Assembly: GCA_041662745.1 (NCBI GenBank)
Contig: JBAZRV010000001.1
Location: 30,001-62,000, forward strand
DNA from: Patescibacteria group bacterium
GTDB taxonomy: Bacteria; Patescibacteriota; Patescibacteriia; 2-01-FULL-39-33
Direction of reading: 5' to 3'
Length of the DNA stretch: 32,000 bases
Part shown: positions 1-32,000 of the stretch, piece by piece
How positions within the stretch are numbered: the first letter of the stretch is position 1
Layout: the number at the start of each line of letters is the position of its first letter
The notes under the pieces: generated by a model
Database searches by the model: none
Told to the model about the DNA's origin: nothing
What the model saw: only the letters and a program-made list of their open reading frames with translations
Position numbers and translations under genes: made by a program

Positions 1-64
1 CCCGCCAATTGCCTGTCTTGACTTGGCTGGCGGTGCCGGGCTGGGCTGTTATTTTTATCTTCAT
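1..64 (-). CDS. porD: 2-oxoacid/pyruvate:ferredoxin oxidoreductase delta (ferredoxin-like) subunit, N-terminal fragment cut by the window edge
   Basis: The ATG at 62-64 (minus) lies 1 nt after the porG stop. It translates to MKIKITAQPGTASQVKTGNWR, and the TGxWR element is typical of POR delta N-termini. Only 21 codons are visible. Confidence 0.5.
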   Translation of the reverse strand, partial: MKIKITAQPGTASQVKTGNWR

Positions 65-65
65 A

Positions 66-608
66 CTAATTATTACTGATTATTTCATATCCTTTCTTGG
101 CGGCAATAATGTTCTTATCCGCCAACTCTCCGCTGAAACGATTTCTAATCGCTTGTTCTATCGCCGTCATCTTGATCGTGCCGATGAGCCCGGCAAAAGC
201 GCCGAGCATAATCGTATTGATTATGGGCCGTCCCAAAACTTCCTTGGCAATATCGGTTGCGGCCAATGATTTGACTCTGATCCCGCGAGGCAGTTTGGCC
301 GTCAACTCCGTTTCTTTGGTGTTAACCAAAACCACCGCTCCGGCTTTCAAGTCGGATAGCAGTTTTTCGTCGTTAAGCAACGAAGGATCCTGAACAATGG
401 CGTAATCAGGAGCGTAAACTTGGCTGCGCAAACGAATCGGCTTGTTGTCCAAACGCACAAAAGCCATCACCGGCGCGCCGCGTCGCTCCACGCCAAAACT
501 GGGAAAGGCCTGCGCCTCCTGACCGGAATAAAAAGCGGCTTCCGCCAGAAGTTCCGCCAAAGTTACCGAGCCCTGGCCGCCGCGGCCGTGTATTCTTACT
601 TCTAGCAT
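66..608 (-). CDS. porG: pyruvate/2-oxoacid:ferredoxin oxidoreductase gamma subunit
   Basis: 180-aa ORF. The N-terminus MLEVRIHGRGGQGSVTLAELL carries the GRGGQG motif of POR/VOR gamma subunits. A porD-like start follows immediately, matching the usual gamma-delta order. Confidence 0.9.
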   Translation of the reverse strand: MLEVRIHGRGGQGSVTLAELLAEAAFYSGQEAQAFPSFGVERRGAPVMAFVRLDNKPIRLRSQVYAPDYAIVQDPSLLNDEKLLSDLKAGAVVLVNTKETELTAKLPRGIRVKSLAATDIAKEVLGRPIINTIMLGAFAGLIGTIKMTAIEQAIRNRFSGELADKNIIAAKKGYEIISNN

Positions 609-610
609 AA

Positions 611-1477
611 TTATTTGATTCCTTTATATAATTTAATCAATTCTTCCCAAGTATTCAGGGGTACGGCTCCCTCCAGCTTCTTGCCGTTAACATAAAAGGT
701 GGGAGTGCCGCGAGCGCCCAGATCCAAAGCATCGGCAATATCCTCGGTTACCTTTGGCTGATATTTCAATGACTTCAAGCAATTATTAAACTTCGCCAGA
801 TTAAGGCCGGAGGATTTGATGATGGCGTTGAATTCTTCCTCATTATTGAAATTTCCTTGTTGCAAAAATAAGCGGTCATGAAACGGCCAGAACTTGCCTT
901 GCTCTTGGGCGCAGTAACCGGCTTGAGCCAAAACCATGGAATCGTCGCCCTTGACCGGATAATTACGGAAGATAAACAGAATGTCTTGTTCGTATTTATT
1001 GGCGATAGTGCGAATAACGGAAAACTCTTCTTGGCAAACCGGACACTGAAAATCGGCGAACTCCACAATAACCAATTGAGCGTTGATATTTCCCAAATAG
1101 GGACGATCGATTTTTTCCGCCTTTTGCCGGGCCGGACTTTTTTCAAGAGAAGAACTGATGCTGGAAGACGCGGCGGCAATCGTATTGTCAATGGTAGAAC
1201 TGACAATATTAAAAAACAGCGCCTCAGTAGTGGTTGACTGGGTGGTAATACCGTTAGGGATCTGGTCCAATAACTGTTCCAAAAGCGGATTACCGGCCAA
1301 AGTCTGACCGTTCTCGGCTTGGCCGGCAAAATCCAATATCTCACGCATTTTCTGCTCTCGCGACGCCACCTCTACTGCCACCAAGGCAAAGAATCCCAAC
1401 GCCACTAGAACAGCCGCGCCAAGCAAAATTATTTTCCACCAATTGCGCTGGCGGTTGTCAAGCGACGAATAATCCAT
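611..1477 (-). CDS. membrane-anchored DsbA-family thiol:disulfide oxidoreductase
   Basis: 288-aa ORF with one N-terminal TM helix (WWKIILLGAAVLVALGFFALVAV). It has a CPVC active site (FADFQCPVCQ) and a DsbA-like C-terminus (GTPTFYVNGKK). Its stop is 2 nt from the porG start. Confidence 0.85.
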   Translation of the reverse strand: MDYSSLDNRQRNWWKIILLGAAVLVALGFFALVAVEVASREQKMREILDFAGQAENGQTLAGNPLLEQLLDQIPNGITTQSTTTEALFFNIVSSTIDNTIAAASSSISSSLEKSPARQKAEKIDRPYLGNINAQLVIVEFADFQCPVCQEEFSVIRTIANKYEQDILFIFRNYPVKGDDSMVLAQAGYCAQEQGKFWPFHDRLFLQQGNFNNEEEFNAIIKSSGLNLAKFNNCLKSLKYQPKVTEDIADALDLGARGTPTFYVNGKKLEGAVPLNTWEELIKLYKGIK

Positions 1478-1545
1478 AATTGTTATCTTGATTATAACAA
1501 CTTTTACCCGGAATTGCCACTATTTGATTTTGGAATCGCCACTGC

Positions 1546-1573
1546 TTGATTTTTCCGGCTCAAGAGTTATAAT
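1546..1573 (+). promoter_or_regulatory. candidate sigma70-type promoter for the small ORF at 1596
   Basis: TTGATT (1546-1551), 16-nt spacer, TATAAT (1568-1573). Confidence 0.4.
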
Positions 1574-1595
1574 TCATACAAATAACAATAAAAAT

Positions 1596-1793
1596 ATGCT
1601 AAATCCCGAAAGTGGCGACAGGGGGCGCCATATCTACGCCAATAAAAATGGCGAGGACGTTTACGAAGCCACCCCGCCATCCGGCCAAGTCGGCCAGGCA
1701 GAGACACCCGAATGGGAACGCGACTTCCACAAGCGCTTTGCCGGGCTCGGCCAAAAAAACAAAAGAAAAACTATTTACGATAAAACGGAATAG
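1596..1793 (+). CDS. small hypothetical protein (65 aa)
   Basis: This is the in-frame ATG inside ORF 1488..1793, lying just downstream of the candidate promoter, so the upstream part of the ORF would not be transcribed. A strong hairpin terminator follows. There is no clear SD and no family recognised. Confidence 0.35.
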   Translation: MLNPESGDRGRHIYANKNGEDVYEATPPSGQVGQAETPEWERDFHKRFAGLGQKNKRKTIYDKTE

Positions 1794-1816
1794 CGCCGAA
1801 TTATAATCTGTGACTT

Positions 1817-1846
1817 AAAATCCTCTTGATTTAGCAAGAGGATTTT
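1817..1846. terminator. bidirectional intrinsic terminator
   Basis: aaaatcctcttg / attta / caagaggatttt is a perfect hairpin flanked by an A-run and a T-run. It sits between convergent genes and overlaps the stop of the acyltransferase gene. Confidence 0.75.
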
Positions 1847-3045
1847 TTAGAGGATTTTTTATCGGCAATTTTATTTGAACGCGACCCGGCGAAACGATTA
1901 AACAGCCAACCCAAAAGCAATAAGCCGGCCAGCCAAACAACGGTTAGCAACGCCGGCGGCAGAAATTCCAACCAGTCGCTGTAACGGCTGATAATCGGCC
2001 AATGCCATAAATAAATTTCAAACGAATAAATGCCGAAAACTTCTAATAGGACGAATTTGACTTTTTTAAGGATAAATACCAATACCAGGCACAACATAGT
2101 AAACAGGGCGATCACTTGCTCAGGCCAAACCCCGTGTCCGACACCCGAATAATAAGCGGTATAAATAGCGGCAACGATAAAAATAACAAGCAAAAACCAA
2201 CGCCAATAATCAGACTGGGACCTGAAACGCGCTAAAACTCCGGCCAGCCGCTTTCTCTTGCCGATTATAGCGAACCAAGACTTGATTTTTTCCGCCGCCG
2301 CTCGAGGCCGGCACTTATCGCGGCGAAGGCATGACCGGCAAACCGCTTGAGGAGAAACCAAAAGCAAAGCGAATAAAACGCCCAGGGGAAAGGCCAGCGA
2401 ATGCACCTGATAAAATTTTAAAACTTGATCGGAGACCGGCCAACCCGGCCAGAAAGCCAAAAAGCTTACAGCCGTAATCGCTATCGCCGAAAACCAAGGA
2501 TGCTTGGGCCGAAAGATCAAGGGGAATAATAAATAATAAAAAATCAGTGGCGTCAAAAACCATAAAGGCGAATTAAGCGAAGTCCACAAATTAGCGATCG
2601 GAAAAAATCCGATAAATGACAGGACGACTTCCGTAAGCGGATAAAAACGATTAAGCAACCAAGCGTCTAAGCCCAAAAATAAAATCAAAGACAGCCATAA
2701 CGGCCAATAAACTTTCAATATCCGTTTCTTATAAAACTGTCCGATCGTTTTGGGATGGTAAATAGCCGAGGCTGCTAAGCCGTAACCGGACAAGAAAAAA
2801 AACAAGTTGACAGCCACACCGCCCCAAATCCCCAAGGGGAATAAAAAATCAGTGCCGTAAAACTTGCCATAAGTCAAATGAGTAAAAATCACGCCCAAAA
2901 TCGCCAAACCGCGCAGTTCATTGGATATCTCCTTAGGCAAAAGGCCGGGAGCGATCCGGCGACGCGCGGAAATAAAAACCGCCGTGCCCAAAAGCGCTAA
3001 AAAGATAGCGGTTTGGCCGGCGATGTAATTACTGAATAATATCAT
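1831..3045 (-). CDS. acyltransferase-3 (AT3) family integral membrane O-acyltransferase
   Basis: 404-aa ORF that is hydrophobic throughout with about 10 predicted TM segments. The N-terminal region (NELRGLAILGVIFTHL) resembles the AT3 conserved R/H region. It overlaps the upstream SGNH gene by 17 nt. Confidence 0.8.
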   Translation of the reverse strand: MILFSNYIAGQTAIFLALLGTAVFISARRRIAPGLLPKEISNELRGLAILGVIFTHLTYGKFYGTDFLFPLGIWGGVAVNLFFFLSGYGLAASAIYHPKTIGQFYKKRILKVYWPLWLSLILFLGLDAWLLNRFYPLTEVVLSFIGFFPIANLWTSLNSPLWFLTPLIFYYLLFPLIFRPKHPWFSAIAITAVSFLAFWPGWPVSDQVLKFYQVHSLAFPLGVLFALLLVSPQAVCRSCLRRDKCRPRAAAEKIKSWFAIIGKRKRLAGVLARFRSQSDYWRWFLLVIFIVAAIYTAYYSGVGHGVWPEQVIALFTMLCLVLVFILKKVKFVLLEVFGIYSFEIYLWHWPIISRYSDWLEFLPPALLTVVWLAGLLLLGWLFNRFAGSRSNKIADKKSSKKSSC

Positions 3046-3775
3046 AAATCAAATCAGCCCACAGGGCGTAACCCCTGTCCGAGGGGTGGAATCTGTCTGC
3101 CGAGTATGCACCGGAAACGGCCTTCTGATCGGCGCTAAACGGCTTAGCCGAGATGGTATGCAAATCAATCAGCTTCACTCCGGTTTCTTGCGCCACTTCG
3201 GCGATAACGGCATTATATTCTTTAAGCTCTAATTCAAAATACCAATTGTAAGGCGGCAGGACCAAGTCCCGGGCGCCCAAGTAGGGCAAATTAATCAGAT
3301 ATATCTGCGCCTGGGCGATTTGTTGCAATGACCTGACCGCGGTCTCCAGATTGCTTTTGAACTTTTCTCGCGGCACAAAATTATGCATGTCATTGGTGCC
3401 GATGAATAAAGTAATCATTTGGGGTTGCATCTGTCCGGCAGCAATGACTTGGCCGGTCAGAATATCAAAGCTGGTGGCCCCGGGTACGCCTAAATTATTG
3501 ACAATGACTTGCACTCCGGAAGCGGCGGCTATTTTCTGCGCCAAAGCCCCGGGCAAAGAAGTAGCGGCGGAAGTCGCTCCCACGCCGGCTGTCAATGAAT
3601 CGCCTATGGCCACATAAGTCATCCTTTGCCCTTTTTCTTCAGTCATATAGTTTTTTTCTGCCGGCGGACTGATTAATTCAAATTTTGAATAAATATAAGC
3701 ATAAGCGCGATTGAGATAGATGCCGATCAGCGCGACAATTATGATAATAATGATTAAATTCTTATGCTTAGCCAT
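3029..3775 (-). CDS. SGNH/GDSL hydrolase-type esterase with N-terminal membrane anchor
   Basis: 248-aa ORF with an N-terminal TM helix (NLIIIIIIVALIGIYL). Block I is GDS (VAIGDSLTAGVG), block III is GTND (LFIGTNDMH) and block V is DxxH (DRFHPSD). Confidence 0.85.
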   Translation of the reverse strand: MAKHKNLIIIIIIVALIGIYLNRAYAYIYSKFELISPPAEKNYMTEEKGQRMTYVAIGDSLTAGVGATSAATSLPGALAQKIAAASGVQVIVNNLGVPGATSFDILTGQVIAAGQMQPQMITLFIGTNDMHNFVPREKFKSNLETAVRSLQQIAQAQIYLINLPYLGARDLVLPPYNWYFELELKEYNAVIAEVAQETGVKLIDLHTISAKPFSADQKAVSGAYSADRFHPSDRGYALWADLIYDIIQ

Positions 3776-3824
3776 GGCTTTATCTTAGCAAATTGGAGGC
3801 AAAAAAACAAAAACTCCGGCAATT

Positions 3825-3851
3825 AAAAACACCGTCCCCGAGAGGACGGTG
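3825..3851 (-). terminator. intrinsic terminator closing the orphan two-gene unit
   Basis: On the minus strand, caccgtcc-tctcgg-ggacggtg is followed by TTTTT. It begins 13 nt after the stop at 3864. Confidence 0.75.
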
Positions 3852-3863
3852 CTACAAACGATC

Positions 3864-4517
3864 TTAATAAGACGAGGCCAAAAGCCGCAGATTCTCCAAA
3901 GCTTTGTCGCGCCTTGAAATAAACTCCGCTTTGGATTGAGGTGATAACCCCGCCTCCAAATCGGCATTCTTATAAATACACGATAGCGCTGTAAAAACCA
4001 AACAAAGAATAGAAATATCGGCTTTACAACTACCGCCAGAACGGTTAATACTGTCAATAATCTCTTGTGTTTCCCGCTCAATTCTCCTTAGTACATCTTG
4101 CCGGATAGCTACGTCATGATTGACCACCGCTAATTCCAAATCATCCCTCGGATCATTAGTACAATAAGCGCGAATAAGCATGATATCGGAAACAATCACT
4201 AATTCTTCCAGGGTGCGAGCCGTTTTAATTAGAGAATCTATAATGACTCGTTCCCAATCCAGACCCGAATAAACCTTCCGATAAAGCTTGTGCCAATCGG
4301 AAAAAGAACTGGCCGTTTCCATTAGGCGACGCTTAAGCGGATCGGTAAACAAATCAAAATTGCTGAAATCTGAATGAAAATGCTCCAAGTATTTTTCCAG
4401 ATCGGCGAAGGTCAAATTCTTTAAGAAACTTTCAATTGACATAAAACGCTTCTCGGCAATCTTGTGAGCCATTCTCAGGCCAACCAAATCAACCAAACAT
4501 TTAACGCTCATAGCCAT
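3864..4517 (-). CDS. hypothetical protein (217 aa, predicted all-helical, cytoplasmic)
   Basis: The start was moved from 4547 to the ATG at 4517 (MAMSVKCL...), which is preceded by AAAGGAG with a 7-nt spacer. No family recognised. ORF 3785..4081 on another frame overlaps it and is discounted. Confidence 0.6.
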   Translation of the reverse strand: MAMSVKCLVDLVGLRMAHKIAEKRFMSIESFLKNLTFADLEKYLEHFHSDFSNFDLFTDPLKRRLMETASSFSDWHKLYRKVYSGLDWERVIIDSLIKTARTLEELVIVSDIMLIRAYCTNDPRDDLELAVVNHDVAIRQDVLRRIERETQEIIDSINRSGGSCKADISILCLVFTALSCIYKNADLEAGLSPQSKAEFISRRDKALENLRLLASSY

Positions 4518-4564
4518 CAATAATCTCCTTTTGTTGCTAGGAAGCATTCGCTGTCCTCAATGTG

Positions 4565-5545
4565 CTAACACGCCGGAGCAAAACCCACAGCCGAACCGAA
4601 ATTTGCCCTGATCAAAATCCGATATGCTTCACAAAAAACTTGAGACTCCGGTGAATCGGAAGCGCAACTGGAAGCGCTTCTGAAAGAAGCCGACAAACAA
4701 AAATCAATACGCCTCTCCAGTGGAACATCGCAAGGACGTTCATGGCTCTCGCCGGGCGAATATTCGGTACCGGGACAATTAATGCCCAGACAGCCGGGCT
4801 GGCCGATAAGATCCGGATGAGTCAGTAAAGCGGCGGCCATAACATAATGACATAAGCCGAATTCACTTTCACCATACCGTTCCTTTACATATCTAATGCT
4901 GGCCCCGCGCCATCTCATGCCGAAGTTAACCGGAATTACCAGATAATCACCGAGCAGATACTCATCCAGTTGCCCCAAAAAACCGCGAGTCCTGGCGGTA
5001 GGACGAAGATGGCCATTGTATTTGACTTCTTCAACAAAACGTCCAAGAGGCATAATCTTATTAAGCAACCCAAATAATTCTCCCGCCGCCTTATAATACC
5101 CGCCCAAACAGGAAAACTTGGGAACAACGAGATCAAGCTCAAGCTTCTGGGGCAACTCCCGTTCCTCAAGATGCCTGTTTCCGCAAAGCTCATAGACATG
5201 CGAAGCATCTAAATTCCCGGTCAACTCCAGTCGGCGCCAAAAGTTAAGCTGTTCTCTTACTGAGCGTCGCCGAAAATTACGCGGGTAAGTGAAATTTGAA
5301 TCCACTCGTTCATTGGCATGGGGCAGTTTATCGGCATCAGGATCTTCATAACGCCCCTCAATCAAACCCTGCAAGGGCTTCTTAACCGATTTTGGATCAA
5401 TGGTTCTTTCCCTAATGCGACGATGCAAATCCGCCGTTTGGTCAAAAACTTTCAGCCGAGCCATTTCCCGCTCAAGCTCCCTACTTTTCTCTTCCGCCTC
5501 TTTCAACCGTCGTCCTGCTTCGTCTGCGACATTTTTTTCTGTCAT
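4565..5545 (-). CDS. hypothetical protein (326 aa) with charged coiled-coil N-terminus and Cys-rich C-terminus
   Basis: AGGAG lies 8 nt upstream of the ATG. The N-terminus is RRLKEAEEKSRELEREMARLK. The last 60 aa or so contain multiple Cys (CLGINCPG...PCDV...FCLS...SCAS...FCEA...APAC). No family recognised. Confidence 0.65.
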   Translation of the reverse strand: MTEKNVADEAGRRLKEAEEKSRELEREMARLKVFDQTADLHRRIRERTIDPKSVKKPLQGLIEGRYEDPDADKLPHANERVDSNFTYPRNFRRRSVREQLNFWRRLELTGNLDASHVYELCGNRHLEERELPQKLELDLVVPKFSCLGGYYKAAGELFGLLNKIMPLGRFVEEVKYNGHLRPTARTRGFLGQLDEYLLGDYLVIPVNFGMRWRGASIRYVKERYGESEFGLCHYVMAAALLTHPDLIGQPGCLGINCPGTEYSPGESHERPCDVPLERRIDFCLSASFRSASSCASDSPESQVFCEAYRILIRANFGSAVGFAPAC

Positions 5546-5633
5546 GACGAATTCTCCTTTGTCAAAGTCCTTGCCCTGTTGGCACTATGCCGCTTGGGCC
5601 AAGCGAAATCCTAAACCATTAGGATATCAAATA

Positions 5634-5662
5634 ATAATACCAAATCTAATAAATCCTGTCAA
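5634..5662 (-). promoter_or_regulatory. sigma70-type promoter of the orphan two-gene unit
   Basis: On the minus strand: TTGACA (5662-5657), 17-nt spacer, TATTAT (5639-5634). It lies directly after the ileS terminator. Confidence 0.65.
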
Positions 5663-5678
5663 TAATCGCAGTTTAACC

Positions 5679-5703
5679 AAAAAGCGGCCGTCACCGACCG
5701 CTT
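5679..5703 (-). terminator. intrinsic terminator after ileS
   Basis: On the minus strand, an aagcgg...ccgctt hairpin is followed by TTTTT. It starts about 25 nt after the ileS stop. Confidence 0.6.
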
Positions 5704-5727
5704 CTCTTAGTAAAAAATATTTACCGA

Positions 5728-8700
5728 CTAAAGCTTTTCAATTTTTATCTTTACTTTTTCGCCGTTAATACTGACTGCCTTGGCATCGCTATCAGCCTCT
5801 ATGATTTCCTGAGTTAGGGTGGATTTTTTCAATTCCTCATTAAGCAGAGCATCGCCAAAGACTTTTTTAACCGTTTCTCCTTCACTCTGCCAGCTCAGTT
5901 TAATCCGGTCTTTAATGGTCAAGCCGGCATCCTTGCGCAAGGTATTAACAGTCCTGACAAATTCGCGCCAAGCGCCTTCAACTTTCAATTCATCAGTCAG
6001 ATCGGTATCCAATTCCAATTTAATCTCCGTCCCGCCGGCAAACTCTAAATTCTTAAGATTCAGTTTGTCCTTAATCAAATTTATGAGTTGCTGTTTATAT
6101 GGTTCTTCGGCTAACGCCAAACCGAAAACCGTGGCCTTGTTAAGCGGTTGCCTGATTTTTATCTTAGCTTCGGCGCGGGCGGCTAAGCCCAACTCTTCTA
6201 TGGCAGCGGCCAAACCCATCTGCTCTTTCAATTTGTCGCTGTAAGCGCTCGCCTCCTTGCTACCGTATAATTCCTTATCAATTTCCGGCCAACTCTCCAA
6301 ATGGACCGATTCCTTCTCACCGCCGATCTGTTTGTAAACGTATTCGGCGACAAAGGGCGTAAAGGGTGCCATGATCTTGGATAATTCCAGCAGGACGAGC
6401 CGGAAAGTGGCGATGGCTTGATTCTTGTCCGCTTCATCATCGCCCTTCAAGCGTTCGCGCGACGATTGCAGCCAACGAGTGGAGAACTCGTCTATGAATT
6501 CAGCCAAGGGGCGGGTGGCGCGGGGCAAATCATAAGCTTCCATGTTCTTGGTCACTTCCAAAAGCAACAGATTTAACTTTACCGACAGCCATTTATCCAA
6601 AATATTATCGCTTTTAACCGGCTCGGACGCCGCTGTCCCAGAAACTTCGTATAACTTATAAAAACTCAGAATATTATTCAACAGCATGGTAACCTTTTGC
6701 ATTGCTTCTTTGACGGCGTCATCGGAAAAATTCAAATTTTCCGCAGTCATGACTGGCGCGGTCAAAAGATAAAAACGCAAGGCGTCGGCGCCGTATTTGT
6801 CCATGATTATTTCCGGTTCCGTGTAATTCTGCAAGCGCTTAGACATCTTCTTGCCGTCTTCAGCCAGAACAATGCCGTTGACAATGACGTTTTTGAACGC
6901 TTCGCTGTCTCGTACGGCTGTAGCAATGATGTGGAGATAATAAAACCAAGCGCGCGTCTGATCCACGCCTTCGGCAATAAATTGCGCCGGAAAACCGGCC
7001 AGGAATTTCTCCTGATTCTCAAACGGATAATGCTGTTGGGCGTAAGGCATGGAACCGGAATCAAACCAAGTGTCCAGCACATCGGGAATTCTCGTCATTT
7101 TTTGGCCGCATTCTTGACAAACAATCTGCCATTGGTCCACGAAATGCTTATGCAAATCGGTTATCTTCTGTTTTATCTCCAGCACTTGCCCTTTCTCCAC
7201 CGCCAAATCCCTAAAGGTTTGGCTCGGTTCGTAGCCGTAAAGCCTGCCCAAAAACGACTTGATCGTGTCTTCGTGGCTGACCAATAAAATATTCTTGCCT
7301 TCGTACTTTTCATTCAATTCTTGATACAGGGCCAGGGTCCGCTCCGTCACTTGCCGAACGCTTTCACCGGCCGGATAAGCATTATCCCAATCGCTTTTCC
7401 ATTTGGCGATAACCGCCTTGGCTTTATCGTCAACATCGGATTGTTCTTCCAGCTCGCCGGCATCAAGCTCGTTCAAGCGGGCGTCAAAAACCAGCTCTGC
7501 GCCCGTAACTTCGGCGATGAGCTGAGCCGTTTCCTTGGCGCGCAAGACTTCGGAAGAAACGATCAAATCAATTTTTTTATCTTTCAATCCGTCGGCGGCA
7601 ACTTTAATTTGTTCTCGGCCGTTAGCTGTCAATGAGTAAACACCCAAACCGCTGCTGAACACGTGTTTAATATTCTTTTCCGCTTCGCCATGCCTGATGG
7701 CGAAAAAATTATTCCGATCTATTTTCAGCTCTTCCAGCTCAGCCACGCTGCCGATGACTTTTATTTCACCGCACTGGCACCGCCACAGCGGAATGACGCT
7801 GGCCCAAAATCGCTGACGGGAAATTGACCAGTCGCGCGCGCCCTCCAGCCATTTGCCGAAACGGCCTTCCTTAATATGCGCCGGCGACCAATTAATATTC
7901 TTGGCGGTTTCCAACGCCTTCGCTTTGATGTCTGTTACTTTGACAAACCAGGAACTGGTGGCGTAATTGATCAGCGGCGTATCGCACCGCCAGCAATGCG
8001 GGTAGCTATGTTCGTATTCGGCGCTGGCAAAAAGCAGTTTGTGTCTGTCCAGATATTCAATGACTTTTTTGTCGGTTGCCTTGGTATCTTCCGCCGGCTT
8101 GACATTCAGGCCGGCAAAATCAGCCACTTCATCCTTAAAATTCCCTGCCAAGGTCACATTCTGAATGAAAGCCAAATTTTCTTCTTGGCCCAATTGCATA
8201 TCTTCTTCACCATAAGCCGGAGCGATATGCACTACGCCGGTGCCATCATCGGTGGTGACGAAATCAGCGGCTACGATAGTGTATAAATTTTCTTTATTGG
8301 GCAAATCTTTGTCTAAATAATATGGGAATAACGGCTTATACTCTTTGCCAATCAATTCTGAACCCTTGAACTTGTCCAAAACCCGGACTTGCTGGCCGGC
8401 AAAAACTTTCTCCAAAAGCGCTTCAGCCAAAATCAATTTTTCACCGGGTCTGACCACTGACATCGTAGCAGTTATCTTATTCCCGCCTTCAACATCATAA
8501 GCTTCCATTTTCTTATTGGCGCCAGAACTGACGACAACATAGTCAATATCTTTTCCCACCGCAAGCGCCACATTGCCCGGCAGAGTCCAAGGCGTGGTCG
8601 TCCAAGCCAAAACATAAGCGCCCGGCTCATCAACCAACTCAAATTTAGCCGTCACCGACAAATCCTTAATATCCTTATAACCCTCACTAACCTCCTGCTG

Positions 8701-9267
8701 GCTCAGGGTTGTTTCGCATCTGGGACAGATATGCATGGACTTATAACCTTCATAAACCAAACCCTTGTCATACAATTCCTTAAACACCCACCAAATTGAT
8801 TCCATGTAAGACAAATCCATGGTCTTGTAAGAATCGTCCATATCCGCCCAGCGGCCGAAACGGGCGATGGTCTTTTTCCATTCCTCAACATAAACCAAAA
8901 CCTTGCTGCGGCAGTATTCGTTGAATTTACCAATGCCGTAGTTTTCAATATCTTTCTTGCTCTTAAAGCCCAGTTCTTTCTCCACGATGTTTTCAATGGG
9001 CAGGCCATGGCAATCCCAACCCCAGCGACGCTCCACATAACGGCCGCGCATCGTCCAAAATCGCGGCACCACGTCTTTCATCAGACTGGCGACCATATGG
9101 CCGTAATGCGGAGTACCGGTGGCAAACGGCGGGCCGTCATAAAAACTGTAAGCCTCGCCAGCCCTGGTCTGTTCCAGTGATTTCTCAAAAATTTTATTAT
9201 CCGTCCAAAATTTTTGGATCTCTCGCTCTCTTTCCGGAATCGGATTAACCCACTTTTTTTCTTCCAT
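5728..9267 (-). CDS. ileS: isoleucyl-tRNA synthetase (type 2-like) carrying an inserted histidine-phosphatase domain
   Basis: Motifs present: class I HIGH variant TPHYGH, KMSKR, CP1 editing motif TTTPWTLPGN, and WFDSGSMPYAQQHYPFEN. The start was set at ATG 9267 (MEEKKWVNPIPERE) because the 26 upstream codons of the ORF overlap the leader terminator. See findings for the insert at 7159..7725. Confidence 0.95.
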   Translation of the reverse strand: MEEKKWVNPIPEREREIQKFWTDNKIFEKSLEQTRAGEAYSFYDGPPFATGTPHYGHMVASLMKDVVPRFWTMRGRYVERRWGWDCHGLPIENIVEKELGFKSKKDIENYGIGKFNEYCRSKVLVYVEEWKKTIARFGRWADMDDSYKTMDLSYMESIWWVFKELYDKGLVYEGYKSMHICPRCETTLSQQEVSEGYKDIKDLSVTAKFELVDEPGAYVLAWTTTPWTLPGNVALAVGKDIDYVVVSSGANKKMEAYDVEGGNKITATMSVVRPGEKLILAEALLEKVFAGQQVRVLDKFKGSELIGKEYKPLFPYYLDKDLPNKENLYTIVAADFVTTDDGTGVVHIAPAYGEEDMQLGQEENLAFIQNVTLAGNFKDEVADFAGLNVKPAEDTKATDKKVIEYLDRHKLLFASAEYEHSYPHCWRCDTPLINYATSSWFVKVTDIKAKALETAKNINWSPAHIKEGRFGKWLEGARDWSISRQRFWASVIPLWRCQCGEIKVIGSVAELEELKIDRNNFFAIRHGEAEKNIKHVFSSGLGVYSLTANGREQIKVAADGLKDKKIDLIVSSEVLRAKETAQLIAEVTGAELVFDARLNELDAGELEEQSDVDDKAKAVIAKWKSDWDNAYPAGESVRQVTERTLALYQELNEKYEGKNILLVSHEDTIKSFLGRLYGYEPSQTFRDLAVEKGQVLEIKQKITDLHKHFVDQWQIVCQECGQKMTRIPDVLDTWFDSGSMPYAQQHYPFENQEKFLAGFPAQFIAEGVDQTRAWFYYLHIIATAVRDSEAFKNVIVNGIVLAEDGKKMSKRLQNYTEPEIIMDKYGADALRFYLLTAPVMTAENLNFSDDAVKEAMQKVTMLLNNILSFYKLYEVSGTAASEPVKSDNILDKWLSVKLNLLLLEVTKNMEAYDLPRATRPLAEFIDEFSTRWLQSSRERLKGDDEADKNQAIATFRLVLLELSKIMAPFTPFVAEYVYKQIGGEKESVHLESWPEIDKELYGSKEASAYSDKLKEQMGLAAAIEELGLAARAEAKIKIRQPLNKATVFGLALAEEPYKQQLINLIKDKLNLKNLEFAGGTEIKLELDTDLTDELKVEGAWREFVRTVNTLRKDAGLTIKDRIKLSWQSEGETVKKVFGDALLNEELKKSTLTQEIIEADSDAKAVSINGEKVKIKIEKL

Positions 9268-9485
9268 ACTGTTATTTATGATTACTGTTTGTTTAAAATA
9301 AAAAACACCAACTTGGCTGACCGGAGCCCTCGCGGGCGGTACCATCTCGGTGTTTGACTTGATTTCAGCTGTTACGGGCTGACCGGCCGATTTTACTTTC
9401 CGTTACAAACGGGTTTCTTTCGGCAGCTCCAATGGTGATAACCACTGTCGGGCGCTGTTATTGATTGTTTAACTTGCTTATACGA
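9268..9485 (-). promoter_or_regulatory. T-box riboswitch leader upstream of ileS
   Basis: The minus strand reads ACCGAGAUGGUACCGCCC-GCGA-GGGCUCCGGU. This is a T-box-like GGUACCGC core in which a UGGU bulge is flanked by ACCG/CGGU and GCCC/GGGC helices capped by a GNRA loop. A competing terminator (AACACC...GGUGUU plus a U-run, 9293-9354) overlaps it. AUC triplets are present at 9389-9391 and 9361-9363. Confidence 0.65.
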
Positions 9486-9492
9486 TATTTTC

Positions 9493-9521
9493 AATATAAC
9501 AAAAATCAAATAAAAAGTCAA
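9493..9521 (-). promoter_or_regulatory. sigma70-type promoter of the ileS leader
   Basis: On the minus strand: TTGACT (9521-9516), 17-nt spacer, TATATT (9498-9493). Confidence 0.6.
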
Positions 9522-9556
9522 AAATAAAAGTCGCCACTGCCGATGGCCTGGCGACT
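9521..9556 (-). terminator. intrinsic terminator after the 180-aa secreted protein gene
   Basis: On the minus strand, agtcgcca-(12 nt)-tggcgact is an 8-bp stem followed by a T-run. Confidence 0.7.
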
Positions 9557-9580
9557 GAACTTACTCGGACTGAAATTATA

Positions 9581-10123
9581 TTACTTACGTGTCTGCGTAT
9601 CAGCATTAACCCGTAATTCGGCGTTGCGGGTCATAACCGAACCGGTGTCGTTGTCCACATAACAAAAATAATAGTCGTCATCTTCAAGGCTGATTTGCGG
9701 CCAGCTAAGGGTTGGAGATTGCGCCGTGGGATTATCAACCGGCAGATAAATCTTGCACAACGGGCAATGATTGCGTCGGCACCATTGATAGCGCAGGTTA
9801 TTGCCCACGGCCACCACGGTCAAAGACACCGCCTGTCCTTCATTGACAGTGAGATCATCGGGTTGGCGGATGATCATCGGCGGCATTTCCATCTCACCCC
9901 CCCCTGCGACGCCGCAACAAAAGCCGTCTTCAGTGCCGACTTCAGGGCAGGCATGATAAGCGCCGCTATTATAAAATTGGATCACCCGCAATAATTCCGC
10001 AAGCGAGATTATGCCGTCCCGATCAACATCGGCGTCATGAAAATTATTTATCTCCGCCACTATTGGAAACAAACCGACGGCTAAGATAAAAACCAAGATC
10101 AGCAACAAGGCCCTGCATCTCAT
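9581..10123 (-). CDS. secreted protein with dockerin/EF-hand-like motif and one Ig-like (I-set-like) domain
   Basis: AGGAGG RBS. Signal peptide MRCRALLLILVFILAVGLFPIVAE. DADVDRDGIISLAELLRVIQFYN is a Ca-binding loop-helix pattern. The Ig-like module runs PPMIIRQPDDLTVNEGQAVSL...YQW...DDDYYFCYV...AELRVN. Confidence 0.7.
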   Translation of the reverse strand: MRCRALLLILVFILAVGLFPIVAEINNFHDADVDRDGIISLAELLRVIQFYNSGAYHACPEVGTEDGFCCGVAGGGEMEMPPMIIRQPDDLTVNEGQAVSLTVVAVGNNLRYQWCRRNHCPLCKIYLPVDNPTAQSPTLSWPQISLEDDDYYFCYVDNDTGSVMTRNAELRVNADTQTRK

Positions 10124-10161
10124 CTTATGTTTTCCTCCTTCTTGTTTTCAACCGTTTGAAT

Positions 10162-10488
10162 TCATTCAGGTTTAAATTGTTGGTTAAACCGATCAAAATT
10201 AGGATAGTAGGCGTCAAATAAAACCCTTTGACCGCAAATCTGAGCAACATGACCGCACCAAATTCTTTCAGGAATTTGCTCCAAATATTTCGCCATTAAT
10301 TTACGCAAAAGCATTTTATCGGCCGTACTGGGCTGGAAACGCACCGGATTTGATCCTTTGAATCCATAATAACGGTAATACTCAATCTCTTCCCGCACAT
10401 AATCTTCCAAAAAAAGCAGAGCTGACTTAAACATTATCTGAATCATTTCTTCGGCGGATACCTGTTTAAAGCCCAAACTATGTGCCAT
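10162..10488 (-). CDS. hypothetical protein (108 aa)
   Basis: The start was moved to the ATG at 10488 (MAHSLGFKQ...), preceded by AGGAG with a 7-nt spacer. It lies 38 nt upstream of the secreted Ig-like gene, so the two are probably co-transcribed. No family recognised. Confidence 0.55.
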   Translation of the reverse strand: MAHSLGFKQVSAEEMIQIMFKSALLFLEDYVREEIEYYRYYGFKGSNPVRFQPSTADKMLLRKLMAKYLEQIPERIWCGHVAQICGQRVLFDAYYPNFDRFNQQFKPE

Positions 10489-10676
10489 TGCCGTTCTCCT
10501 TATCCTATTGCAAAAGAACTCTGAATTCATTTGAATACGCTATCATATCAATAGTTAATTGTCAATTAAAGGATTGCTCGTCCGGCAGGGCTTATGGGGC
10601 GATTTTGGAAAAATTAAGTGACGAGGATTAGAACTATTTAAAAAGTTCTTGATTCGTATAAACTGTGAATAACTAT

Positions 10677-10705
10677 TTGACGTTTTTACCGGCATTTGTT
10701 AATAT
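10677..10705 (+). promoter_or_regulatory. candidate promoter of the NrtR-like gene cluster
   Basis: TTGACG (10677-10682), 17-nt spacer, TAATAT (10700-10705), about 30 nt upstream of the ATG at 10737. Confidence 0.5.
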
Positions 10706-10736
10706 GCGTATATAAGACACAAACTAAAAATTATTT

Positions 10737-11414
10737 ATGAATTTGGGCAATAGCAAATACCAAAATCAATATCTGCATGCTGACGCCGCAGTCTTTACGG
10801 TCGAAGACCGTAAGGTCAAGTTGCTTTTGGTGCGCCGTTCCCGCAAACCCTACATTGGACAGTGGTCGCTGCCGGGTGGAGGAATTTACCGCACAGAATC
10901 AGCTAAACAGGCGATAAAAAGGGAATTGGCATACAAGACTGGATTGAAAAATCTCTATCTGGAAGAATTCGGCGTCTTTAGTGAGCCGAAACGCGATCCA
11001 CGCGGCCGCATCATCTCAATCGCCTTTCTCGCCTTACTAGATAAGAACAAAGTGTCGCTATTGCAGAAAACACCCAAAACCATGGGCGCGAAGTGGTTCG
11101 ACATAAAAAAGTTGCCGCCTATAAAATGGGACCACAAAAAAATCACCAACTTGGCTATTGCAAAGCTGCGCAAGCGACTTTTGGAATCCAACATTGCTTG
11201 CCGGCTGTTGCCGAGATACTTCACGCTGCCAGAATTGCATAAGACTTATGAAATCATCCTTGGTAAACAACTCGATCGTCGCAATTTCCGCAAGAAATTC
11301 CTCAAGCTGGGCTTGATTATCAAGACAGAAAACAAGGAACGCGGCAGTAGGAACCGTCCGGCCGCCTATTACAAGTTCAAGACCGAACAGCATCAGGATA
11401 TTTCCATCTTTTAA
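10737..11414 (+). CDS. nrtR: NrtR-like protein: Nudix domain with degenerate Nudix box fused to a C-terminal winged-helix domain
   Basis: The Nudix-like box GGGIYRTESAKQAIKRELAYKTGL lacks the full REUxEE signature. The C-terminal segment FTLPELHKTYEIILGKQLDRRNFRKKFLKLGLI...RPAAYYKF matches my recollection of the NrtR wHTH region. Confidence 0.8.
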   Translation: MNLGNSKYQNQYLHADAAVFTVEDRKVKLLLVRRSRKPYIGQWSLPGGGIYRTESAKQAIKRELAYKTGLKNLYLEEFGVFSEPKRDPRGRIISIAFLALLDKNKVSLLQKTPKTMGAKWFDIKKLPPIKWDHKKITNLAIAKLRKRLLESNIACRLLPRYFTLPELHKTYEIILGKQLDRRNFRKKFLKLGLIIKTENKERGSRNRPAAYYKFKTEQHQDISIF

Positions 11415-11503
11415 ACCTTCAACGCTTATTGAGACTATGACCCACGAGTGCATCATTTGGCAACTTAGTTTGAGTATATTTTACACAAAAAATAATCATC
11501 ATT

Positions 11504-12682
11504 ATGCCCAGTTTCCATCTCTGCAATAACAACGTCTGCACCCGGCTCTATCTTTTCGGCCAGGATTTAAAAAGCCTACTGTTGCAAAACTGCTGGCAGG
11601 AATTGCCTCTGAACCAAGCCGACCTTATTTTCGTCAATTCATGTTCTTTCCTAACAAAGACCGAAAATTTTTTTCTGGCTAAGATTGAAAAATTAGACAA
11701 ATCCAAAACCGCCAACCAGAAAATCATCGTCTTTGGCTGCTTGCCGCATACTTCTCTCGAAAAATTAAGAATGGTCTTCTCCGGCGAAATCATGCCGGCC
11801 AGGGACCTGGCGCAAGCAGCCGACCTGCTTGGTTTAAAATCAATAAACAGTAATATTGGCTATTCGATTCCGCGCCAATTGCGAACTTTAGATCGTTTCA
11901 ATTATTTCATCAATAAATACCTGATTCGCAATGCCTATTTGGGCTATCTGTCCGGCGAACCGGCCTATTACCTCAATATCGCCCGAGGCTGCCTCGGCAA
12001 ATGCACATATTGCTCAGAAAAAACAGCTCGCGGACCCCTTTCCAGTTGGCCGATTGCCGATATCGCCGCCTCTTTCCGAACCGGCTTGAAGCAAGGCTAT
12101 AGGATATTCTCCCTTAATGCCGATGATGTCGGCGTTTTCGGCTGGGATCGGAAGGAAAACATCGCCGGATTGCTCAATGAACTGCTATCAGCTGACGGTG
12201 ATTTTAAAATTATCCTGACAGAATTCAATCCCTGGGGTTTGATCAAGCATCAGCAAGAACTACTGTCGCTTCTGGCTTCAAAAAAAATAGCTCATATTAC
12301 CATTCCCCTCCAATCCGGCTCGGATAAAATCCTCAAGCTGATGAGGCGACCTTATTCCATTCTGACAGTCATGGACATTATAAGACTTATTAGAAATAAT
12401 AATCCAAACATCATCATCAATACCCATCTGATCGCCGGTTTTCCGGGAGAAACCGAAGAGGATTTCAGACTGACACTTGATCTCGTCAAGTCTGGCCTGT
12501 TTGACAAGGTCAAAGTCTTTCCCTATTCCGATCGACCGCAAGTGCCGAGCTACGACTTGCCGTATAAAATTCCGCCTCGAATAATGGCTGAACGCTCCCG
12601 ACGGCTGAGATATGAAACCTTCAGGCAGGCGCTACTGAAGCTAAACCTTAGAAATATATTGCTCAATCTGCAAAAAATTTAA
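11504..12682 (+). CDS. radical SAM enzyme of the methylthiotransferase (MiaB/RimO-like) family, no TRAM domain evident
   Basis: CxxxCxxC motif at ARGCLGKCTYC. MTTase-like core blocks HITIPLQSGSDKILKLMRRPY and LIAGFPGETEEDFRLTLDLV...VFPYSDRP. The N-terminal domain has Cys in LCNNNVC, NSC and FGC, resembling the UPF0004 second-cluster domain. The protein ends about 40 aa after the core. Confidence 0.8.
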   Translation: MPSFHLCNNNVCTRLYLFGQDLKSLLLQNCWQELPLNQADLIFVNSCSFLTKTENFFLAKIEKLDKSKTANQKIIVFGCLPHTSLEKLRMVFSGEIMPARDLAQAADLLGLKSINSNIGYSIPRQLRTLDRFNYFINKYLIRNAYLGYLSGEPAYYLNIARGCLGKCTYCSEKTARGPLSSWPIADIAASFRTGLKQGYRIFSLNADDVGVFGWDRKENIAGLLNELLSADGDFKIILTEFNPWGLIKHQQELLSLLASKKIAHITIPLQSGSDKILKLMRRPYSILTVMDIIRLIRNNNPNIIINTHLIAGFPGETEEDFRLTLDLVKSGLFDKVKVFPYSDRPQVPSYDLPYKIPPRIMAERSRRLRYETFRQALLKLNLRNILLNLQKI

Positions 12683-12685
12683 TTT

Positions 12686-13258
12686 ATGACCATTCTAATC
12701 TGTGGACAATCAGGCACAGGAAAAACGACGCTGGCCAAAATTATGGCAGATAAGCTTAATGCTGTCTGTATTTCGACTGACAGCATTAAGTTGTTTGCGC
12801 GTGCCAGCGGCTACGGCAATGCCTTTACCTATACCGACAGCCACGGCGCCTGGTCTAAGTTTGGTCGGAAGAATCGCCAGAATATCATCCGCGGCTTCAA
12901 AGCTCACAATCGCGTGCTCGAACAGCTCATTACAGACATCATCAAAGAAGCCGACGGTATTTCCCAACACTTAATCGTCGAAGGCGTTCAAATTACGCCT
13001 AAAATGTTAAAAGAGTTGCCAGGTGAAAAAATGGCTATCTATCTAGATTTACCGTGCAAAAAAACTCACTTCAAAATTTTCGACTATAAGAATTCGAGAC
13101 GCAAAATCGCCAACACTTTGTGGCGCGCCAATTACGATGCTATCCGACTGATTAATGACTATACTAAGGATGCCTACCGCCGAGCCGGATTCAGCATTAT
13201 TAGGTCAGCTCCAGCCGAGCTTGTGGCCGATCGGTTGCTAACAAAAATCCGCATATGA
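12686..13258 (+). CDS. P-loop kinase, 2-phosphoglycerate-kinase-like (COG2074-like)
   Basis: Walker A GQSGTGKTT. ISTDSIKLFAR and IIRGF...LIVEGVQITP resemble the 2PGK-family blocks (STDxIR, EGVH). The start is 3 nt after the radical SAM stop, and the stop overlaps the next start (ATGA). Confidence 0.65.
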   Translation: MTILICGQSGTGKTTLAKIMADKLNAVCISTDSIKLFARASGYGNAFTYTDSHGAWSKFGRKNRQNIIRGFKAHNRVLEQLITDIIKEADGISQHLIVEGVQITPKMLKELPGEKMAIYLDLPCKKTHFKIFDYKNSRRKIANTLWRANYDAIRLINDYTKDAYRRAGFSIIRSAPAELVADRLLTKIRI

Positions 13259-14118
13259 ACGACTACCGAGATTGCGATTATTTCATTGATGACTTGGGCG
13301 ACATTCATATTGTGCGCGGCTACTTGCATCCAGTCAACTTAGTGCGGACCAAGCTGATATACAAAAAAACTTCCGCAGGCGATCGCAGCCGCCGCAACGG
13401 AGATTGCTACGAAAAAAATCAGATCGACCAAATTATCTATCTCCCGGCCAGCCGTATAAAAGAGTATTTCCGGCCATTAAATAATCCCATAAAGACGAGT
13501 TTGGAGGGTCTCTGGCTGGACATGTATAACGAGCTGAATAATTACGTCGCTGCAGACGACATTGGAATTTTCGGCTCCAGCCTATTGGATTTTCCAGTCA
13601 CCCGCGATGTCGACTTTATTATTTATGGCTTGGACAATTGCCGACGGATAAAAAGCAATATAGAAACGATCAAAATGGCGATGGCAGTGCCGGGAATCTC
13701 AACCAATCACATCAATTATCAATCGCAAAAATTTTCGGCATCGCATGAACCGGGCAATAACACCCTAGCCAAGACTTTAGCCAACAAGTGGTGCACGGTG
13801 CAAATCGCGCCGGGAGTTTCCAACACGTTGATGTTCGGCTACAAGGCGGAAGAAATCGGCGACTGGCTAAATGCCGATGACCGGCCGGGGAAAGACATTG
13901 TTGTGGAGGGTGAGGTCCTAGATGATATCCGCACCAACTTCAGCCCGAGGATTTTCAACGTACGGGATCGCCGTGGTATAATTTTTACAGTAAAAACATA
14001 TTATTGGGCTTATCATGCCTGTGTGCGCATCGGCGACATAGTTACGATTGCGGGCAGATTAGTCGACCGCAACATAATTCTATTGAATAATTTCAATCAC
14101 GGCATCGCAATTAGATAA
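13255..14118 (+). CDS. predicted nucleotidyltransferase (Pol-beta superfamily motif) with beta-rich, possibly OB-like C-terminal region
   Basis: The GS-x10-DxD pattern (IGIFGSSLLDFPVTRDVDFIIYG) is the minimal NTase signature. The C-terminus VVEGEVLDD...FTVKTYYWAY...GDIVTIAGRLVDRNIILLN looks like a small beta-barrel. The ATGA overlap indicates translational coupling with the kinase gene. Confidence 0.6.
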   Translation: MNDYRDCDYFIDDLGDIHIVRGYLHPVNLVRTKLIYKKTSAGDRSRRNGDCYEKNQIDQIIYLPASRIKEYFRPLNNPIKTSLEGLWLDMYNELNNYVAADDIGIFGSSLLDFPVTRDVDFIIYGLDNCRRIKSNIETIKMAMAVPGISTNHINYQSQKFSASHEPGNNTLAKTLANKWCTVQIAPGVSNTLMFGYKAEEIGDWLNADDRPGKDIVVEGEVLDDIRTNFSPRIFNVRDRRGIIFTVKTYYWAYHACVRIGDIVTIAGRLVDRNIILLNNFNHGIAIR

Positions 14119-14161
14119 CAAGCTTGGTTATATAATATCCGGTTTATTTCCAGCTTATTCC

Positions 14162-14266
14162 AAAACCCTCCTCGTCCCGCCTGCCTGCCGGTAGGCAGGT
14201 CCGCCCTAACCATAAATCAACAAAAAAGACCTAAATTCATAGGTCTTTTTATGTTACTTCATTAAG
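14162..14266 (+). repeat. direct repeat copy A (structured intergenic element containing a terminator)
   Basis: It aligns with 15061..15170 at roughly 90 percent identity by hand alignment. It contains hairpin cctgcct-gccggt-aggcagg and terminator agaccta-aattca-taggtct plus a T-run. Confidence 0.85.
14222..14250 (+). terminator. intrinsic terminator of the NrtR-like cluster (inside repeat copy A)
   Basis: aaaaaagaccta-aattca-taggtcttttt. Confidence 0.75.
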
Positions 14267-14337
14267 TGAAGGATAATAGACGATATTAGAACTTGTTTAG
14301 TCAAAATTGATAAAAATTATTTCGTCCCAAATTTAAG

Positions 14338-14366
14338 TTGACAAAAATAACTAGTTGCGATAACAT
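14338..14366 (+). promoter_or_regulatory. candidate promoter of the cassette gene
   Basis: TTGACA (14338-14343), 17-nt spacer, TAACAT (14361-14366). Confidence 0.45.
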
Positions 14367-14423
14367 ATCGTCAATAAACAAAAAATGCACATTAAAATAT
14401 AAACAACCAAAAAGGAGAAAGAA

Positions 14424-14993
14424 ATGCCATTGTTTAATATTGATCGCCCTAAGGCAGAAAGAATTAAATCAAGGTTGGTTGCCATACTACCAACCAAGAA
14501 GCAGAAAAGAGAAATATTCCTAGCCACCGCCAGAAGAGTGGTCGGTCGAAAAGTAATCGAATGGAATTCTTGTTGTGGCACCTACGGCCAGGGCGGGCCG
14601 GGATTCTTGGGTTTTAAGCTTGAAAAAAATTTCAGATACCACGAAGAATGGTTGATCTTAAGAATTTGGGGTGCGGATAATTGGTTGCTGGTCAACGGTC
14701 TATGGTTTGCGGCCGATCCCGATCAATATGATATTCAAGTCCCGCTTTATTCAAATTATTATGAAAAAGAATGGGATAATTTTTCCGAACTAATTATAAG
14801 CGAAAGAATAGAGACATTCGAGATTGCTGAAAAAACTATGACAATTACCATTGGATCTACTGTTATTTCGCTTGGCGATAATCCGGAAGAGCGGCCCAGA
14901 TATGCCGGTAACGGCGATCAACGCAAACTCGATGAAGCTGATGACCTACGAGAGGCCTGGATACTTTCTCCTTATGCCTGGGTTGAAATATAA
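14424..14993 (+). CDS. hypothetical protein (189 aa), Trp-rich, bracketed by direct repeats
   Basis: AAAGGAGAAAG RBS 4-5 nt before the ATG. No signal peptide and no family recognised. It has its own promoter and terminator. Confidence 0.65.
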   Translation: MPLFNIDRPKAERIKSRLVAILPTKKQKREIFLATARRVVGRKVIEWNSCCGTYGQGGPGFLGFKLEKNFRYHEEWLILRIWGADNWLLVNGLWFAADPDQYDIQVPLYSNYYEKEWDNFSELIISERIETFEIAEKTMTITIGSTVISLGDNPEERPRYAGNGDQRKLDEADDLREAWILSPYAWVEI

Positions 14994-15060
14994 TTGTTAC
15001 ACTAAGAGACACATTAACCAATGCCGAGGACAAGGATGTCCCCGGCGTTTTCATTTTTCT

Positions 15061-15170
15061 AAAATCCTCCTCGTCCCGCCTGCCTGCCGGTAGGTAGGCA
15101 GGTCTGGGCTAACCGCAAACCAACAAAAAAAGACCTAAATTCATAGGTCTTTTTATATTATTTCATTAGG
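15061..15170 (+). repeat. direct repeat copy B
   Basis: Same element as 14162..14266, with a 4-nt tagg duplication in hairpin 1, one extra A, and about 10 substitutions. Confidence 0.85.
15125..15154. terminator. bidirectional intrinsic terminator (inside repeat copy B)
   Basis: aaaaaaagaccta-aattca-taggtcttttt sits between the convergent cassette gene and the ferredoxin gene. Confidence 0.75.
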
Positions 15171-15189
15171 CGGGCAACCTTATATTGGA

Positions 15190-15387
15190 TTACTCTCCCC
15201 AGGAAATCGCCTGTGTTGGACAAGCACCGATAGCCTCGTCAATCTTGGCTTTTTCCGCTTCATAATCCGCCTCCAAAACTGTGGCAATCATCCTGCCGTT
15301 TGCTTCGGCCACCTTAAAAACTGCCGGGCAAATAGCCTCGCAAGTGCCGCAAGCGATGCACGCTTCGCTGACTGATGGTTTTGACAT
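15190..15387 (-). CDS. small single-cluster ferredoxin
   Basis: 65 aa. CIACGTCEAICP plus a distal GACP gives the CxxCxxC...CP pattern. Confidence 0.85.
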   Translation of the reverse strand: MSKPSVSEACIACGTCEAICPAVFKVAEANGRMIATVLEADYEAEKAKIDEAIGACPTQAISWGE

Positions 15388-15401
15388 AGTAATTTTATTA
15401 T

Positions 15402-15782
15402 TTATTTTTTGATAAGCTCTTTGACTTTTTGCGACAAAGTTCCGGGAGTAAAATCTGATTTGACCAGATAGCCGTTGACTTTCAACCCGGCCGCGCGGTC
15501 CTTATCCTTCTTTTGGGTCAAGTTGCTCCAAATATAAACTTTGAGTTTTGATAATTCGCTGTCTTTTTTGATTTGGTCAAACAAAGTCCAGCCGTCCAAT
15601 TCCGGCATCATGATATCCAACAGCACCAAGTCCGGCTTAAGTCGTTTTAACTCTTCCAAAGCTTTGGTGCTGTCGCCGATGATCGTCGCGTCAATGCCTT
15701 CCATTTGCATTTTCAAATGGTAAATTTCAGCCAAATCCGGCTCATCTTCAATCAAGGCGACTTTGTATTTTAATTCCGGCAT
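15402..15782 (-). CDS. stand-alone response regulator receiver (CheY-like, REC only)
   Basis: 126 aa. VALIEDEPD...VLLDIMMPELDG is the phospho-acceptor Asp context. There is no output domain. Confidence 0.9.
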   Translation of the reverse strand: MPELKYKVALIEDEPDLAEIYHLKMQMEGIDATIIGDSTKALEELKRLKPDLVLLDIMMPELDGWTLFDQIKKDSELSKLKVYIWSNLTQKKDKDRAAGLKVNGYLVKSDFTPGTLSQKVKELIKK

Positions 15783-15876
15783 ATTATTAATTCCAATTTC
15801 TAAAAATTATTAATTAGCCCTTTAATTATTCCTGTTCCCTGCCCCCAATCCTCAATATTTTGACTTTATTATTATA

Positions 15877-17583
15877 CTACATCCGCTCCAAAGTTTCTAT
15901 GCCCAGCAAATCAAGACCGTTAGTCAGCACTTGCCGGACGCCGGCGATTAGGGCCAACCGAGCCGACCGCAACTTATCTTCGGAATTAAGTATGGGGACT
16001 TCCTGATAGTAGGAAGAAAAAATCTTAGCCAGATCAAATAGGTATTTGCCAAGCGTGCTGGGTTCAAATTCCTGAGCCGCTTCATTTATCGCTTGAGGGA
16101 ATTCTGCCAATTTGATCAGTAATTCTTTTTCTGCCGGATCAGCCAAAAGCGCATAATCCACGGTTTGAGAAATACTCTTATTCTTCCTTAAAATGCTATT
16201 AATGCGAGTTACGGTGTATTGCAGATACGGACCGGAATAACCGTCAAAAGACAGGGCCTCCTGAGGATTAAAAACAATTACGCTGTTCTTCCCCACTTTA
16301 AGCATGCTGAATTTTATGGCGGCCAAAGCGATCTTCTCGGCCGTAGAGGCGATCTCCGCCTTGCCCCAGTCGCTATGGCGCTTGGCCGTTTCCGCTTGCG
16401 CCAAAGCGGCCATCTCGGCCAGAAGATCCTCAAACAAAACAACATTGCCTTGGCGTGAAGCCATGGCTCCTTCGGGCAGGGTCACAAACTCATAGGCGAT
16501 ATGCTTGGTTTTCTTATGGAAGCCCATTATCTCCAAGGTTTTAAAAAATTGCTGAAAATAAAAGCTCTGGCGGCTGTCTACCACCACGTAAGAAGCATCT
16601 ATCTTGTATTTATCAAATTTTAATTTAGCCAAAGCCAGCTCCTTGGTGGAATAAAGAGAGGTGCCGTCGGATTTAAGCAGTAAAAACTGCTTCAGACCGT
16701 ATTGTTCCAGATCAATAATTATCGCGCCTTCTGATTTTTCAGCGACGCCTTGGGCCAACAGCTCGGCAACGATTTTCTTGCCCGGTTTCTCCACTTCGCT
16801 CTCAAAGAAAAATTTATCAAATTTTATGCCCAAAATTTTATAAATGCCGTCAAACTCCTGAAGCGACCAAGCGCGGGTTTTTTTCCATAAGGCCGTCCAG
16901 TACTTATCACCGGCCTCTAATTTTTTCTGCACTACTTGGGCTTCTTGCCGGTATTTTTCGCTGGCCTCGGTTTTTTGCACCGCTTCGCTGTAAATCCTGC
17001 CCAGATATTGCCCCTTGTGTTCTGCCGGCTCCGGATCTTTTTTGTGGAATTTATCCAAAGCCCAAAGGCACTTGGCCACATGGGAACCGATATCGCCGAT
17101 ATAATTAACGGCAATGACTTTTTGGCCGACAAACCGATACAGATTAACCAAAGCCGAACCTAAGACAGCATTGCGCAAATGGCCGACATGGAATTCCTTA
17201 TGGGTATTCGGTTGGGAATATTCAATCATCACTTTCTCTTTCTTCCAAGGCAAACGTCCGTATTTATCCTCTTTTTTCTTAACCTCGGAAATCACCGCCT
17301 TGGCCAGATGTTTCTCGTTCAGAAAAAAATTAAGATACGGCCCGAAATTGCTGACTGACTTCACTCCGGTCGGCAATTTTATTTTCTGTTTTATTTCCAA
17401 TGCCACCTGATTGGGCGAGATGCGCAAAAGTTTGGTCAAATAAAAACAGGGTACGGCCAAATCGCCCATGGCCGCTTCCGGCGGACGGGTAATTTCCAAT
17501 TGGCTGATATCAAGTTCCTGACCGACGGCTTTTTCCACGGCGGACAAAATTTCCTTTTGCAGCTTGTTTATGAAATATGGCAT
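15877..17583 (-). CDS. argS: arginyl-tRNA synthetase
   Basis: 568 aa. HIGH-region HVGHLRN, typical ArgRS length, and a C-terminal anticodon-binding region ending ...GIETLERM. Confidence 0.95.
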   Translation of the reverse strand: MPYFINKLQKEILSAVEKAVGQELDISQLEITRPPEAAMGDLAVPCFYLTKLLRISPNQVALEIKQKIKLPTGVKSVSNFGPYLNFFLNEKHLAKAVISEVKKKEDKYGRLPWKKEKVMIEYSQPNTHKEFHVGHLRNAVLGSALVNLYRFVGQKVIAVNYIGDIGSHVAKCLWALDKFHKKDPEPAEHKGQYLGRIYSEAVQKTEASEKYRQEAQVVQKKLEAGDKYWTALWKKTRAWSLQEFDGIYKILGIKFDKFFFESEVEKPGKKIVAELLAQGVAEKSEGAIIIDLEQYGLKQFLLLKSDGTSLYSTKELALAKLKFDKYKIDASYVVVDSRQSFYFQQFFKTLEIMGFHKKTKHIAYEFVTLPEGAMASRQGNVVLFEDLLAEMAALAQAETAKRHSDWGKAEIASTAEKIALAAIKFSMLKVGKNSVIVFNPQEALSFDGYSGPYLQYTVTRINSILRKNKSISQTVDYALLADPAEKELLIKLAEFPQAINEAAQEFEPSTLGKYLFDLAKIFSSYYQEVPILNSEDKLRSARLALIAGVRQVLTNGLDLLGIETLERM

Positions 17584-17625
17584 ATTTGCTTGCTTTACGA
17601 TAACATAAAACCATTAAAATGACAA

Positions 17626-17658
17626 TAAAAAAAGCGCCGACCGCTGGGGATTGGCGCT
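17626..17658 (-). terminator. intrinsic terminator after the 271-aa orphan gene
   Basis: On the minus strand, agcgcc-(14 nt)-ggcgct is followed by TTTTTTT. Confidence 0.7.
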
Positions 17659-17685
17659 GTTTAATTAAAGTGCTTATATTACTCT

Positions 17686-18501
17686 TTACGGCTCCGGCGA
17701 CGGCTCTTGAGGCGTAGGGCCATCTTCTTTGTTTTCCGATTCAACCGGCTCCAATTCATCCAGAATCTCTAAAATCCTCAAGCTTAACTGTTCACTCTCG
17801 CATTTGCCCAGCCATTGCCTGATTTCGGACGCGCCCACTAATATTTCAACCTCTTTCCCTACACCCGGCTGGCGCCACCCCAGTAACGCCTCCAATCCCA
17901 ACGCCGAATGGGCCGACGAATTGAATAGGTGGCGAGGCGAGGGCAAAGGAACATTACCCGCAAACCTTCTTTCCGCTTCCGGCGGATTCAGGCAGATATA
18001 ACCGTCCAGAGGCAAAAACCATCGTTCCCCCTCCATCAACAAACCGCCCGGCTTCAAATTTCCCAAAATCAAATCATAGCGAGTGCTGGTAAAAGTCGGT
18101 TCGGGAACACACCAATCCGCCGATAAAGAAGTCAAAAAATGTTTAACGCCCAGGGTTATTTCTTCCACCGTTTCCACAACTAACATTACCGTTTGACCGG
18201 CATTCTCACTGATGACTCTATCCAACTCGCGCAGATTATATTCCAATCGCCCGCCATCAGTCAGCCAGGTGACGATCAAATCTTCTTGCCGCACCATAAA
18301 ATCAAGAATCCTGTCACTCAAACTTTCGCCCGCCTTAACCCGCCTGATTAATTGTTCGGCCAATAACCTCTGATCGTTCTGCACCGCATTAACACGGGCT
18401 TGAAGATTTCTGGCCCAAACGGCGTGTTGCTTGATAAGCGCCATCAAATTATCGGCTGTTTGCGGTTCGGGTTGAGGGTTGATATTGTCTGCCTTGCTCA
18501 T
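17686..18501 (-). CDS. hypothetical protein (271 aa)
   Basis: The start was moved from 18666 to the ATG at 18501 (MSKADNINPQ...), preceded by AAGGAGG. The longer ORF start lies within the promoter's -35 hexamer (18661-18666), upstream of the predicted transcription start. Pro/Glu-rich C-terminal tail. No family recognised. Confidence 0.6.
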   Translation of the reverse strand: MSKADNINPQPEPQTADNLMALIKQHAVWARNLQARVNAVQNDQRLLAEQLIRRVKAGESLSDRILDFMVRQEDLIVTWLTDGGRLEYNLRELDRVISENAGQTVMLVVETVEEITLGVKHFLTSLSADWCVPEPTFTSTRYDLILGNLKPGGLLMEGERWFLPLDGYICLNPPEAERRFAGNVPLPSPRHLFNSSAHSALGLEALLGWRQPGVGKEVEILVGASEIRQWLGKCESEQLSLRILEILDELEPVESENKEDGPTPQEPSPEP

Positions 18502-18637
18502 AGTGCCTCCTTGGCGGCTTGCTCCGCCCGGTTTGAAACAAAGACCACTGATATTTTCCGCTATGTTTTCAAATTCTTTGCGTTCTTGTTGGTTATATTG
18601 CCGTTTATCAAAAAATTTTAAATGTTCAACTGCGAAT

Positions 18638-18666
18638 ATAATATAACTAATAACCGAATTTGTCAA
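18638..18666 (-). promoter_or_regulatory. sigma70-type promoter of the 271-aa orphan gene
   Basis: On the minus strand: TTGACA (18666-18661), 17-nt spacer, TATTAT (18643-18638). This leaves a 5' UTR of about 130 nt. Confidence 0.65.
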
Positions 18667-18688
18667 GAACTTGCCAATATTAATAAAA

Positions 18689-18717
18689 TTGACAAATCAG
18701 CCGAAAAAAACTAAACT
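18689..18717 (+). promoter_or_regulatory. sigma70-type promoter of the thrS leader
   Basis: TTGACA (18689-18694), 17-nt spacer, TAAACT (18712-18717). It is back-to-back with the divergent promoter at 18638..18666. Confidence 0.6.
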
Positions 18718-18723
18718 AAAATC

Positions 18724-18952
18724 AGTGATTGAAGCGGCCACCAACCGCTTACCCCCCAAGAGTCCGGCCAGCCGGCTAAACAGTAAAATCAAAGCGTCCG
18801 CTCGCCAGCCGCCAATCGACTGAAGCAAAGCGGAAACCCGGGTGGAACCGCGGGAACATCCCAGTTGAATGACACGACTTCAACAGGATAAACTCTCGTC
18901 CCGAAAATATGTCTTTAATTCAAGATGTGTTTTCAGGATGGGAGTTTTTTAA
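18724..18952 (+). promoter_or_regulatory. T-box riboswitch leader upstream of thrS
   Basis: AAACCCGGGTGGAACCGCGGGA (18835-18856) closely matches the T-box consensus AAnnnGGGTGGTACCGCG. A downstream CTCGTCCC can pair either with the T-box GGG (antiterminator) or with GGATGGGAG (terminator, 18892-18946), which is followed by TTTTTT. AGTGA near the 5' end resembles the GA/K-turn element. Confidence 0.75.
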
Positions 18953-18983
18953 AATAAAAAATCAACTAAAAATTTAAAATCAT

Positions 18984-20738
18984 ATGGCTACTCAAAACGA
19001 CCAGTTAGACAAAATCCGCCATTCCACTTCCCATATCATGGCTTATGCCGTGCGGGAAATTTTCGGGGATAAAGTTAAATTTGCCATCGGCCCAACGATT
19101 GACGACGGCTTTTATTACGACTTTGACCTGGGGGACAAGACTTTTTCCGCCGAAGAACTCAAAGCGATTGAAAAAAAAATGACGGAACTGATCAAGAAAA
19201 AATTACCTTTTGAAAAGATTGATTTGCCGATCAAGGAGGCGCTGGAAAAAATGTCCGATCAGCCCTATAAACGGGAATTGATCAATGATTTGGAAAAGGC
19301 GGGAGAAAAAACAGTCAGTTTTTACACTGTCGGCGATTTTACCGATTTGTGTCGCGGTCCGCACGTGGAAAATACCAAGGAGCTGGGCATTTTTAAACTA
19401 ATGAAAACCGCCGGCGCCTATTGGCGGGGCGACGAGAAGAACAAAATGCTGCAAAGAATCTACGGCACAGCGTTTGAAACCAAAGAACAGTTGGCTGAAT
19501 ATTTAAAAATGTTGGAAGAAGCGGAAAAACGCGACCATCGCAAACTCGGTTCGGAGCTGAGTATTTTCATGTTTGATGACGACGTGGGACCGGGACTGCC
19601 TTTATGGCTGCCTAACGGCGCCGTAATCATTGAGGAATTGGAGAAGTTGGCCAAAGACAGCGAATATGAAGCCGGTTATGTGCGCGTCAAAACGCCACAC
19701 CTCTGCAAAGAATCCATGTACAAAACCAGCGGGCATTTGCCTTACTACACTGACAGCATGTTTCCGCCCATGGATGTAGACGGCGTGAAATACTACTTAA
19801 AGCCCATGAATTGCCCGCACCACCACAAGATTTTCGGCTCGTCCTTGCGCAGCTACCGCGATATGCCTATTCGCATCGCCGAATATGGCACTTGCTACCG
19901 CTACGAGCAGAGCGGCGAGCTCTTCGGCCTGATGCGCGTCCGCTCCATGCAGATGAATGACGCTCATATCTACTGCTCGGTCGATCAATTTGAGGAAGAA
20001 TTCATTGCCGTCTGCAAAATGTATCTCAAATATTTTGAAATTTTCGGCATAGAAAAATACGTTATGCGTTTTTCCACTCATTCGGCCGAGGGTCTGGGCA
20101 AAAAATACGTTGATAATGCCAAGCTATGGCAAAAAACGGAAAAAATGGTGGAGACAGCCATGAAGAATAATGGCATCCCTTACATTAAAGTGGAAAACGA
20201 AGCGGCCTTCTACGGTCCCAAAATTGATGTGCAAGTCTGGAGCGCTATTGGCAAAGAATTTACTCTAGCCACCAATCAGGTGGATTTTGCCGTACCGGAA
20301 AGGTTTGGCCTGACCTATATCAATGCCAAAGGCGAGCAAGAGACGCCTCTTTGCATCCACCGGGCGCCACTGGGCACGCATGAAAGATTTATCGGTTTCT
20401 TAATTGAGCATTATGCCGGCGCTTTCCCCACCTGGCTGTCGCCAGTGCAAGCTATAATCATCCCGGTTTCGGAAAAATTCACTGCTTACGGCAAAAAGGT
20501 TTATGACGAATTGTTTGCCGCCGGCGTACGCGTCAAGTTGGATGATGCCGACGAATCACTGGGCAAGAGAATCAGGAACGCCGAAAAACAAAAAACCCCC
20601 TACATCTTAGTGGTGGGAGAAAAAGAAGCCGCCGCTAAAACCGTGGCTGTGCGCAAACGCGGCGCCGGCGACCTGGGCGGCCAAAAGCTGACTGAATTCA
20701 TTAAGCAAGTAAAAAAAGAAATAGCGGAGAAAAAATAA
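18984..20738 (+). CDS. thrS: threonyl-tRNA synthetase (short form, no N-terminal TGS domain)
   Basis: 584 aa. It begins at the editing/SAD region (HSTSHIMAYA, HxxxH). Class II core blocks MNCPHHHKIF, RVRSMQMNDAHIY and FYGPKID are present, plus a C-terminal anticodon-binding domain. Confidence 0.95.
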   Translation: MATQNDQLDKIRHSTSHIMAYAVREIFGDKVKFAIGPTIDDGFYYDFDLGDKTFSAEELKAIEKKMTELIKKKLPFEKIDLPIKEALEKMSDQPYKRELINDLEKAGEKTVSFYTVGDFTDLCRGPHVENTKELGIFKLMKTAGAYWRGDEKNKMLQRIYGTAFETKEQLAEYLKMLEEAEKRDHRKLGSELSIFMFDDDVGPGLPLWLPNGAVIIEELEKLAKDSEYEAGYVRVKTPHLCKESMYKTSGHLPYYTDSMFPPMDVDGVKYYLKPMNCPHHHKIFGSSLRSYRDMPIRIAEYGTCYRYEQSGELFGLMRVRSMQMNDAHIYCSVDQFEEEFIAVCKMYLKYFEIFGIEKYVMRFSTHSAEGLGKKYVDNAKLWQKTEKMVETAMKNNGIPYIKVENEAAFYGPKIDVQVWSAIGKEFTLATNQVDFAVPERFGLTYINAKGEQETPLCIHRAPLGTHERFIGFLIEHYAGAFPTWLSPVQAIIIPVSEKFTAYGKKVYDELFAAGVRVKLDDADESLGKRIRNAEKQKTPYILVVGEKEAAAKTVAVRKRGAGDLGGQKLTEFIKQVKKEIAEKK

Positions 20739-20765
20739 TCTGCGCTCAATAATCCGGCTAAAATT

Positions 20766-20797
20766 AAAAAATTCCGACTGCTCAGTCGGAATTTTTT
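20766..20797. terminator. bidirectional intrinsic terminator between thrS and the histidine kinase gene
   Basis: aaaaaattccgact-gctc-agtcggaatttttt. Confidence 0.8.
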
Positions 20798-20804
20798 ATC
20801 TCAG

Positions 20805-21689
20805 TTATTTTTTAACTTTTTCCGCCTTGCTCTTATCCGCTAACGGCAAAGAAAAGCTGAATTTGCTGCCTCGGCCCTTGCCCGGCGACTCGGCCCAAAT
20901 GCGGCCGCCCAGGTTCTCAATCACCACTCGGGCAAAATACAAACCCAAACCCGTGCCCTCAGGATGAACGATGGTCATATTCTTGCCGCGCACGAATTTA
21001 TTGAACAGGCGATTCAGATCTTCGGCCGAAATGCCCAAGCCCGTGTCACTGACAGAAAAAACCACTGACTGGCCTTCTTGATGCAAATCAATATTCACTT
21101 CGCCCTTCTTAGTGTATTTAACGGCATTGTCCACCAAATTAGAAGCAACCTCCTTGATTTTGGCAATGTCAGTTTTGACAGAAAGAAAATTTTTGGGATA
21201 ATAGACTCCTAATTTTATCTTTTTGGCGTCGGCCTTGCTTTGGAACTCCTCCTTTAATTCCTCGGCGACTTTGGTTAAATCCGCCGGTTTGATATCAAAT
21301 TCCAAACGGCCGGCCTCAATGCGGGAGATGTCCAACAAATTTTCAATCAAATTGAGCAGGCGTTCAGTGGCCATATGGACCTTCTCCAAATTCTCCTTGA
21401 CCACCTTCGGGACCTTGCCGAAACTCCCCTCTTCCATCATGGAAATATAACCCTTGATAATGGTGGTGGGGGTGCGCAACTGATGGGAAGCGATAGACAA
21501 AAATTCCGACTTAGCGTCATCGAGGCGCTGCAACTCGCTGTTGGCCTGTTGCAACTTGGCCAGCAATTCACGATTCTTCTTTAGCATTAAACGTTCGCGC
21601 CTGATGATGGAGACAAAAAAACAAACGATAACGGCGACCATCAAGGCCGCTAAGACACTGGTGCTTAAGATGATATAAAAATCATGCAT
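20805..21689 (-). CDS. sensor histidine kinase (one TM, HisKA + HATPase_c, no recognisable sensor domain)
   Basis: 294 aa. H-box SIASHQLRTPTT, N-box VDNAVKYT, G1 DTGLGI, G2 GTGLGL. Confidence 0.9.
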   Translation of the reverse strand: MHDFYIILSTSVLAALMVAVIVCFFVSIIRRERLMLKKNRELLAKLQQANSELQRLDDAKSEFLSIASHQLRTPTTIIKGYISMMEEGSFGKVPKVVKENLEKVHMATERLLNLIENLLDISRIEAGRLEFDIKPADLTKVAEELKEEFQSKADAKKIKLGVYYPKNFLSVKTDIAKIKEVASNLVDNAVKYTKKGEVNIDLHQEGQSVVFSVSDTGLGISAEDLNRLFNKFVRGKNMTIVHPEGTGLGLYFARVVIENLGGRIWAESPGKGRGSKFSFSLPLADKSKAEKVKK

Positions 21690-21730
21690 GGCATTATTTC
21701 ATTACTACAGTATACCATAATTATAACACC

Positions 21731-21755
21731 AAAAACAGCGATCGCCCAGATCGCT
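21731..21755 (-). terminator. intrinsic terminator after the greA-like gene
   Basis: On the minus strand, agcgatc-tgggc-gatcgct is followed by gTTTTT, 3 nt after the stop. Confidence 0.65.
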
Positions 21756-21758
21756 TTG

Positions 21759-22247
21759 TTAATCAATCGCCTTAATCCGATATTTTTTAACAGCGCCGGC
21801 CAAAAATAATTGCAACTCTTCGCCAAGTCGGCGCCGCAAAAGTTTCTGGCCCAACGGGCTGTTATAAGCGACGATAACGATTCCATCTTTTTCGTGTTCC
21901 GCGTGTTCCGGTCGGCCGCCGGAATTATAACTGCCGATTTTAAAAACCGTCTTGGTTTCTTGTTCATCAATCAATTCCACTCTGCTGCCGATGGCGACCG
22001 AAGCGCTGTTGTCGGCCGGATAAATGATTTCCGCTTGCCCGATTAATTCATCCAGTTCCGACAGGCGTTTGCCATACAAATCCAAATCGCGCATGGCTTG
22101 TTCAAAAATATAATTATCATGCCAAGTCTCGGAGCTCTGGCTGGCGTCTTCGGCCAACCCGCTTTTTATCTGCTGGTAATAACGCGCTAACTCTTGCCGT
22201 CTGATCAGTAATCGGTCGTAATCTTGGGGAAGAAAAAAATAACTCAT
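21759..22247 (-). CDS. greA: GreA/GreB-family transcript cleavage factor-like protein
   Basis: 162 aa. N-terminal coiled-coil region (SETWHDNYIFEQAMRDLDLYGKRLSELDELIGQAEII) and a C-terminal FKBP-like part (IGSRVELID...YNSPLGQKLLRRRLGEE). The canonical acidic tip (DxxE in GDLxENAEY) is not obviously conserved. Confidence 0.7.
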   Translation of the reverse strand: MSYFFLPQDYDRLLIRRQELARYYQQIKSGLAEDASQSSETWHDNYIFEQAMRDLDLYGKRLSELDELIGQAEIIYPADNSASVAIGSRVELIDEQETKTVFKIGSYNSGGRPEHAEHEKDGIVIVAYNSPLGQKLLRRRLGEELQLFLAGAVKKYRIKAID

Positions 22248-22260
22248 AATATGATTAAGT

Positions 22261-22303
22261 AAAAATAAAACCGCCCGGGGCTTGCTTGGGCCTAACGGGC
22301 GGT
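22261..22303 (-). terminator. intrinsic terminator about 15 nt upstream of the greA-like start (leader attenuator or distal terminator of the RNHCP gene)
   Basis: On the minus strand, accgcccg-(18 nt)-cgggcggt is followed by TTTTATTTTT. Confidence 0.65.
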
Positions 22304-22394
22304 AATGTTAATCGGGTTGTTTTGGCTGAGGTTTAAATGGTTCTGCAAACAGCCGTTTAATTTGGTTTTTCTAACTCGGTGGGGCATAATAGAT

Positions 22395-22423
22395 TCATTC
22401 TGCTCCTAAACGGTAAAATTGTC
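22395..22423 (-). promoter_or_regulatory. candidate promoter for the greA-like leader
   Basis: On the minus strand: TTGACA (22423-22418), 17-nt spacer, CAGAAT (22400-22395). The -10 is weak. Confidence 0.35.
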
Positions 22424-22436
22424 AAGTCCGATTAAT

Positions 22437-22757
22437 TCACCTGACTTGACGCAGTTTTTTCTCGGCTAATTCCTTCTCTAATCTTATGACCTCTTCCGTG
22501 TCGTCTTCCTCCCTGATTTTGTCATTGCGCGTAAAACCGCACGACTCGCAACGCTGGGAAACAATCCATTTGCCGCCGCGGTAATATAAATCAATCGGCC
22601 GCATCAAACCGCCGCATTCCGCTCGCCTGTCGCCCGGCTCAATATCCACATGCTTGGACCATAAGCATTTGGGGCAATGGTTGGTATAGCCGGATCCCTT
22701 AACCTCGGCCCCGCAGTGTTCGCACTTAAAATTCTCTACTTTCTTAATAAATGCCAT
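22437..22757 (-). CDS. RNHCP-domain zinc-ribbon protein
   Basis: 106 aa. CEHCG...YTNHCPKCLWSKHVD...CGG...CESCG. The TNHCP motif and Cys pairs match my recollection of the RNHCP domain. Confidence 0.75.
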   Translation of the reverse strand: MAFIKKVENFKCEHCGAEVKGSGYTNHCPKCLWSKHVDIEPGDRRAECGGLMRPIDLYYRGGKWIVSQRCESCGFTRNDKIREEDDTEEVIRLEKELAEKKLRQVR

Positions 22758-22761
22758 ATGC

Positions 22762-22790
22762 TTGACATATTACCATGCTTTTGCTATAAT
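22762..22790 (+). promoter_or_regulatory. consensus sigma70 promoter of rpsA
   Basis: TTGACA (22762-22767), 17-nt spacer, TATAAT (22785-22790). Both hexamers match consensus perfectly. Confidence 0.75.
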
Positions 22791-22951
22791 TTCAATACCT
22801 TAATTAATTCACCCGTAACCCTATAAAAAACGGGGCTTGAGGACGACACCGGCCAGGCGGCCGATTAAGCCAGTTAGACCGCCCACCCGTCCCAAGTTAA
22901 TGCATGGCTTCTACCTATATGAGCATGATCCAACCTAAAAAGGATTCTGTA

Positions 22952-24196
22952 ATGAACGAACTGCTTGAAAGCAAGCAGTATTTTAATTTGCCTAAAACGG
23001 GCGAATTGGTTACCGGCAAGATTATTGCCATTGACAACAACGCTATTCATGTTGATTTGGGCGGCGTAGCCACCGGCGTAGTTCGCGGTCGCGAACGTTA
23101 TGCCGATGCTGAACAATACAAAAACTTGGCGATCGGCGATACCGTTGAAGCGACGGTTTTGGAATTAGAAAACGAAAACGGCGAAGTGGAATTATCCTTC
23201 CAGTATGCCGGTCGGCAAAAGGCCTGGCAGACTCTCAGGGATTACGTTAAATCCGGAGAAATAATTTCTGCCACTATCACCGAAGCTAACAAAGGCGGCT
23301 TATTGGCCAAAGTTGATACTGTTGCCGGCTTCCTGCCCGTTTCCCAATTGGCGCCCGAACACTACCCGCGCATTCCCGGCGGAGACAAAAATCGCATTTA
23401 TGAAATTCTTAAAAGCTATGTTGGCAAAAAATTCGACATCAAAGTCATTGATGCCAATGAAGATGAGGATAAACTGATCATCTCGGAAAAAGCCGCTTGG
23501 GAAGAAACCCAGCGCGACGTCATAAATAAATACAAAGTCGGCATGATCGTTGAGGGCGTGGTTACGGCCGTAACTGATTTCGGCGTCTTTGTGGAGTTTG
23601 ACGATAAGCTGGAAGGCTTAATCCATATTTCGGAGATCGCTTGGCAAAGAATAGACAACCCGCATAATTTCGTTAAGGTCGGACAAAAGGTCCAGGCGGA
23701 AATCATCTCCATTGAAAATTCCAAAATATTCTTATCCATGAAAAAACTGGAGAACGATCCTTGGGTCGGCATTGAGAAAAAATTTGAGATCGGCCAAAAA
23801 GTTTCCGGCACCATCATCAAAGTCAACCCGTTCGGCTTATTCGTGGAATTAGGGGAGAATATCCAGGGCTTGGCCCATGTGTCCCAATTGTCTGACAAGC
23901 CGGTCAAAGATCCTTCAGAGATTGCCAAAGAAGGCGAGAAAAAGGATTTCTATGTGGTTTCACTGGACTCCAAAAATCATCGCTTAGGCCTATCTTTAGT
24001 CAAACCGGATAAGGCGGAAAAAATCGAGAAGACCGCAACAGAGGAAGCACCGAAAGAAGCAACCGAAACTGAGGCCAAAGAGGCAGTTGAGGGTGAGGAA
24101 CAGCAAGAGAAAAAAGAGACTAAGAAACGCGGTCGCAAACCCAAAAGCGAAAAAGTTAAAGCAGAAGAGAAAGAAGAGACGGTTGAAAAAGAATAA
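22952..24196 (+). CDS. rpsA: 30S ribosomal protein S1 (four S1 domains plus Lys/Glu-rich tail)
   Basis: There are four S1/OB repeats (GELVTGKII..., GEIISATIT..., GMIVEGVVT..., GQKVSGTII...). The start was chosen at ATG 22952 (MNELLESK), preceded by AAAGGA with a 7-nt spacer. The ORF is open from 22904, which remains an alternative start. Confidence 0.9.
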   Translation: MNELLESKQYFNLPKTGELVTGKIIAIDNNAIHVDLGGVATGVVRGRERYADAEQYKNLAIGDTVEATVLELENENGEVELSFQYAGRQKAWQTLRDYVKSGEIISATITEANKGGLLAKVDTVAGFLPVSQLAPEHYPRIPGGDKNRIYEILKSYVGKKFDIKVIDANEDEDKLIISEKAAWEETQRDVINKYKVGMIVEGVVTAVTDFGVFVEFDDKLEGLIHISEIAWQRIDNPHNFVKVGQKVQAEIISIENSKIFLSMKKLENDPWVGIEKKFEIGQKVSGTIIKVNPFGLFVELGENIQGLAHVSQLSDKPVKDPSEIAKEGEKKDFYVVSLDSKNHRLGLSLVKPDKAEKIEKTATEEAPKEATETEAKEAVEGEEQQEKKETKKRGRKPKSEKVKAEEKEETVEKE

Positions 24197-24213
24197 AAAT
24201 CATAAGAGTGCGA

Positions 24214-24242
24214 CAAAACCCCGTTTATAACGGGGTTTTGTT
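24214..24242 (+). terminator. intrinsic terminator after rpsA
   Basis: caaaaccccgtt-tat-aacggggttttg followed by tt. Confidence 0.75.
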
Positions 24243-24333
24243 ATATTTAAAATCTCATTGGCCAAAACATGATATTATGATAAACTGCTTTTGTGATTGA
24301 TAATCCGCACCTTAAAAAACAAAGGAGGTAGCT

Positions 24334-25311
24334 ATGCTGAAAATAGCAGTTGATTTAAACGGCGGCGACAAATCACCGTCCAACATCATCAAGGGCGTAC
24401 AATTGGCCTTAAAATTAGGCTACATTAAACCGGAAGAGCTTCTACTGGCAGGCACGGGGGAAACGGTTGCCTTCGCTCAAAAAAACAAAAAAATTGGCGG
24501 CTTGTCTTTTTTAATCTGCCCGGAAAAAATTGAGATGTCCGATGACAAGGAGCAAATCAGGAAAAAAAAGAACTCCACTATTGTCGGCGGCATCAAACTG
24601 CTGAAAAACACAAACGAAGGCGTCGGGGCTTTTGTCTCTGCCGGCAATACGGGAGCGATGGTTTTGTGGGGAACGATTATTTTAGGGCGCATTAAACGCG
24701 GCCTGCAGCCAGCCATCGCCGTACCCTTGCCCAATGAGCGCGGTCCCTGCTTGCTGCTGGATTCCGGAGCAATCCATAATGCCCAAGCCGCTGATTTGGT
24801 TAATTGCGCCTTGATGGGGTCAACTTACGCCAGAGAGATTTGGAAATTGGAACGGCCGATTATCAAGTTATTGAATATCGGCAAAGAATCGGGCAAGGGC
24901 AACGATACCCTAAAGCTGGCTGATGAACTGCTTAAACAGCAAAGTGGCTTGAATTATCAAGGGAATATTGAGGGTGATAAAATTTTCACCGAACAAGTCA
25001 ACGTTATCGTTTGCCCCGGAGAAATCGGCAATAACACCATCAAAGTTGCCGAGGGCGTAATGAAATTCATTAAGGATAAATTAGGATTCATTTGGAAAAT
25101 CTTCTCCTTCCTTTATGGGCACCATAAAAAAACCGACTACGAAGAAATCGGCGGAGCGATTCTTCTGGGAGTTGACGGCATTTTGATAATCGCCCATGGC
25201 AAATCCCAGCCCCTGGCCGTCGCCAATGCTATTCGGCGCGCCAAAATGGAGATAACGGCCGATATCCTAAGTAAAATCAAAAACGAAATAATCACTGCCG
25301 AGGAGCCATAA
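24334..25311 (+). CDS. plsX: phosphate acyltransferase PlsX
   Basis: 325 aa. AAAGGAGG RBS. N-terminal KIAVDLNGGDKSP (the GGD motif) and VSAGNTGA are typical PlsX blocks. Confidence 0.9.
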   Translation: MLKIAVDLNGGDKSPSNIIKGVQLALKLGYIKPEELLLAGTGETVAFAQKNKKIGGLSFLICPEKIEMSDDKEQIRKKKNSTIVGGIKLLKNTNEGVGAFVSAGNTGAMVLWGTIILGRIKRGLQPAIAVPLPNERGPCLLLDSGAIHNAQAADLVNCALMGSTYAREIWKLERPIIKLLNIGKESGKGNDTLKLADELLKQQSGLNYQGNIEGDKIFTEQVNVIVCPGEIGNNTIKVAEGVMKFIKDKLGFIWKIFSFLYGHHKKTDYEEIGGAILLGVDGILIIAHGKSQPLAVANAIRRAKMEITADILSKIKNEIITAEEP

Positions 25312-25339
25312 TCACTCTCTGCCTCTAGCACCTTATGCT

Positions 25340-25366
25340 AAGCCGCGGATAACCCTGCGGCTTTTT
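25340..25366 (+). terminator. intrinsic terminator after plsX
   Basis: aagccgc-ggataaccct-gcggctt followed by ttt. Confidence 0.65.
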
Positions 25367-25395
25367 AAATTTAAAACCCTTCTAATGAAGAAGGG

Positions 25396-25635
25396 TCAAA
25401 GAAAAGATCTGCTATGATCGCAGAGGCGTTTGAACGCTTCAGCTTCGGCCGTCGTAGGCGTACGTCGGCAAATCAGATTGCTGAAGGCGCAAGTGCATTC
25501 CACCAACAAGCTGCCGTTTAAATTAATAAACACCAAATCATGGACATTGGCCGGCATCGTGGCTAAAAAACATGATTCAATAGTCATTATTCTTTCTCCT
25601 GACGAAGCACCGATTAAAACCGAATTAGCTGCCAT
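25396..25635 (-). CDS. small hypothetical protein (79 aa, 5 Cys)
   Basis: The minus-strand ORF has GGGAGGAG 6 nt before the ATG, its own promoter (25686..25714), and a hairpin (25377-25395) directly after the stop. The antisense ORF 25430..25663 starts with TTG and has no such signals. Confidence 0.45.
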   Translation of the reverse strand: MAANSVLIGASSGERIMTIESCFLATMPANVHDLVFINLNGSLLVECTCAFSNLICRRTPTTAEAEAFKRLCDHSRSFL

Positions 25636-25685
25636 GGCTATCTCCTCCCGGGGTTGCGATTAAGGGGCAAGACTGCTACCTAAGT

Positions 25686-25714
25686 AGCATAAGACTCGGT
25701 AAAAAATATGTCAA
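25686..25714 (-). promoter_or_regulatory. sigma70-type promoter of the 79-aa ORF
   Basis: On the minus strand: TTGACA (25714-25709), 17-nt spacer, TATGCT (25691-25686). Confidence 0.55.
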
Positions 25715-25715
25715 A

Positions 25716-25746
25716 TTAAAAAAGCTGTCGAAAATTTTCGACAGCT
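25716..25746 (-). terminator. intrinsic terminator after the PIN-PhoH gene
   Basis: On the minus strand, agctgtcgaaaattttcgacagct is a perfect palindromic hairpin followed by TTTTTT. Confidence 0.8.
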
Positions 25747-25765
25747 GTTAGCGGTACTCTTTTAA

Positions 25766-27151
25766 CTACGCATAAATGGAAGACGGTCCTCTGCGGACGT
25801 TGCTGCGCAAGGACAAATGCGCCGCCGCCGGGTGATCAATATTCTTCTTAATCACCCAAACCAGGCCGTTATCCTCCATTCGATCGCGATCCCTGATCTG
25901 ACTCAAATCGCCGTTAACGATGATCTTGCAACCGTCTCCGGGACGAGTACAAAGCAGGTAAGCTTCATACCAGGTGAAATTCTGGACTTCGTCAATTATC
26001 ACCACCGAATTAAGAATGGTTTCACCGGCCACAAAATCAATCGGCCGTATCTCAAAAAAACCCTTGGCTTTCAAGTCAGCGACCGTATTGATGCCTCGCT
26101 CTTGAAAAAAGGCGCATCTCTCATTACGGAGCGATTGCAAGGCCTCACCAATCCGGCTAAGTATAGCGTCGGTATAGGGACCGAACTTTTGTTCGGCATC
26201 ACCCTTCAGAAATCCCATGCCCCTGAAATCATAAGGTCGGAAAACGACTAGGCTTTGATGCTTGCCGGCGGCAATACTCTTTAGGGCGTAATGAATCGGC
26301 AGAACCGATTTACCGGCTCCGGGAACGCCGTCAAAAGAAACGCCTATAATATCATCATCAGCTAACAAAGCGGAAGCAAAAGCCTGGTAAGGACCGACGG
26401 GCTTGATTATTCCGGTTTTATCCCGTTCTTGGAGTTTCGGCTTAGGCACCAAGTTAAAGCCAACTCCTTGCTTATAGATTACCATGGCCGATTTATCTCC
26501 AAGGCAAAGATAGCAACACTCATTAGAATGAAGATTGTCCAATTGCCTATCGCTGAAATTGGCTGCCGGGATAAATCCTTTTTGATGCAACTCAACCAAA
26601 AAGCCGCCTTGGCTGTCAAGCAATTGCACCCGCGTAATATCGGAATACAAACGATCCAACAAATAACTTGTTTCATTATGCTGATAGTTCTGCGCTTCCA
26701 CTCCCATCACGTCAGCCTTAATGCGCTGATTGACATCGCAACTAAGGACGACCACGCGTCGTTCAGGATAATCAAGAGACCACTTGCGAGCTACCATGAC
26801 AATGCGATTGTCATTATTACTCTGCATGCCAGCCGGCAAATCTCCCCATTCAGCCATTTCACAGGAGACAAAGAGCAAGCCGCCGGCTTGAGTGCTCACA
26901 CCCTCGGTCAACTTGCCTTGTTCGCGGTATTTATCCATAAGCTTGGAAAAATTGCGAGCGATCCTGGCTTTTTCACTGACACCCTTTTTCATACCATCCA
27001 ACTCTTCAATTACCCAAATCGGAACTACAATAACGTTGTCCCCCAAAATATCAATAATACCGGCGGAATTGAGAATCGTGCTGGTATCCAGGACATAAAT
27101 CTTGGCTCCGGGGTTGACGGGTAATGGCTTCGGCTGTTTCACTGCTGGCAT
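25766..27151 (-). CDS. PIN-domain / PhoH-like ATPase fusion (YlaK-type)
   Basis: 461 aa. N-terminal PIN-like segment KIYVLDTSTILNS...VVVPIWVIEELD. Walker A GVPGAGKS. Walker B-like VVIIDEVQN. RBS GGAGAGAGGA. Confidence 0.9.
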   Translation of the reverse strand: MPAVKQPKPLPVNPGAKIYVLDTSTILNSAGIIDILGDNVIVVPIWVIEELDGMKKGVSEKARIARNFSKLMDKYREQGKLTEGVSTQAGGLLFVSCEMAEWGDLPAGMQSNNDNRIVMVARKWSLDYPERRVVVLSCDVNQRIKADVMGVEAQNYQHNETSYLLDRLYSDITRVQLLDSQGGFLVELHQKGFIPAANFSDRQLDNLHSNECCYLCLGDKSAMVIYKQGVGFNLVPKPKLQERDKTGIIKPVGPYQAFASALLADDDIIGVSFDGVPGAGKSVLPIHYALKSIAAGKHQSLVVFRPYDFRGMGFLKGDAEQKFGPYTDAILSRIGEALQSLRNERCAFFQERGINTVADLKAKGFFEIRPIDFVAGETILNSVVIIDEVQNFTWYEAYLLCTRPGDGCKIIVNGDLSQIRDRDRMEDNGLVWVIKKNIDHPAAAHLSLRSNVRRGPSSIYA

Positions 27152-27247
27152 TATACATCCTCTCTCCGGTTAAACCGGTTTTGTTGCCTGTTTACGCGGA
27201 CTAAGATCTTGTTGCCTTTAAATTGTCAAAGTTCCATATTAATAAAT

Positions 27248-27275
27248 CATTTTAGCAAAATATCCGCATTTGTCA
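27248..27275 (-). promoter_or_regulatory. candidate promoter of the PIN-PhoH gene
   Basis: On the minus strand: TTGACA (27275-27270), 16-nt spacer, TAAAAT (27253-27248). Confidence 0.5.
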
Positions 27276-27280
27276 AGAAT

Positions 27281-27308
27281 AAAATAAAAAACCCGCCAAA
27301 TGACGGGT
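27281..27308 (-). terminator. intrinsic terminator after the Ig-like lipoprotein gene
   Basis: On the minus strand, aacccg-tcatttgg-cgggtt is followed by TTTTTTATTT. Confidence 0.75.
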
Positions 27309-27329
27309 TTACTCAATGTTCTATGTCTG

Positions 27330-28766
27330 CTATGGGTGGATCTCCGGATCAAGGGCATTGGCCGCGTAAAGCCCGGGAACGGCCCCGTAAGCCGCAAATT
27401 CCTCGTTATTCGTATAGCCGTCGCCATCGGCATCGCCGTTGGGAGCAAAATATTCCGGAAAAGCCATATACTGCGATAAATTAAGCCGGCAGTTCGGTAT
27501 TTTGTCGCCAAAAATAAAGGCCATCCCCAAAACCATGCCGATTGATCCGGTACCGGAAATATATTTTTCCACCGAATAATCAGCTTGACCGTCGCCTACC
27601 AGCATCTGGCCGGCCAAAACCTCTTCCAAGCCGGGGAAAACCAGTGCGGCCAACTGCCAATAAGTGCCGAAATCCGCGGCGAACCGTTCTTCATTATAAT
27701 TCCAAGCATAGTGCAGAAGCCTATGATTCAAACCGTTAGGCAGACAAAACTCAGGATCTTTCAGTACTGTCTCAACCAGCTTGAGTTCTATCAAACAATC
27801 AGGATAACCATTACCGGACGCTTCATAAGTTACCGGATCGGTTCTTTGATCAATCCAGAGGCTGCCATTAACATCGGCAATGCTTGGATCAAATAAATCC
27901 AAAATATTTCCATAATCGCCCAATACCGCTCGCGGCGCTTCATAAACTTTCTGATAGCAAGCATAAAAACTGCTAAGCGGTTCCGGTAAGGGATCACTGG
28001 GATCATCGCCCTCATTGGCATTAAGGCAAAAATCTTCACCCTCGCCTTCGCCTTCTCCTTCACCCTCGCCTTCGCCTTCTCCTTCACCCTCGCCTTCACC
28101 CTCTCCTTCTCCTTCACCTTCTCCTTCTCCTTCTCCTTCCCCCTCACCCTCACCCTCGCCTTCGCCTTCTCCTTCACCCTCTTGGGCGATGACTGTTACA
28201 GTGGCAGTCCGTGAAACGACCGGTTGGTTAGTGATATTGTTAATTACGCAAAAATAATCCCCGGCATGATTTAAGTCGGCAGTTAGAACAGTTAAATCGC
28301 TAAGGGTGGCCCAAGGCAACAAAGTGCCGTTCTGATACCATTGGAAACGCCAAGGCTGAGTGCCAAGCACTAAGACTCTCAGCGTGAACATTTGCCCCGC
28401 TTCAATTTCAATATCCTGAGGCTCAGCCGCTATAATCGGCGGGCGATTAACTTTCAGCGTGGCAATAACGGAAGCCGGCTGGCCGTAAGGATTACTCGCA
28501 ATACAAACATAATTTCCTTCATCATCAATGATCGCTGAAGGAATAATATAAATATTGGAATTGGCATTAACGAGGTCCTCTCCATTTTTTTGCCACTGCC
28601 AGCTCCAAGCCCTGTCAGCGTCGCAGATGAATTGCACTTCTGTCCCCGGATTGACCAGGCGGGACAGAGGCTGAAGGGTAAACTCTGGCGGACGTTCGTC
28701 GCAACCGGTAGCCAAAGCAAGCGCCGTAACGCATAAGACAAAACTTAGCAACAACTGTTTGCCCAT
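27330..28766 (-). CDS. putative lipoprotein with two Ig-like (I-set-like) domains, an (EG)24 linker and a C-terminal domain ending in a Ca-binding-like DxDxDG motif
   Basis: The signal peptide has a lipobox-like LATGC. Two modules follow the pattern PPxxxxxPxxxxxxxG...C...WQW/FQW...G.Y.C...V.V. Then come Q(EG)24ED and a C-terminal domain of about 230 aa ending NGDADGDGYTNNEEF. RBS AAAGGAG. Confidence 0.8.
   Translation of the reverse strand: MGKQLLLSFVLCVTALALATGCDERPPEFTLQPLSRLVNPGTEVQFICDADRAWSWQWQKNGEDLVNANSNIYIIPSAIIDDEGNYVCIASNPYGQPASVIATLKVNRPPIIAAEPQDIEIEAGQMFTLRVLVLGTQPWRFQWYQNGTLLPWATLSDLTVLTADLNHAGDYFCVINNITNQPVVSRTATVTVIAQEGEGEGEGEGEGEGEGEGEGEGEGEGEGEGEGEGEGEGEGEGEGEGEGEDFCLNANEGDDPSDPLPEPLSSFYACYQKVYEAPRAVLGDYGNILDLFDPSIADVNGSLWIDQRTDPVTYEASGNGYPDCLIELKLVETVLKDPEFCLPNGLNHRLLHYAWNYNEERFAADFGTYWQLAALVFPGLEEVLAGQMLVGDGQADYSVEKYISGTGSIGMVLGMAFIFGDKIPNCRLNLSQYMAFPEYFAPNGDADGDGYTNNEEFAAYGAVPGLYAANALDPEIHP
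28035..28181 (-). repeat. dipeptide repeat (Glu-Gly)x24 plus one Glu, inside the CDS
   Basis: 147 nt of alternating GAR/GGN codons. Codon choice varies (gaa/gag; ggt/ggc/gga/ggg), so the DNA is not a perfect hexanucleotide tandem. Confidence 0.95.
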
Positions 28767-28864
28767 GATCCCATCTCCTTTGGTTGGCTTAGTTAATGTA
28801 AAGAACTTTCGGAAAATATAATTTACACCTTTTTTAACAAAAAGTCAAGACCGAAAAACCGGCC

Positions 28865-29635
28865 TTAATTCAGGTCGGCTTTTTTAATTTGTATATCTTC
28901 TTTTAGCCAATTCTTGGCAATTTCCTTAAAACGGCTATTGCTATCGGTAACAAAATATTCCTGCCGGCCCGTTTGTTCCTGAGGATTATCTGACAAATAT
29001 CGTCCGAGCGCTTTGACCACTTCTTCGGCCGGATCAATCAACTTTACCCGCCGCCCCGCTTTATCGGCAATGATTTTCTTTATCAGGGGATAGTGGGTAC
29101 AGCCTAAAATCAAAGTGTCAATTTCTTGGCGCTTGAGCGGATAAAGATACTTGCGGGCGATTGTTTTCATTTCCGGTTTACTCAGCCAATCCTCTTCAAT
29201 TAACGGCACAAATAACGGGCAGGCAACGCTTTTAACTGCAATCTCCCGATCTAATCTTTCAATCGCTTTTTCATAAGCGCGGCTACTAATGGTTCCCCTG
29301 GTGCCGATAACGCCGATCTTGCCCTTGGTTAATTCAACTGCTGCCGCAGCGGCCGGAGTAATGACTTCAAAAATCGGCAACTGATATTTTTGACGCAGCA
29401 ACTCACCGGCAAAAGCCGAGGCCGTGTTACAAGCCACCAGCACCGCCGTAACCCCCCGCTTGATTAAAAACTCAACAATCTCGCAGGCATATTCCTGTAT
29501 AACCTCTTGCGATCTGGTGCCATAGGGCGTACGGGCGTTATCGCCTAAATAGATAAAAGAACAGTCGGGCAACTGTTTTTTTAGCTCTTTCACTACGGTT
29601 AAACCGCCAACGCCGGAATCAAAAATTCCAATCAT
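28865..29635 (-). CDS. murI: glutamate racemase
   Basis: The start was moved to ATG 29635 (MIGIFDSGVGGLTV), 1 nt after the upstream stop. Motifs DSGVGG, ACNTAS and GCTHYP are present. Confidence 0.9.
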   Translation of the reverse strand: MIGIFDSGVGGLTVVKELKKQLPDCSFIYLGDNARTPYGTRSQEVIQEYACEIVEFLIKRGVTAVLVACNTASAFAGELLRQKYQLPIFEVITPAAAAAVELTKGKIGVIGTRGTISSRAYEKAIERLDREIAVKSVACPLFVPLIEEDWLSKPEMKTIARKYLYPLKRQEIDTLILGCTHYPLIKKIIADKAGRRVKLIDPAEEVVKALGRYLSDNPQEQTGRQEYFVTDSNSRFKEIAKNWLKEDIQIKKADLN

Positions 29636-29636
29636 A

Positions 29637-29918
29637 CTATTGCGCTTTTCCCCAAAATGCGTCGGCGGCCCTTTCCATCTCATCCAGCCGAGTATAATAA
29701 TCGGCAAACTCGTTCAAATGCGCCAAGGCGATTTTACCGGTCATTAGCGGATCATCGTTAGTCACATTAGTGGCCGGACTAACGGTGCCATGCTCTAATT
29801 CCACATCCAGACCACGGCGGAATTGCTCCACATCAAACTTGGACCAGTCCAGGCCCAATTGTTCGCCGATAGCCTGAGCCTCTTCGGCGGTAAATTTTGG
29901 TTGCGTCATATTTTTCAA
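29637..29918 (-). CDS. small conserved hypothetical protein (93 aa), recalled as DUF5661-like
   Basis: GLDVELEHG...NVTNDDPLMTGKIALAHLNEFADYYTRLDEME resembles a small family I recall as DUF5661. This is unverified. The stop is 1 nt from the murI start. Confidence 0.6.
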   Translation of the reverse strand: MKNMTQPKFTAEEAQAIGEQLGLDWSKFDVEQFRRGLDVELEHGTVSPATNVTNDDPLMTGKIALAHLNEFADYYTRLDEMERAADAFWGKAQ

Positions 29919-29935
29919 TTTATTTTACTGGTTAA

Positions 29936-29963
29936 ATCTTACCACGACTGTGATTTTTGTCAA
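29936..29963 (-). promoter_or_regulatory. candidate promoter of the DUF5661-like/murI unit
   Basis: On the minus strand: TTGACA (29963-29958), 16-nt spacer, TAAGAT (29941-29936). Confidence 0.5.
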
Positions 29964-30001
29964 AACAAAAACCGTCCCGCTTAATAAAAGCTAAAGACGG
30001 T
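29964..30001 (-). terminator. probable intrinsic terminator after the small membrane protein gene
   Basis: On the minus strand, accgtc-(19 nt)-gacggt is followed by TTTTTGTTTT. The loop is rather large. Confidence 0.5.
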
Positions 30002-30022
30002 TTTTACGGCGTCAGGCAGCCG

Positions 30023-30346
30023 CTAGGCCAATCGTCGGTCATACTTTTGATCTAATTCTTTCTGTTGTTTTTGACGACGCAACTTACGAAATCTTTTGCG
30101 CGCCACTTGGTAATAATAAGTACCCACCATGGTGCCCAGGGCGCAGCCCAAGGCATAAAGCAAAGCCAGCGACCAATTGTCAACATTGTCAACAATCGTC
30201 CGTACCACATAATACCAGATCAAGATATTGATCACGGTAATAGCTCCGCTAGACCAAACTTTGGTTTCCGTAACCGCTTTGGTCCATAGGGTAACTATAA
30301 GCATTTCCACGGCGCCCACAAAAAATAGAATGATGCTTATTTTCAT
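30023..30346 (-). CDS. small integral membrane protein (3 TM), UPF0316/DUF5698-like
   Basis: 107 aa with three hydrophobic helices. TLWTKAVTE and YALGCALGTMVG resemble the membrane module of UPF0316-type proteins, from memory. Basic C-terminal tail. Confidence 0.65.
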   Translation of the reverse strand: MKISIILFFVGAVEMLIVTLWTKAVTETKVWSSGAITVINILIWYYVVRTIVDNVDNWSLALLYALGCALGTMVGTYYYQVARKRFRKLRRQKQQKELDQKYDRRLA

Positions 30347-30451
30347 AAATTTGTGGGTTTAATTCCGCTGATTAATTCAGGGAATCATTAATTTTAACGA
30401 CCTTTTTAATGAAAAAACGCCCGCTCACGCGTACGCTTTATTCATGCCTTA

Positions 30452-30480
30452 AGTATAGACCTTTCAGAGCCTTTTGTCAA
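30452..30480 (-). promoter_or_regulatory. sigma70-type promoter of the small membrane protein gene
   Basis: On the minus strand: TTGACA (30480-30475), 17-nt spacer, TATACT (30457-30452). This leaves a 5' UTR of about 100 nt. Confidence 0.6.
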
Positions 30481-30506
30481 TCAAAAACCCATAAAACATA
30501 ACCTGA

Positions 30507-31871
30507 TTATTTGATCAACTTCTCAGTTTTCAACAGCAATTCCGCCAGAACCTCCCTGCTCCGCGCTTCAACATTCAAACGCGCCAGAGGTTCGGTATGC
30601 GACGGCCGGATGTTAAGATACCATCGCTCTCCCCTGTCCTTGATTGACAGTCCGTCAAGAACGGAAAACTCCGCTCCCTTGAACTCCTGCCTGAATTTTT
30701 TAGCCAACCGATCAAAGTCTTTAACCTTATAATTCTTCTCTCCGGAAATAGCATAAGCAGACGAATATTTAGCGATGGCCTGCGACAAGGTTAATTTATT
30801 ACTTTTAAGATAGGACAGGATAAGCAGAATCGGCAAAATCGCATCGCCCCAAACATAATTTTTCTTTCGGCCGAACAAGCGATAATTGAACATAAAATGG
30901 CCGGAGTTCTCGCAACCGAACAGGATTTTTTTCTGATTCATGGTCTTGATGATGTTGGCGTAGCCGGCGCGATGCGCCAAGGCTTCACTGCCCCTGGCGC
31001 GGATCAATTCCGCCAAACCCAAACCTAAACGAGCGTCAATAACAATCCTTATCTTCGGCTTGTCAGCCAAAATTAACTCTGTTAGCAGACAATTCAAATA
31101 ATACGGTTCAACAAACTTGCCCTTCTCATCAATGAATATCGCCCGATCGGCGTCACCGTCAAAAACTATTCCCAAATCGGCTTTTGCCGTCTTGATTTCC
31201 TTTACGATCGGCAGTTGATTCTCTTTGACCAAGGGATTAGGGCCATGATCGGGATAGGGATCGCCGGAAAAAAAATTCATCCGCGTTGTTTTTATCGGCA
31301 AAAAAGAAAAAACCGTCTCAGCCAAACGCGCTCCCGAACCGCCGGAAGCGTCTACCACGACATTCATTCCCTTCAATATTTGAGGGTTGATTAAAGATAG
31401 GACAAAATCACGGTATTCCTTGGTTACCGAAAAAAAATCGGCCTGCGGTTTGCCCATTGTTTGCTGTTTGATCTTACCGACCTGGATTTTAATTTTCTTT
31501 AGTCCGGTCTTAAGCCCGAAAACCCGGCCACGGCTGTCGCAGAATTTCACTCCGGTTTCTCCTGCCGGACTGTGGCTGGCCGTAATCATGGCGCCGGCGG
31601 GAAAATCATGCTCGCCGACGGCAAAAAATAATTCCGGCGTGGCGCAGACGCCCAAATCATAAACCTTTACGCCGCCCTTGTTCAGGCCGGCCAATAACGG
31701 CCAGAATACTTTTTCTGATTCCAAGCGGGCATCGCGACCGCAGATTATCTTTTTGGCTTTGGTCACTTTAGCGAAAGCCAAACCCAAAGCAAACGCTGTG
31801 TGTTCATCCAATTCCTGCGGATATTTACCGCGGATATCGTACTCTTTAAAGATTTTGGGGTTGATATTCAT
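30507..31871 (-). CDS. phosphomannomutase/phosphoglucomutase (alpha-D-phosphohexomutase family)
   Basis: 454 aa. Active-site loop TASHSPAGETG, metal loop FDGDADR, sugar loop GCENSGH. Confidence 0.9.
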   Translation of the reverse strand: MNINPKIFKEYDIRGKYPQELDEHTAFALGLAFAKVTKAKKIICGRDARLESEKVFWPLLAGLNKGGVKVYDLGVCATPELFFAVGEHDFPAGAMITASHSPAGETGVKFCDSRGRVFGLKTGLKKIKIQVGKIKQQTMGKPQADFFSVTKEYRDFVLSLINPQILKGMNVVVDASGGSGARLAETVFSFLPIKTTRMNFFSGDPYPDHGPNPLVKENQLPIVKEIKTAKADLGIVFDGDADRAIFIDEKGKFVEPYYLNCLLTELILADKPKIRIVIDARLGLGLAELIRARGSEALAHRAGYANIIKTMNQKKILFGCENSGHFMFNYRLFGRKKNYVWGDAILPILLILSYLKSNKLTLSQAIAKYSSAYAISGEKNYKVKDFDRLAKKFRQEFKGAEFSVLDGLSIKDRGERWYLNIRPSHTEPLARLNVEARSREVLAELLLKTEKLIK

Positions 31872-32000
31872 AAATCAATTTTCTCATATTCTTTAATGAC
31901 CATTTTCCAAGCCCGATGAAGCGGGGTTAGCGCCTTTTTCACCTCCGGAAAGGCGGCGAGATCGCGATAGTCGCGAGCCATTTTGCCATAAGCGCGAAAA
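31868..32000 (-). CDS. C-terminal fragment of an unidentified upstream gene (truncated by window edge)
   Basis: The frame is open from the window edge (...FRAYGKMARDYRDLAAFPEVKKALTPLHRAWKMVIKEYEKIDL). Its TGA overlaps the phosphohexomutase ATG (ATGA coupling). Confidence 0.4.
   Translation of the reverse strand, partial: FRAYGKMARDYRDLAAFPEVKKALTPLHRAWKMVIKEYEKIDL

Follow-up and report, generated by a model that had tools for sequence, protein, structure and literature searches.

A branch-1 histidine phosphatase nested in the catalytic core of a patescibacterial isoleucyl-tRNA synthetase

Overview

A complete branch-1 histidine phosphatase is nested within the isoleucyl-tRNA synthetase (IleRS, the essential enzyme that charges tRNA with isoleucine) of an ultra-small Patescibacteria group bacterium, in the surface loop between the two Zn-knuckle cysteine pairs of the catalytic core, and this much is hardly in doubt. 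The gene lies in a 32-kb stretch of DNA (32,000 nucleotides, hereafter the window), and comparison with related loci shows that the window form is the internalised version of a phosphatase that serves as a dedicated partner of the synthetase in Patescibacteria. The whole explanation, which adds to this architecture and partnership a putative joint action of the two proteins and a candidate class of substrate, is given a probability of roughly 0.55.

An earlier sequence-only reading had found the in-frame insert and knew of no description of such an architecture. None turned up in full-text literature searches either, and a CCA-enzyme preprint and an azaindane review offered no support for any of the hypotheses discussed below. 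New here are the wide occurrence of the architecture, its derivation from an operon partner and its counterpart in valyl-tRNA synthetase (ValRS).

The host synthetase

The ileS coding sequence occupies 5728..9267 on the minus strand (1179 aa plus the stop codon) and encodes a type-2 IleRS with an internal phosphatase domain. The open reading frame from the first ATG runs over 5728..9345 of the same strand (1205 aa). The conserved start, MEEKKW, lies at 9267, where homologues begin too, and translation probably does not start from the upstream in-frame ATG (9345). The 1179-aa product is 100% identical to the public protein P0001. Its N-terminal part (7726..9267, minus strand) comprises the first half of the Rossmann fold, the CP1 editing domain and the first half of the Zn knuckle, and carries the minus-strand motifs HYGH (9108..9097), WTTTPWT of the CP1 domain (8604..8584) and the knuckle's C-Q-C (7779..7771). 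The C-terminal part (5728..7158, minus strand) comprises the second halves of the Zn knuckle and Rossmann fold, the anticodon-binding domain and the DUF5915 C-terminal domain, with C-Q-E-C of the knuckle at 7119..7108 and KMSKR at 6849..6835, again on the minus strand.

The identity of the host is clear. The NCBIfam equivalog model TIGR00392 (ileS) scored 858.3 bits, above its cutoff of 621.4 despite the insert, in two stretches that flank it. Pfam likewise split tRNA-synt_1 in two on the 1205-aa ORF, the first stretch ending at aa 546, and matched Anticodon_1 and DUF5915 in the whole protein. The top Foldseek matches were 8C8V (P. megaterium IleRS2), 8WND and 1ILE (T. thermophilus), with yeast IleRS among them and type-1 structures ranking lower. 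The DUF5915 domain and these structural matches mark a type-2 (eukaryote-like) architecture, as had been proposed from the sequence. The IleRS motifs (HIGH/KMSKS), the CP1 editing motif and the Zn-knuckle cysteines are intact and are invariant or nearly so in an 83-sequence alignment; in the same alignment Cys498/Cys500 and Cys718/Cys721, which bracket the phosphatase domain, are all invariant. The reading frame has neither stops nor frameshifts, and HYGH and KMSKR are undamaged, in agreement with the earlier description. Within the 32-kb window it is the sole IleRS gene; the insert-less ileS genes of relatives are its orthologues and occupy syntenic positions. The protein is probably the housekeeping IleRS, of type 2, in this Patescibacteria (CPR) organism.

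The inserted phosphatase domain

The insert (7159..7725, minus strand) is a PGAM-like, branch-1 histidine phosphatase of 189 aa. Pfam placed His_Phos_1 (PF00300) at aa 549-721 of the 1205-aa ORF, between the split tRNA-synt_1 stretches (E=1.2e-37, 129.9 bits against a cutoff of 21.7), which is the domain boundary search that had been suggested, and the 189 aa alone gave E=3.2e-39 and 135.1 bits against the same cutoff. The catalytic set is present in canonical order, all on the minus strand: R-H-G at 7695..7687 (insert residues R11-H12-G13, the His codon at 7692..7690 encoding His526 of the 1179-aa protein), the catalytic Asn at 7674..7672 (N18), the second catalytic Arg at 7542..7540 (R62), the catalytic Glu, or proton donor, at 7470..7468 (E86) and the distal His at 7275..7273 (H151). 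The motifs and the two histidine codons (7690-7692 and 7273-7275) are therefore those already read from the sequence.

Each of these catalytic residues is either unchanged or conserved to at least 96% across 52 IleRS inserts. The insert has diverged more quickly than the backbone (mean p-distance 0.66 vs 0.38), and its dN/dS is 0.07-0.15 vs 0.06-0.09 for the backbone, which indicates purifying selection of a strength like that acting on the synthetase itself. Structure prediction, another of the proposed checks, gave a pLDDT of 90-97 for the insert inside the full-length AF2 model, with short linkers modelled with confidence on both sides; modelled alone (AF2), the insert reached a pLDDT of 94.6 and a pTM of 0.91. 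The fold is the alpha/beta/alpha PGAM fold, with Foldseek TM scores of 0.76-0.85 to CobC, HFP, GpgP, PspA and dPGM. Taken together, the cysteine pairs, the conserved catalytic residues, the signs of purifying selection and the confident fold bear out the idea of a putative functional phosphatase module in the Zn-binding connective region. Residue conservation and dN/dS point indirectly to a predicted phosphomonoesterase or mutase activity via a phospho-histidine. The insert of the window protein is acidic (pI 5.3), which does not suggest RNA binding by the insert itself.

Relation to known enzymes and fusions

None of the characterised families claims the insert. For CobC, the NCBIfam equivalogs TIGR03162 and NF011580 scored 99.1 bits against a cutoff of 162.9 and 93.2 against 250; for cofactor-dependent phosphoglycerate mutase, TIGR01258 and NF038349 scored 39.1 against 81.7 and 95.2 against 225; and SixA (TIGR00249) scored 33.5 against 74.5, over insert residues 6-75 only. 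Membership in the CobC, dPGM, PspA, SixA and GpmB equivalogs was accordingly rejected, as every NCBIfam score fell under its cutoff. In the Foldseek search the insert fell among small-molecule phosphatases of several kinds (CobC, PspA, riboflavin HFP and GpgP), a mix too broad to discriminate a substrate. CobC/PhoE-type enzymes (6NRU, 6E4B, 1H2E, 4IJ5, 9MMH) are the best matches in sequence and structure (E ~1e-16, TM 0.77-0.85), and share with the insert a common fold, the catalytic set and a similar size, including a small cap. However, identity is only ~28%, the CobC equivalog score lies below its cutoff (99 vs 163 bits), cobalamin gene context is absent, and the insert is embedded in or encoded beside a tRNA synthetase, unlike those enzymes.

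Branch-1 histidine phosphatases also share a polypeptide with another catalytic domain in PFK-2/FBPase-2 and in the mycobacterial Rv2228c-type RNase H/acid phosphatase; NF005567, the Rv2228c-type model, was among the best NCBIfam matches of the insert (94 bits, under its cutoff of 326). Those are end-to-end fusions, whereas the window domain is nested in its partner's catalytic core with both ends anchored, and that partner is an aminoacyl-tRNA synthetase. Class Ia synthetases also carry insertions such as CP1 and the leucine-specific domain of LeuRS, in which, as here, an extra module sits in the Rossmann core and the core is preserved, and an IleRS with an accessory enzyme domain has already been catalogued (NF040702, ‘IleRS, N-acetyltransferase domain-containing’). 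In contrast to the CP1/LeuRS-type modules, the window insert comes from an unrelated family of hydrolases and brings an active site of its own, and its kind alternates between neighbouring gene and insert and is patchy among close relatives. Finally, the HD phosphoesterase domain of the E. coli CCA-adding enzyme has been proposed to heal 2',3'-cyclic or 3'-phosphate tRNA ends. It is a phosphatase joined to a tRNA 3'-end enzyme, and so a functional analogy for the substrate favoured below. That domain differs in fold, is metal-dependent and has another host, while the window domain would act through a covalently bound phospho-histidine; the parallel is a lead rather than evidence.

Distribution and origins of the insert

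A homologue search showed that the fusion is widespread and not unique to the window: among the 120 closest IleRS homologues, 52 carry the insert and 68 do not. In the 68 insert-less relatives the flanking blocks stand exactly 9 aa apart (consensus E-K-x-S-G-x-K-I-T), and the earlier reading was right that ordinary IleRS has only a short linker here; in the 52 that bear the insert, 187-213 aa lie between the blocks. Such an architecture is far beyond chance and is reproduced in independent assemblies. Overall, there are three insertion sites in IleRS plus tandem copies, and all copies are catalytically intact. Two of the sites are in the catalytic core, within ~55-105 residues ahead of KMSKR, and one lies at P0001 residues 873/887, in or near the anticodon-side domain. 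In a scan of a genome collection, a single generic IleRS motif swamped the results and ordinary IleRS2 made up most of the returns; the informative hits were 9 fused loci and 1 operon locus. Saccharibacteria are among the organisms with a fused IleRS (L006 and L008). NCBI records currently give the fused proteins no name beyond ‘class I tRNA ligase family protein’, so automated annotation misses their IleRS/ValRS identity.

A single ancient insertion followed by vertical descent is unsupported. Insert-bearing and insert-less genes are interleaved on the backbone tree, the inserted forms were monophyletic in 0/100 bootstraps, and the insert of locus L134 is nearer to free-standing genes, with 77% identity to the free-standing L143/145/146 proteins vs 62% to the nearest other insert. 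The L134 and L146 IleRS backbones are 44-52% identical. On these sequence comparisons, the inserted forms have more than one origin. A sliding window of 50 aa revealed no recombination tract at the window insert, the flanks resembling insert-less sisters more closely as far as the junction itself.

The free-standing partner and its operon

The same phosphatase lineage usually occurs as a separate gene of ~190 aa directly upstream of an insert-less ileS, in the order argS-hisphos-ileS (operon-partner loci include L025 and L083/L084/L085). The free-standing gene stops a few bases before the ileS start or overlaps it, and such overlap suggests translational coupling. A metagenome scan yielded 80 loci from a tight query clade, which as closest relatives of one clade are phylogenetically non-independent: 52 had the phosphatase directly upstream of ileS, 3 within ~1 kb and 16 inserted, with 7 uninformative and 2 unlinked. 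Linkage to ileS thus held in 71 of the 73 informative loci (55 upstream and 16 inserted), and argS lay upstream in 47 of the 49 informative free-standing loci. The ileS neighbours of the free-standing phosphatases encode true IleRS. At the same loci, the free-standing partners carry a net charge per 100 aa of +9.1 vs +1.2 for IleRS and +3.0 for ArgRS, a marked basicity that would suit proteins binding RNA or an acidic partner.

In most related loci argS is directly upstream of the phosphatase/ileS pair. The window has an argS (arginyl-tRNA synthetase, from Pfam) at 15877..17583 on the minus strand, upstream of ileS on the same strand with ~6.5 kb of other genes between, and this is what is left here of the conserved argS-(hisphos)-ileS arrangement. 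The closest relatives have the order argS-RR-Fer4-ileS. In the closest insert-less relatives, synteny is perfect and no linked phosphatase was found within 8 kb, so the partnership would be either dispensable to IleRS or supplied elsewhere, e.g., by ValRS.

The phosphatase in other hosts

ValRS carries the insert at the homologous Zn-knuckle site in 64 of 120 sequences, and the catalytic residues are kept in 57 of these 64. ValRS lies outside the argS-hisphos-ileS operon, yet the same loop is occupied. The phosphatase is also fused to TsaC and to the C-terminus of ArgRS, the latter in or near the anticodon-side domain and not near the acceptor end. Since neither this fusion nor the IleRS 873/887 site is near the acceptor end, a precise geometry relative to the active site is seemingly not needed. 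In some IleRS a NUDIX domain is inserted as well, within CP1, which binds the 3' end of the tRNA. In one IleRS (P0163), a loop holds a REP-associated tyrosine transposase domain. Free tandem-double His_Phos proteins (e.g., P0148) were rejected as members of the system, since they occur in unrelated metabolic contexts and in non-CPR genomes.

Possible roles of the nested phosphatase

The alternation between a gene next door and a domain inside is a Rosetta-stone pattern, which suggests that phosphatase and synthetase act together. The two-gene form would probably be docked at or near the Zn-knuckle face. The phosphatase has moved into the synthetase repeatedly: three IleRS sites are occupied, some proteins hold tandem copies, and the homologous Zn-knuckle loop of ValRS is used as well. 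Each fusion would make the association permanent and stoichiometric. Following the mechanism of the family, a terminal phosphoryl group would be transferred to the RHG histidine and then hydrolyzed. The active site of the histidine-phosphatase fold binds a terminal phosphate, which makes an aminoacyl-adenylate chemically unlikely as the substrate. Tentatively, the likeliest substrate class is a terminal phosphate on a nucleic-acid or nucleotide ligand handled by the synthetase. Our leading guess within that class would be a 2'/3'-terminal phosphate or pyrophosphate end on the tRNA acceptor end, whose removal could restore a chargeable tRNA, and a nucleotide product (AMP or PPi) may be a close second. 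We know of no PGAM-family RNA-end phosphatase. More specifically, the phosphatase might be a tRNA-end repair or immunity module that takes a blocking 2'/3'-phosphate off the CCA end on the synthetase, possibly the phosphate left after the NUDIX domain has trimmed a 3'-pyrophosphate; such blocks could conceivably stem from nuclease or pyrophosphokinase toxins. This narrower proposal is, on balance, unlikely.

Among the alternatives, a phosphatase that clears nucleotides or by-products is doubtful but has the most to recommend it. Tethered to adenylate-forming enzymes, it would convert AMP to adenosine or cleave PPi or another nucleotide phosphomonoester. The nearest characterised relatives use nucleotide-like phosphomonoesters (alpha-ribazole-5'-phosphate for CobC, and riboflavin HFP), all of the fusion partners (IleRS, ValRS, ArgRS and TsaC) split ATP into AMP and PPi, NUDIX is another nucleotide-cleaning domain, and varied insertion sites with multiple active-looking copies fit a diffusible substrate. 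Such a role leaves unexplained why only IleRS and ValRS among the twenty synthetases are hosts, and does not account for the strong basicity of the free-standing forms. Destroying AMP would also be costly if de novo purine synthesis is absent, as is thought for CPR organisms; a tethered enzyme would not lower bulk PPi or AMP; and pyrophosphatase activity is not established for branch 1. It is improbable that the domain instead guards IleRS and ValRS as a built-in immunity device, removing an inhibitory phosphate from, e.g., the KMSKS-loop Ser, the residue that HipA-type toxin kinases target in GltX and TrpS. PGAM-family protein phosphatases do exist (SixA, PGAM5 and Sts), two of the three IleRS sites lie ~55-105 residues before KMSKR in the catalytic core, action in cis would bring a very high local concentration, and the patchy, recombination-like distribution resembles that of resistance traits. 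Yet no kinase gene was found in the conserved neighbourhood at the related loci examined, and to our knowledge there is no IleRS- or ValRS-directed kinase. Moreover, the SixA model stays far under its cutoff (33.5 vs 74.5 bits), the cap is CobC-sized rather than leaving an open SixA-type site, and NUDIX co-insertion would go unexplained.

An equally improbable explanation dispenses with functional coupling altogether: an ordinary metabolic phosphatase of the argS-ileS operon would have been captured into permissive loops of insertion-tolerant CPR proteins. IleRS loops do host NUDIX and a REP-associated tyrosine transposase (P0163), NCBIfam includes an IleRS with GNAT, close relatives manage with no linked phosphatase, and the insert diverges faster than its backbone (0.66 vs 0.38). 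These points have to be set against linkage to ileS in 71 of 73 informative loci, independent internalisation at several sites, parallel insertion in the homologous loop of a ValRS that lies outside the operon, the translational coupling suggested by overlapping gene starts and stops, and the failure to pass any metabolic equivalog threshold. An artefact or dead passenger, whether an assembly chimera, an excised intein-like element or a catalytically dead spacer, has only the unusual architecture itself to commend it and is barely credible. The same in-frame insert occurs in more than 50 independent assemblies and in 16 further metagenomic loci, and GC content is continuous across the region; many independent assemblies with the identical architecture discount a chimera. 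Inteins were judged by a Hint domain, an N-terminal Cys/Ser, and a C-terminal His-Asn followed by Cys/Ser/Thr. No Hint-family Pfam match was found, and the junctions (ELEEL followed by KIDRNN, and KQKIT followed by DLHKH) are not of intein type. A dead domain is ruled out by the invariant catalytic residues and a dN/dS of ~0.1.

Significance

Aminoacyl-tRNA synthetases are among the best-studied enzymes, and the CP1 and LeuRS-specific insertions each proved functional. In this case two essential synthetases house a second catalytic centre, unrelated to their own, within the catalytic core. They do so in much of the Patescibacteria, a group that accounts for a considerable portion of bacterial diversity and is very hard to study by experiment. 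If the substrate is a nucleotide, the fusion would represent an unexpected metabolic coupling in organisms of minimal metabolism. If it is a tRNA terminus or the synthetase itself, a new layer of translation quality control or toxin resistance would be at hand. Should the repair-module proposal prove true, IleRS and ValRS would proofread both the amino acid and the chemistry of the tRNA terminus, a new kind of synthetase-borne quality control.

A histidine phosphatase within a type-2 isoleucyl-tRNA synthetase

The open reading frame at 5728..9345 (-) encodes an isoleucyl-tRNA synthetase (IleRS), with a conserved start at the Met of MEEKKW (9267) and a product of 1179 aa identical to the public protein P0001 from a Patescibacteria MAG. 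The product scored 858 bits against a cutoff of 621 for the NCBIfam IleRS equivalog, and its AlphaFold model (pLDDT 85.7, pTM 0.77) best matched the type-2 IleRS structures 8C8V, 8WND and 1ILE. HYGH (9108..9097), KMSKR (6849..6835), the CP1 editing motif WTTTPWT (8604..8584) and the four Zn-knuckle cysteines (C-Q-C, 7779..7771; C-Q-E-C, 7119..7108) are all present and invariant, or nearly so, across an 83-sequence alignment, the first two just as the sequence-only reading had described them. The host is clearly a bona fide type-2 IleRS. In addition to Anticodon_1 and DUF5915, Pfam recognizes tRNA-synt_1 in two pieces separated by His_Phos_1 (E=1.2e-37).

Positions 7159..7725 encode 189 aa that make up an entire histidine-phosphatase domain, including RHG, Asn, Arg, Glu and distal His, and when modelled alone the domain reaches a pLDDT of 94.6. 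Against the two closest relatives, the insert has a dN/dS of 0.07-0.15 vs 0.06-0.09 for the IleRS backbone, values that are approximate because dS is near 1. The sequence-only reading had proposed a functional phosphatase module within IleRS; the invariant catalytic residues and low dN/dS support this, and the observation itself held in every detail, since the ORF, domains, motifs and codon positions for the catalytic residues all agree. An assembly chimera, an intein and a dead domain were each considered and excluded as far as sequence allows. The insert passes none of the NCBIfam equivalog thresholds, the nearest being CobC (99 bits vs 163), and its neighbours in sequence and fold are chemically diverse (CobC, PspA, the riboflavin phosphatase HFP, GpgP, Rv3214 and dPGM). 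It lies within Pfam His_Phos_1 but outside every characterised subfamily. As judged from its sequence, the domain is shown to be a branch-1 histidine phosphatase, with its catalytic residues intact and under selection, that is tied to IleRS and valyl-tRNA synthetase (ValRS).

Distribution and repeated internalisation

Among the 120 closest IleRS from a collection of 5.8 billion proteins, '...GSVAEL' and 'DLHKH...' are separated by exactly nine residues in 68, the short linker that the sequence-only reading gave for ordinary IleRS, and by 187-213 residues in the other 52. Catalytic residues are invariant in these 52 inserts, though mean identity is only about 34%. Species representatives with a fused IleRS occur in Wolfebacteria, Pacebacteria, Paceibacterota, Saccharibacteria, Zambryskibacteria and Nomurabacteria. 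When 1.8 billion cluster representatives were searched exhaustively with the insert, without a profile, 1,249 matches fell below 1e-10, and 67 of the best 150 are embedded in class Ia synthetases. In ValRS, the phosphatase separates the two halves of the homologous Zn knuckle; of the 120 homologues closest to one such protein, 64 have it, and 57 of the 64 are catalytically complete.

The phosphatase has been internalised repeatedly. When the insert is masked, IleRS with and without it interleave in the backbone tree, and a tree of 156 phosphatase domains places the inserted forms in several groups amid free-standing ones, with monophyly in 0/100 bootstraps. Locus L134 is the clearest case: its insert shares 77% identity with the free-standing proteins of loci L143, L145 and L146 and only 62% with the closest of the other inserts, while between the L134 and L146 IleRS backbones identity is only 44-52%. 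The main IleRS insertion site corresponds to P0001 residues 514/703, where tandem double phosphatases also occur, and two further sites lie at about 750 and 873/887. Every IleRS copy, including those at the extra sites and in tandems, keeps the catalytic residues.

The nearest insert-less relatives of the window IleRS (P0006, P0008 and P0013) are 75-76% identical and perfectly syntenic, and no phosphatase is linked to their ileS within 8 kb. Up to the insert junction, the window protein is similar to these sisters in its backbone flanks, and the closest relatives of its insert are those of more distant cousins, with a common junction motif, KI[DN]RNNFF. The insert was either lost in the sisters or gained in the window's clade, and the change is confined to the loop either way.

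Other domains also occur in these synthetases. Generic MutT/RppH-like NUDIX domains, matching no equivalog, occupy two different CP1 positions in IleRS that also bear the phosphatase at the Zn knuckle (P0155, aa 226-343; P0057, aa 323-454). The window itself encodes a divergently transcribed NrtR-like regulator (NUDIX plus NrtR winged-helix; 10737..11414 (+)) about 1.4 kb upstream of ileS, which is probably unrelated to them. Besides its phosphatase, the IleRS P0163 (1066 aa) carries an in-frame REP-associated tyrosine transposase (RAYT / IS200-like Y1_Tnp) domain in CP1 at residues about 311-494 (NF047646, 85.8 bits vs cutoff 80), equivalent to window IleRS residues 314/328 (about 8326..8284). 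Reading through a transposase-like domain within an essential enzyme is odd, and it suggests that IleRS loops tolerate or attract insertions. The ValRS fragment P0139 (1161 aa) has four tandem His_Phos copies at a place other than the Zn knuckle, near position 198 of the tRNA-synt_1 profile. R, H, G, R, E and H are retained in all three complete copies, with Asn replaced by Ala in copy 3, and the fourth copy is truncated by the fragment end.

A free-standing partner beside ileS

The phosphatase also occurs as a separate gene. At locus L025, a 202-aa His_Phos gene stops 4 bp ahead of an insert-less ileS, and its product scores on the insert HMM equally to the inserts themselves. P0123 and P0127, two free-standing relatives of the window's insert, lie in the order argS-hisphos-ileS-recO. 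Public metagenomes were scanned with this clade and the best 80 loci classified. The phosphatase is directly upstream of ileS in 52 (the distance from its stop to where the IleRS alignment begins is -36 to +262 nt, typically ~11 nt, with frequent overlap), up to about 1 kb upstream in 3, and inserted at the IleRS Zn-knuckle site in 16; it is without link to ileS in 2, and 7 are uninformative since the contig ends too early. The phosphatase is linked to ileS in 71 of the 73 informative loci, and the low-scoring ileS neighbours are genuine IleRS. Moreover, argS precedes the hisphos-ileS pair in 47/49 informative free-standing loci and stands directly ahead of ileS in 9/16 inserted loci. The window, like its close relatives, still has argS upstream on the same strand, with a response regulator, a ferredoxin and some lineage-specific genes in between.

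Several further features of these loci were observed. Three synthetase genes fall within a 15-kb part of the window (5728..20738): ileS, argS (15877..17583 (-)) and thrS (18984..20738 (+)); the order thrS-argS-RR-Fer4-ileS-DsbA-POR is kept in relatives L166, L167 and L171-L173. Two predicted window proteins with immunoglobulin-like domains (9581..10123 (-) and 27330..28766 (-), the second also with a weak TrAA12-like match) may be displayed on the surface of an epibiotic bacterium. The L146 IleRS (2140..4989), which has a free-standing partner, is missing the first Zn-knuckle Cys pair ('ECPNGH' for 'C.C') and has a longer linker. In a single ArgRS-His_Phos case (L149, 3381..5567 (+); TIGR00456, 412 bits), the phosphatase is C-terminal and ileS follows at 5567; it resembles a read-through fusion of the paired argS and hisphos genes. 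Another single case joins the phosphatase to TsaC/Sua5 (P0181; L170, 977..2140; threonylcarbamoyl-AMP synthase TIGR00057, 147 bits). This C-terminal phosphatase is of the same lineage, and its partner is also an adenylate-forming, tRNA-modification enzyme.

Candidate substrates

Histidine-phosphatase chemistry needs a terminal phosphoryl group, and aminoacyl-adenylates are therefore unlikely substrates. Candidates would then be AMP, PPi and other nucleotides, terminal tRNA phosphates, and phospho-amino acids on proteins. A terminal phosphate on tRNA, removed in acceptor-end healing, ranks first at a probability of about 0.3. A macromolecular ligand of this kind is favoured by the exclusive linkage of the phosphatase to tRNA-handling enzymes, by NUDIX domains co-inserted into the tRNA 3'-end-binding domain, and by the markedly basic free-standing partners (loci L086-L165: median pI 9.9, net charge about +19, or +9.1 per 100 aa, compared with +1.2 for IleRS and +3.0 for ArgRS at the same loci). 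Basicity fades in older inserts, which are neutral to acidic (pI 5.3 in the window), and an independent binding surface may be unneeded once the domain is tethered.

Ranked behind the tRNA phosphate, and somewhat less probable still, is a nucleotide or by-product, to which the CobC-like cap and the TsaC fusion point, as do the variable insertion sites and multiple seemingly active copies. It is improbable that the phosphatase acts on a protein, and equally so that it lacks functional coupling to the synthetase.

Relation to known systems and significance

Bifunctional His_Phos proteins such as PFK-2/FBPase-2 and Rv2228c are known, but these are end-to-end fusions with other partners; likewise, CP1 and the LeuRS-specific domain are synthetase insertions, but not independent hydrolase families. 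An accessory domain on IleRS has precedent, since NCBIfam includes an IleRS that bears GNAT. Full-text searches of a mainly open-access literature turned up no paper describing a phosphatase within or beside IleRS or ValRS. The NCBI label for fused IleRS and ValRS (P0001-P0003, P0292-P0297 and others) is merely 'class I tRNA ligase family protein', and because of this, completeness and pathway surveys may wrongly score Patescibacteria genomes as being without IleRS or ValRS. The insert in the window is one visible part of a broad and undescribed link between a PGAM-type phosphatase and the Ile and Val synthetases of Patescibacteria, and a synthetase with such an accessory catalytic module holds genuine promise of uncovering a new function.

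Follow-up and report, generated by a model that had tools for sequence, protein, structure and literature searches.

A conserved methylthiotransferase-like radical SAM, kinase and nucleotidyltransferase gene module without a described function in a Patescibacteria genome

The analysed window (the whole 32-kb stretch of DNA) contains four plus-strand open reading frames, designated g1 to g4 and together spanning positions 10737-14118, with 3 nt (TTT) between g2 and g3 and an ATGA overlap of g3 and g4. The first-pass annotation had described four genes with this spacing between one promoter and one terminator, all of which were found again in the ORF set and signal scans. The features of the locus are as follows.

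10677..10705, plus strand: sigma-70-like promoter upstream of g1 (TTGACG-17-TAATAT with TG extension), a consensus match only, from a consensus scan
10705..10721, plus strand: operator-like site 1, TGCGTATATAAGACACA, with a GT-N7-AC core, overlapping the -10 hexamer and ending 16 nt 5' of the g1 ATG
10737..11414, plus strand: g1, NrtR/AraR-family regulator, 225 aa, Nudix-like sensor domain and winged HTH
11471..11487, plus strand: operator-like site 2, TGAGTATATTTTACACA, ending 17 nt 5' of the g2 ATG
11504..12682, plus strand: g2, methylthiotransferase (MTTase)-family radical SAM enzyme, 392 aa, UPF0004 and Radical_SAM (Pfam), TRAM-less
12686..13258, plus strand: g3, small P-loop kinase of the 2PGK/NMP-kinase-like class, 190 aa
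13255..14118, plus strand: g4, three-domain Pol-beta nucleotidyltransferase, 287 aa
14180-14199, plus strand: GC-rich palindrome preceding the terminator hairpin
14223-14250, plus strand: intrinsic-terminator hairpin at the operon end (scan)

The g4 family was found in 75 non-redundant loci; 46 of these have the kinase in the operon and 40 the MTTase-like gene, all three figures being lower bounds because many contigs were short. The genes usually had overlapping stop and start codons and occurred in two gene orders, in hosts with tiny or reduced genomes: Patescibacteria (CPR), DPANN archaea, gut Bacilli and Clostridia (reduced Firmicutes) and gut Muribaculaceae. In 15 loci, 14 of them without g2, a class-I SAM methyltransferase gene stood where the radical SAM gene would be, a case of non-orthologous displacement. 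Thus g2-g4 form a genuine conserved module, with translational coupling in dozens of unrelated genomes. Chance adjacency of four unrelated genes that share no function, among them a degenerate RimO/MtaB, a nucleoside kinase and an orphan protein, would agree with each protein alone being annotated at superfamily level only; it is hardly credible, being contradicted by the synteny analysis, given that adjacency is kept in dozens of bacterial and archaeal loci with start/stop overlaps, two gene orders and an operator common to several loci.

Neither family models, solved structures nor the literature searched assigned a function to g2-g4. No NCBIfam equivalog or subfamily cut-off was reached and g4 fell into no family, leaving the genes without a housekeeping assignment, and the view that this combination is undescribed stands for the databases and literature searched. 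The reading that we tentatively prefer is a small-molecule pathway in which a nucleotide-like or ribosyl compound bearing a methyl or methylthio group is made or transferred, with neither tRNA nor S12 as substrate; conservation across the 75 loci and displacement of g2 by a class-I SAM methyltransferase both count in its favour. It falls within the range first proposed for the locus, and still allowed by the evidence, of a (thio)methylated nucleotide, an ADP-ribose-related metabolite or a modified RNA end under NrtR-like control.

The g2 protein aligned to the MiaB/RimO family model TIGR00089 (NCBIfam) with 229.7 bits, over profile positions 20-361 of 429 only; just 18 residues are left past this match, too few for a TRAM domain, and no hidden one was found in profile searches. 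Cysteines C12/C47/C79 and C163/C167/C170 were conserved across 19 aligned family members and make up the cysteine triads of two 4Fe-4S clusters, so that none of the six cluster ligands is missing. The description of g2 as a TRAM-less, MTTase-like protein with six such cysteines was therefore upheld. Its closest solved relatives were RimO (4JC0, 7.6e-34) and MiaB (7MJV, 7.8e-25). The family comprised ~ 45 clusters (364-399 aa, 35-63% identity) with a few fragments and one 584-aa fusion. In L004/L008, a triphosphate-binding CYTH domain was fused N-terminally to the MTTase-like protein (phmmer 6e-7; hhalign 95% probability, E 2e-8), and free-standing CYTH genes were found in the operon in seven loci. 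That g2 has no macromolecule-binding module, while CYTH is fused to it or encoded in the operon, speaks for a small-molecule substrate, which, if true, would be unprecedented for an MTTase. To our knowledge, every characterised MTTase has a macromolecular target (tRNA A37 or S12 Asp88), which counts against this reading, as does the consistently basic character of the g2 family (median pI 9.4 versus a background of 8.5).

The g3 kinase was matched at full length but weakly by the NCBIfam models for 2-phosphoglycerate kinase (2PGK, 2e-15) and mevalonate-3-phosphate 5-kinase (6e-13), both far under curated cut-offs, in line with its initial description as a 2PGK-like P-loop kinase. These small-molecule kinases were its only full-length family similarities in NCBIfam, an affinity that again favours a small-molecule product. 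Residues K13, D32, H53, E99, G100 and K135 were invariant. Searches of the PDB with the family profile returned generic matches only (adenylate kinases, AK6/Fap7, shikimate kinase, NRK1, PSTK), among which the tRNA-dependent kinase PSTK matched the profile at full length (E 1.6e-4), a point against the small-molecule reading.

The g4 protein itself had no match in Pfam, NCBIfam or PADLOC. Within its family, G107-S108 and D118-x-D120 were invariant and 13/72 members matched Pfam NTP_transf_2, which bears out the GS...DxD nucleotidyltransferase signature noted at first; no third catalytic carboxylate was conserved in the core. The AlphaFold model (pLDDT 87) predicts an N-terminal small beta-barrel (1-72), a minimal Pol-beta core and a C-terminal OB fold (~ 213-286), the last of which had been put forward for checking by structure prediction. 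Foldseek matched the OB fold to IF1, the LysRS anticodon-binding OB domain and SSB, and the N-terminal barrel weakly to Sm/SH3-like folds. Conserved residues of the flanking barrels were K54, Y36, Y52, R232, W251, D261 and H282, and the best PDB sequence-profile matches of the family were the RNA-tailing enzymes Trf4 and TUT4. As background, NDP-sugars and dinucleotide cofactors are not usually made by Pol-beta nucleotidyltransferases. This class membership, the absence of a conserved third carboxylate, and an OB fold combined with a weakly Sm/SH3-like barrel, typical of RNA-binding proteins, all count against a small-molecule pathway.

The main rival, which we regard as unlikely, is an RNA modification or repair complex. 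Here, g4 would bind RNA through its OB fold and Sm/SH3-like barrel, making up for the missing TRAM domain, and would also attach a nucleotide to an end or other position of the RNA, or activate one there. Phosphorylation of the RNA or of an intermediate would fall to g3, and marking of the site to g2 or the class-I methyltransferase, much as in Pnkp/Hen1 repair or in a multi-subunit methylthiotransferase for tRNA A37. The g4 matches to IF1, LysRS, SSB, Sm-like folds, Trf4 and TUT4 support such a complex, as do the basic g2 family with RimO and MiaB as nearest solved relatives, the full-length PSTK match of the kinase profile, and the parallel with Pnkp/Hen1 of a set comprising kinase, metallophosphoesterase (5/150 neighbours), methyltransferase and nucleotidyltransferase-OB protein. 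However, all g4 Foldseek matches were weak (E above 0.001) and confined to the barrels, none of them aligning the whole protein with an RNA enzyme, and the conserved barrel residues might equally line a pocket together with the core. The 32-kb window contained no tRNA or Rfam RNA genes, and the regulators have sensor domains of small-molecule type (Nudix-like, CYTH). RNA processing would also poorly explain the g2-CYTH fusion and several of the partner genes described below.

The accessory genes were nucleotide- or sugar-centred, which favours the small-molecule pathway. They included an HTH-CYTH regulator (two loci), AAA_28 genes of the NadR ribosylnicotinamide-kinase-like family (seven loci, 2.4e-28), dTMP-kinase-like genes (four loci), a GFO/IDH/MocA oxidoreductase (11 loci) and, directly 3' of g4 in three loci, a fusion of a CobC-like histidine phosphatase with a MutT-like Nudix domain; it is this fusion, AAA_28 and the dTMP-kinase-like partners that fit RNA processing poorly. 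An NDP-sugar-type epimerase lay directly 3' in two non-redundant Patescibacteria loci, L002 and L007 (L001, being the same contig as L007, was not counted separately). Against this, no accessory gene was present in more than a minority of loci, and for some the reason may be common descent of neighbouring genomes and not a functional link.

The same neighbours could point to a cofactor or base-salvage branch, either for a 2-methylthioadenine cobamide lower ligand or for NAD-type salvage from nucleoside through mononucleotide to dinucleotide, which we consider very improbable. On adenine, MTTases attack C2, and reviews name 2-methylthioadenine cobamide among natural cobamides; the phosphatase partner is most like the alpha-ribazole phosphatase CobC (98.9 bits), AAA_28 is NadR-family, the regulator is NrtR-family, and several hosts are gut bacteria. 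Yet cob and nad genes were absent from all loci, every similarity lay under curated cut-offs, and the cobamide link draws on general background and one literature match. Among known NMN and FMN adenylyltransferases and CobU/CobY, we know of none that is Pol-beta, which further weighs against salvage.

The sporadic, cross-domain spread of the module, its variable gene order and content, and the rarity of the g4 family (231 representatives among 1.84 billion proteins; six clusters at 90% identity in 5.8 billion) would suit a conflict or defence module, in which a radical SAM enzyme and nucleotide kinases, acting as in viperin systems, produce a nucleotide analogue that is toxic or terminates chains and that g4 installs or uses. 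Mobile-element or defence-like genes lie near the module in L002 (Fic, AEP primase, helicases) and L005 (TraG-like genes), g2 and g3 weakly matched both components of the PADLOC candidate system PDC-M51, and a second radical SAM gene beside the module in L007 had a weak pVip match (4.8e-6). We nevertheless judge defence improbable: the PDC-M51 matches do not extend beyond the generic radical SAM core and P-loop, a census of 150 neighbours revealed no consistent defence neighbourhood, flanking genes in the window and many loci were housekeeping (IleRS, ArgRS, SerRS, topoisomerase, trigger factor), and the one 'viral' contig with the module is cellular, encoding FtsH. A metabolite-sensing repressor is also more typical of metabolism.

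The putative repressor, g1, matched Pfam NUDIX (2.6e-18) and NrtR_WHD (1.6e-23), and its Nudix box reads YK in place of the catalytic EE, so that the sensor domain is predicted to be catalytically dead. It was nearer to arabinose-sensing AraR (BtAraR 5BS6, 7e-41) than to ADP-ribose-sensing NrtR (SoNrtR 3GZ5, 4e-31). The BtAraR sugar-hydroxyl ligands R34, R86 and H131 align to R34, R86 and H133 of g1, which thus keeps all three sugar-hydroxyl-binding residues of BtAraR/SoNrtR (PMC4666351). The effector is therefore predicted to contain a pentose or ribosyl group and need not be ADP-ribose; of the NrtR-like regulator first proposed, the family, degenerate Nudix box and wHTH tail stand. Orthologues 44% identical to g1 adjoin the same module in two Clostridia MAGs, an identity between Patescibacteria and Clostridia that suggests horizontal transfer, as a defence role would have it. 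The regulator gene lay beside the module in just 3/75 loci, its operator being present in five.

The conserved operator was located in five bacterial loci, 5' of module genes or of nrtR where nrtR heads the cluster. Palindromes equivalent to site 1 lie upstream of nrtR in L017 (TGCGTATAGAATACGCA) and L020 (TGTGTATGGAATACGCA), with a TTGACA hexamer 5' of the operator in both, and second sites matching site 2, itself weaker than site 1, precede the first enzyme gene (TGCGTAAAAAACACACA and TGCGTAAAAAATACACA, respectively). In L002 and L023, whose sites had been left out when the pattern was derived, the module is preceded by perfect palindromes. The pattern had nine distinct sites in 914 kb of loci, all directly 5' of a module gene or nrtR. 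A GT-N7-AC core is typical of NrtR-family sites (PMC2330246), and the AraR half-site is GTGT (PMC4666351). The conserved sites are thus those at 10705-10721 and 11471-11487, not the palindromes first suggested for NrtR binding (10555-10569 and 10630-10649). The sugar-binding residues of g1 together with an operator with the NrtR core add to the case for a small-molecule pathway.

For that pathway, we infer the following chemistry, substrates and order of steps. g3 would phosphorylate a nucleoside, nucleotide or pentose precursor, assisted in some genomes by the AAA_28 and dTMP-kinase-like kinases. TRAM-less g2, with its radical SAM and auxiliary clusters, would methylthiolate that compound at an unactivated carbon, and the class-I SAM methyltransferase, where it takes the place of g2, would carry out simple methylation instead. 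g4 would then move a nucleotidyl group to or from the modified product, its two flanking beta-barrels holding the acceptor, and the Nudix-histidine-phosphatase fusion, where present, could act in the reverse, degradative direction. g1 would repress the window operon via both operators until released by a pentose- or ribosyl-containing effector.

The ~ 110-nt element at the 3' end of the operon, with the palindrome and the terminator hairpin of 14180..14250, occurs again at 15054-15168.

Four plus-strand genes, designated g1 to g4, follow a sigma-70-like promoter at 10677-10705 and precede a terminator hairpin at 14223-14250, both recovered by our scan, as in the first-pass annotation of the sequence, which had also described the tight packing of the last three: 3 nt lie between g2 and g3, and an ATGA overlap joins g3 to g4.

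10737-11414, plus strand: g1, ORF of 225 aa, NrtR/AraR-type regulator
11504-12682, plus strand: g2, ORF of 392 aa, methylthiotransferase (MTTase)-family radical SAM enzyme without a TRAM domain
12686-13258, plus strand: g3, ORF of 190 aa, P-loop kinase resembling 2-phosphoglycerate kinase (2PGK)
13255-14118, plus strand: g4, ORF of 287 aa, Pol-beta nucleotidyltransferase with two flanking beta-barrels

The window derives from a Patescibacteria (CPR) MAG. Base composition of the region was unremarkable against the remainder of the window, identical deposited proteins are labelled hypothetical or radical SAM ('Patescibacteria group bacterium'), and no tRNA gene and no Rfam family over its gathering score was found in the 32-kb window. 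An element of ~ 110 nt, consisting of a GC-rich palindrome (CCTGCCTGCCGGTAGGCAGG) followed by a 28-nt terminator hairpin identical in both copies, occurs as a direct repeat at 14155-14264 and 15054-15168. Between the copies lies an ORF of 189 aa with no family assignment (14424-14993), to which a promoter-like site at 14338-14366 belongs, and the arrangement suggests either duplication of a terminator region or insertion of a small cassette. On the minus strand, an isoleucyl-tRNA synthetase of 1205 aa (5728-9345) has a complete His_Phos_1 histidine-phosphatase domain inserted in its catalytic domain (residues 549-721, E = 1.2e-37), which is unusual among aminoacyl-tRNA synthetases. The 180-aa product of a second minus-strand gene (9581-10123) combines a hydrophobic N-terminal segment, a weak EF-hand or dockerin-like motif and an immunoglobulin-like domain (Ig_3, 8e-07) of a kind annotated more often in eukaryotes.

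Gene-neighbourhood comparison across genomes, the check proposed at first reading, showed that g2-g4 form a conserved module. The trio was already visible around close homologues of g4 and g2. Scans with a g4 alignment returned 25 loci from species-representative genomes and 61 from a metagenome collection, and once ORFs had been called and clustered and near-identical loci discarded, 75 non-redundant loci (L-numbers below) were left. A kinase gene was a same-operon partner in at least 46 of these and an MTTase-like gene in at least 40, both counts being lower bounds because many contigs are only 1-3 kb long. In most cases the module genes overlap or lie a few bases apart. The order MTTase-kinase-nucleotidyltransferase was seen in Patescibacteria and many DPANN, kinase-MTTase-nucleotidyltransferase in Bacilli, Clostridia, Muribaculaceae and some DPANN, and kinase-nucleotidyltransferase-MTTase in Saccharimonadia. 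Hosts included Buchananbacteria, Saccharimonadales, Woese-, Pace-, Nano- and Parvarchaeota, together with gut Firmicutes and Bacteroidota MAGs.

The MTTase core attributed to g2 from sequence was recovered by Pfam (UPF0004, 2.6e-09; Radical_SAM, 7.7e-18), with the N-terminal Cys triad (C12, C47, C79) conserved across 19 family members and the CxxxCxxC motif (C163, C167, C170) invariant in the aligned family. The nearest solved relatives were RimO (4JC0) and MiaB (7MJV), and the family model TIGR00089 gave 229.7 bits, below its curated NCBIfam cut-off of 251. All four NCBIfam equivalogs against which g2 was scored (MiaB, MtaB, e-MtaB and RimO) likewise fell short of their cut-offs (score/cut-off 186.6/314.7, 169.8/357, 168.2/357 and 150.6/355). 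We regard g2 as lacking TRAM because the protein ends 18 residues past the radical SAM core, the TIGR00089 alignment stopping at profile position 361 of 429; Pfam TRAM (PF01938) was absent from g2 and all its close homologues and present in remoter matches. Both a hidden TRAM domain and a bona fide RimO or MtaB were rejected on these NCBIfam scores and Pfam results. In MTTases the C-terminal TRAM domain binds the tRNA or S12 substrate, and to our knowledge every characterised methylthiotransferase acts on tRNA or ribosomal protein S12. Like MiaB, MtaB and RimO, g2 has a UPF0004 domain with three cysteines (for the auxiliary 4Fe-4S cluster) and the radical SAM motif; unlike them, it has no TRAM, scores under the family and equivalog cut-offs and is always found alongside a kinase and a Pol-beta nucleotidyltransferase.

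For the P-loop protein g3, the only full-length family likeness was to 2PGK (2e-15) and mevalonate-3-phosphate 5-kinase (6e-13), weak over the full kinase domain and far under the cut-offs of both (56.9 vs 343 and 49 vs 250 bits). Since positions 93-277 of the 306-position 2PGK profile were aligned, leaving ~ 90 N-terminal residues of 2PGK without a counterpart, a true 2-phosphoglycerate kinase was rejected on score and architecture alike. A profile built from 46 g3 sequences matched only generic NMP-kinase-like folds in the PDB (adenylate kinases, AK6/Fap7, shikimate kinase, NRK1 and PSTK), and a word-indexed homologue search with g3 returned a single relative.

No match to Pfam, NCBIfam or PADLOC was obtained with g4. 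Its relatives formed six clusters among 5.8 billion proteins in a word-indexed search and numbered 231 representatives out of 1.84 billion proteins in a profile search; 13 of 72 family members reached Pfam NTP_transf_2. The GS...DxD signature read from the sequence held across the 72-sequence alignment, G107, D118 and D120 being invariant and S108 conserved at 90% or more. In the AlphaFold model (pLDDT 87), these motifs lie on a helix-strand-helix-strand core, a minimal Pol-beta core predicted to be preceded by a small N-terminal beta-barrel and followed by an OB fold, the latter corresponding to the beta-rich C-terminus noted at first reading. Foldseek with the full model matched the OB fold alone, with no whole-chain match in the PDB, while a model of residues 1-205 gave weak Sm/SH3-like matches to the N-terminal barrel and no convincing nucleotidyltransferase neighbour. 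The sequence profile produced marginal motif matches to Trf4, TUT4 and MntA in the PDB (E = 0.013-0.44). With these proteins g4 shares the Pol-beta hG[GS] and DxD motifs; unlike them, it carries both an N-terminal barrel and a C-terminal OB fold and seems to lack a conserved third acid in the core, the likeness being at motif level. No acidic column that might provide the third catalytic carboxylate on a later strand was conserved at 75% or more in residues 121-205, and the conserved D8 and D261 lie in the flanking domains. Charged and aromatic residues were conserved in both barrels (K54, Y36, Y52, R232, W251, D261, H282). A TiaS-like or ligase-like architecture was not supported by structure or profile comparison. 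Covered by no Pfam, NCBIfam or PADLOC model, g4 represents a family worth naming.

In 15 loci, a class-I SAM methyltransferase, at times a tandem double, occupies the place of the radical SAM gene, and 14 of these lack the MTTase-like gene; the exception is a contig (L053) on which both genes are present and each is truncated. This displacement, which sets the family apart from MiaB, MtaB and RimO, points to a methyl-transfer-type step as the role common to the radical SAM and class-I enzymes. A further departure from those enzymes is an MTTase homologue of 584-586 aa with an N-terminal CYTH domain (phmmer 6e-7; hhalign 95%, E = 2e-8), encoded at 1793-3553 of L004/L008 in a DPANN-like archaeal MAG labelled Methanosarcinales. 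Free CYTH genes (CyaB-like, 1.1e-11) lie inside the operon in seven loci, and an HTH-CYTH regulator follows the module in two. Other operon partners were AAA_28 kinases of the NadR type (seven loci) and dTMP-kinase-like proteins (four loci). A fusion of CobC-like histidine phosphatase and MutT-like Nudix domains comes immediately after g4 in three loci, a GFO/IDH/MocA oxidoreductase immediately upstream of the kinase gene in 11, and an NDP-sugar-type epimerase after g4 in two non-redundant loci (L002 and L007, L001 being the L007 contig); metallophosphoesterase genes were nearby in some loci. DPANN loci usually contain a divergent gene of ~ 280 aa with no family match, its N-terminus helix-turn-helix-like by eye, and for the F97 protein of Saccharimonadia loci no relative was found in the PDB.

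Both domains ascribed to g1 scored above their Pfam cut-offs (NUDIX 66.8 bits, NrtR_WHD 83.1 bits). The Nudix box has YK in place of EE, and because of this degeneracy we take g1 to be a sensor and not a hydrolase. Its top solved relative was Bacteroides AraR (7e-41), followed by Shewanella NrtR (4e-31); AraR responds to L-arabinose and NrtR to ADP-ribose. The NCBIfam NtrR equivalog gave 136 bits against a cut-off of 400. The NAD regulon that would go with an NrtR-like regulator did not materialise, no NAD genes being adjacent in the window, L017 or L020; unlike those of NrtR and AraR, the neighbours of g1 belong to neither NAD metabolism nor pentose catabolism. Orthologues of g1 adjoin the same module in two Clostridia MAGs (44% identity). 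Three AraR residues that hydrogen-bond sugar hydroxyls, R34, R86 and H131 (PMC4666351), align with R34, R86 and H133 in g1; g1 resembles NrtR and AraR as an inactive Nudix-like sensor with a winged HTH and the sugar-binding Arg/Arg/His kept.

The palindromes at 10555-10569 and 10630-10649 that had been put forward as NrtR sites were not conserved in orthologous loci. Conserved operator-like sites sit elsewhere: all three nrtR genes (window, L017 and L020) are preceded by a 17-nt palindrome, and sites homologous to the candidate operators of the window were found in L002, L017, L020 and L023.

Window 10705-10721: candidate operator upstream of nrtR, TGCGTATATAAGACACA, overlapping the -10 hexamer
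Window 11471-11487: related candidate operator upstream of the first enzyme gene
L017: candidate operator upstream of nrtR, TGCGTATAGAATACGCA
L020: candidate operator upstream of nrtR, TGTGTATGGAATACGCA

In the candidate operators, the GT-N7-AC core described for NrtR sites (PMC2330246) is combined with the GTGT half-site that AraR recognises (PMC4666351), and a GT-N7-AC palindrome overlapping the promoter is a further likeness of g1 to these regulators (PMC2330246, PMC4666351). A degenerate pattern derived from these sites had only nine distinct matches in 914 kb of collected loci, all directly upstream of nrtR or of a module gene. The L002 and L023 sites are perfect palindromes with no adjacent nrtR, and neither locus was used to build the pattern.

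The surroundings of the module speak for the most part for a small-molecule substrate, either nucleotide-like or ribosyl. The RNA-binding TRAM domain is missing from g2; a CYTH domain, which binds triphosphates, is either part of the radical SAM protein or encoded by a neighbouring gene; there are additional nucleotide kinases as well as oxidoreductases and epimerases of sugar type; the Nudix-phosphatase fusion could run a kinase-plus-nucleotidyltransferase route backwards; and sensor domains for small molecules are found in three kinds of regulator. Given this nucleotide-centred context, a small-molecule pathway is favoured. A compound would be phosphorylated, the phosphorylated compound would be methylthiolated (or methylated, in the displacement variant), and the modified compound would be handled by the nucleotidyltransferase. 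We infer substrate, product and order of steps alike, and hold the scheme to be possible, if slightly short of probable.

The main rival is an RNA modification or repair complex with the g4 barrels standing in for TRAM. In its favour are the OB fold of g4, the basic pI of the g2 family and a set of parts reminiscent of Pnkp/Hen1: a P-loop kinase, a nucleotidyl-transferring enzyme joined to an OB fold, a methylating enzyme that depends on SAM and, in some loci, a metallophosphoesterase. The Pnkp/Hen1 nucleotidyltransferase is covalent and ligase-type, g4 of Pol-beta type; in the module the methylating role usually falls to a radical SAM MTTase homologue, and the proteins are separate instead of fused. 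Pfam and PDB profile searches with the module proteins revealed no resemblance in sequence to Pnkp or Hen1. The accessory genes and regulators speak against an RNA substrate, and we judge this rival rather unlikely.

In concept, the small-molecule pathway comes closest to viperin and the nucleotide kinase encoded beside it. Viperin (pVip) systems likewise place a radical SAM gene beside one or more P-loop nucleotide kinase genes, with a free nucleoside triphosphate as the proposed substrate; by contrast, g2 belongs to the two-cluster MTTase family, the nucleotidyltransferase is an obligatory third partner and the genomic surroundings are mostly housekeeping. No significant match of g2 to PADLOC pVip was obtained. 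Membership of PADLOC PDC-M51 was rejected, both components having matched over generic regions only (g2 vs PDC-M51A, 4.7e-4, residues 251-340; g3 vs PDC-M51B, 2.5e-4, P-loop). A defence role, with which the rarity, patchy distribution and likely horizontal transfer of the module would agree, is unlikely in our estimation; the PADLOC matches are generic, the neighbourhoods mostly housekeeping, and cellular DNA is the probable nature of the sole 'viral' contig. The latter (L032, IMG/VR UViG_3300039379_000022, 233 kb; also L072, L077 and L079) has genes for FtsH, for a protein with an HD domain and for surface proteins that bind choline, and it probably represents a small cellular genome, not a phage; a phage origin of the module was accordingly rejected.

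Every component of the module belongs to a known superfamily, and none of the family models, solved structures and literature searched describes the g2-g4 combination; literature on TRAM-less methylthiotransferases, 2PGK with methylthiotransferase, RNA repair with radical SAM, and modified nucleotides did not describe the module. The association of a TRAM-less clade with a kinase and a nucleotidyltransferase suggests recruitment of methylthiotransferase chemistry to another substrate, which may be a free nucleotide, as in the case of viperin. More specifically, g2 could be the first MTTase-family enzyme to methylthiolate a free nucleotide, with g3 and g4 as dedicated kinase and installing or activating nucleotidyltransferase, in a hitherto undescribed modified-nucleotide pathway of CPR, DPANN and reduced gut Firmicutes governed by nucleotide- or pentose-sensing regulators; on balance we find this specific version doubtful. 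The product might, for instance, be a 2-methylthio-bearing adenine nucleotide or a related ribosyl compound, and with a free nucleotide as substrate the module would be categorically new. CPR, DPANN and reduced gut Firmicutes have the smallest genomes known, and operons retained in such organisms, where the module is mainly found, are likely to matter to a host-dependent lifestyle. The module offers testable reagents in the form of three small proteins, a predicted repressor and two defined candidate operator sites.

Several individual loci deviated from the common arrangement. In the nearest relative of the window locus (L002, g4 64% identical), all that is left of the MTTase-like gene is two short ORFs of 108 and 86 aa (2514-3152); its kinase and nucleotidyltransferase genes are complete, and the candidate operator ahead of them is a perfect palindrome. 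The remnant may be a pseudogene, or g3 and g4 may work without g2. A 2487-aa open frame (L093, 580-8040) combines a B12-type radical SAM N-terminus, a short stretch bearing the GS/DxD motif of g4 and a very long tail resembling surface proteins; it may have arisen as an artefact of assembly or of the genetic code used. One g4-family member (P0170, 640 aa) has a C-terminal polyprenyl synthetase domain (1.2e-19), and in four loci UppS genes lie several genes away from the module, those that were checked being on the opposite strand; the UppS genes of L006 and L016 are part of a conserved block with Metallophos and SerRS, and the polyprenyl link is weak. Two unrelated loci (L007, 5271-6092; L006, 4554-5420) have a further radical SAM gene, a small one of 273-288 aa, directly upstream of the module, the L007 protein matching viperin (pVip) weakly (4.8e-6), and one protein among 150 neighbours matched PADLOC pVip-kinase (1.6e-27). 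In a goat-rectum Bacilli MAG (L026, 7860-9606), the g4-family gene occurs twice in tandem, 285 aa each, after the kinase and radical SAM genes.
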